This document shows, piece by piece, positions 1-64,000 of a DNA stretch of 64,000 nt. Within the stretch, counting starts at the first letter, position 1, and each line of letters starts with the position of its first letter. The stretch comes from an uncultured Ruminococcus sp. GTDB taxonomy: Bacteria; Bacillota; Clostridia; Lachnospirales; Lachnospiraceae. The translations under genes and the position numbers were made by a program. The stretch covers positions 847 to 64,846 of the forward strand of contig CAMMBV010000016.1 of assembly GCA_946494335.1 (NCBI GenBank), written 5' to 3'. The notes beneath the pieces were generated by a model. It worked only from the letters and a program-made list of their open reading frames with translations. It made no database searches and had not been told where the DNA came from.

Positions 1-90
1 GAACTGTTTGTACAGGCAGACATCGATGGCGGTCTGGTTGGAGGAGCTGCTCTGAAACCAGATTTCGGAAAAATCGTAAATTACAAATAA
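1..90 (+). CDS. tpiA: Triosephosphate isomerase, C-terminal 29 codons (gene begins upstream of the window)
   Basis: Frame 1 reads ELFVQADIDGGLVGGAALKPDFGKIVNYK-stop. DIDGGLVGG(A/S)LK is the conserved TIM C-terminus. Confidence 0.75.
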   Translation, partial: ELFVQADIDGGLVGGAALKPDFGKIVNYK

Positions 91-128
91 TTGAATTTTA
101 AGGCGTACATTCGCTGATTTCATTAAAA

Positions 129-185
129 AACGCCGCTGAAAGCGTGTGAGGACATAGGATGCTCCACAAAACTTTCAGCGGCGTT
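129..185. terminator. Bidirectional hairpin between convergent tpiA and the Rpn-like gene
   Basis: AACGCCGCTGAAAG (129-142) is the exact reverse complement of CTTTCAGCGGCGTT (172-185). An A6 run precedes it, giving a U-run for the minus-strand transcript. ATATTATTT follows it on the plus strand. Confidence 0.6.
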
Positions 186-188
186 ATA

Positions 189-1070
189 TTATTTAGGAAG
201 GATGCTTACTTCTTTCATCAGTTCCTTTACTGTCTCCTCGTCCTCCTCCAGCACATCTGCAATCTCCGAAGCTGACATACCTTTTTGCAGCTTTTTCTTA
301 ATTAGTCTTAATAAAACAGATTTACGGCCTTCTTCCCAGCTTTCTTCCTTTTCCTGTCGTATATGCTTTTCAGCATTATATTCATAGATACTCACATGAA
401 TCACCTCCGATTTATTTTTGCTGAGAAAATCAGCAAGGATTCCTTCCTCAATGCATTCCGTAACGGCACGATTTACTGCTTCACTCAGTTCATTCTCTTT
501 TGTATATTTTCTTACACGGGCAGTGTATTCTGCGTAATCCCGCAGGGACTTGCATGCATCCATCAGCTCCTGATTATGGCCTTTGTTAATATTGATCATC
601 ACTGCTTCCAGTTCCAGGGCCGGATGTTCTTCCGATCGTGAAAAAAGTTCTGAAAGTTTCAGCAGCTGTGTGTCCGGCTGATTCGTCTCGCCATTATAAA
701 AGATCAAAAATCTTGGCGGGGGAATTGTTACCTTTCTGCTGCCGTAAAGATTCTCATCCTTGATCCAGGAAGAATAAAGATCTGATACGTACAGAAGAAA
801 GCGCAGAGGAAGATTAGGGTTTACTGTGGACTGGTGTTCATACAAATACAGTCTGGAATCAATCAGAAAGGACAAATCATTTTTGATTCCCATGTAAATA
901 GCGTTCTCCAGGGTATTTACCTCCAACAGTTCGGGATCGGTATAGTGAGTGCCGTTTACTGCATTATAAAGCTCCAGCAGTTTTCTTTTGTCACTGAAGA
1001 GCATGGCAAAGACGGTGGACTTGTACTGTCGGTTGACGGAAACGTTCATTTTACTGGCTAAACGAGTCAT
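189..1070 (-). CDS. Rpn/YhgA-like PD-(D/E)XK recombination-promoting nuclease / putative transposase
   Basis: 293-aa ORF. The core LYLYEHQSTVNPNLPLR fits the YhgA/Transposase_31 EHQS signature. GGAGG lies 8 nt upstream of the ATG. The C-terminal tail KKLQKG..EIA..LEE..V..L resembles the tails of the two copies at 36.9 and 47.2 kb. Confidence 0.7.
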   Translation of the reverse strand: MTRLASKMNVSVNRQYKSTVFAMLFSDKRKLLELYNAVNGTHYTDPELLEVNTLENAIYMGIKNDLSFLIDSRLYLYEHQSTVNPNLPLRFLLYVSDLYSSWIKDENLYGSRKVTIPPPRFLIFYNGETNQPDTQLLKLSELFSRSEEHPALELEAVMININKGHNQELMDACKSLRDYAEYTARVRKYTKENELSEAVNRAVTECIEEGILADFLSKNKSEVIHVSIYEYNAEKHIRQEKEESWEEGRKSVLLRLIKKKLQKGMSASEIADVLEEDEETVKELMKEVSILPK

Positions 1071-1300
1071 AAATAAAACCTCCTTTTATGGGTGCAGGAG
1101 ATTCCATGATCAGATGTGACTTTCCTTCTGTCTTTGAAATCCCGCTGCTGTAAAAATGGTAAATTGAAAGCATTGAGATTTCTAAACAGTACAGAGGCAT
1201 ATTTTGATAAAATGCCCTGAAAGAATTGTGTATTACAGAAATGATTCCATAGAAAAGATCTGTATGAAGTGCCAGAAACAAAATGCTTTTTTGCATTATA

Positions 1301-1333
1301 ACACAATAACCGGATAAATACCAGTTATTGTGT
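1301..1333 (-). terminator. Hairpin downstream of the HAD hydrolase gene
   Basis: Perfect 10-bp inverted repeat ACACAATAAC / GTTATTGTGT with a 13-nt loop, 25 nt past the stop. The U-run is weak. Confidence 0.4.
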
Positions 1334-1357
1334 TACAAAAAGTTCAGATAAAAATGA

Positions 1358-2131
1358 TCAATCCGGAATATCCATAACTCCGTTCAGGATCAGCCGGGGC
1401 CGGTAGGGATACTGGCTGACGTCTTCCCGTCTGGTCACGCCTGACAGTACCAGGGCGGTGTCCAGGCCAGATTCCACGCCGGCTATGATATCCGTATCCA
1501 TCCGGTCGCCGATGATGGCGGCTTCCTCTGAATGAACGCCCAGCAGACGCAGACCGGTGCGCATCATCAGCGGATTGGGTTTACCCACAAAGTAGGCGGA
1601 CTTTCCGGTGGTCAGCTCAATGGGAGAAACCAGAGCACGGCAGGCGGGAATGATTCCAATTTCTGAAGGGCCGGTCAGGTCTGTGTTGGTTCCGATCAGT
1701 CGGGCGCCCTTTTCAATCAGTTTTACTGCCTGAAGAATACTGTCATAATTGTAGTTGCGTGTTTCACCGATCACAACATAATCCGGATCCACGTCATTGA
1801 TGGTGATGCCGGCTTCATACAGTGCGTTCAAAAGACCCGGGGCTCCGATAACGTACGCGCTGCAGCCGGGGGACTGATTTTTTAAAAAGTTGGCGGTGGC
1901 CAGAGCGCTGGTGTAGAAATGGCTTTCCTCTACCTCCAGACCCATTCTTGCCAGTTTTTGCTGCAGTTCTTTTGGAGAGCGTTCGCTTGAGTTGGTCAGA
2001 AACAGAAAGCTTTTATTATTTTTATAAAGCCAGTCAACAAATTCATGGACGCCGGGCAGCAGAATATTTCCGTGATAGATGACGCCGTCCATATCGCAGA
2101 TGAATCCTTTTTTCTCTCTTAATTTTTCCAT
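1358..2131 (-). CDS. HAD-IIA family hydrolase (NagD-like sugar phosphatase)
   Basis: Motif I is DMDGVIYHG and the distal motif is GDRMDTDI. I moved the start to MEKLREKK (ATG at 2131) because AAGGAGGA lies 6 nt upstream. The ORF track extends to 2188. Confidence 0.8.
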   Translation of the reverse strand: MEKLREKKGFICDMDGVIYHGNILLPGVHEFVDWLYKNNKSFLFLTNSSERSPKELQQKLARMGLEVEESHFYTSALATANFLKNQSPGCSAYVIGAPGLLNALYEAGITINDVDPDYVVIGETRNYNYDSILQAVKLIEKGARLIGTNTDLTGPSEIGIIPACRALVSPIELTTGKSAYFVGKPNPLMMRTGLRLLGVHSEEAAIIGDRMDTDIIAGVESGLDTALVLSGVTRREDVSQYPYRPRLILNGVMDIPD

Positions 2132-2214
2132 GATGATGTCCTCCTTGTCATTTACATTCATTTTAATTGCACAGACAGAGAAAGGCAACGGGAAAATATT
2201 GATTTGAAATGAAT

Positions 2215-2254
2215 TTTACAAATGTTTTACACAATGAAGATAATGAATTTTACA
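2215..2254 (+). promoter_or_regulatory. Candidate PhoP-type Pho boxes upstream of pstS
   Basis: TTTACA hexamers at 2215, 2226 and 2249. The first two are exactly 11 bp apart. TATGAT at 2265-2270 is a possible -10. This matches the Firmicutes PhoP TT(A/T/C)ACA direct-repeat pattern. Confidence 0.45.
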
Positions 2255-2314
2255 ATGGGTATTGTATGATTAAGTGCGTAAGATCGAAGACGAAAAAAGG
2301 AGAGAACATTTATT

Positions 2315-3238
2315 ATGAAGAAAAGAATTGTAATGCTGCTTACAACAGTGATAATTGGAAGTGCAATGCTTATGGGCTGCGGCGGAGGAAGCGCTGAAGG
2401 TACAGATACATCAGCTGCCGGCAAGACGGCGGAAGAAGAAACAGAAGGTGCAGGCGGTGCGTCAGGACCGATTACCATCTGCTCAAGAGAAGACGGTTCC
2501 GGTACGAGAGGAGCTTTCGTGGAACTGTTTGGAATCGAAGAGGAGATCGACGGGGAAAAGGTTGATATGACCACACCGGAAGCGAAGATCACCAACAGTA
2601 CTTCTGTTATGATGACCACAGTGGAAGGTGATGTAAACGCCATCGGTTATATTTCTCTGGGATCGCTTAATGAAACCGTTACAGCAGTAAAAGTAGACGG
2701 AGCTGAAGCTACGGCGGAAAACATTGAAAACGGTACATACAAGGTAGTACGTCCTTTTAACATCGCGACGACAGAAGATTTAAGTGAAGCAGCTTCGGAT
2801 TTCATGAACTTTATCATGAGCCAGGAGGGTCAGGCCGTTGTGGCAGAAAACGGATATATTCCGGTAGCTGATGTGGAAGCTTTCGCAGGCGGAACTGCAT
2901 CCGGTGATGTAGTGGTAGCCGGTTCTTCTTCCGTAACTCCTGTAATGGAAAAACTGAAAGAAGCTTATGCCGAAGTGAATCCCAATGTAAATATTGAAGT
3001 ACAGCAGAGCGATTCTACCACCGGCATGCAGTCAGCAGTAGACGGACTTTGCGATATCGGTATGGCATCTCGCGATCTGAAGGACAGCGAACTGGAGGCC
3101 GGTCTGACAGCGACTGTAATCGCCCAGGACGGAATTGCAGTAATTGTAAACAATGACAGCGGAATTGACGAACTGGCATCTGACCAGATCAAGTCAATCT
3201 TTACAGGGGAAGTTCTGGACTGGGAAGATCTGCAGTAA
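2315..3238 (+). CDS. pstS: Phosphate ABC transporter substrate-binding lipoprotein
   Basis: Lipobox LMGCGG and a GSGTRG motif. It is the first gene of a pstSCAB-phoU array. Confidence 0.88.
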   Translation: MKKRIVMLLTTVIIGSAMLMGCGGGSAEGTDTSAAGKTAEEETEGAGGASGPITICSREDGSGTRGAFVELFGIEEEIDGEKVDMTTPEAKITNSTSVMMTTVEGDVNAIGYISLGSLNETVTAVKVDGAEATAENIENGTYKVVRPFNIATTEDLSEAASDFMNFIMSQEGQAVVAENGYIPVADVEAFAGGTASGDVVVAGSSSVTPVMEKLKEAYAEVNPNVNIEVQQSDSTTGMQSAVDGLCDIGMASRDLKDSELEAGLTATVIAQDGIAVIVNNDSGIDELASDQIKSIFTGEVLDWEDLQ

Positions 3239-3286
3239 AATCTGCAAAAGCTGTAGGTCAGTGAAGGTGAAAGGTGAGGAGATCCT

Positions 3287-4144
3287 ATGAATCAATTTAG
3301 AGAGCAGGCCATGAAGATCGTGTTTCTGATTGCAGCCTGTACATCAGTCCTCGCCGTTGCACTGATTTGTATTTTCCTTTTTGCAAACGGCATACCGGCA
3401 ATGGGAGAAATAGGAGTCGGTAAGTTTCTTCTTGGAGAATTATGGAGGCCATCCAATAATCTGTACGGAATACTGCCCATGATACTGGGCAGTATTTATG
3501 TGACAGCAGGCGCCATTATTCTCGGGGTTCCGGTTGCACTATTTACATCAGTGTTCATGGCGAGATATTGTCCAAGAAAAGTATACCCGTTTTTTCAGTC
3601 CGCCATCAATCTTATGGCCGGAGTACCCTCCGTTGTATACGGATTTTTCGGACTGGTGATGATTGTCCCCATGATACAAAATGCGACGGGAAGAGACGGA
3701 AGCACCATGCTGGCGGCTTCTGTGCTGCTGGCGATTATGATTCTGCCGACCATTATCGGAGTGACGGAATCATCGCTGCGCAGTGTGCCGGAAAGTTATT
3801 ACGAAGGTTCCCTGGCATTGGGTGCAACCCATGAAAGAAGTGTCTTTTTTACCATCATACCGGCGGCCAAATCCGGAATTGTGGCCGGAATTGTGCTGGG
3901 AATCGGCCGGGCGGTGGGTGAAACCATGGCGGTTATCATGGTGGCGGGAAACCAGGCCAGAATGCCTGCAGGACTTTTCCGCGGCGTTCGTACGCTGACG
4001 GCTAATATCGTACTGGAGATGGGTTATGCTGCGGATCTTCACAGAGAAGCATTGATTGCCACAGGCGTAGTGCTGTTTGTGTTTATTTTGATTATAAATC
4101 TGGCAGTATCATTACTGAACAGGAGGACCCATTATGGAGACTAA
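3287..4144 (+). CDS. pstC: Phosphate ABC transporter permease PstC
   Basis: Multi-TM protein with the GRAVGETMAV permease motif, consistent with its operon position. Confidence 0.88.
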   Translation: MNQFREQAMKIVFLIAACTSVLAVALICIFLFANGIPAMGEIGVGKFLLGELWRPSNNLYGILPMILGSIYVTAGAIILGVPVALFTSVFMARYCPRKVYPFFQSAINLMAGVPSVVYGFFGLVMIVPMIQNATGRDGSTMLAASVLLAIMILPTIIGVTESSLRSVPESYYEGSLALGATHERSVFFTIIPAAKSGIVAGIVLGIGRAVGETMAVIMVAGNQARMPAGLFRGVRTLTANIVLEMGYAADLHREALIATGVVLFVFILIINLAVSLLNRRTHYGD

Positions 4145-4994
4145 CAATAAAATACAGCAAAAACTCCGTGAATATGCAAAAAGTCCATCCTCAGCCATTC
4201 TTGCAGCGCTTGTCATGATCTGCACGGCAGTCACATTTTTTGTGCTGCTGTTTCTGATCGTTTTCATTCTGGTGAAAGGTGTGACACATATTACGCCGGA
4301 TCTGTTTTCCTTTACCTATACCACGGAAAACGCATCCCTGATGCCTGCCCTGATCAACACGTTGATCATGACGGCTCTTTCCCTGGTCATAGCGGTGCCG
4401 GTTGGAGTGGCTTCCGCCATTTTTCTTGTGGAATATGCGGGAAAAGGAAGCCGGCTGGTGGGGTTAATCCGTATTACAGCGGAAACGCTCTCAGGTATTC
4501 CTTCCATTGTATACGGGCTGTTTGGCCTGTTGTTTTTTGCCACCACGCTTCAGTGGGGATACTCGCTTTTGTCCGGCGCTTTTACACTGGTGATTATGAT
4601 ACTGCCGCTGATTATGCGCACAACGGAAGAAGCTTTGAAATCCGTGCCGGATTCCTACCGGGAAGCCAGCTTCGGGCTGGGGGCAGGAAAACTGCGGACT
4701 ATTTTTCGGATTGTACTGCCTTCGGCGGTTCCCGGAATACTGGCCGGCGTTATTCTGGCCACGGGACGTATCGTGGGCGAGACGGCAGCGCTTATGTACA
4801 CGGCGGGTACGGTTGCCCAGATACCAAAGAGCCTGATGGGCTCCGGAAGAACCCTGGCGGTTCATATGTATGCATTGTCCAGTGAAGGGCTTTATATGGA
4901 TCAGGCCTATGCGACGGCTGTTATACTGCTGGTGATAGTACTTTTGATCAACTGGCTGTCCGGAACACTGGCGAAACGTATTGCGAAAGGATAA
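4134..4994 (+). CDS. pstA: Phosphate ABC transporter permease PstA
   Basis: Multi-TM protein with the [10 protein letters not shown] motif. It overlaps the end of pstC by 11 nt. Confidence 0.88.
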
Positions 4995-4998
4995 AAGG

Positions 4999-5748
4999 AT
5001 GAGCAAGATATCAATTAAAAATATGGATTTATATTATGGGAACTTCCATGCGCTTAAGGACGTGAACCTGGAAATTCAGGAGAAGGAAATCACGGCGTTC
5101 ATCGGTCCTTCCGGATGTGGAAAATCTACTCTTTTAAAATCACTGAACCGGATGAATGATCTGGTGCCGGGATGCAAGATTACAGGAGAGATCTCCCTGG
5201 ACGGTGAAAATATTTACGGAAATATGAATGTAAATATGCTTCGCAAGCGTGTGGGAATGGTGTTCCAGAAACCGAATCCATTTCCCATGAGTATTTACGA
5301 TAATATTGCCTACGGCCCAAGGACTCACGGCATCCGTTCCAGAAAAAAACTGGATGAGATCGTGGAACGCTCTTTAAGAGACGCGGCCATCTGGGATGAA
5401 GTGAAGGACAGACTGAAAAAAAGCGCGCTGGGTATGTCCGGCGGCCAGCAGCAGCGTCTCTGTATCGCCAGAGCCCTGGCGGTACAGCCGGAGGTTCTGC
5501 TGATGGATGAACCTACATCTGCGCTGGATCCCATCTCCACCTCCAAAATCGAGGAACTGGCGATGGAGCTGAAGAAAAATTATACTATTGTCATGGTTAC
5601 GCATAATATGCAGCAGGCGGTTCGTGTCTCCGACAAAACAGCGTTCTTCCTGCTGGGTGAAGTGATTGAATACGACGAGACAGAGACGCTGTTTTCTGTG
5701 CCGAAGGATAAACGGACGGAAGATTATATTACAGGAAGGTTTGGATGA
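4999..5748 (+). CDS. pstB: Phosphate import ATP-binding protein PstB
   Basis: Walker [10 protein letters not shown], signature [13 protein letters not shown], Walker B LLMDEP. Start taken as ATG 4999 (MSKISIKN); the track's TTG at 4981 overlaps pstA. Confidence 0.9.
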
Positions 5749-5749
5749 T

Positions 5750-6403
5750 ATGCGGAATTATTTTGATATGCAGATGAAATGTCTGCACCAGGAATTAAAA
5801 GAGATGGGCGGCCTTTGCCAGCTGACCATTTCAAAAACGTATCAGCTGCTGAACAAGGGAGACCGGGAAGTTGTCAAAAGCATTGTGGCACAGGAGGAGC
5901 AGATCAATCAGAAAGAAAGAGATATTGAAACTCTCTGTCTGAAGCTTTTGCTTCGGCAGCAGCCGGTGGCATCCGATCTGCGGAAGATTTCCGCAGCTTT
6001 AAAAATGATTACCGATATGGAGAGAATCGGCGATCAGGCCCTTGATATTGCAGAGATTGTGGAGATGGGAAAGATTCTGGAAGTAAATGATACAAAGCTT
6101 TTAGGGCAGATGGCGGAAGTTACCATGGATATGGTATCCAGAAGCGTGGAAGCATACGTGGCGCAGGATCTTTTGCGGGCCCAGGAGGTCATTGAATCCG
6201 ACGATAAGGTAGATGAACTGTTCATGGAAATCCGTAAAAAGCTGATTGACAGCATTGAAGGACAGGAAATGGACGAGGAACAGATCCTTGACTATCTGAT
6301 GATTGCCAAGTATTATGAGCGAATCGGAGATCATGCAACAAACATCGCCGAATGGGTGGAGTTTTCCATTCTGGGAAAACACAGAAGCGGAAAGGAAGCT
6401 TAG
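5750..6403 (+). CDS. phoU: Phosphate signalling/transport regulator PhoU
   Basis: Two PhoU repeats, each with ERIGD (MERIGDQALDIAE and YERIGDHATNIAE). The ATG at 5750 lies 1 nt after the pstB stop. Confidence 0.88.
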   Translation: MRNYFDMQMKCLHQELKEMGGLCQLTISKTYQLLNKGDREVVKSIVAQEEQINQKERDIETLCLKLLLRQQPVASDLRKISAALKMITDMERIGDQALDIAEIVEMGKILEVNDTKLLGQMAEVTMDMVSRSVEAYVAQDLLRAQEVIESDDKVDELFMEIRKKLIDSIEGQEMDEEQILDYLMIAKYYERIGDHATNIAEWVEFSILGKHRSGKEA

Positions 6404-6603
6404 AATAGTCGTTTATTTCAGCCAGCAGGCCCCAGACCCGTCGGCTTTGCCGTCGGACGCTGCTAAAGCAGCTTTTGTCCGGGGCTTAATTGGCGTTCCG
6501 CCCATATCAAAAGAATCATCCAGTATGCCGCAGGTAAACCTGCGCATTCTTCCTGATTCTTTTGCTGCAGGCTGAACTGATATAAAATTTTCTCCGGTTT
6601 TTG

Positions 6604-6631
6604 TTGATATTTGTGAAAGAACTGATATAAT
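6604..6631 (+). promoter_or_regulatory. Candidate sigma-A promoter of the amino-acid ABC operon
   Basis: TTGATA, a 16-nt spacer, then TATAAT at 6626-6631. Confidence 0.5.
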
Positions 6632-6667
6632 ATGTAGCAGATGAAAACAAGAATAAGGAGATTGGTT

Positions 6668-7465
6668 ATGAAAAGAATAGCAGCTTTGGCCGTGATGGCC
6701 GTAATGACATTGTCTCTGGCAGCATGCGGAGGCAAATCCAAGGAGAATACCGTACATTCCGTTGATGATCTGCCGGGAAAAACTATCGGGGTTCAGCTGG
6801 GAACAACAGGCGATATCCTTTCTACTGAGTATGAAGAGGAAGACGACGGAACAAAAGTAGAGCGTTTCAGTAAAGGAAGCGACGCCGTTCAGTCACTGAT
6901 ACAGGGAAAGATCGACTGCGTCGTTATCGATGCCCAGCCGGCGAAAGCTTTTGTTGAGAAAAACGACGGCCTGAAAATTCTGGACGAGCCACTGACAGAA
7001 GAGGAATATGCAATTGCCATTGCAAAAGAAAATACAGAGCTGAAGGACAAAATCAACCAGGCGCTGGCCGAGCTGAAAGAGGATGGTACGCTGGAAGCCA
7101 TTGAGAGCAATTACATTGGCGACGAAGACACGGTAGGAAAAACACCCTATGAGTCACCGGCGGATGTGGACCGTTCCGGCGGAAAGCTGATCATGGCCAC
7201 CAACGCAGCATTTGAGCCGTACGAATACTATAAAAACAACGAGATTGTAGGTATCGATGCAGATATGGCACAGGCCATTGCAGACAAGCTGGGAATGGAA
7301 CTGCAGATTGAAGATATGGAGTTTGATTCCATTGTCAACGCTGTACAGTCAGGAAAAGCCGATATCGGCGTGGCAGGTATGACCGTTACGGAAGAAAGAC
7401 TGAAAAATATTGATTTTTCTGATACTTACACCACCGCGGCTCAGGTGATTATCGTAAGAGAATAA
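6668..7465 (+). CDS. Amino-acid ABC transporter substrate-binding lipoprotein
   Basis: Lipobox LAACGG and family-3 SBP-like sequence. AAGGAG lies upstream of the ATG at 6668; the track ORF starts at 6641. Confidence 0.85.
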   Translation: MKRIAALAVMAVMTLSLAACGGKSKENTVHSVDDLPGKTIGVQLGTTGDILSTEYEEEDDGTKVERFSKGSDAVQSLIQGKIDCVVIDAQPAKAFVEKNDGLKILDEPLTEEEYAIAIAKENTELKDKINQALAELKEDGTLEAIESNYIGDEDTVGKTPYESPADVDRSGGKLIMATNAAFEPYEYYKNNEIVGIDADMAQAIADKLGMELQIEDMEFDSIVNAVQSGKADIGVAGMTVTEERLKNIDFSDTYTTAAQVIIVRE

Positions 7466-7475
7466 GAAATGGCAG

Positions 7476-7509
7476 AACAGGACTGTTGCTTTTGGAGAAC
7501 AGTCCTGTT
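7476..7509 (+). terminator. Intercistronic hairpin (partial terminator or mRNA stabiliser) after the SBP gene
   Basis: Perfect 12-bp stem AACAGGACTGTT / AACAGTCCTGTT with a 10-nt loop, followed by ATTGTG (weak U-run). Confidence 0.5.
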
Positions 7510-7537
7510 ATTGTGCATATAAACGAAGGAGGAACAC

Positions 7538-8218
7538 ATGGCACAGAAATTTTACGATAACTTTGTGGCGGAAGACAGATGGATGTTTCTGCTGCAGGGT
7601 CTTGGAAACACTCTGCTGATTACCATATTTGCCGTGATGGTGGGTGTAGTGCTGGGCTTTTTAATTGCCATTATCCGGTCAACTCATGACAAAAACGGAA
7701 ATCTGAAGGTTTTGAATTTTATCTGCAGAATTTATCTGACTGTGATCCGGGGCACACCGGTTCTGGTGCAGATTCTGATTATCTATTATGTTATTTTTGC
7801 TGCGGTTGATATCAATAAAATTATTGTGGGTGTAATCGGATTCGGTCTGAATTCGGCCGCCTACGTGGCTGAAATTGTGCGCTCCGGTATCATGTCGGTG
7901 GACGTGGGACAGTTTGAGGCCGGGCGCAGTCTGGGATTTAATTACGTGAGTACCATGCGCTATATCGTGCTGCCCCAGGCTTTTAAAAATATTCTGCCGG
8001 CTCTGGCCAATGAATTTATCGTACTGTTGAAAGAGACATCCATCAGCGGTTACATCGGCCTGATGGATCTGACGCGCGGAGGAGATATTATCCGAAGCGT
8101 GACTTATGACGCGTTTATGCCGCTGATTGCGGTGGCGTTAATTTATCTGGCCATTGTCATGGCGCTGACTGCCGGTGTAAATAAACTGGAAGAGAGGCTG
8201 AGAACGAGTGAGCGATAA
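7538..8218 (+). CDS. Amino-acid ABC transporter permease (His/Glu/Gln/Arg/opine type)
   Basis: 226-aa polytopic protein with the typical LKETS.. EAA-loop region. Confidence 0.85.
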
Positions 8219-8948
8219 TCGGGTATTGATTGAAGTAAAAGGATTATGCAAATCATTTGGGGATAATGATGTACTGAAGGATCTCTCCACCGAAATCCGG
8301 CAGGGAGAGGTTGTGGCCATCATCGGTCCATCCGGATGCGGAAAGTCAACGTTCCTGCGTTCTTTGAATCTGCTGGAGATTCCCACGGACGGCACCGTCA
8401 ATTTTGAAGGGACGGATATCACTTCCCATTCTGTGGACATCAATAAAATACGACAGAAAATAGGCATGGTATTCCAGCAGTTCAATCTGTTTCCTCATAT
8501 GACCATTAAAGAAAATATCATGCTTGCTCCGGTGAAACTGGGCGTAATGAGCAAAGAGGAAGCATCTGCCAAAGCGGACGCGCTGCTTACAAGAGTAGGC
8601 CTTCCGGATAAAGCGGATACTTATCCCTCCATGATCTCAGGCGGTCAGAAGCAGAGAATTGCCATTGCCCGGGCGCTGGCCATGAATCCTGACGTGATGC
8701 TTTTTGACGAACCCACATCCGCCCTGGATCCGGAGATGGTAGGCGAGGTGCTGGAGCTGATGAAAGAGCTGGCGGAGGACGGCATGACCATGGTGGTGGT
8801 TACCCATGAGATGGGATTTGCGAGAGAAGTAGCCACCCGGGTAATTTTTATTGATGAGGGAAATATTAAAGAAGAAAACACGCCGGAGGAATTTTTCGGA
8901 AATCCGAAAAACCCCAGACTTCGTGATTTCCTTTCCAAAGTGCTGTGA
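8208..8948 (+). CDS. Amino-acid ABC transporter ATP-binding protein
   Basis: Walker [10 protein letters not shown], signature [13 protein letters not shown], Walker [12 protein letters not shown]. The GTG start overlaps the permease stop. Confidence 0.9.
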
Positions 8949-8975
8949 TAAAAGAATGAAAAGGAGTAGAAAAGT

Positions 8976-11886
<2,911 letters not shown>

Positions 11887-11900
11887 ATATAAAGTTTAGA

Positions 11901-11929
11901 TTGAAATTGCCGCCTGTGTGTGGTAAAAT
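11901..11929 (+). promoter_or_regulatory. Candidate promoter of secG-rnr-smpB
   Basis: TTGAAA, a 17-nt spacer, then TGg-TAAAAT (extended -10). Confidence 0.55.
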
Positions 11930-11962
11930 ACTTCCAGTATGCAAACCACAGGAGGTGTGAAA

Positions 11963-12199
11963 GTGGATATCTTAAAAATTATTGTTACAATTTTATTTGT
12001 AATTGATTGTATAGGACTGACAATTGTAGTGTTGATGCAGGAAGGAAAAAGTCAGGGGCTGGGAACCATCGGCGGTATGTCGGATTCATACTGGGGCCAG
12101 AACAAAGGCCGTTCCATGGAAGGAACGCTGGTGAAGGGTACCAAGGTTATGGCTGTTCTTTTTATTATACTGGCTGTTGTGCTGAATATTAATTTTTAA
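11963..12199 (+). CDS. secG: Preprotein translocase subunit SecG
   Basis: Two-TM small protein with MQEGKSQGLG. I prefer GTG 11963 because AGGAGG lies 7 nt upstream. The track's ATG at 11939 has no SD and sits about at the predicted TSS. Confidence 0.75.
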   Translation: MDILKIIVTILFVIDCIGLTIVVLMQEGKSQGLGTIGGMSDSYWGQNKGRSMEGTLVKGTKVMAVLFIILAVVLNINF

Positions 12200-12205
12200 A
12201 AACAG

Positions 12206-12239
12206 ACACTCTTGTATCACAGACAAGAGTGTTTTTTTT
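12206..12239 (+). terminator. Intrinsic terminator or attenuator after secG
   Basis: 10-bp perfect stem ACACTCTTGT / ACAAGAGTGT followed by T7. Confidence 0.75.
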
Positions 12240-12258
12240 GGAATAAACAGGAGAAAAC

Positions 12259-14421
12259 GTGAATAAAAAAGAATTGAAAAAAAGAAAAAAACTGCTGTTG
12301 GAGCTTATTTCTGCCAAAGAGTATCAGCCCATGAAGGCCAAAGAGATCGCATCTTTGCTGCAGATTCCAAAAAATAAAAGGAAAGAACTGCAGGCGGTAC
12401 TGGATTCACTGGTGGAAGACCAGAAAATTTCCATGAGCAAGCAGGGCAGATACCGTAAGGCGAAGGAGCGCAGATACCGGCAGCAAAATGGCAGCCAGAC
12501 GGTTGTCGGAACATTTATCGGCCATCCCAGAGGATATGGTTTTGTCTCTGTTGACGGGGAGGACAAAGATATCTTTATCCCGGAACAGGCCGTAAATACT
12601 GCTTTTTATATGGACTGCGTAGAGGTTCAGATAACGGAAGAGGGAAACGAAAGCAAAAGAAAAGAAGGACGGATTGTCCGGATACTGTCCCATGGTCTGG
12701 AAGAAGTGGTGGGGACGTATGAAAAAAGCCGGCATTACGGTTTTGTCATTCCCGATCTGGCCAGGATACAGCAGGATATCTTTATACCGCAGGAAAAAGC
12801 GCTGGAAGCCCGTGACGGCGACAAGGTAGTGGCCGTGCTGACTTCCTACGGCAGCAAAAACAAAAGTCCGGAAGGTCGGATTAAGGAGGTTCTGGGCCAG
12901 GCGAAGGATCCGGGTGTGGATGTGATGTCCGTTGCCAAAAGTCTGGGACTTCCCATGGAATTTCCGGAAAAGGTGCTTAAAAAAGCACGCACAGCGGCAC
13001 AGAATCTGCAGGAGGGGGATTTTAAGGGACGCCAGGATTTAAGACACCTGCAGTGCGTTACCATAGACGGCGAGGATGCCAAAGATCTGGACGACGCCAT
13101 CACTTTGTGCAGAACACCGCAGGGATATGAACTGGGCGTCCATATTGCAGATGTCAGCAATTATGTGCAGGAAGGCAGCGCCCTTGACAGGGAAGCCATA
13201 AAAAGAGGAACCAGCGTGTATCTGGCAGACCGGGTGATTCCCATGCTTCCCGAGCAGCTGTCCAATGGAATCTGCTCCCTAAACCAGGGAGAGGACAGGC
13301 TGACCTTAAGCTGTCTGATGCAGATTAACGAAAAAGGGAAGGTTACGTCTCATGAAATCGCAGAGACTGTGATCCGTGTGGATCAAAGGATGACCTATAC
13401 TGCCGTACAGAAAATACTGGACAAAGACGAAGCTTTCATGGAAGCTTACCGGGAGTTTGTCCCCATGTTTCTTTGTATGGAAGAGCTTTCGGCTCTTCTT
13501 CGGAAACGAAGGAAAAAGAGAGGTGCCATTGATTTTGATTTCCCGGAGAGCAAGGTAATTCTGGATTCCCAAGGGCACCCTCTGGAGATAAAAGTCCGGG
13601 AGCGGAGTACGGCCACAAATATCATTGAAGATTTCATGCTGCTGGCCAATGAAACAGTGGCAAAAGAATATCACGACAGAGGTCTTCCATTCGTATACAG
13701 GATCCATGAGGAGCCGGACGAAGATAAGATTGAGAATGTGCTGTCGCTGGCCAGAGCCAATCAGATTCCCGTGGAAAAAAAGAAACATAAAATCAGTCCG
13801 GAAGAAGTTCAGAAAATACTGCACAGCCTGGAGGGAAAGGCCATAGAGCCCATGATCAGCAGACTGATTCTGCGCTCCATGCAGCAGGCACGGTATGCTA
13901 CAGAAGATGCAGGCCATTTCGGTCTGGCCGCAAAACATTATTGCCATTTTACTTCGCCCATCAGACGGTATCCCGATCTTCAGATTCACAGGATTATCAA
14001 GGATGTGATCCGGGGACGTATGGATCCGCTGCGGATTCAGCATTATAAAGAGATTCTGGAGGACAGAGCAGACAGCTCCAGCCGGATGGAGCGCCGGGCG
14101 GAGGAAGCGGAACGGGAGACTGTGAAACTGAAAAAGGCGGAATATATGAAAGAACGCATCGGAGAGGAGTTTGAAGGCGTCATCTCGGGTGTGACCGGAT
14201 GGGGGATCTACGTGGAACTGCCCAATACGGTGGAAGGTCTTGTATCTGTAAATTCCATGTGGGATGATTACTATATCTATGATGAAAAAGCGTTTCGCCT
14301 TGTGGGCGAGTCAACCGGAAAGGTTTACTGTCTTGGACAGAAGGTGACGGTGATTGTGGAGGATGCGGATACGGCAGCCAGAACCGTCGATTTCAGATTA
14401 AAAAGGGAAGAGGATATGTAA
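12259..14421 (+). CDS. rnr: Ribonuclease R
   Basis: 720 aa. RNB-domain motifs DLDDAI and [19 protein letters not shown], and a C-terminal S1 domain. Confidence 0.9.
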
Positions 14422-14422
14422 T

Positions 14423-14890
14423 ATGGGAAAAGAAAAGGGAAGCCGCCTGATCGCAAATAATAAAAAAGCGTATCACGATTATTTCATCGAAGAAAAGTAT
14501 GAGGCGGGTATCTCACTTCATGGGACGGAGGTTAAGTCCCTGCGCATGGGAAAGTGCAGCATTAAAGAATCCTTTCTGCGCATTGAAAACGGGGAGCTGT
14601 TTATTTACGGCATGCACGTCAGTCCCTATGAAAAAGGCAATATCTTTAACAAGGATCCTCTCAGAGTAAAAAAGCTTCTGATGCATAAAAGTGAGATTCA
14701 CAAACTGCAGGGGAAAATTGCGGAAAAGGGGTATACCCTGGTGCCGCTGCAGGTTTATCTGAAAGGCAGTCTGGTGAAGGTGGAGATCGGACTTGCACGC
14801 GGTAAGAAGCTGTATGATAAACGGCAGGATATTGCCAAAAAAGATCAGCGCCGGGAAGCACTAAGAGAATTTAAAATCAGAAATTTATAA
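14423..14890 (+). CDS. smpB: SsrA-binding protein SmpB
   Basis: 155 aa with the ..NKKA.HDY.I...YEAGI.L.GTEVKS.. pattern, immediately upstream of the tmRNA. Confidence 0.92.
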
Positions 14891-14896
14891 AAAGTA

Positions 14897-14928
14897 TTGA
14901 CTTTATGTAAACTTAGTGGTAATATAAT
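14897..14928 (+). promoter_or_regulatory. Candidate ssrA promoter
   Basis: TTGACT, a 17-nt spacer, then TAATAT/TATAAT, about 30 nt upstream of the tmRNA 5' end. Confidence 0.6.
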
Positions 14929-14956
14929 TACGCTGCGTAAGATCGCCGAAATACCG

Positions 14957-15294
14957 GGGGCAGTACCGGTTTCGACGGGGGTTTTGAAGATGGAGAAGCT
15001 ATCCGCAGGCGATGCGTTAACTCGCAAACCTAAATTTAAACGCAGACGAAAACGTAGCGTTAGCAGCCTAGTTGCTGCTCGTCAGCCTTGATGCACTCAC
15101 ACATTGAGAATCTGGCGTCGACTTTGTGAGAAACGATATGGACAAAGCTTTGCGTTCATAGGCGTATTATGAGGCTACCAAAACCGTCAGGATGTCTGTT
15201 TCCGGGCGGCAGAGGGAATGAAAAATAACAGACTATGATAGTAGAAGTACATGGGAGAGACTTTCGGACACGGGTTCAACTCCCGTCTGCTCCA
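14957..15294 (+). ncRNA. ssrA: tmRNA (SsrA)
   Basis: The 5' GGGGCAG pairs with the 3' CTGCTCC, including the G3:U wobble. GGTTCAACTCCCG forms the T-arm. The tag ORF GCA GAC GAA AAC GTA GCG TTA GCA GCC TAG (15042-15071) encodes ADENVALAA-stop. CCA is not fully encoded, and the ends are good to about +/-2 nt. Confidence 0.9.
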
Positions 15295-15302
15295 GTGAAA
15301 AG

Positions 15303-15330
15303 GGCCTATATTTAAAGGCTCTTTTTCTTT
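15303..15330 (+). terminator. Terminator after ssrA
   Basis: GGGCCT / AGGCTC stem (one G-U pair) followed by TTTTTCTTT. Confidence 0.6.
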
Positions 15331-15351
15331 GGAAAAAAATGAAAAATGGTC

Positions 15352-15380
15352 TGGACAAAGGAAAGATAATGTGGTATTCT
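15352..15380 (+). promoter_or_regulatory. Candidate promoter of the DUF3793-flavodoxin operon
   Basis: TGGACA, a 17-nt spacer, then TGg-TATTCT (extended -10). Confidence 0.45.
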
Positions 15381-15386
15381 ATATCC

Positions 15387-15404
15387 AGTTAGCAGGCGCT
15401 AACT
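15387..15404 (+). promoter_or_regulatory. Inverted repeat 1 in the operon leader (AGTTAGC-N4-GCTAACT)
   Basis: Perfect 7-bp arms. It shares the AGTTAG/CTAACT arms with the second site 57 nt downstream. Confidence 0.4.
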
Positions 15405-15443
15405 AAAATCAAGGCCAACCCGGCAAAATTTTTTTTATTTGAA

Positions 15444-15461
15444 AGTTAGTTAAACCTAACT
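15444..15461 (+). promoter_or_regulatory. Inverted repeat 2 in the operon leader (AGTTAG-N6-CTAACT)
   Basis: Perfect 6-bp arms, ending 3 nt before the SD AAGGAG (15465-15470). Confidence 0.4.
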
Positions 15462-15475
15462 ATTAAGGAGACTGC

Positions 15476-16060
15476 ATGAAAGCTAGAAATGAGACAGATA
15501 TGTGTATTGCCTGTCAGTGCGCACCGGTGCTGGCAGGTCTGAAAACCTCCAACATTTTTATGGCGAAAGGAATCGCTGAGAAACAGCTGGAGGAAATATT
15601 TCATGATACGCCCCTTGCCTGCAGAAGAATCTGCCAGGATATGTATCTGGTTTACTGGCCGGACAGATTTCAACGGGAGATCATGAACAGAAAAATACAG
15701 CAGTTTCTGCGAAATTACGGCTACCGGGTTTTCCGGGGGGAGGCGGTCCTGGAACGGCTGTCCAAAAGAATGGAGGGCTATAAAAATCAGCGGAATGAGT
15801 TTCCCCATGAATTCGGAGTATTTCTGGGATATCCCCTGGAGGATGTGCAGGGGTTCATCGAAAACCGCGGAAAAAACTATCTTTACTGCGGGTACTGGAA
15901 GGTTTACAAGGATGTAAAAGAGGCAAAACGACTTTTTGCCCGCTACCGCAGGGCAAAAGCCCTGATTGCGGCCGCGGTGAGACAGGGATGGAGTGTCAAA
16001 GCGCTGGCTCAGGACGGCTGGATGGAACCATACGAAAGACTGAACATCGGAAACTTCTGA
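15476..16060 (+). CDS. DUF3793 family protein
   Basis: 194 aa. The N-terminal CIACQCAPVLAGLKTSNIF fits my memory of DUF3793, which is commonly adjacent to flavodoxin in Clostridia. Confidence 0.6.
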   Translation: MKARNETDMCIACQCAPVLAGLKTSNIFMAKGIAEKQLEEIFHDTPLACRRICQDMYLVYWPDRFQREIMNRKIQQFLRNYGYRVFRGEAVLERLSKRMEGYKNQRNEFPHEFGVFLGYPLEDVQGFIENRGKNYLYCGYWKVYKDVKEAKRLFARYRRAKALIAAAVRQGWSVKALAQDGWMEPYERLNIGNF

Positions 16061-16097
16061 TGTCTGTCATATAGAAAAACTTACAGGAGGATTTGTG

Positions 16098-16529
16098 ATG
16101 GATGAAATTATTGTAGTTTACTGGAGCGGCGGAGGCAATACGCAGATGATGGCCAATGCTGTGGGAAAAGGCATTGAAGAAGCCGGGAAAAAGGCCAGAG
16201 TGGTATTTGTGGATGATATTTCCTCGGATGAATTAAAAGGGGTTTCCGCTTTTGCCATGGGCTGCCCGGCCATGGGGGACGAAGTTCTGGAGGAAGGTTC
16301 CATGGAACCCTTTGTGGAAGCCGTGGAAGGATTTGCCGGAGGAAAAACCATAGCCTTATTCGGATCCTACGACTGGGGAGACGGAGCATGGATGAGAGAC
16401 TGGGAGAACAGGATGCGGGACGCCGGCGCGTTTTTGCTCAACGATAAAGGCCTTATCGTCAACAATGAACCCGATGAAGAAGGAACAGCAGCCTGCGAAC
16501 AGCTGGGGAGACAGCTGGCACAGCGGTAA
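16098..16529 (+). CDS. Short-chain flavodoxin
   Basis: FMN-phosphate loop VVYWSGGGNTQMMA, about 143 aa and acidic. AGGAGG lies 7 nt upstream of ATG 16098; the track starts at GTG 16095. Confidence 0.85.
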   Translation: MDEIIVVYWSGGGNTQMMANAVGKGIEEAGKKARVVFVDDISSDELKGVSAFAMGCPAMGDEVLEEGSMEPFVEAVEGFAGGKTIALFGSYDWGDGAWMRDWENRMRDAGAFLLNDKGLIVNNEPDEEGTAACEQLGRQLAQR

Positions 16530-16606
16530 AAACAGCAAAAAAGGCGCAGAAAAAGCCGGGTACCCTGATCCGGAATCCGGCCTGCGCCGGATAAAAGGAG
16601 GCATAT

Positions 16607-16891
16607 ATGAGTATCGTGATTGTAGGAGGCCATGACCGCATGGTCTGTCAGTATAAAAAAATATGTAAGAGATATAACTGTAAGGCAAAAGTATTTACAC
16701 AGATGTCAGCGGATTTGAAAAAGCAGCTGGGAAGCCCGGATATGTTTGTTCTGTTTACGAACACGGTATCTCATAAAATGGTAAAATGTGCTTTGGATGA
16801 AGCCAAAAGAACGAAAGCCAGGGTTGTCAGATCCCATTCCAGCAGCGGTGCGGCGCTTTTGGAAATTCTCGAAAGTTGTCACAAATCCTGA
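16607..16891 (+). CDS. DUF2325 domain-containing protein
   Basis: 94 aa with IVGGHDRM...FTNTVSHKMV...SHSSS, the pattern typical of DUF2325. Confidence 0.65.
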   Translation: MSIVIVGGHDRMVCQYKKICKRYNCKAKVFTQMSADLKKQLGSPDMFVLFTNTVSHKMVKCALDEAKRTKARVVRSHSSSGAALLEILESCHKS

Positions 16892-16915
16892 TAAGCATAC
16901 AAAATATTCCTGAAA

Positions 16916-16965
16916 TTTACACAAAATTTTCTTTTTCTTGACATGAGCATGGGGAACATTATACC
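16916..16965 (+). promoter_or_regulatory. Candidate promoter with 11-bp-phased Pho-box-like hexamers upstream of the Na/Pi cotransporter
   Basis: TTTACA (16916), TTTTCT (16927) and TTGACA (16938) are spaced exactly 11 bp apart. The TTGACA doubles as a -35, with TATACC 16 nt downstream. Confidence 0.4.
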
Positions 16966-17007
16966 ATAAGGAAAAAGGCTAAAGGAGACAAAGGAGAAAA
17001 AAGAAAA

Positions 17008-18654
17008 ATGAGTGTAACGGTTTTTTTAGGATTACTGGGAGGGCTTGCGCTGTTTCTGTACGGAATGCAGATGATGGGCAACGGTCTGGAAGCGGCGGCC
17101 GGAGACCGTATGAAGCAGATACTGGAAAAGCTTACAGCAAACCGGTTTCTGGGTGTGGCCGTAGGTGCAGGCATTACGGCAGTGATCCAGTCCTCTTCCG
17201 CTACCACGGTCATGGTGGTTGGATTTGTTAATTCAGGGATGATGACCTTAAGACAGGCTGTCTGGATTATTATGGGAGCCAATATCGGTACGACGATTAC
17301 CGGACAGCTGATCGCACTGGACGTAGGAGCCATTGCGCCGCTGTTTGCTTTTGCGGGCGTTGCGATGGTGCTGTTCATCAAGACGCAGAAAAAAGCCCAT
17401 GATATCGGACAGATTCTGGCCGGTCTTGGTATTCTGTTTATCGGAATGAATCTGATGAGCGAGGCCATGATGCCGCTGCGTGATTCAGAGCAGTTCATTT
17501 CATTGATGACGACATTTTCCAATCCGGTGGTCGGCATCCTGGTGGGCGCCGGCTTTACAGCCCTGATTCAGTCCTCCTCTGCGTCAGTAGGTATCCTTCA
17601 GACACTGGCATCCAGCGGACTGATCGGACTTTCCGATGCGGTTTTCGTACTGTTCGGTCAGAATATCGGAACGTGTATTACAGCGGTTCTGGCTTCCATC
17701 GGTACCAACCGGAAAGCAAAACAGACTACAGTGATCCATCTGTCCTTCAATATTATCGGAACGGTTATCTTTACGATCGTCTGTGTGCTGACGCCTCTTA
17801 CGGCGCTGGTGGAATCCTTCACCCCGGGAAGCCCGGCGGCACAGATTGCCAATATGCATACGCTGTTTAATATTGTGACCACAGTAATTCTTCTGCCCTT
17901 TGGTGCAGCGCTGGCGACATTTGCAGAAAAAATTCTCCCGGCAGGAAAAGAGCAGGGCGAAGAAGAAGCCGAAATGGCGCTTAAGTATTTAAAACCGATT
18001 CAGTCCGGTAAAGTCAGACTGGGAGCTACGGCTATTCATCTTGGACAGCTGAAGCAGGAAATTTCCAGAATGCTGGATATGGCAAGAAAAAATGTGGAGA
18101 CAGGCTTTGACGCCATACTGACCGGAGATCTGGAACTGATGGAGCAGGAAAAGAAACGGGAGGAATATATTGACTTCTTAAATAAAGAAATTTCCCAGTA
18201 TATTTCCAAGACCTTCACCCGCGAGCGAAATGCACGAAACTTCGAGGCAGTGGAAGAATATTTCCTGATTACGGGCAATGTGGAAAGAATCGGCGACCAT
18301 GCCGACAATATCTGCGGATACGTTAAGGTGGCCAAGGATCACAAGGTTCAGTTTTCGGATGAAGCGAAAGATGAAATCAGGAAAATGAAAGCGCTGAGCC
18401 TGAAGGCTCTGGACAGCCTGAGCGCGGAGGAAACGGGCACGCCGGAATGGCTGTCAGAGATTGCGGCCATGGAGCAGAAGATAGATGATATGACAGAGCG
18501 TTACCGCCGCAGACATCTGGAGCGTATGAAAGACGGTCTGTGCTCGGAGGAAGCATGTATCCTTTATTCCGAGATGCTGACGGACTTTGAACGTATCGGC
18601 GACCATATTCTGAATATCGCCCAGGCGGATGTGAAGATTCCCCGGGAAAATTAG
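17008..18654 (+). CDS. Na/Pi cotransporter family protein with C-terminal PhoU-like repeats
   Basis: Duplicated QSSSAT / QSSSAS transporter motifs. The C-terminal helical domain carries two ERIGDH motifs. Confidence 0.88.
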   Translation: MSVTVFLGLLGGLALFLYGMQMMGNGLEAAAGDRMKQILEKLTANRFLGVAVGAGITAVIQSSSATTVMVVGFVNSGMMTLRQAVWIIMGANIGTTITGQLIALDVGAIAPLFAFAGVAMVLFIKTQKKAHDIGQILAGLGILFIGMNLMSEAMMPLRDSEQFISLMTTFSNPVVGILVGAGFTALIQSSSASVGILQTLASSGLIGLSDAVFVLFGQNIGTCITAVLASIGTNRKAKQTTVIHLSFNIIGTVIFTIVCVLTPLTALVESFTPGSPAAQIANMHTLFNIVTTVILLPFGAALATFAEKILPAGKEQGEEEAEMALKYLKPIQSGKVRLGATAIHLGQLKQEISRMLDMARKNVETGFDAILTGDLELMEQEKKREEYIDFLNKEISQYISKTFTRERNARNFEAVEEYFLITGNVERIGDHADNICGYVKVAKDHKVQFSDEAKDEIRKMKALSLKALDSLSAEETGTPEWLSEIAAMEQKIDDMTERYRRRHLERMKDGLCSEEACILYSEMLTDFERIGDHILNIAQADVKIPREN

Positions 18655-19310
18655 GAATTCTTCTGTTTTTTCCGGCTTCGCAGGCTCTGTATGATATAAA
18701 AAATACTCAGAACAAAGATAATGATCAGGATTGCTGCGGCACAGTTGAAGAAAAACTGTTCCGGCAGAATCCGTATAATTTCATCCGTATTCGGGTCGAA
18801 AATCCAGTTGGATTTTCCGGGGAAAAATGCAGTATGAAACGCCACAAACATGGTGTCAAATGAGAAAGCGCCCCACAGACCCAGTATAAGAAACAAAAAA
18901 ATATTGAAAACTCCTGTGTAGAAGAACGGACTTTGTCCTCCAAAACGGTGAATCCTGATTTTACCGAAACGGTAAAGCAGTAAAAGAAGCAGGATAATAC
19001 CCAGGGATATAAAAAGTACGGTAAAGTCCAGATGGAATAAAAAGAGACAGTCTTCAAAATGGCTTTTTCCAGAAGGCGACCAGGCCAGGCTGCCGGTGCC
19101 AAAAGGCTGACCTTTCAGCAGATAGTCCATCAGTTCATCATAGGCGGCACGAATGGTTTCCCTGCTGTATCCGGTGGTTTCCTCCAGATTCAGCAGGGAA
19201 ATTTGTATATAATAGAAAGGTCGGCAGACAATCGGCACGGCAAAGCCAAAAGTCAGCGTGGCAAAAAAACCGGCAATGGACAGAAGAACGGAATGAATAC
19301 GTGACATCAT
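18651..19310 (-). CDS. TIGR01906/DUF1461 integral membrane protein (Lit-like lipoprotein intramolecular transacylase family)
   Basis: SGKSHFEDCLFLF and FVAFHTAFFPGKSNWIFDPNTDEIIRILPEQFF match the DUF1461 pattern. The protein has four or more TM segments. Confidence 0.65.
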   Translation of the reverse strand: MMSRIHSVLLSIAGFFATLTFGFAVPIVCRPFYYIQISLLNLEETTGYSRETIRAAYDELMDYLLKGQPFGTGSLAWSPSGKSHFEDCLFLFHLDFTVLFISLGIILLLLLLYRFGKIRIHRFGGQSPFFYTGVFNIFLFLILGLWGAFSFDTMFVAFHTAFFPGKSNWIFDPNTDEIIRILPEQFFFNCAAAILIIIFVLSIFYIIQSLRSRKKQKNS

Positions 19311-19316
19311 GAGAAA

Positions 19317-19961
19317 TTAACTCCTTTCGTGTTCTATTAAAACAGATAATGTAATCAGTACCTGGGAGGGCAGATAAAAGGCCCACATGGCATATGCGGC
19401 AAAGGTATAGAGCCAGGGGATCTGAAGATTCAGATTGAAAAGCCCGACGCAGATATCACAGCCGATAAACAGAAAAAAACCGGCCGGCATAGGACTCAGC
19501 TCTGGCCGGCGCAGACTTTTCAGGGCATTGATCACCAGGTTTGTGAAATAGATGCTGACCAGGATATTTAAAAGACTTTGCCGGTGCAAAAGCGCCAGCA
19601 GCAGTATCAGGGCGGCGGGAATGCCGATGCGCAGGGCGATTTCCCCAGGCGGGCACTTCTTTTCCGGAAAGGTGAGACGGACGCAGTACAAAAGCTGTAC
19701 CAGGCAGAAAATAAAAACGCCGGCTTCATAATGACGGTTCAGGACCAGAAGGAAAAAATCGGCGGCAGCAGTGAAAAAAAGCGCCAGTGCAATCAGACGG
19801 TCTTCCCGACTGTCAGCTCCTGCGAAACCAAAACATACACACAGCAAAATGCCGGCATATTTAAGCCAGGCGCTGCCGGATACACCGGTCAGATCAAGGG
19901 TCAGGAATATAATGTACAGGATGGATTCCGTCAGGATAAAAAACTTTGTGCCACAAGACAT
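19317..19961 (-). CDS. YhhN-like (lysoplasmalogenase family) membrane protein
   Basis: Polytopic. LALFFTAAADFFLL and GFFLFIGCDICVG resemble the two YhhN motifs. Start moved to MSCGTKFF (ATG 19961) because AAGGAG lies 6 nt upstream. Confidence 0.5.
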   Translation of the reverse strand: MSCGTKFFILTESILYIIFLTLDLTGVSGSAWLKYAGILLCVCFGFAGADSREDRLIALALFFTAAADFFLLVLNRHYEAGVFIFCLVQLLYCVRLTFPEKKCPPGEIALRIGIPAALILLLALLHRQSLLNILVSIYFTNLVINALKSLRRPELSPMPAGFFLFIGCDICVGLFNLNLQIPWLYTFAAYAMWAFYLPSQVLITLSVLIEHERS

Positions 19962-19972
19962 AGGGACTCCTT

Positions 19973-21364
19973 TCATGGCCGCATGGTCAGATTTTTAAGT
20001 GCATCCGCATAAATGGCGCAGGCTGCGGCCAGCCGGTCTGTCTGAATATACTCGTCCGTCTGATGGCATAAGTCAGGATCGCCGGGAAAGATAGCGCCGA
20101 AAGCGACTGTGTTGGGGATGGCTCTGGCATAGGTGGCGCCCGCGCTGACAAGAGGCTGGGATACCCTGTCTTTTGTATTTTTCCGGTAAGCTTCCAGCAG
20201 GGTTAAGATAAGAGGATTATCCCGGTCAAAATACAGAGGCGGCGTGTCCTCCAGCAGGGTAAACGTCAGATTGTATTCCCGGGCAGCATGAATAAGTGTC
20301 TTCATGATATCGGCGCCGGACGCTGTCACGGGATAGCGCAGATTAAGCGCCAGGGAAAGCCTGCTCTCTTTCAGTGAAATGATGCCGGCGTTGACGATCA
20401 GCCGGCCCGAGATGGCATCGGAGAAATCCTTTCCCAGCCGTTCACCGTGAAGATCAAAACCCAGGCGGCGGTTATAAAAGGTGAGGAAATCTTTTATGGC
20501 AGATGATTCCTTCATAAAGGTATCCAGCAGGGCACAGGCAATGGAAATGGCATTGACTCCCTTTTCGGGGGAGGAGCCGTGAGCGCTGACGCCAAAGGAG
20601 GAAGCCGTAAGTTTCGTGCCGTTCCAGACTGTCTGTATATCGTATTCGGGGTGAAGATGGGAAAATGCTTTCAGCCGCCTTTTTGCATCATCTGTTCGAT
20701 CGCCGCATTCCAGCACAAAACAGGCGGTATCAGGCACCATATTGGCAGCAGATCCGCCCTGGAACTGAAGCAGCCGGAAAGGAGAAGTTTCTTCCTGGAT
20801 TTTCACGCTGAGTTCACAGAACATAAGTCCCATTTCGCCGTATATGAGCGGGAAGTCGCCGTCCGGTGTGAAACCCAGACGGGGAAAGCGTTCCCTTTCC
20901 AGATAATATTTCATGCCGACGCCGTCCGTTTCCTCATCACATCCGAGGATCAGACGGATTGTGCGAAAAGGCTGGTATCCGGAATCCTTTAACTGCTTCA
21001 TAGCCCAGTAGGCCGCCATGAGAGGTCCTTTATCATCCAGCGCTCCCCTTCCGTATAAGCGCCCATCTTTCAGAGTAGGGCGAAAGGGAGGATATGTCCA
21101 TTTCGACAGATCACCCGCAGGCACCACGTCCAGATGGGCGGAAACGGCCGCGATTTCCTCTGTCTGGCCGGGAAATTCGATATGTCCGCCGTAATGATCC
21201 ACGTTTTTTACGGTGAAGCCATCTCTTTTTCCCATATCCAGCATATAGAGGAGCGCATGGTCTATGGCTGGGCCGAAGGGGGCGTCCTTTTTTGAAGCCG
21301 TCAGATAGCTGGGAATCGATATCAGTTCCATTAAATTATGAATCATCTGCCTGTTCAGCTCCAT
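19973..21364 (-). CDS. pepV: M20-family dipeptidase (PepV/Sapep-like)
   Basis: HLDVVPAGD..W..PPF and GRGALDDKGP motifs. Start set at MELNRQ (ATG 21364) with AGGAGG upstream; the track ORF runs to 21535. Confidence 0.8.
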   Translation of the reverse strand: MELNRQMIHNLMELISIPSYLTASKKDAPFGPAIDHALLYMLDMGKRDGFTVKNVDHYGGHIEFPGQTEEIAAVSAHLDVVPAGDLSKWTYPPFRPTLKDGRLYGRGALDDKGPLMAAYWAMKQLKDSGYQPFRTIRLILGCDEETDGVGMKYYLERERFPRLGFTPDGDFPLIYGEMGLMFCELSVKIQEETSPFRLLQFQGGSAANMVPDTACFVLECGDRTDDAKRRLKAFSHLHPEYDIQTVWNGTKLTASSFGVSAHGSSPEKGVNAISIACALLDTFMKESSAIKDFLTFYNRRLGFDLHGERLGKDFSDAISGRLIVNAGIISLKESRLSLALNLRYPVTASGADIMKTLIHAAREYNLTFTLLEDTPPLYFDRDNPLILTLLEAYRKNTKDRVSQPLVSAGATYARAIPNTVAFGAIFPGDPDLCHQTDEYIQTDRLAAACAIYADALKNLTMRP

Positions 21365-21471
21365 GAGACCTCCTCCTTTTGACGCCGGTATTTTTAAATA
21401 AGATACCATATGGAAGATATCCATTGCAAGTGAAAGTAAGAACTGATAAAATGAGACCGAAGGAGGAGCGT

Positions 21472-22119
21472 ATGGCAAAGAAAGTAATCGTATATCTAAT
21501 CGGCCTTTTTTTAATGGCCTTCGGCGTCTCCGCATCGGTCTGGTCGGATCTTGGGGTTTCGCCCATCGATACCATCCCTTATGTGGTGAGCCAGATCTTT
21601 AAGACCGATCTGGGAATCTGCACCACCATTGTGTTTGCCGTGTATATTTTCCTGCAGTTTCTGCTTCTGGGGAAACGGTTTCCGCCAAAAAATATTCTGC
21701 AGATCATTGTGGCGACGGTTCAGGGAAGTTTCATCAGTCTTACCACCAGATTTTTTGAAGGATATATGCCAAAGTGCACCAACTATGGGATGCAGCTTTT
21801 CTTCCTGCTGGTCAGCATGGCCTTTCTGGGGTTCGGCATTTTCCTGTACATAGAGACGGAAATTATTTCCATGCCGGCGGAGGGCGTGGCCCAGGCGCTG
21901 GAAATCAGAACCGGAAAGACGATGTCCACCATGAAAATCTGTTTCGACTGGTTTGTGGTGCTTGTATCTTTAATACTTTCCGTGTGTTTCCTGAAAGAAG
22001 TTCGGGGAATCCGCGAAGGGACGCTGATTGCAGCTTTTGGCGTGGGACTGTTTATTAAGCTTTATACCCGTCTGCTGCAGAAACCCCTGCGCAGTTTTCT
22101 CGGCAAGAAAGACGGCTGA
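21472..22119 (+). CDS. Membrane protein, YczE/YyaS/YitT-like (DUF6198)
   Basis: N-terminus LIGLFLMAFGVSASVWSDLGVSPIDT, 5-6 TM segments, GAAGGAGG SD before ATG 21472. Confidence 0.5.
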   Translation: MAKKVIVYLIGLFLMAFGVSASVWSDLGVSPIDTIPYVVSQIFKTDLGICTTIVFAVYIFLQFLLLGKRFPPKNILQIIVATVQGSFISLTTRFFEGYMPKCTNYGMQLFFLLVSMAFLGFGIFLYIETEIISMPAEGVAQALEIRTGKTMSTMKICFDWFVVLVSLILSVCFLKEVRGIREGTLIAAFGVGLFIKLYTRLLQKPLRSFLGKKDG

Positions 22120-22127
22120 AAAAGCGT

Positions 22128-23015
22128 ATGGAAAAAAGATGGAAAATGCGGGCAGAGCGGGAAATCATGCTGAAGGATTTCCTGAAAGATGATATGGGCC
22201 TTACAAAAAAACAGATCAGTCAGGCCAAGTTTCGAAAAGGCGGAATCTGCGTCAACGGACGGCAGGAAAGGGTCAGCCGCATTCTTCTGGCAAACGATGA
22301 AGTGGAGGTGCTGCTGGAGGAAGCAGGAAAAGATTCCAACCTGTCTTTATGGAAAATCAGTCCCGTGATTTTGTATGAAGATGACGACCTTCTGATCATT
22401 GACAAACCCGCCGGGATGGCGGCCCATCCGGCCCACGGCCATTACAGCGACACGGCGGCCAATATGGCAGCCGCTTATCTGAAGAGCACAGGCGCAGGCG
22501 GTCCCATACGGCTGGCAGGCAGGCTGGACAAGGATACGTCCGGAGCTCTGGTATTTGCAAAAAGTCAGCCGGCGGCTGCCCGGCTGGCAGTACAAAGAGA
22601 AAAAGGGCTCTTCCAAAAGGAATATCTGGCTCTGGTGTCCGGGCAGATGAAGACAGTCTCCGGGACCATCAAAATGCCCATCAGAAAGGCGCCGGGAGAA
22701 CTGATGAAGATGGAGGTCTGCGAAAGCAGCGGGAAGCCTGCCATCACCCATTTTCAGGTGCTGCTGAAAAAGGAAGAGTATACCGTGCTGTCTGTTAAAA
22801 TAGAGACGGGCAGAACACATCAGATCCGGGTTCATATGGCCTGGGCAGGATATCCGCTGCTGGGTGATATACTTTACGGGGGAAAAGACGACCGGATAAA
22901 AAGAGCCGCTCTTCACGCATGGCGGCTGCGTCTGCAGCAGCCCTTTACCGGTGAAGAGATCCAGGTGGAGGCTCCGGTACCGGATGACATGATTTTGCAC
23001 GTAAAAGCAGATTGA
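22128..23015 (+). CDS. RluA-family pseudouridine synthase (with S4-like N-terminus)
   Basis: LYEDDDLLIIDKPAGMAAHP, GRLDKDTSGALVFAK and TGRTHQIRVHM. Confidence 0.85.
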   Translation: MEKRWKMRAEREIMLKDFLKDDMGLTKKQISQAKFRKGGICVNGRQERVSRILLANDEVEVLLEEAGKDSNLSLWKISPVILYEDDDLLIIDKPAGMAAHPAHGHYSDTAANMAAAYLKSTGAGGPIRLAGRLDKDTSGALVFAKSQPAAARLAVQREKGLFQKEYLALVSGQMKTVSGTIKMPIRKAPGELMKMEVCESSGKPAITHFQVLLKKEEYTVLSVKIETGRTHQIRVHMAWAGYPLLGDILYGGKDDRIKRAALHAWRLRLQQPFTGEEIQVEAPVPDDMILHVKAD

Positions 23016-23075
23016 AATTGAAATGGCAGCGTGTCATAATAAAACCTAGGAAGATGTTTGACAGGAGGGATTCAT

Positions 23076-23570
23076 ATGACGATTGAACAAGTAATGGAAG
23101 TACTGGAAATGCAGGAGGAAATTCTCCAGTTTTCACATTTTACCAATGCGGATGCATGGACCCTTGGTACCATGCTGGTGTCGGAAGCCCAGCGCAGGGG
23201 TGCCCGCCCGCTGATCAGCATCCGGCTGAATAATGGATTTACCGTATTCCAGTACGGATTTGACGGTACAAACCTCTGTAATGAGAACTGGGTTTCCAGA
23301 AAGCAGAAAACGGTTATGGTGACGGAAAAAAGCAGTCTTCACCTTGCCATGGCTCTCAGGCAGACAGGAGAGACGCTGGAGGATATGCTTCTGGATCCAA
23401 AGGAGTACGTGGCCAGCGGCGGCGGATTCCCCATACGGATTGAGGAAGTGGGAGTGATCGGCTCTATTCTGGTTTCCGGCATGGATCCCGTGTCTGATCA
23501 TGACCTTATCATCAAGGCGGTCAGCAAATATCTGCACGTGGATGAGGTGCCCAGAATCAGGGCTGTCTGA
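23076..23570 (+). CDS. UPF0303 / heme-degrading-domain (GlcG-like) protein
   Basis: About 164 aa. The sequence is UPF0303-like (F.HF....AW.LG....A). AGGAGGG SD before ATG 23076. Confidence 0.6.
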   Translation: MTIEQVMEVLEMQEEILQFSHFTNADAWTLGTMLVSEAQRRGARPLISIRLNNGFTVFQYGFDGTNLCNENWVSRKQKTVMVTEKSSLHLAMALRQTGETLEDMLLDPKEYVASGGGFPIRIEEVGVIGSILVSGMDPVSDHDLIIKAVSKYLHVDEVPRIRAV

Positions 23571-24504
23571 CCGGAAGGGACAGGCAGACGTCAGGGAAAG
23601 AGCGAGAGCGCAGAACATGCTCCAGATCCTTTGGAAGAGGGCACTGGAAAAACATCGCTTCCCCGGAAACGGGATGGGGAAAAGCCAGGGAATAAGAGTG
23701 CAGCGCCTGGCGGGGACAGTCCCGGTTTCCCGGATTATAGAGGAAATCACCCAGCAGAGGATGGCCGATATGCTTCATATGGACGCGGATCTGATGGGTG
23801 CGGCCCGTGTCCAGCTTAAGCTTTACAAGGGAAGCGCCGCCGGAGGAAGCCAGTACCCGGTAATGCGTGACGGCGGGTTCCCCGGCGGGATCTGTCCGGC
23901 GTTCCAGAATGGAATGGGGGCAGCGGCCGATGGGAACGTCAATGGTTCCCAACTCCTGGGAGAGGCATCCCTGTACAAGAGCCAGATAGGTGCGGGAAAT
24001 CCGATGTTCCTTCATGGATTTTGACAAAACGGCTCCGCTGAGCATGTGTTTGGCCAGTATCAAAAGGCCGGAAGTTTCCCTGTCAATCCGGTTGATGCAG
24101 CGAAAAACATACGGAGTATCCTGCTGCTGAAAATACCAGGCCACGCCGTTGGCCAGTGTGTTTTCATAATTGCCCTGGGAGGGATGCACAGGCATACCGG
24201 CCGGTTTATTTATCACCAGGATATCTTCATCCTCATAGGAGATGGAAAAAGGAAGATTTACCGGGGTGATGTGGGGAGAGGATTCCTCCTCCACGATCCT
24301 GACAGTGAGCCGTTCACCGGGTTTTAAGGCATGCGAAGTAAAAACGGGGAGGCCGTCAATGCAGATTCCCTGATCTGTCCGCTTCAGATGAGTCAGAATG
24401 TGATGGGAATATCCCATGTTTTTGAGAAAGGCGCCGACGGTGATGCCGCCGCTTTCCTGATTGATTGAATAATGTATGGTTCTGTTCATATTTTTATTAT
24501 ACAT
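23557..24504 (-). CDS. RluA-family pseudouridine synthase (second paralog)
   Basis: SYEDEDILVINKPAGMPVHP, NRIDRETSGLLILAK and TGRTHQIRVHM. Its 3' end overlaps the convergent UPF0303 gene by 14 nt. Confidence 0.85.
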   Translation of the reverse strand: MYNKNMNRTIHYSINQESGGITVGAFLKNMGYSHHILTHLKRTDQGICIDGLPVFTSHALKPGERLTVRIVEEESSPHITPVNLPFSISYEDEDILVINKPAGMPVHPSQGNYENTLANGVAWYFQQQDTPYVFRCINRIDRETSGLLILAKHMLSGAVLSKSMKEHRISRTYLALVQGCLSQELGTIDVPIGRCPHSILERRTDPAGEPAVTHYRVLASSGGASLVKLKLDTGRTHQIRVHMKHIGHPLLGDFLYNPGNRDCPRQALHSYSLAFPHPVSGEAMFFQCPLPKDLEHVLRSRSFPDVCLSLPVRQP

Positions 24505-24568
24505 AAGGAATCTTTAAGTGTACAGAGAAAAGAAACTGTGCTAAAATATTGATTATACAGGAGAAAGG

Positions 24569-25651
24569 ATGGATATTTACATGAGCCAGAAAAAATACGT
24601 AGCCTATGTAGGTACCTATACACATGGAAGCAGTATCGGTATTCATCTCTATGATGTGGATGTGGAAGAAGGTATATTGCAGGAGAGAAAAGTAGTTCCG
24701 GTCAATAACTCTTCCTATCTGGCACGTTCCAAAAACGGAAAATATCTGTACTCTATCGCGGACGAAGGAGTGGCGGTATTTGCAATTCATGCAGATGGAG
24801 ATCTGGAATATATCAACCGGGTAGATATCGGCGGCATGAGAGGATGCTACCTTTCCGTGGATGAAACGGGGAAATATCTGTTCGTGGCCGGTTATCACGA
24901 CGGAAAGGTTACTGTGGTTCATACCCACAGAGACGGCCGTTTGGGAAGCGTGATGGACGGAGTTTTTCATAAGGGAATCGGAAGCGTGGCGGAGCGCAGT
25001 TTCCGCCCCCATGTCAGCTGCGTGCTGCCGACGCCGGATAACAATTATCTCTGCGCGGTAGATAACGGAATTGATCAGGTTAAAATTTACCGTCTGGATA
25101 AAAGACGCAATAAGCTCCATCTGGAAGACATCATTCGCTGCCGGAGAGAATCAGGCCCCAGAGAAATGAAGTTCAGCAAGAGCGGAAAATATGCTTATCT
25201 GATTTACGAGCTGAGCAACGATATCGATGTCTTTTCTTATGAAGACGGTCCAAAGGGTCCCGTTTTTGAAAAGATACAAAATATCAGCATTCTGGATACA
25301 GAACTGGATCCCATGCACGATGCGGCGGAAACACTGGCCATGTCACCGGACGGACGGTATCTGTTTGCATCCACGGCCGGCGATAATTCCATTACCATGT
25401 TTTCCATAGATCAGGAAAACGGGCTGCTTGAACGGAAGTTCTCCCTTCCCATAAGCGGAGAATACCCGAAAAGCATGCGGCTGTTCCCGGATGGAAAACA
25501 TATAGCCATCGTAAACCATGAATCCAGCAGCATCACCACATTTACCATTGACTATGAGAAAAATGTACTGATGATGAAGGGAAAACCGATGAAAATAGAT
25601 ACGCCCAACTGTATTCTGATCGAAGAGGTTACACCCGAAAACACAATTTGA
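24569..25651 (+). CDS. Lactonase family protein (7-bladed beta-propeller, 6-phosphogluconolactonase-like)
   Basis: YVGTYT..G.GI N-terminus and repeated blade-like segments. The start could instead be ATG 24581. Confidence 0.75.
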   Translation: MDIYMSQKKYVAYVGTYTHGSSIGIHLYDVDVEEGILQERKVVPVNNSSYLARSKNGKYLYSIADEGVAVFAIHADGDLEYINRVDIGGMRGCYLSVDETGKYLFVAGYHDGKVTVVHTHRDGRLGSVMDGVFHKGIGSVAERSFRPHVSCVLPTPDNNYLCAVDNGIDQVKIYRLDKRRNKLHLEDIIRCRRESGPREMKFSKSGKYAYLIYELSNDIDVFSYEDGPKGPVFEKIQNISILDTELDPMHDAAETLAMSPDGRYLFASTAGDNSITMFSIDQENGLLERKFSLPISGEYPKSMRLFPDGKHIAIVNHESSSITTFTIDYEKNVLMMKGKPMKIDTPNCILIEEVTPENTI

Positions 25652-25715
25652 AGTAGAGATTTAAAAGCAGGAGAAGATAAGGTTTTTGGGTTACAAGGAA
25701 GTATATCTTCCGATT

Positions 25716-25753
25716 AGACGGCATAGCCCCGATAAGGACTATGCCGTCTTTTC
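25716..25753 (+). terminator. Intrinsic terminator after the lactonase gene
   Basis: 11-bp perfect stem AGACGGCATAG / CTATGCCGTCT followed by TTTT. Confidence 0.8.
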
Positions 25754-25820
25754 CTGTTCGTGGGTATCTTTTGCTTCTGTCTGCGGTGGATCTTTTATTT
25801 TGGCATGGTACAAGGCTGTC

Positions 25821-26837
25821 TTAATCAATATTTTCAATTGTTCTGATATCAATGGATGTATATTCGATATGGGAGGCAGGCAATTTGTTGAGAAGAAGAT
25901 AATCACACATTGCCTTACCGCAGGCAGAACCCTGTGCGTTTATGTTCTGGCCGATAAGGAAAGTAATAACACCATCTTTTAAGTTTTTTATGTTGTTCTC
26001 ATACAGGTCAAAGCAAATGACATTGATTTTGCCTGACAGGTTCGCACCTTTTACTGCTTTGCATACTTCAGAAACACCGCCGCAGGTGATGTAAAGGCCC
26101 TGCAGCCCTGGATGTTCCTGTAACAGTCTGTAAGTCTCTTTGAAAATAATGAGTTTGTCTTCATGAGTCTGCAGACTTTTTATAATATGGATATCCGGTA
26201 CGGAATTCATATATTCAAAAAAGCCGTTGGTACGGTATCTGTCGGTGTTTAAGATATCAGAGCCGGTGATGACGGCAATATCGCCTTTGTTCTGCAAAAT
26301 GGAAGCCATAATAAAACCAGCGGTTCGGCCGGCTTTAAAGGAGTTCTGGCCAGCAAAAAAGAAGCGTTTTGCGTTGGGTAAATCGGCGCTGATAAATGCT
26401 ACAGGGATACCGGCGTCAAAGGCTTTATTTACGATTGAAATTATTTTTTCGTCCTGAATCGGCATCATAATGATGCCATCTACGTGCTTTTTGATCAGGG
26501 TGTGAACCAAATTATACTGTTCGTCCACATCATAGTTGGTGGCGTAGGTTTCCACTTTAATACTTCCCATGGAATTTTCCTGTATCGAATTTTCCAGGCT
26601 TCTTTTCTGTTCTTCATAGGAGTCAACATTTAACAGGCAAATGGAAACCGTTTTGGGATGTTCCTGGAGCTTAAGGGCAACGCCGATAACATTTGGCTTG
26701 TATCCGGTTTCTTCTATAATCTTCTGGATTTTGGCTCTTACTTCATCACTTACCCCCGGACGGTTATGTATTACTTTGTCTACGGTTGAACGGTGCACAC
26801 CGGCGATTTCAGAAATTTGTTTGATTGTAATTCTCAT
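25821..26837 (-). CDS. LacI-family transcriptional regulator
   Basis: N-terminal HTH IKQISEIAGVHRSTVDKVIHNRPGVSDEVRAKI plus a periplasmic-binding-fold sugar domain. It is divergent from the sugar cluster. Confidence 0.88.
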   Translation of the reverse strand: MRITIKQISEIAGVHRSTVDKVIHNRPGVSDEVRAKIQKIIEETGYKPNVIGVALKLQEHPKTVSICLLNVDSYEEQKRSLENSIQENSMGSIKVETYATNYDVDEQYNLVHTLIKKHVDGIIMMPIQDEKIISIVNKAFDAGIPVAFISADLPNAKRFFFAGQNSFKAGRTAGFIMASILQNKGDIAVITGSDILNTDRYRTNGFFEYMNSVPDIHIIKSLQTHEDKLIIFKETYRLLQEHPGLQGLYITCGGVSEVCKAVKGANLSGKINVICFDLYENNIKNLKDGVITFLIGQNINAQGSACGKAMCDYLLLNKLPASHIEYTSIDIRTIENID

Positions 26838-26894
26838 AAGAGGATCTGTCCCTTTCTCTTTTATATTATTATGGCAATAGAGTTAAAACTCTCA

Positions 26895-26912
26895 GATAGA
26901 GCTCAAGCTCGT
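26895..26912. promoter_or_regulatory. Operator-like 18-bp imperfect palindrome, site 1
   Basis: ATAGAGC-TCAA-GCTCGTT, sharing the half-site GCTCGTT/AACGAGC with sites 2 and 3. It lies in the regulator's own upstream region. Confidence 0.45.
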
Positions 26913-27057
26913 TTTGCTTTTACATTATATGATATTTACTTTCTCATATCAAGTTTAATTTTTTTGACCGAGGGTTATTATTTTGCTATTTTATCTGGTT
27001 TTCATTAGAATAAACAAAATATTTATTAATTTGGAATAAAAATACATTATATTTTTC

Positions 27058-27086
27058 TTGACATGGCAAACCATTTATAGTATATT
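27058..27086 (+). promoter_or_regulatory. Candidate promoter of the sugar/inositol operon
   Basis: TTGACA, a 17-nt spacer, then TATATT. Confidence 0.6.
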
Positions 27087-27096
27087 TGTATCAAAT

Positions 27097-27114
27097 AAAG
27101 AGCTCGAGATCGTT
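27097..27114. promoter_or_regulatory. Operator-like palindrome, site 2
   Basis: AAAGAGC-TCGA-GATCGTT, starting about 4 nt downstream of the predicted TSS (a roadblock position). Confidence 0.5.
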
Positions 27115-27192
27115 AAAAAATATATAGAAATTTCCAAAAAAGTGGAAAAATGAAAAAAATATTAGGTTTATCACCTTATTTTTTTACTTATT

Positions 27193-27210
27193 AACGAGCA
27201 CGTGCTCTGT
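27193..27210. promoter_or_regulatory. Operator-like palindrome, site 3
   Basis: AACGAGC-ACGT-GCTCTGT with a perfect 12-bp core GAGCACGTGCTC, just upstream of the SD of the first gene. Confidence 0.5.
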
Positions 27211-27231
27211 GGTGTAAAGGAGGGATTTGGA

Positions 27232-28368
27232 ATGAAAAAAATCAATATCGGAATTATAGGCGTGAACTGGATGGGAACGTGTCATCTGACAGCGCTGATG
27301 AATATTGTACGTACATACGGTGATGAGATCCGGCCTGTATTTAAAGTTGTATCAGATCTGGATGAGAACAAAGTCAGAGAAGCTGTAAAGAAATTTGGGT
27401 TTGAGCGCTGGACTTCGGATTGGCGTGAAGTAATTGATGATCAGGAAGTAGATGCTGTGATCATTACGACACCGAATGTTACGCATTGTGAAATGGTGGT
27501 GGCTGCAGCAGAAGCGGGAAAACATATTCTGTGTGAAAAACCTATGGCTATGACGCTGGAAGAAGACAGAAAAATGGTCGATGCGGTTGAAAAGGCGAGT
27601 GTGAAAAGTCTGGTTGGTTTTGTCTACTGCAGTTGTCCGTCTCAGGTTTTGGCAAAAGATTTGGTACAGAAGGGAAAGCTGGGAGATATTATTACGCTCA
27701 GAGCACAGTTTGATGCAGGAGCGTGGGCGGACCCTCAGCTGCCGGCTGCCTGGAGATTGAGCGCAGAAAATGCAGGAACAGGTGCCCTTGGAGATATGAC
27801 TTCACACTTAATCAGTCTTTCCGATATGATAACAGGGCTGCGTATCTGTGAAGTATGTGCCGTTGCAGATATTGTATATCCAATCAGAAAGGATCCGCAG
27901 AATTCGGATGAAACGTTTGTTGTTGACACGGATGATCAGGTGCATCTTATTTTTAAATATGAAAACGGTGTTACAGGCATGATGTCTTCCAGCCGTGTTT
28001 CAACGGGGATAGGATTTGGTCTGGGGTATGAGATTCATGGTTCAAAAGGCGCGCTTCGATATGATGGTTCCAGATTAAGTGAGTTGCAGTTTTATGATAT
28101 GGACGCTGAACCGGAAAGCAGAGGTTTTACTCTGATAAAGGGCAATATGATTCATGGGGATTACAGTAAACTTGGATTTTGTAATGATACCGATATATCT
28201 ATTGCTGACGTGCTTATTATCCAGGATTACACTTTCCTTAAGGCGATTGCCGAAGATGAAAATCTTGAGAGGGATATTTATTACGGCTATCAGGTAGATC
28301 GTGTTCTGCAGGCGGCAGTAAAATCTTCCAGAGAAAAAAGATGGGTAAAACTTACAGAATGCGTCTGA
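27232..28368 (+). CDS. Gfo/Idh/MocA-family oxidoreductase
   Basis: Rossmann N-terminus IGIIGVNWMG and the EKP motif (ILCEKPMA). AAGGAGGG SD before ATG 27232. Confidence 0.85.
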   Translation: MKKINIGIIGVNWMGTCHLTALMNIVRTYGDEIRPVFKVVSDLDENKVREAVKKFGFERWTSDWREVIDDQEVDAVIITTPNVTHCEMVVAAAEAGKHILCEKPMAMTLEEDRKMVDAVEKASVKSLVGFVYCSCPSQVLAKDLVQKGKLGDIITLRAQFDAGAWADPQLPAAWRLSAENAGTGALGDMTSHLISLSDMITGLRICEVCAVADIVYPIRKDPQNSDETFVVDTDDQVHLIFKYENGVTGMMSSSRVSTGIGFGLGYEIHGSKGALRYDGSRLSELQFYDMDAEPESRGFTLIKGNMIHGDYSKLGFCNDTDISIADVLIIQDYTFLKAIAEDENLERDIYYGYQVDRVLQAAVKSSREKRWVKLTECV

Positions 28369-28384
28369 AAGGAGGTACGGAAGA

Positions 28385-29332
28385 ATGAAATTAGGGTTGC
28401 TGACGGATGCTTTGGGGGAGTATGGGCTGGAGGAGTTGCTGGAAATCGCCGGAAAAGCAGGGTTCGAGGCGTTGGAAATCAGCTGCGGAAACTGGTCCAA
28501 AAGATGCAGGGCACCTCATATTCATGTGGAGCAGTTACTTGAGAGTACAGAACAGTGTGAAAAATATCTGTCTGCTCTGAAAAGCTACGGACTTGAAATT
28601 TCCGCTTTGAATTGTTCGGGTAATCAGTTGGCGCCTGGAAAAGAAGGAGAAATACACAGAGAGGTGGTAAAGAATACGATACGGCTTGCGGGACGGCTGC
28701 ATGTGGAAACAATTGTGATGATGTCAGGACTTCCGGGGGGAGGTGCCGGTGATGCGTATCCAAGCTGGGTTACCATGAGTTGGCCTCCGGTCTGCAAAGA
28801 GATCCTGGATTATCAGTGGAATGAGGTTGTTATACCGTACTGGCAGTGGCTGGCTGATTATGCCTTAGCTCATGGTGTAAAACGGATTGCTTTGGAAAAT
28901 TATGCCAATAACGTGGTTTACAATGTCAGGAGTCTTTTGAAACTGCGGGCGGCAGTTGGAGATATCATCGGAATGAATCTGGATCCAAGCCATCTTTTAT
29001 GGATGGGAGGTGATCCGATTGCAGCCGTCAAAGCGCTGGCACGTGAGGGTGCTTTGTATTATGTCCATGCGAAAGATATGCGCCGTGAGGAGAATATTTT
29101 TGGTGTAAACGGGTGTTGTGATCCGACGGATAACAGCAAATATGCCCGGCGTGCATGGAATTATGTAACGGTTGGATATGGACAGGAGGAGGGCTGGTGG
29201 AAAAAATTTATCGCGGTTTTGAAGCTTACAGGTTATGACGGTGTTATAAGTTTGGAGCATGAAGACGTATCCATGGGAGCTTTGGAAGGAGTAAGAAAAG
29301 CCGCCGGTGTTTTGAAAAGATGTATTTATTAG
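28385..29332 (+). CDS. Sugar phosphate isomerase/epimerase, xylose-isomerase-like TIM barrel (IolE/IolI-like)
   Basis: 315 aa. The G(F/Y)(D/E)..E(I/L) start and the LEHED metal-site-like C-terminal motif are typical of the AP_endonuc_2 fold. Confidence 0.75.
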   Translation: MKLGLLTDALGEYGLEELLEIAGKAGFEALEISCGNWSKRCRAPHIHVEQLLESTEQCEKYLSALKSYGLEISALNCSGNQLAPGKEGEIHREVVKNTIRLAGRLHVETIVMMSGLPGGGAGDAYPSWVTMSWPPVCKEILDYQWNEVVIPYWQWLADYALAHGVKRIALENYANNVVYNVRSLLKLRAAVGDIIGMNLDPSHLLWMGGDPIAAVKALAREGALYYVHAKDMRREENIFGVNGCCDPTDNSKYARRAWNYVTVGYGQEEGWWKKFIAVLKLTGYDGVISLEHEDVSMGALEGVRKAAGVLKRCIY

Positions 29333-29351
29333 GGAGGATAAAAAAGTCAGG

Positions 29352-30362
29352 ATGAAGTGTATACGGATTGGATTTATAGGGACTGGATTTCAGGGGAGAG
29401 ATCTGATAAGGAGACTTGCTGAAAAGGAGTCATATGTAAAAGTGACTGCTGTATCCGATATTAACAGAGAAAGTGCACAGGAAACTGCAGATTTGTATGG
29501 TCTAAAGGTCTATGCAACAGGACAGGAACTGATTGCGTCTCAGGAAGTGGATGCAGTAGCGGTAACGTCCTGGGGAGAAACTCATGAAGAGTATGTTTTG
29601 CAGGCTATTGCACATAATAAACCGGTGTTTTGTGAAAAACCTCTGGCGACAACGCGGGAAGGTTGTATGAAAATTGTAAAGGCAGAGCTTGATGCAGGGA
29701 AAAAGTATGTCCAGGTAGGATTTATGAGACGGTTTGATAGGCGGTATCAGGATCTGAAAAAGGTGCTGGACAGCAAAGAGGCAGGCAACATTCTGCTGAT
29801 GCATTGTGCGCATAGAAATAAAGAGGTGGGGGCAACCTATACCAGTGACATGGTTGTCACGGATATGATGGTACATGAAATCGATATCGTACGCTGGCTT
29901 ACCGGGAAGGAAATAATGGCGGTTCAAATTCTGAAACCGAAAAGCTCCATACATGCTAATCAGAATACCAATTTTCCATTGTATGGGATTTTTGAGTTGG
30001 AAGATGGAACAATTGTGGATGTGGAAGCAAATGCGGCTGCGTATTTCGGATATGAGGTTACGTGTGAAGTTGTAGGGGAAAATGCAGTTGTCAGTCTGCC
30101 GCAGATGAATCCTGTTACCGTCAAGGCCAAAAACAAGAAAGAGGAATTTCTGCCTTCTTTATGGACAGAGCGGTTTGATCAGGCGTACGAGGATGAAATT
30201 CTTGCCTGGGCAGAATCATTGAAAAAGGGAAAAGCGGATGGTCCGGATTCCTTTGACGGGTACATGGCGGCGGTGTGCACGGACGCCTGCCTGCAATCAC
30301 TGCATGAGGGAGGCAGGATTTTGACAGATAAAATGGAAAGACCCAATCTTTTTATCAAATGA
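29352..30362 (+). CDS. iolG: Inositol 2-dehydrogenase-like oxidoreductase
   Basis: The strings VTSWGETHEEYVL, KPVFCEKPLATTREGCMKIV, YVQVGFMRRFD, LMHCAHRN and MVHEIDIVRWL track B. subtilis IolG closely, as recalled from memory. Confidence 0.65.
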   Translation: MKCIRIGFIGTGFQGRDLIRRLAEKESYVKVTAVSDINRESAQETADLYGLKVYATGQELIASQEVDAVAVTSWGETHEEYVLQAIAHNKPVFCEKPLATTREGCMKIVKAELDAGKKYVQVGFMRRFDRRYQDLKKVLDSKEAGNILLMHCAHRNKEVGATYTSDMVVTDMMVHEIDIVRWLTGKEIMAVQILKPKSSIHANQNTNFPLYGIFELEDGTIVDVEANAAAYFGYEVTCEVVGENAVVSLPQMNPVTVKAKNKKEEFLPSLWTERFDQAYEDEILAWAESLKKGKADGPDSFDGYMAAVCTDACLQSLHEGGRILTDKMERPNLFIK

Positions 30363-30378
30363 GGTAGGAGGGATAACT

Positions 30379-31887
30379 GTGGAGGAAAATGGAAAGGTAT
30401 TGGAAATGCGCAATATATGTAAATCCTTCCCTGGAGTAAAAGCTTTGCAGAATGTTAGCCTGACGGTATATGAAGGCAGGGTCCATGCGCTTGTGGGAGA
30501 AAATGGAGCGGGAAAATCCACGCTGATGAAAATTTTGAGCGGTGTATATGAAGTGGATGCAGGAGAGATTGTTTTTAAAGGGAAGTCATTGAAGCATCAG
30601 GATATCAAAGAAATTATGGATCTGGGAATTGCCATGATTCATCAGGAGCTGAGTCCCCTTGAGAATATGACTATAGCGGAGAATCTATTTCTGGGAAAAG
30701 AGCCTTCCCTTAAAATAGGCTGCTTCGTGGATTTTAAAGCGATGCACAAGAATGCGCGGCGGATGTTGGAGGATATGGGGCTTTCTTATGATCCGGCTCG
30801 CAAAATGAGAAGTCTGAGTATAGCCGATATGCAGCTCATAGAAATCACGAAGGCGATTCACAGGGGAGCATCTTTAATAATTATGGATGAGCCGACCTCA
30901 GCTATTACGTCCAACGAAATCAAAACGTTGTTTGAGCATATTCGGAAACTGAAAGAGCAGGGAACCGCTATTGTTTACATTTCACATAAATTTGATGAAA
31001 TTTTTGAGATAGCGGATGACGTTACGGTTTTACGAGACGGTCAGTATATCTGTTCGGGTGAAATCAAAGATTATACGGAAGCAGATTTGATTGCCCGAAT
31101 GGTGGGAAGGAAAATCGATAATTATTATCCCAAAGAGCAGGCAAAGATCGGCGAAACGGTTTTAAAAGTGAAAAATCTCAACAGAAACGGAGCGTTCCGA
31201 GATATAAGCTTTGAAGTGAAAAAAGGGGAAATTGTCGGTATATTCGGTTTGGTTGGAGCGGGGAGAACGGAAGTGCTGCGGGCGATTTTCGGTCTGGATG
31301 AATTTGATTCCGGAGAAATCGAACTGTGTGGTCAGAAAATAAAAAAGCTAACGACGGACTATATGATTCGGCAGGGAGTGGCAATGGTATCGGAAGACAG
31401 GCGTACATACGGTATTATCCCCAGAAGATCAGTCGAGGAAAATATCACGCTGACGTTTCTGAAAAAATTTATGAACGGTGTATTTACCAGCAGGAAAAAG
31501 GAAAACGCCGTAGTGAAGGAAATGATACAGGAGCTTTTGATTAAAACGCCGGATGAAGATGCTCTGATACAAAATCTTTCAGGCGGCAATCAGCAAAAGG
31601 TGGTTCTGGCAAAATGGCTTTTGGGTGATCTGAAAGTTCTCATGCTGGATGAACCTACCCGAGGAATTGATGTGGGTGCAAAATCGGAAATTTACAGAAT
31701 TATTTCTCAGTTGGCCGGAAAAGGTGTTTCTGTCATCATGGTTTCTTCTGAGCTTCCTGAAATTCTGGGGATGAGTGACAGGATTATTGTGATGCATGAA
31801 AAGACAATTGTCGGCGAGCTGAACGTTACAACTGCAACACAGGAGGGAATTATGACCATGGCTACGGGGGGAAGGTATTATGGATAA
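30379..31887 (+). CDS. Sugar ABC transporter ATP-binding protein (RbsA/MglA-type, duplicated ATPase)
   Basis: Two nucleotide-binding halves, with GENGAGKST and GLVGAGRTE. Signatures LSIADMQLIEI.. and LSGGNQQKV. Confidence 0.88.
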   Translation: MEENGKVLEMRNICKSFPGVKALQNVSLTVYEGRVHALVGENGAGKSTLMKILSGVYEVDAGEIVFKGKSLKHQDIKEIMDLGIAMIHQELSPLENMTIAENLFLGKEPSLKIGCFVDFKAMHKNARRMLEDMGLSYDPARKMRSLSIADMQLIEITKAIHRGASLIIMDEPTSAITSNEIKTLFEHIRKLKEQGTAIVYISHKFDEIFEIADDVTVLRDGQYICSGEIKDYTEADLIARMVGRKIDNYYPKEQAKIGETVLKVKNLNRNGAFRDISFEVKKGEIVGIFGLVGAGRTEVLRAIFGLDEFDSGEIELCGQKIKKLTTDYMIRQGVAMVSEDRRTYGIIPRRSVEENITLTFLKKFMNGVFTSRKKENAVVKEMIQELLIKTPDEDALIQNLSGGNQQKVVLAKWLLGDLKVLMLDEPTRGIDVGAKSEIYRIISQLAGKGVSVIMVSSELPEILGMSDRIIVMHEKTIVGELNVTTATQEGIMTMATGGRYYG

Positions 31888-32842
31888 ACACAGGAAACTG
31901 TCATTTTCAGAGTTTTACGTGAAATATGGAACACTTTTTATTTTTATTGTTATCTTTGTTATTGCAGCAATTCTCAACAACAGATTTTTGACGGTAAATA
32001 ATATCACAAATATTCTAAGACAGAACACAGTATATGCAATTTTGGCGTTTGGAGCTACATTTGTCATAATCCTAGGCCATATCAATGTTTCTTATGGAAC
32101 GGTTGCAGCGCTGGCAGGCTGCGTTGCGGCGATGGTTGCAAGAAACACGGGGAGTATGACGTTGGCAGTGCTTGCCGCGGTTGCTGTGGGTCTGACGGCA
32201 GGAGTGATCAATGGTTTTTTTGTCACCAAATTTCAAGTCCCGGCTTTTATTGTGACGCTGGCCATGCAGTCCATGGCACAGGGATTTGTTTTCCTGTTTA
32301 CCAACGCCAAGCCGATTACCGGTCTGCCGGATACTTTTAAAATAGCGGGCCAGGGTACTATAGGTTTTATACCCGTTCCAGTTATCATCATGATTCTGTT
32401 TTTCGGCTTTTCCTGGGTGCTTCTCAATAAAACGAAATATGGACGATATGTTTATGCGGTGGGTGGAAATATAAACGCAGCTCAGGTATCGGGAATACGC
32501 ACAAAGAATATTGTCCGTCTGGCTTTTATTTTCGATGGTATCCTTACCGGAATTGCAGGAGTCATCCTAATGTCCCGCATTAACTCCGGGTACCCATCCG
32601 CCGGCGAAGGATACGAATTTGATGCGATTACAGCTGTTGTTGTGGGAGGAACAAGCTTGTCGGGCGGTATAGGAACGATGACCGGTACTTTCGTTGGAGC
32701 TCTTATTGTCGGTATCATTAATAATATTCTAAATTTGATGAATGTTAATACATACTGGCAGTATGCAGTCCGTGGATTCATTATTTTGATTGCGGTAGTT
32801 GCTGATATCTTAAGCAAAGGAATAAATAAACGCAATAATTAG
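31880..32842 (+). CDS. Sugar ABC transporter permease (RbsC-type)
   Basis: 320-aa polytopic protein. Its start overlaps the ATPase stop by 8 nt. Confidence 0.85.
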   Translation: MDKHRKLSFSEFYVKYGTLFIFIVIFVIAAILNNRFLTVNNITNILRQNTVYAILAFGATFVIILGHINVSYGTVAALAGCVAAMVARNTGSMTLAVLAAVAVGLTAGVINGFFVTKFQVPAFIVTLAMQSMAQGFVFLFTNAKPITGLPDTFKIAGQGTIGFIPVPVIIMILFFGFSWVLLNKTKYGRYVYAVGGNINAAQVSGIRTKNIVRLAFIFDGILTGIAGVILMSRINSGYPSAGEGYEFDAITAVVVGGTSLSGGIGTMTGTFVGALIVGIINNILNLMNVNTYWQYAVRGFIILIAVVADILSKGINKRNN

Positions 32843-32863
32843 TAAAAAGGAGGAAATGTATCT

Positions 32864-33877
32864 ATGAAGACAAGAAAAAGGGTAATGGCATTGTTATTTG
32901 CAGTGGTGATATTTGCAGGCATCTTTTCCGGCTGCTCATCTTCTGAAAATGAGGGAGCGAACCAGTCGGAAGCCGAAACGGCGGATGAAACAGCAAATGA
33001 GGAAAAAGCGGGTGATACCTGGCTTGTAGGTTATTCAAATCTCTCTGATGCGGATGAATTTAATGTTCAGACGAAAAACTTTTTCATGGCGGCGGATGAA
33101 CAAGATGATCGGTTTGAGGCGATTTATGCAGATGCTGCCAATGATGTGGCAAAACAAATTGAGCAGGTTGAAAATTTTATAACCCAGGGAGTAGACGCTA
33201 TTATATTGCTGCCTGTGGATTATGACGGCGCCGTTCCGGCAGTGGAAGCTGCCAACAGTGCGGGCATACCGGTTATTTGTGTCGGAATTGAGGCGAATTG
33301 TGACGGTTTTGTATATGCAGGAACCTCTCATAAAGAAGCTGGTATGCAACAGGGCGAATATGCTTGTGAATATCTGCCGGAAAATGCGCAGATTGTTTAT
33401 ATGAGCGGTACTCCAGGCATGTATCATTCTACACAAAGGTGGGAAGGTTTTAAGGAGACGTGCCTTGACAAAAGAGACGATATCACTGTGCTTGCAGAGC
33501 AGACAGGGAATTATCTGCGTGATGAAGCCATGGTAGTGATGGAAGACTGGCTTCAGGCATACGATCATATAGACGGGGTTGTCTGTGCCAATGACGCTAT
33601 GGCGCTGGGGGCGATTGAGGCAGTTAAAGCTGCTGGGAGAATGGATGAGATCTCTTTTATATCAGGTGTAGATGCAACTGAAGATGCATGCAATGCAATC
33701 AAAAACAACGAAATGACTCATTCGGCATTCCAGAGTGCACAAAAAAATGTAGATGCATGTATTGAACTTTTGGGAGCTTTGATGGACGGTACGCCTGTGG
33801 ATGAGTTGGAGGATATCATCGTGCCATATGAGGCAGTAACTATTGAAAATGTTGAGGAGTATCTTGCACTGTATTAA
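32864..33877 (+). CDS. Sugar ABC transporter substrate-binding lipoprotein
   Basis: Lipobox FSGCSS and a type-I periplasmic-binding fold (RbsB-like). Confidence 0.85.
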   Translation: MKTRKRVMALLFAVVIFAGIFSGCSSSENEGANQSEAETADETANEEKAGDTWLVGYSNLSDADEFNVQTKNFFMAADEQDDRFEAIYADAANDVAKQIEQVENFITQGVDAIILLPVDYDGAVPAVEAANSAGIPVICVGIEANCDGFVYAGTSHKEAGMQQGEYACEYLPENAQIVYMSGTPGMYHSTQRWEGFKETCLDKRDDITVLAEQTGNYLRDEAMVVMEDWLQAYDHIDGVVCANDAMALGAIEAVKAAGRMDEISFISGVDATEDACNAIKNNEMTHSAFQSAQKNVDACIELLGALMDGTPVDELEDIIVPYEAVTIENVEEYLALY

Positions 33878-33894
33878 ATAGGGAGGAGGTTGCT

Positions 33895-34698
33895 ATGGCA
33901 AAATTGACTCTGAAAGAATTAAGAGATATGAAAAAAGACCCTAATCACAGGAAGCTTATTGCGGTTAATACCGGAGAAATGTTTGTAGCGGCTGCTGCGG
34001 CAGAAGCTGGAGTGGATTATATCGGCTTTGGGATGGACAGACCGGTTGATATGGCAGTTCCCGAACTGCGGGAAGTCAGGAGGGTAGTACCGGATACACT
34101 TATCTGTACGCCGCTGTTTAAGGAGTCTTCCATATCCAGTGATGAAGCGGCGCTTCGTGATGCAGTCAGGCTGCTGGAAAATGGAGCAGATGTTATCTAC
34201 TGTACCGGTATGCCGATTGAAAGGATAAAATTACTGACGAAGCATCATATTCCCTGTGTGGGACATCTTGGGCTGAAACCGTATTTTGCAAGCTGGACCG
34301 GCGGATTCAGGGCAGTGGGAAAGACAGTGGAACAGGCGGAGGAGGTGTTCGAGGAGGCTATGGAACTTAATGAAGCCGGCGTGTTTTTTGCGGAAGTTGA
34401 GTGTGTTCCTCATCAGCTGGCGGATTACATTACAAAGAAGGTGGATTTTATCACATTATCCATGGGATCCGGTGCAGGCTGTGATGCACAATTTCTGTTT
34501 GCCTGTGATTTGCTGGGGGCAACGAATGTACATTATCCCCGTCACAGTAAAAAGTACGATGATTTTTATGGCAGATCTGTTGAAGTTTTCCGTCAGTTTA
34601 TTGTAGAGAGCAGCACTGGTGTATATCCGGCATCGGAGCATATGATTGAAATGCCAGAACATACATATAAAGAGTTTTTCTCAAAACATAGTTTTTAG
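33895..34698 (+). CDS. Divergent PanB-like (ketopantoate hydroxymethyltransferase / PEP-mutase-isocitrate-lyase superfamily) protein
   Basis: IPCVGHLGLKPY, VECVP and STGVYPASEH align with E. coli PanB VPVCGHLGLTPQ, LECVP and ESGVYPGEEH. The PanB VGDSLGM motif is replaced by IGFGMD. Confidence 0.6.
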   Translation: MAKLTLKELRDMKKDPNHRKLIAVNTGEMFVAAAAAEAGVDYIGFGMDRPVDMAVPELREVRRVVPDTLICTPLFKESSISSDEAALRDAVRLLENGADVIYCTGMPIERIKLLTKHHIPCVGHLGLKPYFASWTGGFRAVGKTVEQAEEVFEEAMELNEAGVFFAEVECVPHQLADYITKKVDFITLSMGSGAGCDAQFLFACDLLGATNVHYPRHSKKYDDFYGRSVEVFRQFIVESSTGVYPASEHMIEMPEHTYKEFFSKHSF

Positions 34699-34768
34699 AT
34701 TATGAAGACAGAATTGGTATAAAGAAGAAAAATGATTCGGGGAGAGTCGATGGTAATTTGCCGGATCG

Positions 34769-34847
34769 TACAGGCAGGAGGGTATGGCCTATAATGAAAG
34801 GAGAAGCGAATATAGAAGCAATGAAATCATTAAAAGACTTGACTTTA
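34769..34847 (+). pseudogene. Third, truncated copy of the Rpn-repeat promoter and first ~14 codons
   Basis: TACAGGCAGGAGGG..CCTATAATGAAAGGAGAAG..GAAGCAATGAAATCATTAAAAGACTTGACTTTA matches 36878-36955 and 47204-47281. The start codon is ATA instead of ATG, and homology stops after codon ~14. Confidence 0.7.
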
Positions 34848-34958
34848 GATGAATACTGATAAGGAAGTATCACAAGTAAACGAGTGCCTTTGGTAAAAAC
34901 GGCTCCTTTTTGGTAAGAATTCAGATATGATAATTCTTATCGAAAAGGAGTATTTTTT

Positions 34959-35111
34959 ATGGCAATAGCAAGGAAACAAATCCGACAGATTATCTCAGAA
35001 AACAACATCAATAGTGTTGCAGATGTGAGTGTTCCGGGGCTTCGTGGTTCCTCCGCATTTTTTGGTATTTATCTATTAGGACGATACATGAGTTTTGCTT
35101 CTAATAACTGA
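34959..35111 (+). pseudogene. IS256-family transposase N-terminal remnant
   Basis: MAIARKQIRQIISENNINSVADV resembles the IS256-type N-terminus (..IRQ.I.EN.I.S..D.). The frame then degenerates and stops after 50 codons. Confidence 0.45.
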
Positions 35112-35280
35112 CGGCTACATCGACCATACATTCATAGGCAGCTGAATGCCCGCCCATATAGCCCTTTTTGAGCAAATGACAATACACATCTTTTCTGCTC
35201 ACACCTGCGTTCAGCTCCTTTGCGATATCATCGTAAAATTACTCCATGCCGCTCCTAAGCCTCAGGCATTTTTTTACCGC

Positions 35281-35804
35281 TTTCCACAAGAGTCTGGACA
35301 AGAGGCTGCTTATAGTGCTTCCAGTAAGGCAATGCTGCTTACCTATTGGAATATAGGCAAACGAATTGTAGAACAGGAACTATTGGTATATGAAAGAGGC
35401 GATTGACGAGAGCTGGAGTTCAAGAACGTTAGACCGTAATATTAGTACGCAATAATGAAGATACCTATTTAGAGGGAGATTTAGAGTCCTCTATTCTTTC
35501 ACATATTAGAGATTTTTTGATGGAACTGGAAAGAGGATTTGCCTTTGTGGCTCGTCAACAGCACATTGCAACGGAAACCTCGGATTACTATCTTGATCTC
35601 GTTTTTTATAATATTGAACTTAAGTGCTATGTCCTAATCGATTTGAAGATGGGCAAAATTACTCATCAAGACGTGGGACAGATTGACATGTATGATGATT
35701 TAAAGCGAGGGCAGGGAGATAACCCTACCATTGGGATTCTGCTGTGTTCAGAAACAGATGAGGATATTGCGCTGCGAAAGCATGTGGGCGAGAATGAAAT
35801 CTGA
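35281..35804 (+). pseudogene. DUF1016/YhcG PD-(D/E)XK nuclease pseudogene (internally deleted and frameshifted)
   Basis: Three fragments in different frames. (1) MLLTYWNIGKRIVEQE. (2) ESWSSRTLDRNISTQ-stop-stop. (3) DLESSILSHIRDFLMELERGFAFVARQQHI...DLVFYNIELKCYVLIDLKMGKITHQDVGQ...DNPTIGILLC. Confidence 0.7.
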
Positions 35805-35991
35805 ATTGCTGTATGACCGTTATGATACGGATAAAAAGACTACGGATGAATTCAGGACGATCATCTGGAGATATTTCATCAGCTACTGGAATAACCTGAG
35901 AATTTGTGCCGCCAATGGAGGTTTACTTCCGATGCTCAAACGACAGCAATGCTATGATTCACTGAAAGCGGCAGCATAGGATACAAAATCC

Positions 35992-36285
35992 TTGAGGAAA
36001 ATATGTCAACTAATCTTGAGAAGACCAAACCGCCGTTACGAGAAGCACGACGGGGACCCGGCTGTACGCCGTAGGTACGGCAGGGCGTGGAAACGAATCC
36101 GTGACCGCTATGCATCAAGACATCCTTTTTGTGAGGAGTGCCAAAGGAAAGGACTGCTGCGCCCCGTGGAGGAGGTGCATCACAAGATGCCTTTATCCGA
36201 GAGAGACACACACGATGAGAGCAACCTGGTTTCCCTTTGCAAAGAATGTCATGCGAGAATCCATGCGGAGCGTGGCGACCGCTGA
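35992..36285 (+). CDS. Phage-type HNH endonuclease, probably 5'-truncated
   Basis: RYEKHDGDPAVRRRYGRAWKRIRDRY..HPFCEECQRKG...VHHK.PLSE..THDESNLVSLCKECHARIHAERG. The usual N-terminal Cys-rich segment is missing or out of frame (MSTNLEKTKPP.. lies in another frame). Confidence 0.6.
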   Translation: MRKICQLILRRPNRRYEKHDGDPAVRRRYGRAWKRIRDRYASRHPFCEECQRKGLLRPVEEVHHKMPLSERDTHDESNLVSLCKECHARIHAERGDR

Positions 36286-36293
36286 CACAACAA

Positions 36294-36322
36294 AAGCCAT
36301 CCCACTTAGGATGAGATGGCTT
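36294..36322 (+). terminator. Hairpin after the HNH remnant
   Basis: 8-bp perfect stem AAGCCATC / GATGGCTT followed by TGCTTT. Confidence 0.4.
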
Positions 36323-36399
36323 TGCTTTAGGTTTGGTGGGCAAGTATCCACTTCAATAGCCCGGAAGAAGGAATCTCTCCTAGGGATGATTCTTAACCA

Positions 36400-36604
36400 G
36401 ACCAAAGCAGAGACGGGACGCTTACTCGTGAATCTGGAATTGATAAAGGCAGGCTATCCGCCGATTGATATTAAATTTGCAGATAGGATTGCGTATTACA
36501 ATGCTTTTGGCGAGTATCATATAAAACATAATTTGGGAGCGATGGAAAAACTATTTGCAGGGTATGTGAATGAAAGGCTGGACAGTTATTTGGCAATGTT
36601 GTAG
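36400..36604 (+). pseudogene. Fic-family protein, C-terminal fragment
   Basis: ..TGRLLVNLELIKAGYPPIDIK..R..YY.A is the tail end of the HPFxDGNGRxxRLL Fic motif plus the downstream helix. The catalytic His and the N-terminal two thirds are absent. Confidence 0.6.
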
Positions 36605-36751
36605 AGGAGTGGGCAAATAATAAAGGTAGAAATTAATGAAGAAGTGTACCATCAGGCAGAGCAGATTTTGGCATTACCAAAGTGGATCTTGGAAGGAATT
36701 TGATTTCGGCCAGCTCCAGAGGAAGAACATGTACAGTCACTGAAAAACATA

Positions 36752-36780
36752 TTGCCAATTAGAAGTATGCATGGTACAAT
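36752..36780 (+). promoter_or_regulatory. Distal candidate promoter (P1) of Rpn copy A
   Basis: TTGCCA, a 17-nt spacer, then TGg-TACAAT. The predicted TSS (~36787) coincides with the first base of the high-identity repeat. Confidence 0.45.
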
Positions 36781-36786
36781 GGTATA

Positions 36787-36870
36787 AATCTCACTGCAGC
36801 AGTTCTGCTGCAAAATCCCAAACTATTTTAAATTCCAAGGGCCGCCCGAGGTCATACGGCGGATTGTTTT
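36787..36870 (+). ncRNA. Conserved leader / candidate small RNA upstream of Rpn copy A
   Basis: Hairpin GCAGCAG-TTC-TGCTGC, then hairpin CCGCC-N11-GGCGG followed by ATTGTTTT (terminator-like). The same layout is conserved at 47108-47196. Confidence 0.3.
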
Positions 36871-36874
36871 ATCC

Positions 36875-36903
36875 TTTACAGGCAGGAGGGTGTGTCCTAT
36901 AAT
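36875..36903 (+). promoter_or_regulatory. Proximal promoter (P2) of Rpn copy A
   Basis: TTTACA, a 17-nt spacer, then TATAAT (consensus -10), 17 nt upstream of the ATG. Confidence 0.6.
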
Positions 36904-36919
36904 GAAAGGAGAAGTGCAT

Positions 36920-37750
36920 ATGGAAGCAATGAAATCATTAAAAGACTTGACTTTATTGGACCGCTTTTTGTTTGCCGAGGTAATGGAAGACAGAAAAAGC
37001 CTGGAGGCCGTGCTGGAAATTATCCTGGGGCGTGAGGTGCTGTTGGACTGTCTGCCGCAGACGGAAAAAGAAAGAAGACAGTCGCCGCTGTACCGAAATA
37101 TCCGGCTGGATGTGTGGGGAGAGGATGAAGGATCCGTATTTGATCTGGAAGTTCAGAAAAAGAATACCAGAAACTTAAGCAAAAGAAGTCGGTTTTATCA
37201 GGGGTTGATAGACGGGAAACTGTTAAAACCAGGAGAGATTGACTTCGACGGAATGAGGGATTCTTATATCATTGTCATAGCACCTTTTGATCTGTTTGGG
37301 GAAGGAAGATACCAGTATACGTTTCGGATGCGGTGTGATGAAAACCCGAAGACAGCGCTGGAAGACGGCGCGGTGCGGATTTTTCTGAACACCCATGGAT
37401 CAAATCCGGAGGAGGTAAGTCCGGAGCTGGTGGAGCTTCTGAAGTTTATGGAGCACACCAACGATAAACCAAAAGGAGGTTATCAAAGCGGGCGGATTCG
37501 CGACCTGGACAGGCGGATCGGGAAGATCAAGAGCAGTGAAGAGATAGGGGTGAAATATATGCAGGCATGGGAAGAGAGAGAACTGGAAAAACGGGAAGCA
37601 CGCCAGGAGGGCGTGGAGATCGGAAAGAAGGAGATTCTGAGAAACCAGATCAGCAAGAAGCTTCAGAAAGGGAAAACCGTCAAAGAGATAGCAGAGGAAC
37701 TGGAAGAAACGCCGGAGGTTGTTGAAAGGCTGATAAACGAATTAAAATAA
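36920..37750 (+). CDS. Rpn-family PD-(D/E)XK nuclease / putative transposase, copy A
   Basis: 276 aa from MEAMKSLKDL. The nuclease core is RLDVWGEDEGSVFDLEVQKK (D...D/E-x-K type, TIGR01784-like). SD AAAGGAG. Confidence 0.75.
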   Translation: MEAMKSLKDLTLLDRFLFAEVMEDRKSLEAVLEIILGREVLLDCLPQTEKERRQSPLYRNIRLDVWGEDEGSVFDLEVQKKNTRNLSKRSRFYQGLIDGKLLKPGEIDFDGMRDSYIIVIAPFDLFGEGRYQYTFRMRCDENPKTALEDGAVRIFLNTHGSNPEEVSPELVELLKFMEHTNDKPKGGYQSGRIRDLDRRIGKIKSSEEIGVKYMQAWEERELEKREARQEGVEIGKKEILRNQISKKLQKGKTVKEIAEELEETPEVVERLINELK

Positions 37751-37860
37751 TGTTTGGCATCCGGTATTTTTAAACGGAATAAAATATTTCTGGCGGGGAT
37801 AGTTAATCTGCGGCCAATCCTACTATATAATCGTTATAAAAAGAAAGGGTGGTTGCAGAA

Positions 37861-38880
37861 ATGAACACAAACCGAAAACTAGTTACTACGCTGTTTCAGA
37901 AAATAATTGGACAGAAGAAAGCCAGATGCCGCTGCAGCAAGGATGAGACAGTAAAGAGTATTGCGCAGAGCTGGCTGGAAAATTCCAGCTTTCATCTGAA
38001 AGAATCGTCTTATATAAGATACCGGAACCTTGTCTGGAACCATATCCTGCCAGAGCTGGGGGAAATGAAGTTAAGTGAAGTGACGACGGAACGGGTGCGG
38101 GATCTGATCAGGCAGCTGCTGCGCAAAGGCCGGAAAGACGGCAGGGGAGGTCTTTCTGAGAAAATGGTAAAAGATATATTGGCTTTGCTGAAAACCATAT
38201 GCAGATATGCCGTTCAAAAAGGGTTTGAAGTGCCGTGCTGTTTTGAATTGGTGAAAATGAAATGTACGGAAGGACAGGTCCAGATTCTTGACAGAGAGGA
38301 GCGGACGGCGCTGGAAAGATTTCTGCTTCAGGATGACAGCCTGATAAAAACCGGTATTTTACTCAGTCTGTATATGGGACTGCGTCTGGGAGAGGTGTGT
38401 GCGCTGAAAAAAAGGCATATCATATATAAAGAAGAAATACTTCAGGTGCGTTCTACGATGCAGCGGATCCAGCAGCTGGAATGTACGGATGGGAGAAAAA
38501 CAAAAGTGATTGTCACTGCTCCTAAAAGCAGCAGTTCGGTCAGAGACATTCCTATCCCGCTGTTTTTGATGGAAAGACTGGAGCGGCTTCGGTTTGCACC
38601 GGAGGATTCTTACATATTAACGGGAAAGCCGGAACGTTTTATTGAGCCGAGAACCATGGAGAATAATTTTAAAAGATTTTTGAGAGAGTGCAGAATAACG
38701 GAAATTAATTATCATGCGCTTCGTCATACGTTTGCAACCCATTGCATAGAGAATGGTTTTGATGTAAAAACCCTCAGTGAAATCCTGGGGCATGCAAATG
38801 TGAATATCACATTAAACAGATATGTTCATTCTTCTATGGAAAGGAAAAAGGAAAATATGAAAAAACTTCAAGTTGGATGA
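37861..38880 (+). CDS. Tyrosine site-specific integrase
   Basis: N-terminal SAM-like domain. Catalytic residues appear intact: R in YMGLRLGE, HALRHTF (H-x-x-R), LGH, and Y in NRYVH. Confidence 0.85.
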   Translation: MNTNRKLVTTLFQKIIGQKKARCRCSKDETVKSIAQSWLENSSFHLKESSYIRYRNLVWNHILPELGEMKLSEVTTERVRDLIRQLLRKGRKDGRGGLSEKMVKDILALLKTICRYAVQKGFEVPCCFELVKMKCTEGQVQILDREERTALERFLLQDDSLIKTGILLSLYMGLRLGEVCALKKRHIIYKEEILQVRSTMQRIQQLECTDGRKTKVIVTAPKSSSSVRDIPIPLFLMERLERLRFAPEDSYILTGKPERFIEPRTMENNFKRFLRECRITEINYHALRHTFATHCIENGFDVKTLSEILGHANVNITLNRYVHSSMERKKENMKKLQVG

Positions 38881-38894
38881 AAATTAATTTATTC

Positions 38895-38924
38895 TTTACA
38901 GAAACAGAAAGTATGTTCTGTAAT
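38895..38924 (+). promoter_or_regulatory. Candidate promoter of the jet operon with an embedded inverted repeat
   Basis: TTTACA, an 18-nt spacer, then TGTAAT. ACAGAA...TTCTGT spans the spacer. Confidence 0.45.
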
Positions 38925-38966
38925 GGAAAAGGAAGCAAAGGGTGAAAAGCCAAGAGGAGCGGCATT

Positions 38967-40445
38967 ATGATAATAGAAGAAACACTGAGAAAGCCGATGT
39001 TGGAAGCGAAGTATCTGAATGTGGAAAACACAGACAGGTACCGTCCAATTATCAGGCTTTTTTATTTGCAGTATGAGAAGCTGAAATACTGGATGTACCA
39101 GGAGGAGGTATATGAAGAGCTGAAAGAAGATCCTGGATTTGCGGATTATACGATGGAGCAGTGTCATCAGGATCTGACAGCTCTGGCGGAATGGGGGAAT
39201 CTGCTGAAGATTCAGGATACGAAAAAAGTTGCAAATATTGATGAGTTCAAGAACAGGAAGCTGCGGTATCAGCTGTCGGAGGCCACGGTGGAAATTGAAA
39301 GAATGGTCATCCGGGTGGAAAAACTGTATATAGAAAGCTCATCGCTGGAGCCGACGCTTCTGGAGCGGATTCGCATAAACCTGGGAAAAGCCGGGCAGAT
39401 GCCGGATGAGGAAATAGATATTATTTATGGGTGGTGGAACGATCTCAATAATGATTTTGTCCGCCTGAATCAGAATTATCAGGATTACATGCGGGAGCTG
39501 AACAGCATCAAAGCGGAAGAGATGATGAAGACGAAGGAATTTCTTGTGTTCAAGGATCGTCTCATTGAATATCTGAGAAATTTTGTCCGCAGTATTCAGG
39601 TGCATGTGACGGCCATCGAACAGCTGCTTAAGGGGCTGGACCGTCAGGTGATACGGGAATTGCTGGATCGGATTGCGGAATATGAATGTTCCATTCCAAG
39701 ACTGGATATGGAAGTGCCCAAAGAACAGATTTTTGATAAGGTTAAGGGACGATGGAAAAGTCTGACGGACTGGTTTGCTGGGGATGATGAAAGGGAGTCG
39801 GAGGCTTTGCGAGTGTTTGACGTGACCAACGAGATCATCCGGAAGATCACCCGGTATGCGGCAAGAATCAGTGAAATGAGCAACAGCGGCTCCAACCGCA
39901 GGGAAGAATATTATAAGATTGCCGTTATGTTTTCAAAATGTCGGGATATCAATGAAGCGCACAGACTGGCGGCGATGGTTTTCGGTATGGAAAGGCCGTT
40001 TCATTTGAAAGGGCTGGATGAAAGAAAGACGGAGAGTATCAACAGCGGCGTTTTTGACGAAGAGCCTTCTGTTGTCACTGTAATGCCCAGAGTCAGAACC
40101 TACAAAGATAAAGCCCACAGAACGGATATTGTCGATCATTCCAGGGAAAAAGAAGAGATGCGGCTTGCCGCCATACAAAGACTTGAGGATGAGAGAAAGC
40201 TGTTAAGAAGTTATATCCGGGACAATCGGATTGATTTTAAAAATCTGTCCGGGATAGAGCCTCACGTCCGGGATGTTTTTCTCTCCTGGCTATCCAAAGC
40301 GCTGGAGCAGAAGGATCTGAGGGGAAAAACACAGGACGGGCAGAAGTATTATATAGAAAACGGGGATACCAAAGAAAGATGCATGCTGAAATCATCGGAC
40401 GGCGTGCTGGAGATGCCCGCATACGTGATAAAATTTGAGGAGTGA
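38967..40445 (+). CDS. jetA: JetA-like protein, type II Wadjet (TIGR02677/DUF2397 family)
   Basis: 492 aa. The N-terminus AKYLNVENTDRYRPIIRLFY and the length fit TIGR02677. It is the first gene of a coupled four-gene operon. Confidence 0.75.
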   Translation: MIIEETLRKPMLEAKYLNVENTDRYRPIIRLFYLQYEKLKYWMYQEEVYEELKEDPGFADYTMEQCHQDLTALAEWGNLLKIQDTKKVANIDEFKNRKLRYQLSEATVEIERMVIRVEKLYIESSSLEPTLLERIRINLGKAGQMPDEEIDIIYGWWNDLNNDFVRLNQNYQDYMRELNSIKAEEMMKTKEFLVFKDRLIEYLRNFVRSIQVHVTAIEQLLKGLDRQVIRELLDRIAEYECSIPRLDMEVPKEQIFDKVKGRWKSLTDWFAGDDERESEALRVFDVTNEIIRKITRYAARISEMSNSGSNRREEYYKIAVMFSKCRDINEAHRLAAMVFGMERPFHLKGLDERKTESINSGVFDEEPSVVTVMPRVRTYKDKAHRTDIVDHSREKEEMRLAAIQRLEDERKLLRSYIRDNRIDFKNLSGIEPHVRDVFLSWLSKALEQKDLRGKTQDGQKYYIENGDTKERCMLKSSDGVLEMPAYVIKFEE

Positions 40446-40447
40446 AA

Positions 40448-41590
40448 ATGAACGCACTGGAAATACTGCTGGAAAAACGCTGGATTTTAAAAAGCAAAAA
40501 CCGGGAGCTTTATTATCAGATGAAGGATGAGGTGGGAACTGTCAAAAAGTTTCTGCTGGAAAAACTGGGATATGCGGTTATTGTAAATCCTTATCTGATC
40601 AAGGTGGAAAAAACGCCCGCCAGGCCGGAGAACTGGATGGGGATCATGGAGTTTAAAAACCAGATCGAGTACGTATTTTTCTGCATGGTGCTGATGTTTC
40701 TGGAAGAAAAGGAAACGGAAGAACAGTTTGTGCTGTCGGAACTTACGGAATATATTCAGGCAGAATACAAGGAGGAGCAGATTGACTGGACGGTTTATCG
40801 GTACAGACGCCATTTGATCCGGGTGATGAAATACTGTGAAAGCAGCGGCCTTATAAATGTCAATGACGGCACGGAGGAGAATTTTGCCAGGAATGATACC
40901 GGCGAAGTTCTTTATGAAAATACGGGAGCTTCCCGGTATTTTATGAAAAATTTCACCCGTGATATTATGGAATTTTCCGCTTTGGAGGATTTTGAAAAAG
41001 AGGACTGGATCGATGTGGACGAAGACCGGGGAATTGTCAGGCGTCAGAGAGTGTACCGGCAGCTTTTGATGACCATGGGGCTGGAACGGGAACCGGATAC
41101 GGAAGAGGACTTTGTCTATGTGAAGAATTACCGCAATATGATAGCGGATGAGCTTTCGGGGATGCTGGACTGTGAACTTCATGTGCATCGTACCGGTGCA
41201 TTTCTTGTTTTGGGAGAGAACTGCCGGATGGGCAGGCGCTTTCCGGAGGAAAATACGCTGTCGGATATTGTGCTGCTGGTAAATGAGATCATCCAGGAGA
41301 GAATCCGAAAGGGTGAAATTGCAGTGGGGGCCCAGGAGCGTATCCTTGTTCCAAAAGAATACTTTACCGGTATTCTGGAGGAATGCAAAGAAAGGTACGG
41401 ACAGGGAATGATCAAGACTTATCGGGAAATGACCACCCGGGAATTCTGTCAGATAACGGCGGATTATATGATGGAACTGGGATTTATATGTGAATACCAG
41501 GGTGATATACAGATAAAAAGAGCGGCGGGGAAGATTATGGGAAGATATCCCCGGGATTTTTTAAAGAACGGAGAAGAAGATGAACAGTAA
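40448..41590 (+). CDS. jetB: JetB-like protein, type II Wadjet (TIGR02678/DUF2398 family)
   Basis: 380 aa. ATG lies 2 nt after the jetA stop, with GAGGAG 6 nt upstream. Size and position fit TIGR02678. Confidence 0.7.
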   Translation: MNALEILLEKRWILKSKNRELYYQMKDEVGTVKKFLLEKLGYAVIVNPYLIKVEKTPARPENWMGIMEFKNQIEYVFFCMVLMFLEEKETEEQFVLSELTEYIQAEYKEEQIDWTVYRYRRHLIRVMKYCESSGLINVNDGTEENFARNDTGEVLYENTGASRYFMKNFTRDIMEFSALEDFEKEDWIDVDEDRGIVRRQRVYRQLLMTMGLEREPDTEEDFVYVKNYRNMIADELSGMLDCELHVHRTGAFLVLGENCRMGRRFPEENTLSDIVLLVNEIIQERIRKGEIAVGAQERILVPKEYFTGILEECKERYGQGMIKTYREMTTREFCQITADYMMELGFICEYQGDIQIKRAAGKIMGRYPRDFLKNGEEDEQ

Positions 41591-44500
41591 ATGGCAGTTA
41601 AACCGGATCGGGCTGGTGGATTTCTGGTACTACGATGAAGAAGAGTTATATTTTCGGGACGGCAGGATGCTGCTTCGGGGGGCCAACGGTTCCGGAAAAA
41701 CCGTTACCATGCAGAGCTTTATTCCCCTTCTTTTGGACGGCAATATGCGGCCGGAAAGACTGGATACCTTTGGGTCCAAGGCCAGAAAGATGGAAAATTA
41801 TCTTCTGGATGAGGAGGATGAAAGGGAGGAACGGACCGGGTATCTGTATATGGAACTGAAGCGGGAGAAAAGTGAAGAGTATCTCACCCTGGGGATGGGC
41901 ATCCGTGCAAGGAAGAACAAAAAGCTGGATTCCTGGTATTTCTGTGTGACGGATGGACGCAGGATCGGCCATGACCTTTTCCTTTACCGGGAGGGCACAG
42001 GCAAAGTGGCCTGCACCATGCGGGAGCTGAAAAACCGGGTAGGCGACGGCGGTCAGGTGATGGAAAGTCAGAAGGAATACGCCCGGTGCGTAAACCGTCT
42101 TCTCTTTGGTTTTGAGTCTCAGGAGGAATACAAGGAGCTGATGGACCTTCTGATACAGCTGAGGACGCCCAAGCTTTCCAAAGATTTCAAACCAACGGTT
42201 ATCAATGAGATTCTCAGCGGTTCCCTGCAGACTCTGTCGGAGGATGACCTGCGGCCCATGTCGGAAGCCATAGAAAACATGGACAGCCTGAAAACAAATC
42301 TGGATGTTTTAAAAGACAGTATTCAGGCGGCGGAACAGATAGAAAGGGTCTATGATCAGTACAATGAAATTGTGCTGTATGACAAGGCTCTTATGTTTAC
42401 CAATGCGGTAAAAATGCATCAGGAGGTCAGCGCCAGGGGAGAAGAGCTGGAAAAAGAAGCCGGCCGCTGCCGCAGGGAACACACAGAGGAAGAAGAAAGA
42501 TACCGGCAGCTTAAGGCGGAGGAGAAAATCCTTCAGGAAGAAAGAGCATCTCTGTCTGACAGTGATGCAGCCAGACTGAAGGAGGAAGAGCTTAAGCTGC
42601 GCGCCATTCTAAAAGAGCAGGAAAATACCATATCGGAGAAGAGGCGGCAGGAAGAGGAGAAAAAGGAAAAGTATCTGGAGGCGAAAGTGCGCAGAGACGC
42701 TGCGGCGGAAAAAAACCAACAGATATGGGACGAGATAGAGGATAGCATGAATGAAATGGAGGACACCCTTGGCGACGTTCCCTTCGATGATTTTTCATTT
42801 TTAAAGGCGGAGCTTACGCAACACAGGGAAAAATCCTTCCCTTTTGATTCCCATATCAGGCTTTTGAAAGAATATGTCCGGAAAGTAAAAGAAGGCCGGG
42901 ATATTCTGGAAAAGGAGAGGGTCTGCCAGGAGAAATACAGCCGTCTGCTGCAGGAACTGGACGGATTTCAGGATAAAAAAAGCGCCATGGAGCGGGAAGT
43001 CCTTCAGTATGAAAATCTGCTCCATGAAACGAAGCAGGAGCTGATAGAAAAGATCTGTCAGTGGGCCAGGGGAAACAGCCAGCTTTGTCTTCCACCGGAG
43101 CTTTTGCAGAATATGATAAGAAGAATTGAATCTTACGGTTCGGATACGGATTACTGGGAAATAAAGAATCTTGCAAAACCTATGTTTGATGAAGCGGAAA
43201 AGGAGATCCTGCTTAAAATCCGGGAAAAAGAGTGGGAGCTGACGGAAAAGAGGAAGGAAAAAGAGGGACTGATCAAAGAAATAGAGGAGTGGAAAAATCG
43301 AAAGGAGCCGGAACCGGAAAGGGACGCTGCGGTACTGGAGAACAGAAAACGTCTGGATGAAAAGGGGATCCCTTATCTTACCTTTTATCAGGCGGTGGAT
43401 TTTGATTCACGGCTGGATGAGGGAAAAAGGGCATGGCTGGAGGAAACCCTTTTTCATATGGGAATTTTGGACGCACTGATTGTTCCGGCCCAGTACAGAG
43501 AGCAGGTTATGGATGTGGACAAAGGCAGATGCGACCGGTATCTGTTTACCGACGCTCCTTATGTAAAAAATAATCTGACTGATCTTCTGGATATCGAGAA
43601 CGGAGAAAATGATATACTGCTGTATCAGAATGTATCGGCAGTGCTGTCCGCTGTCAGCTGCAATGCTTCGGAAACGCGGCGGAATGCCGGCGGTACCTGG
43701 ATGGATGAAAAGGGCAGTTATGGGATCGGCATAGTGGAAGGTACGGTGACGGGAGAATATAAACCCCGTTTTATCGGGGCAGCCGCCAGAGAGCAGTATC
43801 GTCTGGAGCAAATGCAAAAGCTGGAAGAGACACTTCTTTTGATAGAGGAGGAAGAAAAGGCCCTGGAGACCAGGATTTTCGCTTTAACAGAGCAAGAAAA
43901 GAATCTGGAAAATGAGTGGGAAACCTTTCCAAAGGATCAGGATCTGAAAGTGGCGGCGCGGGAGTTTGAAAAGCGGGAAGAAAGGCTGGAGGAGCTCAAT
44001 GACAGAATCCGGGAGCAGAAAAAACTGGTTGAGGCAGAACGGGTATCCCTGGATGAAATAAGGCAGCAGGTGCAGAAAATCTGCCGCAGCGCATGGCTGA
44101 TGCCGCGGCTGGATGTGTTTGAAAAGGCGCTGGAATCGCTGCAGACTTATCGGGAGTATCTGTCGGCGGTTCAGGTTGCCCATGGGAATTATATCAACGG
44201 CATAAGGTATGTGGAAAGCCAGGATGAGTATCTGGAAGAGACCGACCGGGATCTGGATCAAATCCGATATGACCTGGGACGGGCGGTAAACAGCCAGAGG
44301 GAAAGCCAGAGCAGTCTTAATTCCGTTTTGGAACGGCTCAAACTGACGGACTATGAGAAAATAAAGGAAAGGCTGGAATACTGCATCGGCCGTTTGGCTC
44401 TGCTGCCGGGGGAAATAGAAGAGTCCGTACGGCTTATGACTACGCTGCGGGATAAAGAAGCTTCGCTTCTGGAGAAACAGCGGGAAAATGAAGTGGAGCT

Positions 44501-45671
44501 GGGAAAGATTCTGGACAGAAAGGAAAGACTTTCCCGGGTGTTTGCCAGTGAATATGATCTGGGTTATGTGAAGGAATGCGCTGAGGATACAAAGGAAAGT
44601 CAGGAGCAGGCGAAGAAAATATGTTCTCTGCTGGCCGGCCGGTTCGGAAGCCGGAAACAGAGCGATCTTCTGGGAAGCCTTCAGGAGATGTTTCATAAAA
44701 ACCGCGGATATCTGCTGGAATATCAGATCGCTCTGAAAACCCTGTTTGAAAAACTGGATGAAGAGACGTCCTTCCATGAGATCAGTGTGAAAAGAATCGA
44801 TATCACGGCGAAATACCGAGGTGCCACGGTAAAATTTAAGGAGCTTCTTTCGGCTATGCGGGAGGACGCCCGGATACAGACACAGCTGCTCAGCGAAAAA
44901 GACAGAGAGCTGTTTGAGGATATCTTTGCCAATACCATCAGTAAAAAGATTCGCAGCAGAATTCAGGCCAGCAGGCGCTGGGTGGAGAAAATGAATGTTC
45001 TCATGGAATCCATGCAGACCTCCAGCGGTCTGACTTTAAGTCTGCGATGGAAAAACAAGAGCGCGGAAAAAGAGGAGCAGCTGGACACGAAAGAGCTGGT
45101 AGCGCTGCTGCAGAAGGATGTGGAGATTATGCGTCCGGAAGAAGCACAGCAGCTGGCCGGGCATTTCCGCTCCAAAATCGATGAGGCCAGGAAGCGGGCG
45201 GAGGACACCGGAGAGGTCCGGTCCTTCCACGGCATTATGAAGGAAGTGCTGGACTACCGGCAGTGGTTTGAATTTCAGCTGGAATGTCAGAAAACCGGTG
45301 AGCGAAAGAAAGAACTGACGGATCGGGTATTTTTTACTTTCAGCGGCGGAGAAAAGGCCATGGCCATGTACGTGCCCCTGTTCTCTGCTGTGGCGGCGAA
45401 GTACGGGGGAGCCCGTGACGACGCCCCCAGGCTGATATCCCTTGACGAAGCCTTTGCCGGTGTGGATGAGATGAATATCCGGGATATGTTCCGGCTGATG
45501 GTAGAATTTGAATTTAACTTTATTATCAATTCTCAGATTCTGTGGGGAGACTACGACACGGTTCCCGGGCTTGCCATCTATCAGCTGGTACGTCCGGAAA
45601 ATGTCAGGTATGTTACGGTGATACGCTATTTGTGGAACGGAAGCGTCAGGAGTATGGTAAATGGTTCATAA
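41580..45671 (+). CDS. jetC: JetC-like SMC-family ATPase, type II Wadjet (TIGR02680 family)
   Basis: 1363 aa. Walker A GANGSGKT (residues 34-41), a very long E/K/R/L-rich coiled-coil-like middle, signature FSGGEKA (1254-1260), Walker B LISLDEAF (D1289, E1290). It overlaps jetB by 11 nt. Confidence 0.85.
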   Translation: MNSKWQLNRIGLVDFWYYDEEELYFRDGRMLLRGANGSGKTVTMQSFIPLLLDGNMRPERLDTFGSKARKMENYLLDEEDEREERTGYLYMELKREKSEEYLTLGMGIRARKNKKLDSWYFCVTDGRRIGHDLFLYREGTGKVACTMRELKNRVGDGGQVMESQKEYARCVNRLLFGFESQEEYKELMDLLIQLRTPKLSKDFKPTVINEILSGSLQTLSEDDLRPMSEAIENMDSLKTNLDVLKDSIQAAEQIERVYDQYNEIVLYDKALMFTNAVKMHQEVSARGEELEKEAGRCRREHTEEEERYRQLKAEEKILQEERASLSDSDAARLKEEELKLRAILKEQENTISEKRRQEEEKKEKYLEAKVRRDAAAEKNQQIWDEIEDSMNEMEDTLGDVPFDDFSFLKAELTQHREKSFPFDSHIRLLKEYVRKVKEGRDILEKERVCQEKYSRLLQELDGFQDKKSAMEREVLQYENLLHETKQELIEKICQWARGNSQLCLPPELLQNMIRRIESYGSDTDYWEIKNLAKPMFDEAEKEILLKIREKEWELTEKRKEKEGLIKEIEEWKNRKEPEPERDAAVLENRKRLDEKGIPYLTFYQAVDFDSRLDEGKRAWLEETLFHMGILDALIVPAQYREQVMDVDKGRCDRYLFTDAPYVKNNLTDLLDIENGENDILLYQNVSAVLSAVSCNASETRRNAGGTWMDEKGSYGIGIVEGTVTGEYKPRFIGAAAREQYRLEQMQKLEETLLLIEEEEKALETRIFALTEQEKNLENEWETFPKDQDLKVAAREFEKREERLEELNDRIREQKKLVEAERVSLDEIRQQVQKICRSAWLMPRLDVFEKALESLQTYREYLSAVQVAHGNYINGIRYVESQDEYLEETDRDLDQIRYDLGRAVNSQRESQSSLNSVLERLKLTDYEKIKERLEYCIGRLALLPGEIEESVRLMTTLRDKEASLLEKQRENEVELGKILDRKERLSRVFASEYDLGYVKECAEDTKESQEQAKKICSLLAGRFGSRKQSDLLGSLQEMFHKNRGYLLEYQIALKTLFEKLDEETSFHEISVKRIDITAKYRGATVKFKELLSAMREDARIQTQLLSEKDRELFEDIFANTISKKIRSRIQASRRWVEKMNVLMESMQTSSGLTLSLRWKNKSAEKEEQLDTKELVALLQKDVEIMRPEEAQQLAGHFRSKIDEARKRAEDTGEVRSFHGIMKEVLDYRQWFEFQLECQKTGERKKELTDRVFFTFSGGEKAMAMYVPLFSAVAAKYGGARDDAPRLISLDEAFAGVDEMNIRDMFRLMVEFEFNFIINSQILWGDYDTVPGLAIYQLVRPENVRYVTVIRYLWNGSVRSMVNGS

Positions 45672-46998
45672 GGATCAGGAAATAAAACAATGCGCGGCAT
45701 ATTTCAAAGAGCGTCCGGTGTATGAAAAGCTTTTTCAAAAATTCCGGAAAAAGTATGAAAGTCTGGGGCATTTCGGCGGGACAGTGGTGCTGTCCGGACT
45801 GACAGGGGAAGAAAAGAACCAGCTGGGCGGTTTCCTGCAGAAAGATTATACGGAGCACACAAAGATAGCTGTTTCGGCCTCTCTGATGGAAAAGGCGCTT
45901 GCTTCCAGCAGGTTTTCTGATCTTTCCTGGGAAGAGATCCTGGAGACATATTTCGGAGAGAAGCTGACGGTCAAAAAAGAAGCAAAGCGGCAGCAGGAGA
46001 AGGAAAAGGAGGCATTCTTTTCTGATATACTTAACAACAGTCCGGACGGTCCGGGAAAATCCTGGCTTATTCGTGTGTTGAAAGAGCGGGAAGAAGGCTT
46101 TTCCTGGATGATGCAGCAGTACAGAGAAAGACCCGGTGAGCTTTCAGGGATTGTAAAAAATGTGCTGACAGCCATACCGCTTCTGCCGGTATTTTCAGAA
46201 GGGAAGGAAAAAATGCTGCTGGCAGTTTTTGCAGCAGAGGTTACCGGAAATCCCCATTATTTTGATGAGGGAAGCAGAGGCGAGGCGCTTCTATTTGCGT
46301 TCATAAAAAGTTATCTGAACATGGAAGTAAAGGAGGGCTTATCCCGGGCGGAATACAAGAAGAAACTGTTTTTTGAGGCGGGAATTTTAAAGGACGAGCT
46401 GTCCAGCGATGTGCTGGCATACGGAATACGGGCAGTGAGAAAGGACGGGAGTGTTCATCCGGGTGTGGAAGGCTTTTTCAGGTGCCGGGAACCGGTGAAA
46501 CTGACCCTTAAGACACTGGGAAATATCGACAGGATCTTTTCTGGGAAGGAAGAAAATGAAAATGGCCCGGGCAAAGTGTACGTGGTGGAAAATCCGGCAG
46601 TGTTTTCCGCGCTGACACAGAAGTATCCGGACAGGGCACTGATCTGCGGAAACGGCCAGCTGAAGCTGGCTGTGCTCCTGCTTATGGATAAACTGAAAGA
46701 AAACAGTGTGTTTTATTATGCCGGTGATTTTGATCCTGAAGGAATGATGATAGCCCAGAAACTGAAAATCCGGTACGGTGAGCGGCTGAATCTGTGGAAT
46801 TACAGAGAAAAGCTTTACAGAAGGTATCTGTCAGATGTGATTCTTGATAATACGCGTATAAAAAAGCTGGACAAAATAACGATTCCTGAACTTCAGGAAG
46901 TGAAAGAAGCAATGATAAAGGAAAAGCGCGCAGCCTATCAGGAGACAATGTTGGAGGAATACCAGAAAAATATAGAAGGAAACAATGAGTTGTTATAA
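45661..46998 (+). CDS. jetD: JetD-like Toprim nuclease subunit, type II Wadjet (TIGR02679; DUF3323 + DUF2399)
   Basis: 445 aa. Toprim-like Glu in YVVENPAVF (E310) and DxD in YAGDFDPEG (D356/D358). It overlaps jetC by 11 nt. Confidence 0.8.
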   Translation: MVHKDQEIKQCAAYFKERPVYEKLFQKFRKKYESLGHFGGTVVLSGLTGEEKNQLGGFLQKDYTEHTKIAVSASLMEKALASSRFSDLSWEEILETYFGEKLTVKKEAKRQQEKEKEAFFSDILNNSPDGPGKSWLIRVLKEREEGFSWMMQQYRERPGELSGIVKNVLTAIPLLPVFSEGKEKMLLAVFAAEVTGNPHYFDEGSRGEALLFAFIKSYLNMEVKEGLSRAEYKKKLFFEAGILKDELSSDVLAYGIRAVRKDGSVHPGVEGFFRCREPVKLTLKTLGNIDRIFSGKEENENGPGKVYVVENPAVFSALTQKYPDRALICGNGQLKLAVLLLMDKLKENSVFYYAGDFDPEGMMIAQKLKIRYGERLNLWNYREKLYRRYLSDVILDNTRIKKLDKITIPELQEVKEAMIKEKRAAYQETMLEEYQKNIEGNNELL

Positions 46999-47012
46999 GT
47001 GACCGGAGTATT

Positions 47013-47046
47013 CTGGCTGCATACATTTATCAATGTATGCAGCCAG
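47013..47046 (+). terminator. Hairpin closing the jet operon
   Basis: Perfect 13-bp stem CTGGCTGCATACA / TGTATGCAGCCAG with an 8-nt loop, 15 nt past the jetD stop. There is no strong U-run. Confidence 0.55.
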
Positions 47047-47072
47047 AGCTTGTTAAGCAATTTATATAGATA

Positions 47073-47101
47073 TTGTCAATCAAAAAGATACATGATAATA
47101 T
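47073..47101 (+). promoter_or_regulatory. Distal candidate promoter (P1) of Rpn copy B
   Basis: TTGTCA, a 17-nt spacer, then TAATAT. The predicted TSS (~47108) again coincides with the start of the repeat. Confidence 0.45.
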
Positions 47102-47107
47102 AAAAGG

Positions 47108-47196
47108 AATCTCACCGCAGCAGTTCTGCTGCAAAATCCCAATCTTATTTTAAATTTAACCAGGGACCGCCCGGGGCCCATATGGCGGATGGTTTT
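47108..47196 (+). ncRNA. Conserved leader / candidate small RNA upstream of Rpn copy B
   Basis: Same GCAGCAG-TTC-TGCTGC hairpin, and CCGCC-N12-GGCGG followed by ATGGTTTTG. The loops differ from copy A while the stems are kept. Confidence 0.3.
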
Positions 47197-47200
47197 GTCC

Positions 47201-47229
47201 TTTACAGGCAGAAAGGCGTGTCCTATAAT
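47201..47229 (+). promoter_or_regulatory. Proximal promoter (P2) of Rpn copy B
   Basis: TTTACA, a 17-nt spacer, then TATAAT, the same layout as copy A. Confidence 0.6.
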
Positions 47230-47245
47230 GAAAGGAGAAGTGCAT

Positions 47246-48100
47246 ATGGAAGCAATGAAATCATTAAAAGACTTGACTTTATTGGACCGCTTTTTGTTTG
47301 CCGAGGTAATGGAAGACAGAAAAAGCCTGGAGGCCGTGCTGGAAATTATCCTGGGGCGTGAGGTGCTGTTGAACTGTCTTCCGCAGACGGAAAAAGAAAA
47401 ACGGCAGTCACCGCTGTACCGGAATATCCGTCTGGATGTGTGGGGCGAGGATGAGAGATCCGTATTTGATCTGGAAGTTCAGAAAAAGAATACCAGAAAC
47501 TTAAGCAGAAGGAGCCGGTTCTACCAGGGGCTGATAGACGGGAAGCTGTTAAAACCGGGAGAAGTTGATTTTGATCAGATGAAGGATTCCTATATTATCA
47601 TCATAGCGCCTTTTGACCTGTTTGGGGAAGGGAGATACCGATATACGTTCCGGATGCGATGTGACGAAAACCCAAAGACAGCGCTGGAAGACGGCGCGGT
47701 GCGGATTTTTCTGAACACCCATGGATCAAATCCGGAGGAGGTGAGTCCGGAGCTGGTGGAGCTTCTGAGGTTTATGGAGCATACCAACGATAAACCCGAG
47801 GGAGGGTATCAAAGCGAGCGGATCCGTGATCTGGACAGGCGGATCGGAAAGATCAAGAGCAGTGAAGAGATAGGGGTGAAATATATGCAGGAATGGGAAG
47901 AGAGAGAGCTGGAAAAGCGGGAAGCGCACCGAGAGGGCAGGGAGATTGGAAAACAGGAGGGTGTGGAGATCGGAAAGCAGGAGATTCTGAGAAGCCAGAT
48001 CAGCAAGAAGCTGCAGAAAGGAAAAACTGTCAAAGAGATAGCAGAGGAACTGGAAGAGACGCCGGAGGTTGTTGAAAGACTGATAAAAGAATTAAAATAA
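47246..48100 (+). CDS. Rpn-family PD-(D/E)XK nuclease / putative transposase, copy B
   Basis: 284 aa from MEAMKSLKDL. The same DLEVQKK core, differing from copy A by roughly 15-20 substitutions plus an 8-residue insertion. Confidence 0.75.
   Translation: MEAMKSLKDLTLLDRFLFAEVMEDRKSLEAVLEIILGREVLLNCLPQTEKEKRQSPLYRNIRLDVWGEDERSVFDLEVQKKNTRNLSRRSRFYQGLIDGKLLKPGEVDFDQMKDSYIIIIAPFDLFGEGRYRYTFRMRCDENPKTALEDGAVRIFLNTHGSNPEEVSPELVELLRFMEHTNDKPEGGYQSERIRDLDRRIGKIKSSEEIGVKYMQEWEERELEKREAHREGREIGKQEGVEIGKQEILRSQISKKLQKGKTVKEIAEELEETPEVVERLIKELK
47933..47980 (+). repeat. 24-nt tandem duplication inside Rpn copy B (EGREIGKQ / EGVEIGKQ)
   Basis: GAGGGCAGGGAGATTGGAAAACAG followed by GAGGGTGTGGAGATCGGAAAGCAG (19 of 24 identical). 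Copy A has a single unit. Confidence 0.85.
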
Positions 48101-48104
48101 TGTT

Positions 48105-48170
48105 CAGCCTGGCTTGGCAGGGGAAGAAAAGAATTATTTCGGAGAAAAGCTGACGGCAAAAAAGGACTGA
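48105..48170 (+). pseudogene. Relic of a second jetD-like gene abutting repeat B
   Basis: 48135-48165 matches jetD 45949-45979 at 27 of 31 nt, in the same orientation. Translation ..GEEKNYFGEKLTAKKD-stop compares with JetD residues 90-106 WEEILETYFGEKLTVKKE. Confidence 0.55.
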
Positions 48171-48497
48171 ACAGTCAGTTTTGCGCTGCGGAAGGTGCAG
48201 GCCTCCAGAATCTGTTCTCTGGATTTTTCCGTCTGATGCCGATACTATTCTTTCAAATAATACATTTGTATTCTCCTGTTATCGTGATAAAATTCTGTTT
48301 AAATAATGAGGAAAGGTTCATATTAATTTTATTAAGGAGAAGGATTAACGGTTGAAAACCTTGCAGGAGGCTGTAATCTGTGGTATGGTGAATTATTGGA
48401 AATTGTTTCGCACCAATGATATTTACTGGAGCGGATAAAAGCAAAAAGAGATAGAAGTTTCGAATCATAATTTCAATGTAAAAGGGAGTAAATCAAT

Positions 48498-50336
48498 ATG
48501 TGTGGAATTGTAGGTTATGTAGGAAATAAACAGGCAGCGCCCATTTTGTTAAACGGACTGGAAAAGCTGGAATACCGGGGATATGATTCTGCCGGTCTTG
48601 CCGTACGTGATTGTGAAAAAGAAGTGGAGGTCGTGAAGGCAAAGGGAAGGCTTAAAATCCTGGCGGAGAAGACCAACGGTGGAAATGCCATGGTGGGTAC
48701 CTGCGGAATCGGACACACCAGATGGGCAACCCACGGTGAGCCGTCAGAGGAAAACGCCCATCCCCACTGCAGCGACGACGGCAACGTGGTGGGCGTCCAT
48801 AACGGTATTATAGAAAATTATCAGGAGCTGCGGGATAAACTGGTTCGCAACGGTTATCAGTTCTATTCCTCCACGGATACGGAAGTGGCCATCAAACTGG
48901 TGGATTATTACTATAAAAAATATCTGGGAACGCCGGTTGACGCGCTGAATCATGCCATGGTGCGTATCCGCGGTTCCTATGCGCTGGCAGTGATGTTTCA
49001 TGATTATCCCGGGGAAATATATGTGGCCAGAAAAGACAGCCCCATGATCATCGGAGTGGAAAATGAGGAATCCTATCTGGCGTCGGACGTTCCGGCCATT
49101 CTTGAGTATACCAGAAATGTTTATTATATCGGCAACATGGAGATCGGACGTCTCCAGAAAGGAAACGTTACTTTCTACAATCTGGACGGCGATGAGATTG
49201 AAAAGCCGCTGACAGAGATCGGCTGGGATGCGGAAGCTGCGGAAAAGGCCGGATATGAGCACTTCATGATGAAGGAAATCCATGAGCAGCCCAAGGCTGT
49301 GGCGGACACGATCCATTCTGTAGTAAAGGAAGGGAAGATTGAGCTGGCCGAGGTGGGACTTTCCGAGGAGGAGATCCGGGACATCAGTCAGATTTATATC
49401 GTAGCCTGCGGTTCCGCCTACCATGTGGGCGTGGTGGCACAGTATGTGATGGAGGATCTGGCAAAGATTCCCGTGCGTGTGGAGCTGGCTTCTGAATTCC
49501 GCTACCGCAGACCTCTGCTGGATAAGAAGGGACTTGTGATTGTTATCAGCCAGTCCGGTGAAACAGCGGACAGTCTGGCTGCGCTGCGGGAAGCTAAGGA
49601 GATGGGAGTGAAGACTCTGGCTGTCGTCAATGTGATCGGTTCTTCCATTGCCCGTGAGGCGGATAATGTCTTTTACACCCTGGCGGGACCGGAGATTGCG
49701 GTTGCCACCACGAAAGCCTACAGTACACAGCTGATTGCCTCCTATATTCTTTCCATACAGTTTGCTTTGGTTCGCAATGAGATTACGGAAGAGGAAGCAC
49801 AGAGTCTTCTCACGGAGATGCAGACGCTGCCGGATAAAATCGAAAAGATAATCGAGGACAAAGAGCGTCTTCAGTGGTTTGCCGCCAAGCAGGCATCTGC
49901 AAAGGATATTTTCTTTATCGGCCGTGGAATCGACTATGCCATTTCTCTGGAAGGCAGTCTGAAGATGAAGGAAATCAGCTATATCCATTCAGAGGCTTAT
50001 GCGGCCGGAGAGCTGAAGCACGGAACCATCTCGCTGATCGAGGACGGGACGCTGGTGATCGGTGTGCTGACCCAGCAGGAGCTGTATGAGAAAACGGTCA
50101 GCAACATGGTGGAGTGTAAAAGCCGGGGCGCTTATCTGATGGGACTTACTACCTACGGCAATTACAATATTGAAGATACAGCGGATTTTGTGACTTACAT
50201 TCCGAAGACGGATGTGCATTTTTCGGCATCCCTGGCGGTGGTTCCGCTGCAGCTGATGGGATATTACGTATCGGTGGCAAAGGGTCTGGATGTGGATAAA
50301 CCCAGAAATCTGGCCAAGAGCGTAACCGTGGAATAA
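48498..50336 (+). CDS. glmS: Glutamine--fructose-6-phosphate aminotransferase
   Basis: N-terminal MCGIVGY (Ntn Cys), two SIS domains, C-terminal AKSVTVE. Confidence 0.93.
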   Translation: MCGIVGYVGNKQAAPILLNGLEKLEYRGYDSAGLAVRDCEKEVEVVKAKGRLKILAEKTNGGNAMVGTCGIGHTRWATHGEPSEENAHPHCSDDGNVVGVHNGIIENYQELRDKLVRNGYQFYSSTDTEVAIKLVDYYYKKYLGTPVDALNHAMVRIRGSYALAVMFHDYPGEIYVARKDSPMIIGVENEESYLASDVPAILEYTRNVYYIGNMEIGRLQKGNVTFYNLDGDEIEKPLTEIGWDAEAAEKAGYEHFMMKEIHEQPKAVADTIHSVVKEGKIELAEVGLSEEEIRDISQIYIVACGSAYHVGVVAQYVMEDLAKIPVRVELASEFRYRRPLLDKKGLVIVISQSGETADSLAALREAKEMGVKTLAVVNVIGSSIAREADNVFYTLAGPEIAVATTKAYSTQLIASYILSIQFALVRNEITEEEAQSLLTEMQTLPDKIEKIIEDKERLQWFAAKQASAKDIFFIGRGIDYAISLEGSLKMKEISYIHSEAYAAGELKHGTISLIEDGTLVIGVLTQQELYEKTVSNMVECKSRGAYLMGLTTYGNYNIEDTADFVTYIPKTDVHFSASLAVVPLQLMGYYVSVAKGLDVDKPRNLAKSVTVE

Positions 50337-50373
50337 TTAAGGGTAAAGGTAAAGATAAAGAGTGAAATACATG

Positions 50374-50414
50374 CCCCCGTCTGTTATAATGGTAATACCA
50401 TATAACAGCGGGGG
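50374..50414 (+). promoter_or_regulatory. Long hairpin between glmS and glnA that sequesters the glnA SD
   Basis: CCCCCG(T)CTGTTATA pairs with TATAACAGCGGGGG (14 bp, one bulge). The 3' arm GGGGG is the only SD-like element, 7 nt before ATG 50422. TAATTTT follows. Confidence 0.5.
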
Positions 50415-50421
50415 TAATTTT

Positions 50422-51849
50422 ATGAAAAAAAGCGAAGAAATGAAGAGATTTTGTCAGGAAAAAGGGATCCGCATGATCGACTTTAAAATGACAGATCTGG
50501 ATGGACGATGGAGACACATCACCATTCCGGTGGAGCGGTTTGATGAGGACATCTTTGTTTACGGCATTGGCTTTGACGGCTCCAATTACGGATATGCGCC
50601 GGTGGAAAAAAGCGATATGGTCTTTATCCCGGATCCGGATACTGCCATGGTTGATCCTTTTACGGAGGTTCCCACCCTGACCATGTGCGGGGATGTTTGT
50701 GTTATCGGGGAGGAAAACAAACCTTTTGACCAGTATCCAAGAAATGTAAGTCTGCGGGCCATGGAGTACATGAAGGAGCTGGGCGTGGCTGATGAGATGC
50801 TCATCGGGCCGGAATTTGAATTCCATCTTCTGGATAATGTAAGCTACATGGTCAGTCCTCAGAAAAGCGCCTATACGCTGGACACAAAACAGGCTGCCTG
50901 GAACAGCGGAAAAGAGAGCTGGGACAATGGGGGATTTCAGGTAAAGGGCCACGGCGGATACCATATCGCGGCGCCCCATGACATCGCCTACAGTCTGCGC
51001 AGCAGGATGTGTATGCTGCTGGAAGAGTGGGGTGTGGACGTCAAATACCATCACCATGAGGTGGGTGGTTCCGGCCAGATGGAGATTGAGGTGGAACTGG
51101 GCGATATGGTGGATATGGCGGATAAAACCATGATAATTAAATACGTGATCAAAAACGCAGCTATGAAGGATGGAAGGACGGCCACCTTTATGCCAAAGCC
51201 AATCTATCAGGAAGCGGGCAACGGCATGCATGTGCATATGCTTCTGAAAAAAGAGGGACAGCCTGTTTTTTATGACAAGGACGGATACTCCGGTTTAAGC
51301 CGGACAGCCCATTATTTTATGGGTGGGCTTTTAAAGCATGTATCTTCTCTGTGTGCCTTTACCAACCCCTCCACCAATTCCTTTAAGCGGCTGGTGCCGG
51401 GATACGAGGCCCCGGTAACCATCGGATACGCCACATCCAACAGAAGCGCGGTGATCCGTATCCCGGCTTATGCAAAATCGCCGGACAAGAAACGTTTTGA
51501 GTTACGCAATCCGGATGCCACCTGCAATCCCTATTATGCATACGCGGCCATACTGATGGCGGGACTGGACGGGGTGCGCAATAAGATTGATCCGGCGAAA
51601 GAGGGATGGGGACCTTATGACTGCAACCTTTATGAGCTTCCCGAGGAAGAAAAGAAAAAGATTGCTTCACTGCCAAGAAGCCTGGAGGAGGCGCTGGATG
51701 CTCTGGAGCAGGATCATGAGTATCTGACGGAGGGAGGCGTATTTCCGCAGCGGCTGATTGATATCTGGATTGCGAGAAAGCGGGCGGAAGCCCTGCGGAT
51801 TTCTCAGATTCCTCATCCGGCGGAATTTGAAGCGTATTTCGATTTATAA
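50422..51849 (+). CDS. glnA: Glutamine synthetase (type I, GlnA)
   Basis: 475 aa from MKKSEEMKRF. The sequence is GS type-I-like throughout (..NGMHVHM.., ..SNRSAVIRIP..). Confidence 0.9.
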   Translation: MKKSEEMKRFCQEKGIRMIDFKMTDLDGRWRHITIPVERFDEDIFVYGIGFDGSNYGYAPVEKSDMVFIPDPDTAMVDPFTEVPTLTMCGDVCVIGEENKPFDQYPRNVSLRAMEYMKELGVADEMLIGPEFEFHLLDNVSYMVSPQKSAYTLDTKQAAWNSGKESWDNGGFQVKGHGGYHIAAPHDIAYSLRSRMCMLLEEWGVDVKYHHHEVGGSGQMEIEVELGDMVDMADKTMIIKYVIKNAAMKDGRTATFMPKPIYQEAGNGMHVHMLLKKEGQPVFYDKDGYSGLSRTAHYFMGGLLKHVSSLCAFTNPSTNSFKRLVPGYEAPVTIGYATSNRSAVIRIPAYAKSPDKKRFELRNPDATCNPYYAYAAILMAGLDGVRNKIDPAKEGWGPYDCNLYELPEEEKKKIASLPRSLEEALDALEQDHEYLTEGGVFPQRLIDIWIARKRAEALRISQIPHPAEFEAYFDL

Positions 51850-51856
51850 AAGCACC

Positions 51857-51885
51857 TTGCATTTTATAATAAGAAGTGATACAAT
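51857..51885 (+). promoter_or_regulatory. Candidate promoter of the rimP-nusA-infB operon
   Basis: TTGCAT, a 17-nt spacer, then TACAAT. It lies upstream of the hairpin at 51915. Confidence 0.45.
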
Positions 51886-51914
51886 AAATAAGAATTATCA
51901 ATAGTTACTAATCT

Positions 51915-51946
51915 GAGAGTGGGCTTGAAAGAGCCCGCTCTTTTAT
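51915..51946 (+). terminator. Intrinsic terminator after glnA / possible attenuator in the rimP-nusA leader
   Basis: 9-bp stem AGAGTGGGC / GCCCGCTCT (one G-U pair) followed by TTTT. Confidence 0.65.
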
Positions 51947-51978
51947 ATGGAGAAAAACCAGACAGGGGAAAGGCAGGG

Positions 51979-52452
51979 ATGATAATGAGCAAAAGGGAGG
52001 TTTACGAGCAGAAAGCCGAAAAGCTTCTGGAACCCATTGTGCAGGAACATGATTTTGAGCTGGTGGATGTGGAATATGTCAAAGAGGGCGGAAACTGGTA
52101 TCTGAGAGCTTACATTGACAAAGAAGGCGGCATCACCATTGACGACTGTGAGATTGTCAGCCGTGCCTTTGGCGATGTGCTGGATAAGGATGATTTCATA
52201 GAGGATTCCTATATTCTGGAAGTAAGTTCACCGGGACTGGGACGGCCTCTGAAAAAAGAAAAGGATTACGCCAGAAGCATAGGAAAAAAACTGGAGATCA
52301 GGACTTACCGTGCGGTGAATGAACAGAAAGAATTCTACGGCATACTGACTGCATATGATAGTAACAGCGTGACTGTAAAAGAAGAAGACGGAGAAGAGAA
52401 AACCTTTCAGAAAGATGAAATTGCATTGATACGTCTTGCATTTGACTTTTGA
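51979..52452 (+). CDS. rimP: Ribosome maturation factor RimP
   Basis: LEPIV....FELVDVEY.KEG....LR.YID pattern. The start is either ATG 51979 or 51985; the track ORF starts at 51919. Confidence 0.88.
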   Translation: MIMSKREVYEQKAEKLLEPIVQEHDFELVDVEYVKEGGNWYLRAYIDKEGGITIDDCEIVSRAFGDVLDKDDFIEDSYILEVSSPGLGRPLKKEKDYARSIGKKLEIRTYRAVNEQKEFYGILTAYDSNSVTVKEEDGEEKTFQKDEIALIRLAFDF

Positions 52453-52476
52453 AATATTTAGGAGGAAAAGAGAAAA

Positions 52477-53664
52477 ATGAACACAGAGTTACTGGAAGCG
52501 TTGAATATTCTGGAGCAGGAGAAAAACATCAGCAAAGATACACTGCTGGAGGCCATTGAGCAGTCTCTGATCCAGGCCTGTAAGAATCATTTCGGAAAAG
52601 CGGATAATGTGAAAGTAAATATCAATCCGCAGACCTGTGATTTCGGAGTGTACGCGGAAAAAACAGTGGTGGAGGAAGTTCTGGATCCGGTGCTGGAGAT
52701 CAGTCTTGCCAACGCCAAGATGATTGACTCAAAATATGAAGTGGGCGACGTGGTGAATGTGGAAATCAAGTCCAAGGAGTTTGGCAGAATCGCTACGCAG
52801 AACGCCAAGAACGTGATTCTTCAGAAAATCCGCGAGGAAGAGCGAAAAGTTCTTTATAATGAGTACTTCGAGAAGGAAAAAGATGTGATTACCGGTATTG
52901 TACAGAGAAATCTGGGCAAAAACATCAGCGTCAATCTGGGCAGGGTGGACGCCATGCTCAATGAATCAGAGCAGGTGAAAACAGAGCATTTCCGTCCTAC
53001 GGAGCGTATTAAGGTCTATGTGCTGGAGGTGAAGGATACGCCGAAGGGACCGAAGATTCAGGTTTCCAGAACACATCCGGAACTGGTAAAACGTCTCTTT
53101 GAATCGGAGGTTACGGAAGTCAGAGACGGAATCGTGGAAATCAAAAGCATTGCCAGAGAGGCTGGTTCCCGTACGAAGATTGCCGTATGGTCCAATGACC
53201 CGGATGTGGATCCGGTGGGCGCCTGCGTGGGTATGAACGGCGCCAGAGTCAATGCCATCGTGGAAGAGCTGCGGGGTGAAAAGATCGATATCATCAACTG
53301 GGATGAAAATCCAGCCTTTTTGATTGAAAATGCGCTGAGTCCGGCCAAAGTCATTTCCGTTATGGCTGACCCGGATGAAAAGACGGCTCAGGTGATCGTG
53401 CCGGATTATCAGCTGTCGCTGGCCATCGGAAAAGAAGGGCAGAACGCCAGACTGGCGGCCCGTCTCACCGGATATAAGATTGATATCAAGAGTGAAACCC
53501 AGGCAAGAGAGGCCGGAATATTCGACGACATTGAAGAGTATGACGATGAGTATGAGGACGATGAGTTCGCAGCAGAAGACGGGGAGCAGGAGTACGAAGA
53601 GTATGATGAAGAAAATGAAGGTGCCGATGCGCAAATGCACGGGGTGCCAGGAGATGAAGAATAA
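52477..53664 (+). CDS. nusA: Transcription termination/antitermination factor NusA
   Basis: N-terminal domain, S1 and two KH domains (..VGACVGMNGARV.., ..LAIGKEGQNARLA..), and a long acidic tail. Confidence 0.93.
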   Translation: MNTELLEALNILEQEKNISKDTLLEAIEQSLIQACKNHFGKADNVKVNINPQTCDFGVYAEKTVVEEVLDPVLEISLANAKMIDSKYEVGDVVNVEIKSKEFGRIATQNAKNVILQKIREEERKVLYNEYFEKEKDVITGIVQRNLGKNISVNLGRVDAMLNESEQVKTEHFRPTERIKVYVLEVKDTPKGPKIQVSRTHPELVKRLFESEVTEVRDGIVEIKSIAREAGSRTKIAVWSNDPDVDPVGACVGMNGARVNAIVEELRGEKIDIINWDENPAFLIENALSPAKVISVMADPDEKTAQVIVPDYQLSLAIGKEGQNARLAARLTGYKIDIKSETQAREAGIFDDIEEYDDEYEDDEFAAEDGEQEYEEYDEENEGADAQMHGVPGDEE

Positions 53665-53881
53665 AAAGGAAATGATACGTGTCCTGAAAACGCCGGAAGA
53701 TGAGATTGTTCTGGATGCAACGGGCAGAAAGAACGGCCGGGGCGCTTACCTTTGCTTTTCCAGAGAGTGTCTGGAAAAAGCGATGAAAAACAAGGGGCTG
53801 GAACGGTCCCTGAAGACGGCGGTTCCACAGAGCGTTTACGAATCCCTGAAAAAGGAGCTGGAAGAGATTGAACGAACGTAA
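53615..53881 (+). CDS. ylxR: YlxR/RnpM family (DUF448) RNA-binding protein
   Basis: MKVPMRKCTGCQEMKNKKEMIRV...GRGAYLC signature. The conserved RKC.GC motif forces a start at or before 53627, inside the nusA 3' end. Confidence 0.8.
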   Translation: MKVPMRKCTGCQEMKNKKEMIRVLKTPEDEIVLDATGRKNGRGAYLCFSRECLEKAMKNKGLERSLKTAVPQSVYESLKKELEEIERT

Positions 53882-54191
53882 GGCGCTGTCCCTGATCGGC
53901 CTGGCAGCCAAAGCAGGCAAGGTGGCCAGCGGGGAATTTTCTACGGAAAAAGCGGTGAAAACAAAGAAAGCATATCTGGTAATTGTGGCGGAAGATGCTT
54001 CCGGCAACACGAAGAAGAAGTTTCAGAATATGTGCATCTATTACAAGGTACCCTGTTATTTTTTTGGAGAGAAAGCAAGCCTTGGGAGAGCCATTGGAAA
54101 AGAGTACCGGGCTTCCCTGGCAGTTCAGGATGAAAACCTGGGCAGGGCTTTGGAAGGACAATTGTTGAAAGTGACTGAGCAGAAAGGATAG
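53868..54191 (+). CDS. ylxQ: L7Ae/L30e-family protein YlxQ
   Basis: LIGLAAKAGKVASGE...AYLVIVAEDAS.NTKKK pattern. Confidence 0.8.
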   Translation: MNERKALSLIGLAAKAGKVASGEFSTEKAVKTKKAYLVIVAEDASGNTKKKFQNMCIYYKVPCYFFGEKASLGRAIGKEYRASLAVQDENLGRALEGQLLKVTEQKG

Positions 54192-54212
54192 GCAGAAAGG
54201 TCAGGTGGTAGA

Positions 54213-56855
54213 ATGCCAAACATCAGAGTGCATGAAATTGCCAGAGAAATAGGAAAAACCAACAAGGAAGTCATTACGTTTTTGAAAGATCACGGCATCG
54301 ACGTCAAAAGCCATATGAGTTCTTTGAAAGAAGCGGAGGAGAAGTTATTGAGAGATACATTTGACAAAGAAAAAGATGTGAAAAACGAAAAGAAAGGCGA
54401 GACACGCAGCGAAGCCAGACCGAAGAAAAAATCCAATATCATCCAGGTGTTCCGTCCCCAGAATGCGACGACCCCGGAGGGGAAAAACTATGGAAAGGCA
54501 AGACGTTCTGAATCCAGACAGGGAGCCGGACAAAAAGCAGCTTCCCAGGGAGGAAAGACGTCTCAGCGGCCAGCACGTCAGTCTCAGACAGCGGGCGGGG
54601 CAAAACCTGCGCAGAATCACGGACCTGCAAAACAGAGCCAGGGAGCGGGAAATGGAAAAGCGCCTGCATCTCATCAGAAACAGGTTCAGGCAGCTTCGGT
54701 GGAAAATACAGGACGCCCGTCAGGAAATCAGAATCAGAGACCGCCGCGCGGCGAGGGAGGAAGAAGATTCTCAAACGACAGAGAGAAAGACAGAGACAGA
54801 GATAAGGACAGAGAGCGGGATGGAAAAGACTTCCGCAAAGGCGGCCAGGACAACAGAAAGTCAGGCGGCAGAAAAGCCCAGTCTGATGCAGTGGATACTT
54901 CCATGATGCAGAAACCCTCCAGAGATCTCAGAAAAGAGAAGGAAAAGGAGAAAGAAAAAGAGAAGGTTAAAGAAAAAGAAAAATTCAGCAATGACCGTCA
55001 AAAAGGCGGCAGACGTCCAAACCAGGGCTTCCGTCAGCAGTCCAGACTGCCCAAGGCTCTCCAGAAACCGGTTCATCAGCATAAAGAAGAAAAGAAAGCG
55101 GAAGTAAAGGAGATTGTACTTCCGGAGAAAATGACAATCCGGGAGCTGGCTGAGAAGATGAAGATGCAGCCGGCTGTGATTGTGAAAAAGCTTTTCATGG
55201 AAGGCATCATGGTGACGGTGAACCATGAGATCGATTTCGAAAAAGCACAGGAGATCGCACTGGAGTATGACATTATCGCAGAACCGGAAGAAAAAGTGGA
55301 TGTGATCGAGGAGCTTCTGAAAGAGGAAGAGGAAGATGCAAGCACTCTGGTTCCCAGACCGCCGGTAGTCTGTGTCATGGGACACGTAGACCACGGAAAA
55401 ACCTCTCTTCTGGACGCCATCCGTAATACCCATGTGACGGATCGGGAGGCCGGAGGAATCACCCAGCACATCGGTGCTTACATGGTCAATGTCAACGGAC
55501 AGAAGATCACCTTCCTGGATACGCCGGGACACGAAGCATTTACCGCCATGCGTATGCGCGGCGCCAATGCGACGGATATCGCCATTTTGGTGGTGGCTGC
55601 CGACGACGGCGTGATGCCCCAGACCATTGAGGCCATCAACCATGCGAAGGCGGCAGGCGTGGAAATCATTGTGGCCATCAATAAAATTGATAAGCCCAGC
55701 GCCAATGTGGAACGGGTGAAACAGGAGCTTTCCGAATATGAGCTGATTCCCGAAGACTGGGGCGGCAGCACCATCTTCGTTCCGGTATCCGCTCATACAC
55801 AGGAGGGTATCGAAGATCTGCTGGAGATGATTCTTCTTACTGCGGAAGTATGCGAACTGAAAGCAAATCCAAAGAGAAGAGCAAGAGGTCTGGTGATCGA
55901 GGCGAAACTGGATAAGGGCAAAGGTCCGGTTGCAACTATTCTGGTACAAAAAGGTACGCTCCATGTGGGTGATTTTATCGCAGCTGGTGCATGCTCCGGT
56001 AAAGTCAGAGCCATGATGGATGATAAGGGACGCCGGGTGAAAGAGGCAGGACCCTCCACTCCGGTGGAGATTCTGGGCTTGAGTGACGTGCCCAATGCAG
56101 GAGAAGTGCTGGTGGCGACGGAAAATGACAAAGAGGCGAAAAACTTTGCAGCCACCTTCGTCTCAGAAAACAGAAACCGTCTGCTGGAGGAGACCAAGTC
56201 CAAGATGTCTTTGGATGATCTGTTCAGTCAGATCCAGGAAGGAAACTTAAAAGAGCTGGGAATCGTGGTGAAAGCGGATGTACAGGGATCTGTGGAAGCG
56301 GTGAAACAGAGTCTGACCAAGCTGTCCAATGACGAGGTGGTAGTGAAGATTGTCCACGGCGGAGTGGGCGCCATCAACGAGTCCGACGTTACCCTGGCTT
56401 CCGCATCCAATGCCATCATCATCGGCTTTAATGTACGTCCTGACGCTACGGCAAAAGCCATTGCGGAGCAGGAAGGCGTGGACGTTCGTCTGTACCGCGT
56501 GATTTATCAGGCCATTGAAGATGTGGAGGCGGCCATGAAAGGTCTTCTGGATCCTGTATTTGAGGAAAAGGTTATCGGTCATGCAGAGGTGCGTCAGATC
56601 TTCAAGGCTTCCGGCGTTGGAAATATTGCAGGAAGCTACGTGATGGACGGTGTGTTCCAGAGAGGATGCAAGGTGCGGATCAGCAGAGAAGGAAAGCAGA
56701 TCTTCGAAGGAGCGCTGGCTTCCCTGAAGCGGTTCAAGGATGACGTAAAAGAAGTCAAGTCAGGCTATGAGTGCGGTCTGGTATTTGAAGGATTCAATGA
56801 TATTCAGGAACTTGATCAGGTAGAGGCATATATCATGGTGGAAGTGCCAAGATAA
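54213..56855 (+). CDS. infB: Translation initiation factor IF-2
   Basis: G-domain motifs [20 protein letters not shown] and NKIDK. The N-terminus is long, low-complexity and K/E/R/D-rich. Confidence 0.95.
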
Positions 56856-56889
56856 AAAACATCTAACATCTTTGGTGAGCGAGGAAATT

Positions 56890-57273
56890 ATGAGAAAAAA
56901 CAGTATAAAAAATACCCGTATCAACGGGGAAGTGCAAAGAGAACTCAGTCTGATTATCCAAAAGGAGATCAAAGATCCCAGGATCCATATGATGACTTCT
57001 GTGACAGCGGCGGAGGTAGCTCCGGATCTGAAAACCTGCAAGGTTTATATCAGTGTGTTGGGAAATGACAGGGAAAAAGAAGACACTCTGGCAGGGCTGC
57101 GCAGCGCGGAGGGATATATCCGCAGGCTGCTGGCAAAAAATCTGAACCTGCGCAATACACCTGCCATTTCCTTCCGGCTGGACACCTCCATTGAGTATGG
57201 TGTGGCCATGTCAAGGAAAATAGCAGATTTAGAAAGCCATGAGACTGAGGAAAATGATAATGAAGAAGCTTGA
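56890..57273 (+). CDS. rbfA: Ribosome-binding factor A
   Basis: R..R...E.QRELS.II..EIKDPR pattern. ATG at 56890. Confidence 0.9.
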   Translation: MRKNSIKNTRINGEVQRELSLIIQKEIKDPRIHMMTSVTAAEVAPDLKTCKVYISVLGNDREKEDTLAGLRSAEGYIRRLLAKNLNLRNTPAISFRLDTSIEYGVAMSRKIADLESHETEENDNEEA

Positions 57274-58210
57274 TGAGATTTTAAAGGGAGTTAAAAGCGC
57301 AGCCATAGCCGGACATGTAAATCCGGACGGGGACTGCGTGGGCTCCTGCATGGCGTTATATTACTATCTGGCCGATAATTATAAAGAGATTCATGCGGAT
57401 GTGTATCTGGAGGAGATGCGTCCGGTGTTCGGACACCTGGAGCGGCTGGATGAGATAAAGAAAGAGGCGGATCCGGGGAAAAAGTATGATCTTGTGATTC
57501 TGCTGGATGTCAGCAGTCTTGACCGGATCGGCGTGGCCGGCGATATTTTTGAGACGGCTGACAGGACCGTATGCATTGACCATCATATTACCAATCCCGG
57601 GATCGCGATGGTCAATCACATCGTGCCCGATGCCAGCTCCGCCTGCGAGGTGCTGTTTGATCTGATGGAAAAGGAGCGGATCTCCAAAGCCGCGGCCAGC
57701 GCGCTGTACACGGGGATCGTCCATGACTGCGGAGTGTTTCAGTACTCCAACACCTCGTCAAAAACGATGGAAACAGCCGGCTGGCTGATGGATCAGGGGA
57801 TTCCCTTTACGAGAATCATAGAGGATTCCTTCTTTAAAAAATCCTACAATCAAAACAGGATGATGGGCTATGTACTGATGAACAGCAGCCTGTACCTGGA
57901 AGGACGCTGCATCGGTGCGTCAGTAACAAAGGAGGATATGGAGCGGTTCGGCACACAGGCCAGAGATCTGGACGGTATTATCAATCAGATGAGACTGACC
58001 GAAGGCGTTGAGGCGGCCCTGTTTCTTTATGCCCTTGACGAAAACCGTTATAAGGTGAGCATGCGTTCCAATGGTAAGGCGGATGTCAGCGCCATAGCCA
58101 TGTCTTTTGGCGGCGGCGGCCATTTTATGGCAGCCGGCTGCACGCTGGACGGCACTCCTGAGGAAATTATGAAAAAACTGGTGGATGCTGTAAAACAGCA
58201 GCTGAATTGA
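57260..58210 (+). CDS. nrnA: DHH/DHHA1 phosphoesterase (NrnA-like oligoribonuclease / pAp phosphatase)
   Basis: GHVNPDGDCVGS, the DHH motif CIDHHITN, and DHHA1 GGGGH. GAGGAA lies 7 nt upstream of ATG 57260. Confidence 0.85.
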   Translation: MKKLDEILKGVKSAAIAGHVNPDGDCVGSCMALYYYLADNYKEIHADVYLEEMRPVFGHLERLDEIKKEADPGKKYDLVILLDVSSLDRIGVAGDIFETADRTVCIDHHITNPGIAMVNHIVPDASSACEVLFDLMEKERISKAAASALYTGIVHDCGVFQYSNTSSKTMETAGWLMDQGIPFTRIIEDSFFKKSYNQNRMMGYVLMNSSLYLEGRCIGASVTKEDMERFGTQARDLDGIINQMRLTEGVEAALFLYALDENRYKVSMRSNGKADVSAIAMSFGGGGHFMAAGCTLDGTPEEIMKKLVDAVKQQLN

Positions 58211-58221
58211 AAAGGTTTGAT

Positions 58222-59133
58222 ATGAACGGAGTCATAAATGTATATAAAGAGGCAGGCTATACGTCTCATGATGTGGTGGCAAAGCTGCGCGGTATTTTAA
58301 AGCAGAAAAAAATCGGACATACGGGTACGCTGGATCCTGATGCGGTGGGAGTTTTGCCGGTATGTCTGGGAAAAGCCACAAAGCTGTGCGATATGCTTGC
58401 CGGAGAAAAAAAGACGTATGAGGCGGTGATGCGGCTTGGAATCACTACTGATACGCAGGATATGAGCGGAATGGTGGTAAGAAAGAAGGAACCGTCTGTC
58501 ATGGATAAGGAGGTAAGGGAGTGTATCGCCTCTTTTCTGGGAGAACAGATGCAGGTTCCGCCTATGTATTCAGCGCTGAAGGTGAATGGAAAAAAACTGT
58601 ATGAACTGGCGCGGGAGGGCAAAACAGTGGAGAGAAAAGCCCGGCCGGTTCATTTTTACCGTATAGAGATATTAGATATGGAGCTTCCGGTGATTCGTTT
58701 TACAGTTACCTGCTCCAAAGGCACATACATAAGGACACTGTGCCATGATATCGGTGAAAAGCTGGGATGCGGCGGCTGTATGGAATCCCTTATGCGCACC
58801 CGGGTGGGCCGTTTTAAGCTGGAAGACAGCCTGAAGCTGTCACAGATTGAAGAAAGAACGGCTGCAGGCCGGGTCCAGGAATGTATCCTGCCACTGGATG
58901 AAATGTTTGATGATCTGCCTTCTCTTACCGTGACCGGTCAGGCACAGCAGCGTGCATACAACGGGAACGGGTTTCACGGCAGGTATCTGAAGCTGCGTCC
59001 CGGGGAATGGAAAGAAGGGCAGCAGGTCCGCGTCTATGATGATCAGAAGGCTTTCGTGGGAATCTATCAGTATCAAAAGGAAGCGGATGAATTCACTCTT
59101 GTAAAAATGTTCAGAGACGGGGGCGGCAGATGA
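58222..59133 (+). CDS. truB: tRNA pseudouridine(55) synthase
   Basis: MNGVINVYKEAGYTSHDVV and GHTGTLDPDAVGVLPV. Confidence 0.92.
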   Translation: MNGVINVYKEAGYTSHDVVAKLRGILKQKKIGHTGTLDPDAVGVLPVCLGKATKLCDMLAGEKKTYEAVMRLGITTDTQDMSGMVVRKKEPSVMDKEVRECIASFLGEQMQVPPMYSALKVNGKKLYELAREGKTVERKARPVHFYRIEILDMELPVIRFTVTCSKGTYIRTLCHDIGEKLGCGGCMESLMRTRVGRFKLEDSLKLSQIEERTAAGRVQECILPLDEMFDDLPSLTVTGQAQQRAYNGNGFHGRYLKLRPGEWKEGQQVRVYDDQKAFVGIYQYQKEADEFTLVKMFRDGGGR

Positions 59134-60056
59134 TGAGGTATATAACCAATACACTGGATTTTATGCTGCAGAAACGCAGCGTCATAACGCTGGGCAAATT
59201 CGACGGCCTTCACAGAGGCCATCAAAAGCTGGTGAAGCGGATAAAGGAGTTGAAAAAAGCGGGGTTTGCGTCTGTTATTTTCACCTTTGACGTTTCGCCG
59301 GTGATGCGGCTTTCCGATCCCTCCTTTAAGATGATCCTGACCAATGAGGAGAGACGTCGTCTGGCGGAGGATATGGGGGTGGACTGTCTGGTGGAATGTC
59401 CCTTTGTGCCGGAGATCATGCACATGGACGCCAAAGATTTTGTCCACGAAATACTGGTAAATCAGATGCAGGCTGCACATCTGGTGGTGGGCCCGGATTT
59501 CCATTTCGGATACAAGCGCAGGGGAACGACCGGGCTTTTGCAGGAGATGGGACGGCAGTTTGGTTTTCAGGTGGATATTCTGGAAAAGGTGAAGGACGGC
59601 GACCGGGAAATCAGCAGCACTTACATCCGGGAGGAGATTATAAAAGGCAATATCCGCAGGGCCAATGATCTTCTGGGGTATCCATTTTTCGTAGAAGGTG
59701 AAATTGTCCACGGCAGACATCTGGGACGTACCATCGGCATTCCCACCATTAATCAGAGACCTTCTCTTCACAAGCTCCTGCCGCCCTTTGGCGTCTATGC
59801 GTCAATCACAGAGATTGACGGGGAGCCTTATTTTGGAATCAGTAATATCGGCGTCAAGCCGACAGTGGGAGATGAGCGGCCCGGTGTGGAGACCTACCTT
59901 TTTGATGTGGACAAGGAGCTGTACGGCAAACAGGCCCGTGTTCGACTGTATCATTTTATCCGGCCGGAATTCAAATTCCCCTCTGTCGCTCAGCTGCAGC
60001 ATCAGATAAAGAAGGATGAGGCCTCCTGCCGGAAATTTTTCCGCGAATCATTCTGA
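59130..60056 (+). CDS. ribF: Bifunctional riboflavin kinase / FAD synthetase
   Basis: GKFDGLHRGHQKL at the N-terminus and a C-terminal riboflavin kinase region (GRTIGIPTIN). Confidence 0.92.
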   Translation: MMRYITNTLDFMLQKRSVITLGKFDGLHRGHQKLVKRIKELKKAGFASVIFTFDVSPVMRLSDPSFKMILTNEERRRLAEDMGVDCLVECPFVPEIMHMDAKDFVHEILVNQMQAAHLVVGPDFHFGYKRRGTTGLLQEMGRQFGFQVDILEKVKDGDREISSTYIREEIIKGNIRRANDLLGYPFFVEGEIVHGRHLGRTIGIPTINQRPSLHKLLPPFGVYASITEIDGEPYFGISNIGVKPTVGDERPGVETYLFDVDKELYGKQARVRLYHFIRPEFKFPSVAQLQHQIKKDEASCRKFFRESF

Positions 60057-60067
60057 TAGAAAAAGTA

Positions 60068-60096
60068 TTTACATCCGGAACAGGTTGTGGTATACT
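60068..60096 (+). promoter_or_regulatory. Candidate rpsO promoter
   Basis: TTTACA, a 17-nt spacer, then TGg-TATACT (extended -10). The ~95-nt leader contains a CCGGATTC..GAATCTCCGG hairpin, a possible S15 autoregulatory structure. Confidence 0.55.
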
Positions 60097-60189
60097 TGCT
60101 TAGTGTGAAAATAAGAACCCGGATTCAGAGAGCGGAATCTCCGGCCATCTCTTAATTCGAGGCGTTAAATGAAAATCAGGAGGAAAGAC

Positions 60190-60456
60190 ATGATTTCGAA
60201 AGAAAAGAAACAGGCAATCATCAACGAGTATGCAAGAACAGAAGGCGACACCGGTTCACCGGAAGTACAGGTTGCTATTCTGACAGCCAGAATTCAGGAG
60301 CTGACAGAACATCTGAAAGAGCACCACAAAGATCATCATTCCAGACGCGGTCTGCTGAAGATGGTTGGTCAGAGACGTGGTCTTCTGGATTATCTGAAGA
60401 AAAATGATATTGAAAGATACCGTGCTTTGATTGAAAAACTGGGAATCAGAAAATAA
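60190..60456 (+). CDS. rpsO: 30S ribosomal protein S15
   Basis: 88 aa with [41 protein letters not shown]. Confidence 0.95.
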
Positions 60457-60465
60457 TGATAGTAA

Positions 60466-60493
60466 GGGGGCGGATGATTTTTCCGCCCCATTT
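60466..60493 (+). terminator. Terminator or attenuator between rpsO and pnp
   Basis: GGGGCGG / CCGCCCC stem with a 9-nt loop, followed by ATTT. Confidence 0.6.
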
Positions 60494-60619
60494 CTATAAA
60501 ATTTAAATGACACAAAGGTCCTTATGATTCCGAGACTACTGAAAAGCGCATTAACAGCGGCGGAGTGCTTTTTTCAGTTGTTTCGGGCGGGACCTGTCAG
60601 AAAGAAAAGGAGAACGCAG

Positions 60620-62716
60620 ATGTATAAAAGTTATACGATGGAACTGGCGGGAAGAACATTGACCGTAGATATTGACAGGGTTGCAAAACAGGCCAACGGC
60701 GCTGCATTTATGCATTACGGAGATACCGTGGTGCTTTCCACGGCGACCGCTTCTGACAAACCCAGAGAAGGTATTGATTTCTTCCCCTTAAGTGTGGAAT
60801 ATGAAGAGAAACAGTATGCAGTGGGAAAAATCCCCGGAGGATTCAATAAAAGAGAGGGAAAGGCCAGCGAACATGCCATCCTGACTTCCCGTGTGATCGA
60901 CCGTCCTATGCGTCCGCTGTTTCCAAAGGATTACAGAAACGATGTGACGCTGAGCAACATGGTAATGTCCGTGGATCCGGAGTGCAATCCGGAGATTCCG
61001 GCTATGCTGGGATCTGCCATTGCCACCTGCATTTCCGATATTCCCTTTGACGGCCCCTGCGCGGCTACCCAGGTGGGAATGATTGACGGAGAATTTATTA
61101 TCAATCCGTCTCTGGGCCAGAAAGAGGTTTCAGATCTGCAGCTTACCGTTGCGTCCACAAGAGAAAAGGTGATCATGATTGAAGCCGGAGCCAACGAAGT
61201 GCCGGAAGACAAAATGATCGAGGCGATTTTCAAGGCCCATGAGGTAAATCAGGAAATTATTCAATTTATTGATAAGATCGTGGCTGAGTGCGGGAAAGAG
61301 AAGCACAGCTACGAAAGCTGTGCCGTTCCGGAGGAGCTTTTCGCAGCCATAAAAGAGATCGTTCCGCCGGAAGAAATGGAAAACGCTGTATTTACCGATG
61401 AAAAGCAGGTAAGAGAAGAAAATATCCGTCAGATTAAGGATAAGCTTACAGAAGCCCTGGCAGAGAATGAGGAATGGCTTGCCGTGCTGGATGAGGCTGT
61501 ATATCAGTATCAGAAAAAGACCGTACGTAAGATGATCCTGAAAGACAGAAAACGTCCGGATGGACGTGACATCCGTCAGATACGTCCGCTGGCGGCAGAG
61601 ATCGATCTGATTCCGAGAGTACATGGTTCCGCCATGTTTACCCGGGGACAGACCCAGATCTGTACCGTTACCACGCTGGCGCCCCTTTCCGATGCGCAGA
61701 AGCTGGACGGACTGGATGAATACGAGACGTCAAAACGATACATGCATCATTACAATTTCCCCTCCTACTCGGTAGGCGAGACCAAGCCTTCCAGAGGTCC
61801 GGGACGCCGTGAAATCGGTCATGGAGCCCTGGCGGAACGCGCCCTTGTACCGGTGCTGCCTTCTGAGGCGGAATTCCCGTACGCTATCCGTACCGTATCG
61901 GAAACCTTTGAATCCAACGGATCCACATCACAGGCCAGCATCTGTGCATCCTCTATGTCACTGATGGCGGCAGGTGTTCCCATCAAAAAACCGGTGGCCG
62001 GCATCTCAGCAGGTCTGGTGACAGGGGAGACAGATGATGATTATATCGTGCTGACAGATATTCAGGGTCTGGAAGACTTTTTCGGAGATATGGACTTTAA
62101 GGTAGCCGGAACCCATGACGGCATCACGGCAATCCAGATGGATATTAAGATCCATGGCCTTACCCGTCCCATTATCGAGGAAGCCATTGCCAGAACCAAA
62201 GAGGCAAGGGAGTATATTCTGACAGACATTATGGAGCCCTGTATCGCGAAACCCAGAGAAAGCGTGGGTCCCTTTGCTCCAAAGATTGTTCAGATTATGA
62301 TTGATCCGGCCAAAATCGGCGATGTGGTTGGTCAAAGAGGCAAGACCATCAATGCCATCATCGAGGAGACCGGCGTTAAGATTGACATTACAGACGACGG
62401 GGCTGTTTCCATCTGCGGCGTGGAAAAAGCCGGTATGGATAAAGCGATCCATTATATCCAAACCATTGTGACAGATTTTGAGGAAGGACAGATTTTCACC
62501 GGAAAAGTGGTCAACATCAAAGAATTCGGGGCGTTTTTGGAATTTGCCCCCGGAAAAGAAGGTATGGTTCACATTTCCAAAATTGCGAAAGAGAGAATCA
62601 AACGTGTAGAGGATGTTCTGACGCTGGGAGATATAGTAAAGGTTGTTTGCCTGGGCAAGGACAAGATGGGCAGAATAAGCTTCAGCATCAAGGACGTTCC
62701 GGAAGATCAGAAATAA
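60620..62716 (+). CDS. pnp: Polyribonucleotide nucleotidyltransferase (PNPase)
   Basis: 698 aa from [41 protein letters not shown], two RNase PH domains, KH and S1. AAGGAG SD. The track ORF starts at 60524. Confidence 0.93.
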
Positions 62717-62725
62717 TAAAAGAGA

Positions 62726-62762
62726 AAAAGGGGAGATTGCTAAATGCGATTTCCCTTTTTTG
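62726..62762 (+). terminator. pnp intrinsic terminator (also the group IIC intron homing motif)
   Basis: GGGAGATTGC / GCGATTTCCC stem (10 bp, two wobbles), flanked by an A-run and T6, ending 1-2 nt before the intron 5' end. Confidence 0.75.
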
Positions 62763-64000
62763 GTTCGCCCGCCATGGGCGGACTCTAACGGGTGAAAGTC
62801 TCGAGTGCGCGTAGGCAACGACGAAGCACATAGCTGAACAGCAAGGGTGCCCATCGTGAGGTGGGATCTGAAGGAAGCTGTAGGCAAACCCTTGGCCTGA
62901 CGGACAGAAACCACATATAAGGCTGGGAAATATGGGTAAGTCTGCCAAAAGAGATGAAGCCCAAAAGGTTGCTGGAAGTACCAGTAGATGTGGCAGGTGG
63001 ATGAGGGGAAAGAGTCCGCACCTTAAGCGGGGAGGTCTCACAGGCGGTCTCATTAGCTGTAGTAACAACGAACTGTGAGAAGTCAGCAGAGCCTATAGTA
63101 GTGAAGAAGTCCCTGTAATGGGGATGGAGCGAAGGGGCGAACAATCAATCAGTTGAAGTAGGTTCCACTTCGTAGCCGGAGCAACGTCTGTCGATAACGT
63201 CAAAGACGGCAAAGGCAAAAGGGGCAGAAAGGAAACAACGCATGAACACAAGTAGTCTTATGGAGCAGATATTGAGCAAGGAGAATCTCAATGCGGCGTA
63301 TCTGCAAGTCGTCAGAAATAAAGGTGCGGCAGGTGTAGACGGTATGGAATGCACCGAGCTGAAAGATTACCTTTCGGAAAACGGCGAAACAATCAGGGAA
63401 CAGCTGAGGACAAGAAAATACAAACCTCAGCCAGTTAGGCGAGTAGAGATACCAAAGCCCGAAGGTGGTGAGAGAAACCTTGGAGTACCTACGGTCACAG
63501 ACCGTTTTGTACAACAGGCAATCGCACAGGTGCTGATTCCTATTTTTGAGGAGCAGTTCCATAACCACAGCTACGGATTCCGACCGAACCGCTGCGCACA
63601 GCAGGCAATCATCAAAGCACTTGAAATGATGAATGATGGATACAGCTGGATAGTCGATATCGACCTTGCAAAGTTCTTTGACACGGTAGACCACGATAAG
63701 CTGATGACCATTTTTGGTCGAACAATTAAAGATGGAGATGTCATATCCATCGTCAGAAAGTTCCTGGTCAGCGGAATCATGGTAGACAACGAGTATGAGG
63801 ATTCCATCATAGGAACCCCGCAGGGAGGGAACATATCTCCGTTGCTTGCGAACATCATGCTCAATGAATTGGATAAGGAGCTGGAAGCAAGGGGACTTGA
63901 CTTTGTGAGATATGCAGATGATTGCATTATCATGGTTGGAAGTAAACAGGCGGCAGAACGAGTGATGAAAAGCGTAACGAGATTTCTTGAGAATAAGCTT
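62763..64000 (+). mobile_element. Group IIC (class C) intron, 5' part: domains I-III plus the start of the DIV ORF; it continues past the window
   Basis: The 5' end GTTCGCCCGCCATGGGCGGACTCTAACGGGTGAAAGTC... parallels the Oceanobacillus iheyensis IIC intron (GUGUGCCCGGCAUGGGUGCAGUCUAUAGGGUGAGAGUC), recalled from memory. Further shared strings are GCAAGGGTG, ATCTGAAGGAAGC, GGCAAACC, CGGGGAGGTCT and GAAGTCAGCAGA. An RT ORF follows. Confidence 0.8.
63242..64000 (+). CDS. Group II intron reverse transcriptase/maturase (N-terminal 253 codons, open at the window end)
   Basis: This ORF is not in the supplied track because it has no stop in the window. ATG at 63242. Motifs LNAAYLQVVRNKGAAGVDG, VRRVEIPKPEGGERNLGVPTVTDRFVQQA, YGFRPNR, TPQGGNISPLLANI and RYADD (63911-63922). 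Confidence 0.9.
   Translation, partial: MNTSSLMEQILSKENLNAAYLQVVRNKGAAGVDGMECTELKDYLSENGETIREQLRTRKYKPQPVRRVEIPKPEGGERNLGVPTVTDRFVQQAIAQVLIPIFEEQFHNHSYGFRPNRCAQQAIIKALEMMNDGYSWIVDIDLAKFFDTVDHDKLMTIFGRTIKDGDVISIVRKFLVSGIMVDNEYEDSIIGTPQGGNISPLLANIMLNELDKELEARGLDFVRYADDCIIMVGSKQAAERVMKSVTRFLENKL

Follow-up and report, generated by a model that had tools for sequence, protein, structure and literature searches.

The question raised by this locus is how a tyrosine recombinase and a type II Wadjet operon came to lie between two direct repeats that each encode an Rpn-family nuclease. The window analysed here is a 64,000-nt stretch of DNA from an uncultured Ruminococcus sp.; all coordinates refer to it, and all features placed by coordinates lie on the plus strand, apart from one region of gene debris that is given without a strand. 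The locus is bordered by panB upstream and glmS downstream.

The direct repeats occupy 36787-37754 and 47108-48104 and are each about 1 kb long. They share 91.8% identity without gaps (889/968 aligned positions), or 89.2% when 29 gap columns are counted, and this similarity far exceeds chance. A single 24-nt in-frame indel lies near their 3' end, and a perfect 154-nt tract (36892-37045 and 47218-47371) runs from the promoter through the first 126 nt of the coding sequence. Each repeat is a full rpn transcription unit, with a promoter-like site upstream, a ~140-nt leader, a near-consensus promoter (TTTACA-17-TATAAT, 11/12 matches; 36875-36903 in the left copy) and a complete coding sequence. 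The -10 box and the ribosome-binding site layout are kept upstream of rpn relatives. The homology ends at 37754 and 48104, 4 nt past the TAA stop of each copy, and a fainter similarity (72%) extends upstream of both repeats to about 36724 and 47045.

The interval between the repeats holds the recombinase and the four genes of a complete type II jetABCD operon. No further gene was found between the repeats; the other ORFs of at least 80 aa lie inside or overlap the int-jet genes, nearly all on the opposite strand. The recombinase (37861-38880, 339 aa; Pfam and alignment) matches Pfam Phage_integrase (E 2.3e-22) and Phage_int_SAM_3, and the catalytic residues R175, H285-x-x-R288, H311 and Y321 are invariant in the integrase alignment. 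Wadjet is an anti-plasmid system. Its genes jetA (DUF2397, 38967-40445), jetB (DUF2398, 40442-41590), jetC (SMC/MukB-like ATPase, 41580-45671) and jetD (DUF3323 and DUF2399, 45661-46998) were identified with Pfam, TIGRFAM and PADLOC, and all four are intact and in order. The PADLOC JetA2, B2, C2 and D2 matches are full-length (E 3e-203 to 0). The NCBIfam profiles TIGR02677, 02678, 02680 and 02679 match jetA, B, C and D, respectively, and the JetD score of 176 bits is slightly short of the 196 cut-off. A perfect hairpin 3' of jetD (47012-47047, self-complementary match) is likely the terminator and the end of the cargo. The original prediction had described complete rpn units in ~1-kb direct repeats, homology ending 4 nt after the stop codons, and an integrase with intact catalytic residues as the only companion of jetABCD; this description was accurate.

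The locus is polymorphic among comparison alleles, all of which come from short-read metagenome assemblies. A precise empty site with the order panB-leader-rpn-glmS was present in contigs of SRR13292371, SRR27784496 and SRR13292335, and also in SRR13292351, where the panB end is missing. The empty site was therefore seen in 4 runs, at least 3 of them spanning panB to glmS, and its flanks are 99.4% identical to the window. The arrangement anticipated earlier for relatives, a single rpn beside glmS, thus exists in at least 3 samples. A second occupied strain, in sample ERZ15845617, is represented by two contigs with coverage of 6.6x and 6.3x: the first carries panB-native leader-rpnE-int-jetABC and the second jetD-element leader-rpn-glmS. 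With the window and ERZ15845617 occupied and the empty site seen in the other runs, the unit is a true presence/absence polymorphism, in line with the earlier idea of a unit that could be gained or lost. Because the right rpn of ERZ15845617 encodes a protein identical to that of the empty site (P0121), the right rpn is the resident gene and the left rpn is cargo. The two repeats are not the equivalent arms that had been proposed; the left one was imported. The element differs by 2.0% between the two occupied strains, and their flanks differ by 0.5%, four times less. These sequence differences are compatible with separate acquisitions at one site. Both occupied strains may also come from one integration, and the crossover position would then be a single observation.

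The imported gene, rpnE (36920-37750, 276 aa), has no extra 4-aa repeat; the resident rpn (47246-48100, 284 aa, N' allele) has two extra 4-aa repeats and is contiguous with the glmS flank (profiles and alignment). Both belong to the Rpn family by NCBIfam TIGR01784, with 52.1 bits for the left and 58.9 bits for the right copy at a cut-off of 52.1. Pfam PDDEXK_2 gave 27.1 and 27.2 bits, just under its cut-off of 27.4, and in the Pfam search neither copy matched PF04754, the family of the E. coli Rpn proteins. As for a candidate PD-(D/E)XK motif in the N-terminal domain, D64, E77 and Q79 are invariant among 49 relatives, and K80 is shared by all of 7 close relatives. AlphaFold models residues 47-112 poorly (pLDDT <50), and a fold search gave no match at E <1. 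The C-terminal length differs by 0, +4 and +8 aa at one point among three alleles of this species, which agrees with the 4-aa repeat variation of a hypervariable C-terminal helix (PMC10400941). An internal ORF (37559-37750, 63 aa) that starts at Met214 is a candidate RpnS-like gene from ORF search, alignment and analogy with PMC10400941. Met214 is invariant in the 7 closest relatives and at least 90% conserved among the 49, and its codon is preceded by AGGGGTG. It lies 16 residues ahead of the repeat region, so this candidate start fits the reported distance of 8-20 residues (PMC10400941). By analogy, the element rpn is presumed to be an RpnL/RpnS-type toxic nuclease plus antitoxin.

The dN/dS ratio is 0.06-0.09 for both rpn copies, indicating that both are under purifying selection. 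The dS between element-type and resident-type alleles is 0.31-0.40, and that between the two copies of the window is 0.35. Within each genome, both copies are identical over the 154-nt tract, and 3 positions of it differ between genomes. The copies therefore bear a trace of gene conversion, as the original prediction had suggested.

SNP markers bound the exchange to 36871-36886 on the left and 47197-47212 on the right, with both junctions on the single contig of the window. Between the markers lies a 14-nt identity tract, TCCTTTACAGGCAG, which forms the attL core at 36872-36885, where it overlaps the -35 hexamer TTTACA, and the attR core at 47198-47211. The exchange is reciprocal and clean: the leader and rpn markers switch within this tract at the rpn promoter, and attL and attR share the short core with attB. 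The left half of attL is the leader of the left rpn (36745-36871, alignment of alleles). Positions 36786-36871 are identical to the empty-site leader (N type), and 36745-36785 are a diverged leader version that holds the promoter-like site TTGCCA-17-TACAAT. The left half of attR is the element-type leader (E type; 47066-47197, alignment of alleles), which is homologous to the native leader but diverged from it and contains TTGTCA-17-TAATAT. The exchange point is 86 nt from the strong left repeat edge and 869 nt from the right edge. The real boundary is thus this crossover inside the repeats, not the repeat ends that had been taken to bound a cassette. The core shows weak dyad symmetry in attB (CCTTT-N8-AAAGG) and poorer symmetry in the inferred attP. 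Every assembled contig that exits jetD enters attR, with no attP or circular junction among them, and the inferred attP sequence had no match in viral_contigs.

A third rpn unit, which the original prediction had overlooked, survives as a 79-nt remnant at 34769-34847 (90-94% identity; repeat search and alignments). It starts at TACAGGCAGG inside the core and continues with the promoter, the ribosome-binding site position and roughly 9 codon positions, with ATA in the place of the start codon; the native leader upstream of the remnant is absent. The remnant is followed by gene debris (34848-36744; ORFs and Pfam) with a YhcG/DUF1016 PDDEXK fragment, an rve_2 fragment and an HNH endonuclease ORF. 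Two further debris ORFs matched nothing in Pfam; we read one as the N-terminal part of an IS256-like transposase and the other as a C-terminal fragment of Fic-like type. Alleles L001 and L002 lack the region 34848-36744. The truncated rpn start and about 1.9 kb of debris (34769-36786) suggest repeated insertion at the site. Another rpn-headed unit may formerly have stood here in tandem and left these sequences behind.

On balance, we believe that an integrase-only defence island of 10,326 bp probably entered the locus by site-specific integration. The island would extend from core to core (36872-47197, period 10,326 bp), carrying its own rpn, the tyrosine recombinase and the complete type II Wadjet system, with an rpn leader of its own at the end. 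In the circular form, attP would lie between the element leader and the element rpn promoter. The recombinase would have exchanged strands within the core with an identical sequence ahead of the resident rpn in the panB-glmS interval. Integration would thereby have swapped the leaders: the native leader now precedes rpnE, and the element leader precedes the resident rpn. Both rpn genes would retain a promoter, and two diverged units would become ~1-kb direct repeats. The repeats would be a by-product of integration; they permit gene conversion and could permit loss of the island by homologous recombination. The polymorphism, the reciprocal junctions and the crossover point are direct observations, from which we infer catalysis of the exchange by the recombinase and a lasting ability of the island to excise.

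Site-specific integration agrees with the conserved catalytic residues and with the start of the third remnant within the same 14 nt as the crossover. It also agrees with the closest relative of the recombinase outside this element (P0002, 64% identity), which adjoins a CPS promoter. The promoter segment next to P0002 is bounded by 29-nt inverted repeats and is followed by NusG-like and glycan genes. This segment was found in both orientations (L120 vs L122), so P0002 adjoins an active promoter-proximal recombination site. Several points weigh against integration of this kind. About 1 kb, occupied by rpnE, separates the integrase gene from the core, and the sequence of the element before integration is a reconstruction. 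The core is unlike the site beside P0002 and its dyad is weak, attP is absent from the contigs, and no invertible segment was found near the relatives P0003 and P0016. No excisionase, relaxase or oriT was found in the element.

Site-specific integration is preferred to homologous recombination between the rpn paralogues, which we regard as possible but rather unlikely. In such a Campbell-type event, a circle with rpnE-int-jetABCD would recombine with the resident rpn, to which it is homologous over about 1 kb (90% identity), by a RecA-dependent or short-homology route. The integrase would be a passenger or serve another purpose, and the island could be lost by the same route. The homology is on hand. 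The rpn alleles are mosaic and the 154-nt tract looks homogenised within each genome, indicating that homologous exchange acts on these copies. The missing attP points the same way, as do two integrase relatives (59-61% identity) with no detectable site-specific activity nearby. However, the crossover fell in a 14-nt tract with mismatches on both sides. This tract accounts for 1.5% of the positions at which the two units are identical, and it contributes nothing if recombination requires at least 20 identical bases. Eleven tracts of 20-37 nt were on offer and remained unused, as was the 154-nt identical tract, whose start lies 6 nt downstream of the core beyond a close cluster of three promoter SNPs. 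Moreover, the two reciprocal products are both clean and lack conversion patches around the junction, and the breakpoint of the third remnant lies within the same 14 nt.

A purely local history, in which an old tandem rpn duplication was followed by insertion of int-jetABCD between the copies and the empty alleles arose by deletion, is quite improbable. The three rpn-related units in tandem in the window fit it, and the dS of 0.31-0.40 between allele types is old. However, the empty allele combines the protein of the right copy with the leader of the left copy and switches sharply at the core, so a deletion would need exactly that 14-nt tract. The element-type leader past jetD is diverged from the native one, as predicted by import and not by local duplication, and the element is four times as diverged as the flanks.

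We consider it highly improbable that the Rpn nucleases themselves drove the mobility by cutting at or near their own genes, with RecA-independent capture, loss or swapping of DNA that lies between two rpn copies. Recombination without RecA becomes more frequent when E. coli Rpn proteins are overexpressed (PMC5350276), a speculation by Zhong et al. is that RpnL may help to create duplicated rpn genes (PMC10400941), and the resident rpn alleles of this species are unusually diverged (dS 0.26, against 0.5% in the flanks). Against this, E. coli RpnA is a non-specific endonuclease (PMC5350276), so that it is an unlikely agent of precise reciprocal exchange. The architecture with rpn genes as arms does not recur either. 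Among 80 loci of rpn relatives (56-61% identity; flanks of up to 10 kb per side, less on short contigs), none had a second rpn copy or rpn-flanked cargo, and an integrase relative was near rpn in only 1. The nearest integrase relatives (59-64% identity) have no rpn neighbour, and the nearest JetA relative (77% identity, another Lachnospiraceae) has neither rpn nor integrase beside it.

That the empty site is an artefact of short-read assemblers merging the repeats and skipping the cargo is scarcely credible: the identical 154-nt tract is shared and the occupied-strain assemblies do break there, but the empty contigs change from left-type to right-type within 14 nt, below the assembly k-mer size (assembly k-mers are longer than 14 nt), have about 25 positions and a 12-nt indel state absent from both window copies, and recur with the same sequence in 4 runs of two accession series (SRR132923xx and SRR27784496).

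The island read in this way can be compared with several known systems. Type II Wadjet, JetABCD, was reportedly described by Doron et al. in 2018; the present operon has the same jetA-B-C-D order with strong full-length JetA2-D2 matches and, unlike that of the closest JetA relative, is linked to an integrase and rpn. The PhaseFinder survey of 2019 is said to have covered invertons of gut bacteria, with phase-variation recombinases beside invertible capsule-locus promoters. Like the sites of those recombinases, the inferred site of the window overlaps a promoter, and the 64% relative adjoins a promoter segment seen in two orientations. Unlike in invertons, the two sites of the window are in direct orientation 10.3 kb apart, and no inverted-repeat pair was found near its integrase; the direct orientation predicts excision and integration, not inversion. 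ICESt1, ICESt3 and the CIMEs of Streptococcus thermophilus represent tandem accretion by site-specific recombination. The units here would likewise stand in a row starting at one site, the older one decayed (34769-36786), although conjugation genes are absent and accretion is deduced from a single truncated unit.

The rpn genes resemble RpnL/RpnS (Zhong et al. 2023, PMC10400941; Kingston et al. 2017, PMC5350276) in family profile, in a candidate D...E-x-K motif (D64, E77, K80) and in a C-terminal helical region with 4-aa steps and an invariant Met 16 residues before it (PMC10400941). They differ from the E. coli genes in matching TIGR01784 and PDDEXK_2 rather than PF04754, and in that one locus holds two alleles that differ in repeat number. 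Hitchhiking on mobile elements is the presumed way in which rpn genes move (PMC10400941). In layout, the locus parallels the described category of integrase-only defence islands (Hochhauser et al. 2023, PMC10121019), in which only some strains have, between conserved core genes, a variable island with defence systems, one integrase and no other mobility genes. Those islands are from E. coli, whereas the present host is a gut Lachnospiraceae-like bacterium, and here the inferred attachment site is narrowed to 14 nt and lies at a promoter, that of a resident defence gene. This resident gene is paralogous to a cargo gene of the island, and for this reason the island is flanked by gene-length direct repeats. 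Overall, this is probably a tidy yet fairly ordinary mobile defence island and not a novel Rpn-armed cassette.

The direct repeats at 36787-37754 and 47108-48104 were recovered by self-comparison of positions 34000-51000 followed by pairwise alignment. As claimed in the original prediction, they are collinear copies of about 1 kb, and each carries a near-consensus promoter (TTTACA-17-TATAAT) and a complete Rpn-like open reading frame. The copies were identical at 889 of 968 aligned positions (91.8% without gaps, 89.2% counting 29 gap columns). They were set apart by one in-frame indel of 24 nt, and a stretch of 154 nt (36892-37045 and 47218-47371) was without any difference. The alignments also bore out that the similarity stops 4 nt past the stop codon in both copies. 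The two open reading frames scored 52.1 and 58.9 bits with the Rpn-family NCBIfam model (cut-off 52.1), and both were slightly under the cut-off of Pfam PDDEXK_2. As had been read from the sequence, the repeats enclose only a tyrosine recombinase, whose catalytic residues are all present, and jetA, jetB, jetC and jetD, a complete operon typed as type II Wadjet by PADLOC. The neighbours of the repeat region are panB upstream and glmS downstream.

An exact look-up of the window PanB retrieved same-species contigs with flanks about 99.5% identical, among which three allele types were found; every allele compared with the window was taken from a short-read metagenome assembly. The empty allele (contig L002) has the order panB-leader-rpn-glmS, and searching for its Rpn protein, P0121, led to contigs of identical structure in SRR13292371, SRR27784496, SRR13292335 and SRR13292351. 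The empty site with a single rpn beside glmS, which had been envisaged for relatives, therefore exists in L002 and further runs. An occupied allele without debris was present in sample ERZ15845617 as two contigs of similar coverage (6.6x and 6.3x), namely panB-leader-rpn-int-jetABC (L001) and jetD-leader-rpn-glmS (L106). In the window-type allele, panB is separated from the left repeat by an additional 2 kb; this arrangement occurred in many runs, among them ERR160240xx runs. Both occupied strains may descend from one ancestral insertion; however, the island diverges by 2.0% between them, roughly evenly over its length (window 36786-45562 and L001:10928-19705), and the flanking chromosome by 0.5%, which is four times less. 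Between its right rpn and glmS, the window has a 69-nt segment (48198-48266) that includes a terminator-like hairpin and is missing from the empty-site contigs. Exact protein look-ups of glmS and of both rpn products (290 aa right, 282 aa left) returned no record, and the look-up of glnA gave only contigs with upstream sequence too short to reveal other cargo.

The junctions were mapped by aligning the empty allele with the left and right copies and tabulating the variable sites. Upstream of 36871 (left) and 47197 (right), the empty allele and the left copy agree at all 12 substitutions and all 3 indels that serve as markers, and the right copy has a diverged leader. From 36886 and 47212 on, the empty allele tracks the right copy, and the right-hand rpn of ERZ15845617 encodes exactly P0121. 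This marker pattern indicates that the left copy consists of the native leader, the core and the imported gene (rpnE, 36920-37750), and the right copy of the imported leader, the core and the resident gene (47246-48100). The exchange was reciprocal and took place inside TCCTTTACAGGCAG, overlapping the -35 box of the rpn promoter. The 14-nt core (36872-36885 at attL, 47198-47211 at attR) has the motif ACAGGCAG, and its dyad symmetry is weak. The junction sequence of the empty site (attB) is GGATTGTTTTATCCTTTACAGGCAGAAAGGCGTGTCC, and that of the inferred circle (attP) would be GGATGGTTTTGTCCTTTACAGGCAGGAGGGTGTGTCC. The inserted unit is read as a 10,326-bp island with the exchange inside this core in the rpn promoter, and the unit of about 11.3 kb bounded by whole repeats was not upheld. 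The imported unit was reconstructed and aligned with the resident unit. The 14-nt tract makes up 1.5% of the identical positions between them, and it contributes zero if recombination requires at least 20 identical bases. The 154-nt identical tract starts 6 nt downstream, with three tightly spaced promoter SNPs between the two. The 8-mer CTTTACAG, repeated at 38894 past the integrase, was considered as a second recombination site and is read instead as the -35-like TTTACA of a probable jetA promoter. The core was also rejected as a general attB, because rpn relatives of other species lack a conserved counterpart of it upstream.

We favour, with moderate confidence, a site-specific integration in which the island's own recombinase would insert the 10,326-bp island at the core within the rpn promoter. 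The direct orientation of the sites would give an excised circle and the observed empty site. The repeats would arise because one of the island's genes is a paralogue of the gene beside its landing point and, once in place, would permit homologous exchange. Within each genome both copies of the 154-nt tract are identical, and three positions differ between genomes, which is the signal of the gene conversion that had been suspected. A homologous crossover of the Campbell type is the strongest competing explanation, and we regard it as possible but rather unlikely. Such a crossover requires no integrase activity and agrees with the absence of attP evidence, as no circular junction was seen in the contig assemblies and the attP scan of viral contigs was empty; however, it leaves unexplained why a 14-nt tract directly beside the 154-nt one was chosen. 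No excisionase gene was found, and viral contigs scanned with the integrase gave no match. Overall, the observation behind the original prediction is confirmed and its interpretation is partly supported: a presence/absence polymorphism, seen as the empty site, and a trace of gene conversion stand, and the Rpn arms do not.

A far more speculative reading, to which we give little credence, is that the rpn promoter serves as a specialised docking site for cassette-like units arranged in an array, which a recombinase of a promoter-flipper clade would stack, swap or remove. It is equally improbable that all units would share one core as their starting point and each bring an rpn of its own and further defence cargo, and we doubt as strongly that the toxin-antitoxin specificity of each unit's rpn would be set by the number of 4-aa repeats. 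If true, such an array would mean an integron-like diversification of Rpn specificity and linked defence systems, and it could account for resident rpn alleles diverging far beyond their flanks. In a weaker variant, the nuclease activity of Rpn itself could stimulate the exchanges. Rpn as the catalyst of the exchange is unlikely, since DNA cleavage by RpnA is not sequence-specific (PMC5350276) and rpn genes, according to PMC10400941, do not move autonomously. An assembly artefact as the source of the empty site is also unlikely, as the switch from left to right copy is confined to 14 nt and about 25 positions are private to the empty allele. The evidence requires no new mechanism.

The rpn genes are under purifying selection (dN/dS 0.06-0.09), and the dS of 0.31-0.40 between the imported and resident types indicates that these types are old. 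Three alleles, with 0, +4 and +8 aa, differ at one point in the C-terminal helix, and an invariant Met lies 16 residues before it. In the RpnL/RpnS system the antitoxin is made from an internal start, the repeat number is strain-variable, and the RpnL toxin is neutralised only by a partner of equal repeat number (PMC10400941). The three alleles match this system in their 4-aa repeat variation and internal Met, and by analogy the two Rpn units of the window may be separate toxin-antitoxin or defence pairs. The island sets two alleles of unequal repeat number side by side, for which the published work implies no cross-neutralisation. Candidate internal ORFs start from the invariant Met214 with AGGGGTG upstream (37559-37750, 63 aa; 47885-48100, 71 aa) and occupy the position of the E. 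coli RpnS antitoxin; the 4-aa repeat region begins 16 residues on and differs by 8 aa in length between the two window copies. Across strains, the resident alleles (window 47246-48100, L002:11062-11904 and L106:1739-2581) have a dS of 0.26 and differ at 58 positions in 500 nt of the 3' half, and their flanks differ by about 0.5%. This divergence is patchy, as though parts had been taken from other rpn alleles not yet seen.

In rpn relatives of several species (contigs L025-L104), the -10 box passes directly into the RBS (TAYAATGAAAGGAGAA) ahead of the start codon, so the proximal promoter would give a very short 5' untranslated region. A second promoter-like site lies about 130 nt upstream in all rpn copies of this species. 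A structured leader RNA was not supported, as the leaders folded no better than shuffled sequence (z-scores +0.8 and -0.2), and an Rfam scan of 33500-49000 gave nothing real. The structure model of Rpn was mediocre (pLDDT 67). A PDB fold search with it found no match with E<1, its last ~35 residues weakly resembling helix-turn-helix domains, and a PDB sequence search returned nothing.

A third copy of the promoter and CDS start, 79 nt long and overlooked before, was found at 34769-34847. This unit likewise starts within the 14-nt core and holds the promoter, the RBS position and about nine codon positions; the native leader is missing. It is followed by about 1.9 kb of pseudogene debris (34848-36744) with fragments of an IS256-like transposase, a YhcG/DUF1016 nuclease and rve_2, an HNH ORF and a Fic-like tail, of which the IS256-like and Fic-like ORFs have no Pfam match and are named from our reading of the sequence. 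The whole of 34769-36786 is missing from L001 and L002. A deletion upstream of the remnant from a pseudo-site was rejected for its poor fit to the sequence.

The rpn-flanked architecture is not general, and the idea of Rpn genes as the arms of a defence cassette was not sustained. Rpn relatives of 56-61% identity were examined at 80 metagenome loci, each with flanking sequence of at most 10 kb per side (less on short contigs). A second rpn copy was absent from all of these flanks, and an integrase relative was nearby at only one locus. A partial integrase relative (46% identity) lies 1.6 kb upstream of the Rpn relative at L059:2251-3180, which has several AEGL/AEGR four-residue repeats in a row at the corresponding C-terminal position. 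The nearest Rpn proteins beyond the alleles of this species are 67-68% identical, and the nearest JetA (77%) lies at another locus without integrase or rpn. The nearest integrases (59-64%) all head glycan or capsule clusters without an rpn neighbour, and a scan of genome contigs with the integrase gave two distant relatives only (36% identity; a 35-residue fragment). The named homologues point to Lachnospiraceae, including Blautia, Dorea and Faecalimonas.

The gene of the closest integrase, P0002 (64% identity), adjoins a promoter segment of 173 nt. This segment is enclosed by 29-nt inverted repeats, each composed of TTTCGTAGAG-7 nt-CTCTACGAAA, and two NusG-like genes and a glycan locus follow downstream of it. 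Both orientations were seen across contigs (L120:5023-5253, L122:2630-2860, L121:3755-3984), which indicates an active invertible promoter. For P0002 at least, the integrase gene is therefore adjacent to a promoter with an active recombination site. No similar segment was found by the integrase relatives P0003 and P0016, which also head glycan loci. In L120 and L121, an identical integrase protein and the same genes upstream of it are followed, downstream of the NusG-like genes, by two different glycosyltransferase/capsule sets. The integrase clade seems to be tied to variable surface-polysaccharide loci; a literature search on capsule invertons in Lachnospiraceae brought up nothing specific.

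At this locus an rpn gene is carried along by a mobile island, a concrete case of a hitchhiking that has been proposed and seldom documented. Gene-length direct repeats around defence cargo may be the footprint of an island with a paralogue of its target, and not necessarily the arms of a new transposon. The island is an integrase-only defence island of the kind described in E. coli (PMC10121019). Such islands are common, but how they move is little understood. At this locus the 14-nt exchange site can be seen together with both junctions and the empty site, so the integrase and its site are directly testable. Two features are unusual: the attachment site lies at the promoter of a gene paralogous to one that the island itself carries, and the recombinase belongs to a clade otherwise seen at capsule loci.

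Follow-up and report, generated by a model that had tools for sequence, protein, structure and literature searches.

The type II Wadjet system of Neobacillus vireti (Bacillota), nvJET-II, has been assayed in reconstituted form, and cryo-EM structures of it are available (PDB 9QE0/9QE1; bioRxiv 10.1101/2025.03.10.642339). [quoted passage not shown] Cleavage is sequence-independent, and the system restricts plasmids in vivo; among type II systems, such activity is known for nvJET-II only. The resting state, hinge, and dimer geometry of type II are MukBEF-like; in type I Wadjet, the hinge is donut-shaped and Mn2+ is not required (bioRxiv 10.1101/2025.03.10.642339). In Clostridium cellulovorans, deletion of the native jetABCD gave a conjugation phenotype (PMC12287153).

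We analysed a stretch of DNA of 64,000 nucleotides, hereafter the window. An earlier reading of it, made from the sequence only, had proposed a type II Wadjet operon and had added that no type II system from a Clostridia commensal was known to have been dissected biochemically. This latter remark is outdated by the 2025 reconstitution of the N. vireti system. We consider it very likely that 38967-46998 encodes a complete, probably active type II Wadjet, which together with a recombinase gene forms a strain-variable accessory segment of about 10.3 kb. The operon adds no new mechanism and is an ordinary type II operon.

Layout and family assignment of jetABCD

ORF calling confirmed the four plus-strand genes previously read at 38967-46998, with products of 492, 380, 1363, and 445 aa.

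38967..40445, + strand: jetA, type II kleisin (492 aa, DUF2397/TIGR02677)
40448..41590, + strand: jetB, tandem-KITE subunit (380 aa, DUF2398/TIGR02678)
41580..45671, + strand: jetC, SMC-family ATPase (1363 aa, TIGR02680)
45661..46998, + strand: jetD, CAP-like and Toprim nuclease (445 aa, DUF3323 and DUF2399)

The stop codon of jetA (TGA, 40443-40445) is followed by AA and the jetB ATG at 40448, and GAGGAG is located at 40438-40443, 5 nt 5′ of this ATG. An alternative GTG start at 40442 would give a JetB of 382 aa; public gene calls have 380 aa. The jetB/jetC and jetC/jetD pairs each overlap by 11 nt (41580-41590 and 45661-45671). These junction sequences agree with the tight coupling noted earlier, namely a 2-nt gap with GAGGAG and two 11-nt overlaps. 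The single-strand order jetA-jetB-jetC-jetD is that of Wadjet type II, and among ~70 Clostridia loci it was preserved in each one long enough to contain the four genes.

The best PADLOC models for the four proteins were JetA2, JetB2, JetC2, and JetD2 (E 1e-144 to 0). JetA is a kleisin of the DUF2397/TIGR02677 kind that characterises Wadjet type II; it matched PF09660 (4e-155, 518 bits), TIGR02677 (342 bits, cut-off 166), and JetA2 (3e-203), and its residues 5-492 aligned to residues 7-497 of N. vireti JetA (9QE0_E, E 4e-78). JetB matched PF09661 (DUF2398; 2e-106, 357 bits), TIGR02678 (174 bits, cut-off 125), and JetB2 (9e-144). Its residues 3-377 aligned to residues 16-388 of the N. vireti tandem KITE (9QE0_D, E 9e-69), and by length and alignment it is probably the enlarged DUF2398/TIGR02678 subunit of about 380-390 aa, a tandem KITE with four winged-helix domains. 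JetC matched PF13558 (SbcC_Walker_B, 1e-24) and TIGR02680 (826 bits, cut-off 463), and its residues 3-1360 aligned to residues 5-1357 of 9QE0_A (E 6e-210). JetD combines a DUF3323 CAP-like N-terminal part (PF11796, 3e-51) with a DUF2399 Toprim domain (PF09664, 1e-25), both above cut-off, and also matched the JetD_C model (27 bits, cut-off 22). Thus, all the Pfam families expected from the sequence-only reading were matched. Its assignment to TIGR02677-02680 held above the curated cut-offs for TIGR02677, TIGR02678, and TIGR02680, but TIGR02679 scored 176 bits on JetD, under its curated cut-off of 196 bits.

The type II models were far ahead of the others, as the proposed identity requires. JetC scored 1567 bits with JetC2 and 87 bits with JetC1; JetD gave E-values of 3e-146 with JetD2, 2e-10 with JetD1, and 2e-7 with JetD3; JetA and JetB had no matches among the type I and type III PADLOC profiles. 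Type I or III Wadjet, Lamassu, and plain MksBEF were excluded by these profile scores and the presence of JetD. The type I systems (E. coli GF4-3, P. aeruginosa PA14 JetABCD, and C. glutamicum MksBEFG) likewise combine an SMC loop-extruding sensor with a Toprim nuclease, but their JetC is shorter and their KITE subunit is a homodimer instead of a tandem KITE. MukBEF and MksBEF condensins share the architecture of SMC, kleisin, and KITE. They have no nuclease subunit and are chromosomal housekeeping machinery, whereas jetABCD is a strain-variable accessory.

Compared with nvJET-II of N. vireti LMG 21834, the locus matches in its four genes and in their order, and its subunits are of near-identical length (JetA 492 vs 500 aa, JetB 380 vs 389 aa, JetC 1363 vs 1371 aa). 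JetA, JetB, and JetC are homologous end to end, and JetB has the length of a tandem KITE. The sequences are nevertheless distant. The bacterium here is a Lachnospiraceae-like anaerobe of the gut rather than a relative of Bacillus, its system is known from sequence, and the operon adjoins a tyrosine recombinase gene between Rpn-family repeats. Other Lachnospiraceae Wadjet-II operons (Blautia, Dorea, Mediterraneibacter, [Ruminococcus] torques, and others) have an identical gene order, with identities of 50-77% for JetA, 44-73% for JetB, 44-68% for JetC, and 31-61% for JetD, the least conserved subunit among the compared loci. The nearest non-identical JetC was only 68% identical, and the best match among GTDB species representatives was 66% identical over the full length. 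The neighbours of these Lachnospiraceae operons are unrelated housekeeping genes, and within 10 kb of the ~70 Wadjet-II loci there was neither a related integrase gene nor a related Rpn gene.

Catalytic motifs, predicted structures, and likely mechanism

All JetC and JetD motifs that had been quoted before were found where they had been placed.

41679..41702, + strand: JetC Walker A, GANGSGKT, with K40 (aa 34-41)
45339..45359, + strand: JetC ABC signature, FSGGEKA (aa 1254-1260)
45432..45455, + strand: JetC Walker B, LISLDEAF (aa 1285-1292), with D1289/E1290 at nt 45444-45449
46588..46590, + strand: JetD Toprim E310 in YVVENP (aa 307-312)
46726..46734, + strand: JetD Toprim DxD, D356/D358 in AGDFDPEG (aa 354-361)

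The catalytic motifs are intact. The three JetC motifs were at least 90% conserved among 30 homologues, and the JetD residues E310, D356, and D358 did not vary among 33 aligned homologues. The middle of JetC is E/K/R/L-rich and coiled-coil-like, as described earlier (15% E, 12% L, 9% K, and 8% R). In a model of residues 190-1240, two long helical arms are predicted to extend from a hinge; the top Foldseek match of this model was the solved type II JetC (9QE0, E 8e-37), followed by condensin, MukB, and Smc5/6. JetC thus combines about 1360 aa, TIGR02680, and the ATPase motifs with predicted long coiled-coil arms and a hinge. A sequence search of JetD against the PDB gave no match, and therefore a fold comparison was used. 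The AF2 model (pLDDT 87.5) has a Toprim/CAP-like fold as in nvJET-II and matched Topo VI-A (1D3Y), Spo11 (8URU), MksG (8B7F), and P. aeruginosa JetD (7TIL), each with a Foldseek probability of 1.00.

By analogy with the N. vireti homologue, loop extrusion and cleavage, the choice of substrate, and the need for a metal would be as follows. The JetA kleisin, the single tandem-KITE JetB, and a JetC dimer would assemble into a dimer of motor units. JetABC would load onto DNA and extrude loops powered by ATP. On a small circle, such as a plasmid of up to tens of kb, extrusion would be completed and the motors would stall. The stall would license a JetD dimer (CAP-like and Toprim, with E310 and D356/D358) to cut at a sequence-independent position, probably with Mn2+. 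The linearised plasmid would then be degraded by host exonucleases, and the large chromosome and linear DNA would be spared. In the Foldseek alignment, the arms of JetC and nvJetC share only 24% identity, and therefore the limit on plasmid size, the metal needed, and the way in which JetD docks may differ.

The recombinase-linked segment and the operon ends

The int gene and jetABCD form a segment of about 10.3 kb between two Rpn-family genes of approximately 90% identity, located between panB and glmS.

34769..36785, no strand assigned: strain-specific 2-kb segment of gene fragments, headed by 79 bp that duplicate the Rpn promoter and 5′ end
36787..37754, + strand: left direct repeat, with Rpn-family (PDDEXK_2) gene 36890-37750 (TIGR01784, 52 bits, equal to the cut-off)
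37861..38880, + strand: tyrosine recombinase (int), directly 5′ of jetA (339 aa; the ORF opens at GTG 37849)
38895..38924, + strand: promoter-like element, also a palindrome, between int and jetA (TTTACA-N18-TGTAAT)
47012..47047 (approximate), + strand: perfect hairpin 3′ of jetD without a T-tract (dG −30.6 kcal/mol, z −6.8)
47108..48104, + strand: right direct repeat, with Rpn-family gene 47189-48100 (TIGR01784, 58.5 bits)

The two repeats are 89.5% identical over 998 columns. The recombinase, also 339 aa in public gene calls, has a Phage_integrase domain (2e-22), a SAM-like N-terminal domain, and all the catalytic residues (R, HxxR, H, and Y). The repeat-bounded, integrase-linked module that had been described is therefore real. 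Two conspecific contigs were compared with the window. L085 carries panB, Rpn, int, and jetABC. L086, which is metagenomic, represents the empty site: a single hybrid Rpn gene lies between panB and glmS, and the flanks match the window at 99.4% identity. Its allele is a fine mosaic of both Rpn repeats. Hence the segment is carried by some strains of one species and absent from at least one, and it has the recombinase at one end, the flanking direct repeats, and the conspecific presence/absence of an integrative island. The segment had the same orientation in all contigs compared, and wherever a contig with the island was long enough to tell, int accompanied jetABCD.

The gene-fragment segment 34769-36785 is missing from both conspecific contigs. 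We take its fragments to resemble a YhcG-like nuclease, the end of an IS3-type transposase, an HNH endonuclease, and a Fic domain; family searches of them returned nothing significant. A recurrent breakpoint, TACAGGCAG, is found at 34769, 36877, and 47203. It hints at a site-specific or att core; the two repeats, each of about 1 kb, have diverged, and the allele of the empty site is mosaic. An att core was also sought in a three-way repeat alignment, in which the empty allele was too mosaic to place one. The base composition of the island was not distinct from its surroundings. Rfam matched nothing in or beside the operon; elsewhere in the window it matched tmRNA and a group II intron.

The operon ends were less clear than the genes. 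The element at 38895-38924 exists as proposed and is a palindrome, TTTACAGAA-N12-TTCTGTAAT, with a single occurrence in the window. It was not listed in the consensus promoter scan because position 2 of its −10 hexamer is not the conserved A. Between jetA and the end of the integrase gene, 86 nt 5′ on the same strand, the terminator scan listed no terminator; therefore, a promoter of its own, as had been claimed for jetABCD, is putative. The element may be a promoter, an operator, or a recombinase site. The hairpin after the last stop codon is real and stronger than the 13 bp claimed, with 14-16 perfect pairs, but it was absent from the terminator scan because it has no T-tract. The promoter and terminator assignments for jetABCD are thus tentative.

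Alternative explanations and biological meaning

It is important to consider whether jetABCD is a decaying or silent relic, whose genes look intact and which has lost plasmid restriction. Such a reading would suit the lack of a convincing own promoter, the adjoining 2-kb graveyard of gene fragments, and the truncated Wadjet-II remnant in a Blautia MAG (L078). We regard it as very improbable, since four full-length ORFs with their translational coupling are kept, and the catalytic residues are all in place and do not vary across the family. The dN/dS between the window and the L085 allele (5.4 kb) was 0.08 for jetA and for jetC, which argues for a working system; both genes are under purifying selection. 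In addition, 17 contigs examined from public assemblies encode an identical JetC, with copies from more than 20 sequencing runs. Also very unlikely, in our judgement, is a complex that acts mainly as an MksBEF/MukBEF-like chromosome organiser with defence as a secondary role. The matches of the JetC arm model to MukB and condensin would fit such a complex, as would the resemblance of the type II resting state and hinge to MukBEF (bioRxiv 10.1101/2025.03.10.642339). Against it, the nuclease gene jetD is coupled to jetC by the 11-nt overlap, and the tested type II system restricts plasmids. The operon occupies unrelated chromosomal positions in relatives, and it is strain-variable and therefore dispensable. 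An active type II Wadjet remains the preferred reading of the operon.

For the module, there is a substantial though lesser chance that the recombinase is not the mobility enzyme of the island but a member or relic of a phase-variation clade, and that homologous recombination between the Rpn repeats adds and removes the segment. The repeats, about 1 kb and approximately 90% identical, are enough for RecA-dependent recombination, and the mosaic empty-site allele points the same way. The closest relatives of the recombinase (59-64% identical) are located beside capsule/EPS loci and not beside Wadjet or Rpn genes; JGI metagenomes gave one weak match only. At the locus of one relative, L096, two lox-like sites, TTTCGTAGAG-N7-CTCTACGAAA, follow the recombinase gene. 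Their spacers are mutual reverse complements and they bracket a 173-bp segment upstream of an operon, the inverton arrangement of two inverted sites around a promoter beside a recombinase gene. In the window, however, only short weak pairs and the single palindrome at 38895-38924 were found around int/jetA. With one palindrome and no inverted pair there is no inverton in the window, and inverton control of jetABCD was rejected. The constant orientation, the constant company of recombinase and jetABCD, and the recurrent TACAGGCAG breakpoint, a possible site-specific core, also speak against this alternative. We think it improbable that int-jetABCD works as a discrete defence cassette, which the cell could lose and reacquire or could switch. 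The recombinase clade includes capsule-locus invertases, and the flanking Rpn (recombination-promoting nuclease) genes are hypervariable.

Wadjet systems defend against plasmids rather than phages, and the operon therefore bears on gene flow in the gut, including that of resistance genes, and on the genetic tractability of Lachnospiraceae. The locus points to mobility of the Wadjet-II operon in a compact unit of about 10 kb with a linked recombinase. New here are the location of int and jetABCD between two Rpn-family genes and the conspecific empty site with a hybrid Rpn gene. The empty L086 and the filled window and L085 form a natural with/without pair in one species, suitable for asking whether carriage of Wadjet-II reduces the small-plasmid load in a commensal. 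If excision driven by the recombinase or Rpn, or action at 38895-38924, silences Wadjet in a subpopulation, the locus would be a phase-variable gate on plasmid uptake in a gut commensal.

Identity and integrity of the jetABCD operon

We searched the proteins of the four plus-strand ORFs against Pfam, NCBIfam and PADLOC.

Genes of the operon and family matches of their products
38967-40445, +, jetA, 492 aa: Pfam DUF2397 (4e-155); TIGR02677 above cut-off; PADLOC JetA2 (3e-203)
40448-41590, +, jetB, 380 aa from ATG (longest ORF starts at GTG 40442): Pfam DUF2398 (2e-106); TIGR02678 above cut-off; PADLOC JetB2 (9e-144)
41580-45671, +, jetC, 1363 aa: Pfam SbcC_Walker_B (1e-24); TIGR02680 above cut-off; PADLOC JetC2 (1567 bits)
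45661-46998, +, jetD, 445 aa: Pfam DUF3323 (3e-51), DUF2399 (1e-25) and a weak JetD_C; TIGR02679 at 176 bits (cut-off 196); PADLOC JetD2 (3e-146)

All four proteins gave significant matches to the type II families, with TIGR02679 below its cut-off, and the sequence-only reading was correct in calling this operon a type II Wadjet system. The PADLOC models of the other types scored far below those of type II (JetC1, 87 bits; JetD1, E 2e-10; JetD3, E 2e-7), which ruled out type I or type III identity. The ORF sizes and junctions were also as that reading described: jetB starts after a 2-nt gap from the jetA stop, with GAGGAG just 5' of its ATG, and 11-nt overlaps join jetB to jetC and jetC to jetD. 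Frameshifts and internal stops were absent.

A motif script located every quoted motif at the exact nucleotides claimed: Walker A GANGSGKT (K40), signature FSGGEKA and Walker B LISLDEAF (D1289/E1290) in JetC, and YVVENP (E310) and AGDFDPEG (D356/D358) in JetD. The three JetC motifs were at least 90% conserved across homologues. In an alignment of 33 JetD homologues, E310, N311, P312, G355, D356, D358, P359, E360 and G361 were invariant. Between the window and L085, a conspecific contig carrying the same island, the island alleles differed by 2.2% of nucleotides, and dN/dS was 0.08 for jetA and for 3.98 kb of jetC, which indicates purifying selection on both genes.

Residues 190-1240 of JetC were modelled with 30 homologues. 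The model contained long helical arms and a hinge, whose absence would have spoken against the sequence-only reading: an outward and a return arm of four long helices each, separated by a mixed alpha/beta module of ~150 residues, the hinge. Its top PDB match was 9QE0 JetC (E 8e-37 over 1052 columns); the next were condensin, MukB and Smc5/6. A sequence search with JetD found no relative among solved structures. Its predicted structure (mean pLDDT 87.5) was matched by Foldseek, at probability 1.00 each, to topoisomerase VI-A (1D3Y, E 4e-6), Spo11 (8URU), C. glutamicum MksG (8B7F) and P. aeruginosa JetD (7TIL).

Comparison with a characterised system and distribution

The sequence-only reading had regarded type II systems from Clostridia commensals as not dissected biochemically. 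This needs updating: the type II system of Neobacillus vireti (nvJET-II) has been reconstituted and its structure solved (bioRxiv 10.1101/2025.03.10.642339; PDB 9QE0/9QE1). A Wadjet deletion has also been made in a Clostridium that naturally carries the system (PMC12287153). The window proteins aligned end to end with nvJET-II: JetA 5-492 to 7-497 (E 4e-78), JetB 3-377 to 16-388 (E 9e-69) and JetC 3-1360 to 5-1357 (E 6e-210). Judged from this alignment, JetB has the length and homology expected of a single tandem-KITE subunit, the type II hallmark.

The analysis of the window system itself gave its gene set, the families of its proteins, their predicted folds, the conservation of catalytic residues and the evidence of purifying selection; its loop extrusion, cleavage, substrate rule and metal need we infer from nvJET-II. 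By this analogy, a dimer of JetA1B1C2 motor units would extrude DNA, driven by ATP, and a small circle, once fully extruded, would trigger JetD. The cut would fall at random positions, leave short 5' overhangs and need Mn2+. Linear DNA and circles larger than ~50 kb would escape, and JetABC and JetD would not be exchangeable between Wadjet types.

At E <= 1e-50, JetC had more than 2,600 relatives; apart from identical copies, the closest shared 68% identity. A scan of GTDB species genomes gave 72 loci, mostly in Lachnospiraceae (genera including Blautia, Dorea, Mediterraneibacter, Merdimonas, Faecalimonas and Lacrimispora). The order jetA-B-C-D was identical in every locus long enough for all four genes. 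The neighbourhoods consisted of unrelated housekeeping genes, and neither the integrase nor the Rpn genes of the window were found within 10 kb of these loci. Thus, the family is common in gut Clostridia, and the window copy is a moderately divergent member.

JetD was the least conserved subunit in every related locus (~70, L009-L084; in L009, JetD 61% vs JetA 76%). This agrees with the type II paper, whose authors propose that the nuclease and its docking domain diversify rapidly. One locus (L078 9736-13018, Blautia sp. MAG JBJENG010000013) was a deleted remnant, with a 97-aa JetA fragment, JetC from about residue 784 and an intact JetD.

Regulatory elements and the recombinase

Features flanking the operon
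36787-37754: left direct repeat, ~1 kb, with an Rpn-family/PDDEXK_2 gene at 36890-37750 (TIGR01784, 52 bits)
37861-38880, +: int, tyrosine recombinase preceding jetA (Phage_integrase 2e-22, catalytic residues present)
47108-48104: right direct repeat, ~1 kb, with an Rpn-family/PDDEXK_2 gene at 47189-48100 (TIGR01784, 58 bits)

The promoter-like element assigned to the operon at 38895-38924 reads TTTACA-N18-TGTAAT and is weaker than claimed; it was not listed by a consensus promoter scan because its -10 hexamer is poor. The same 30 nt form a palindrome, TTTACAGAA-N12-TTCTGTAAT, occurring once in the window. The hairpin that follows jetD was confirmed and is strong (14-16 perfect pairs, dG -30.6 kcal/mol, z -6.8); it lacks a T-tract and is therefore not a canonical intrinsic terminator. 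Since int ends 86 nt 5' of jetA on the same strand, co-transcription of int and jet is possible.

The nearest relatives of int (59-64% identical) lie at the edges of capsule/exopolysaccharide loci without Wadjet linkage. Behind one homologue (64% identical; locus L096) lie two lox-like sites, TTTCGTAGAG-N7-CTCTACGAAA, at 5023-5051 and 5225-5253, with mutually reverse-complementary spacers. They enclose 173 bp immediately 5' of a NusG-like gene and polysaccharide operon, the anatomy of an invertible promoter and thus a candidate inverton. A search of the window for an inverted site pair found none, only the palindrome at 38895-38924, and all contigs shared one orientation; an inverton in the window was therefore rejected. 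The window recombinase may be either a mobiliser of the island or a regulatory relic.

The repeat-bounded island and its empty site

The repeat-bounded, integrase-linked module of the sequence-only reading is real. The direct repeats around int and jetABCD are 89.5% identical, and the outer flanks are housekeeping (panB upstream; glmS, glnA, rimP, nusA and infB downstream). Conspecific contigs were retrieved by exact PanB look-up, with flanks 99.4-99.5% identical to the window. L086 carries an empty site, with panB, one Rpn gene and then glmS. L085 carries panB, Rpn, int and jetABC and lacks the extra 2.0 kb of the window (34770-36785). The majority of the other contigs end inside the repeat, as expected from its two copies.

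The empty-site Rpn allele shares its upstream region with the left repeat and its 3' end and downstream flank with the right repeat, and in between it is a fine patchwork of the two. This pattern fits either insertion by crossover within the Rpn gene or deletion by recombination between the repeats. Between the strains of the window and L085 (island interval 37861-45562 vs 12004-19705), divergence is 2.2% in the jet genes (dS ~0.085), 0.7% in the recombinase gene (dS 0.014) and 0.5% in the chromosomal flanks; it follows that the int-jet island either is mosaic or predates its current surroundings.

The Rpn genes are ~8% diverged between strains, vs 0.5% for the flanks. In their C-terminal part, an 8-aa unit, EG[RV]EIGKQ, occurs once in the left Rpn, twice in the right and ~1.5 times in the empty-site allele (L086 11062-11904), which recalls the variable repeats reported for E. 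coli Rpn toxins and intragenic antitoxins (PMC10400941). The strain-specific 2-kb segment (34769-36785), missing from L085 and L086, has at its start a 79-bp duplicate of the Rpn promoter and 5' end. In our own reading of its translations, fragments resemble a YhcG/DUF1016-like nuclease, an IS3-type transposase end, an HNH endonuclease ORF and a Fic-like C-terminus; family searches of them gave nothing significant. The Rpn/int-jet locus looks like a recombination hotspot, and this segment like what is left of a cassette that occupied it earlier.

Other features of the window
189-1070, -: third, distant Rpn-family-like ORF (TIGR01784, 23 bits, below cut-off); its last 70 aa share 40% identity with the left Rpn copy
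14957-15297, +: tmRNA gene, tag peptide ADENVALAA
62850-63137, +: group II intron domains D1-D4 near the window end (RF02001, 139 bits; RF01998, 37 bits)

The gain over what was known is modest: strains of one species differ naturally in whether they carry this compact Wadjet-II segment, which is linked to a recombinase and lies between Rpn-family repeats.
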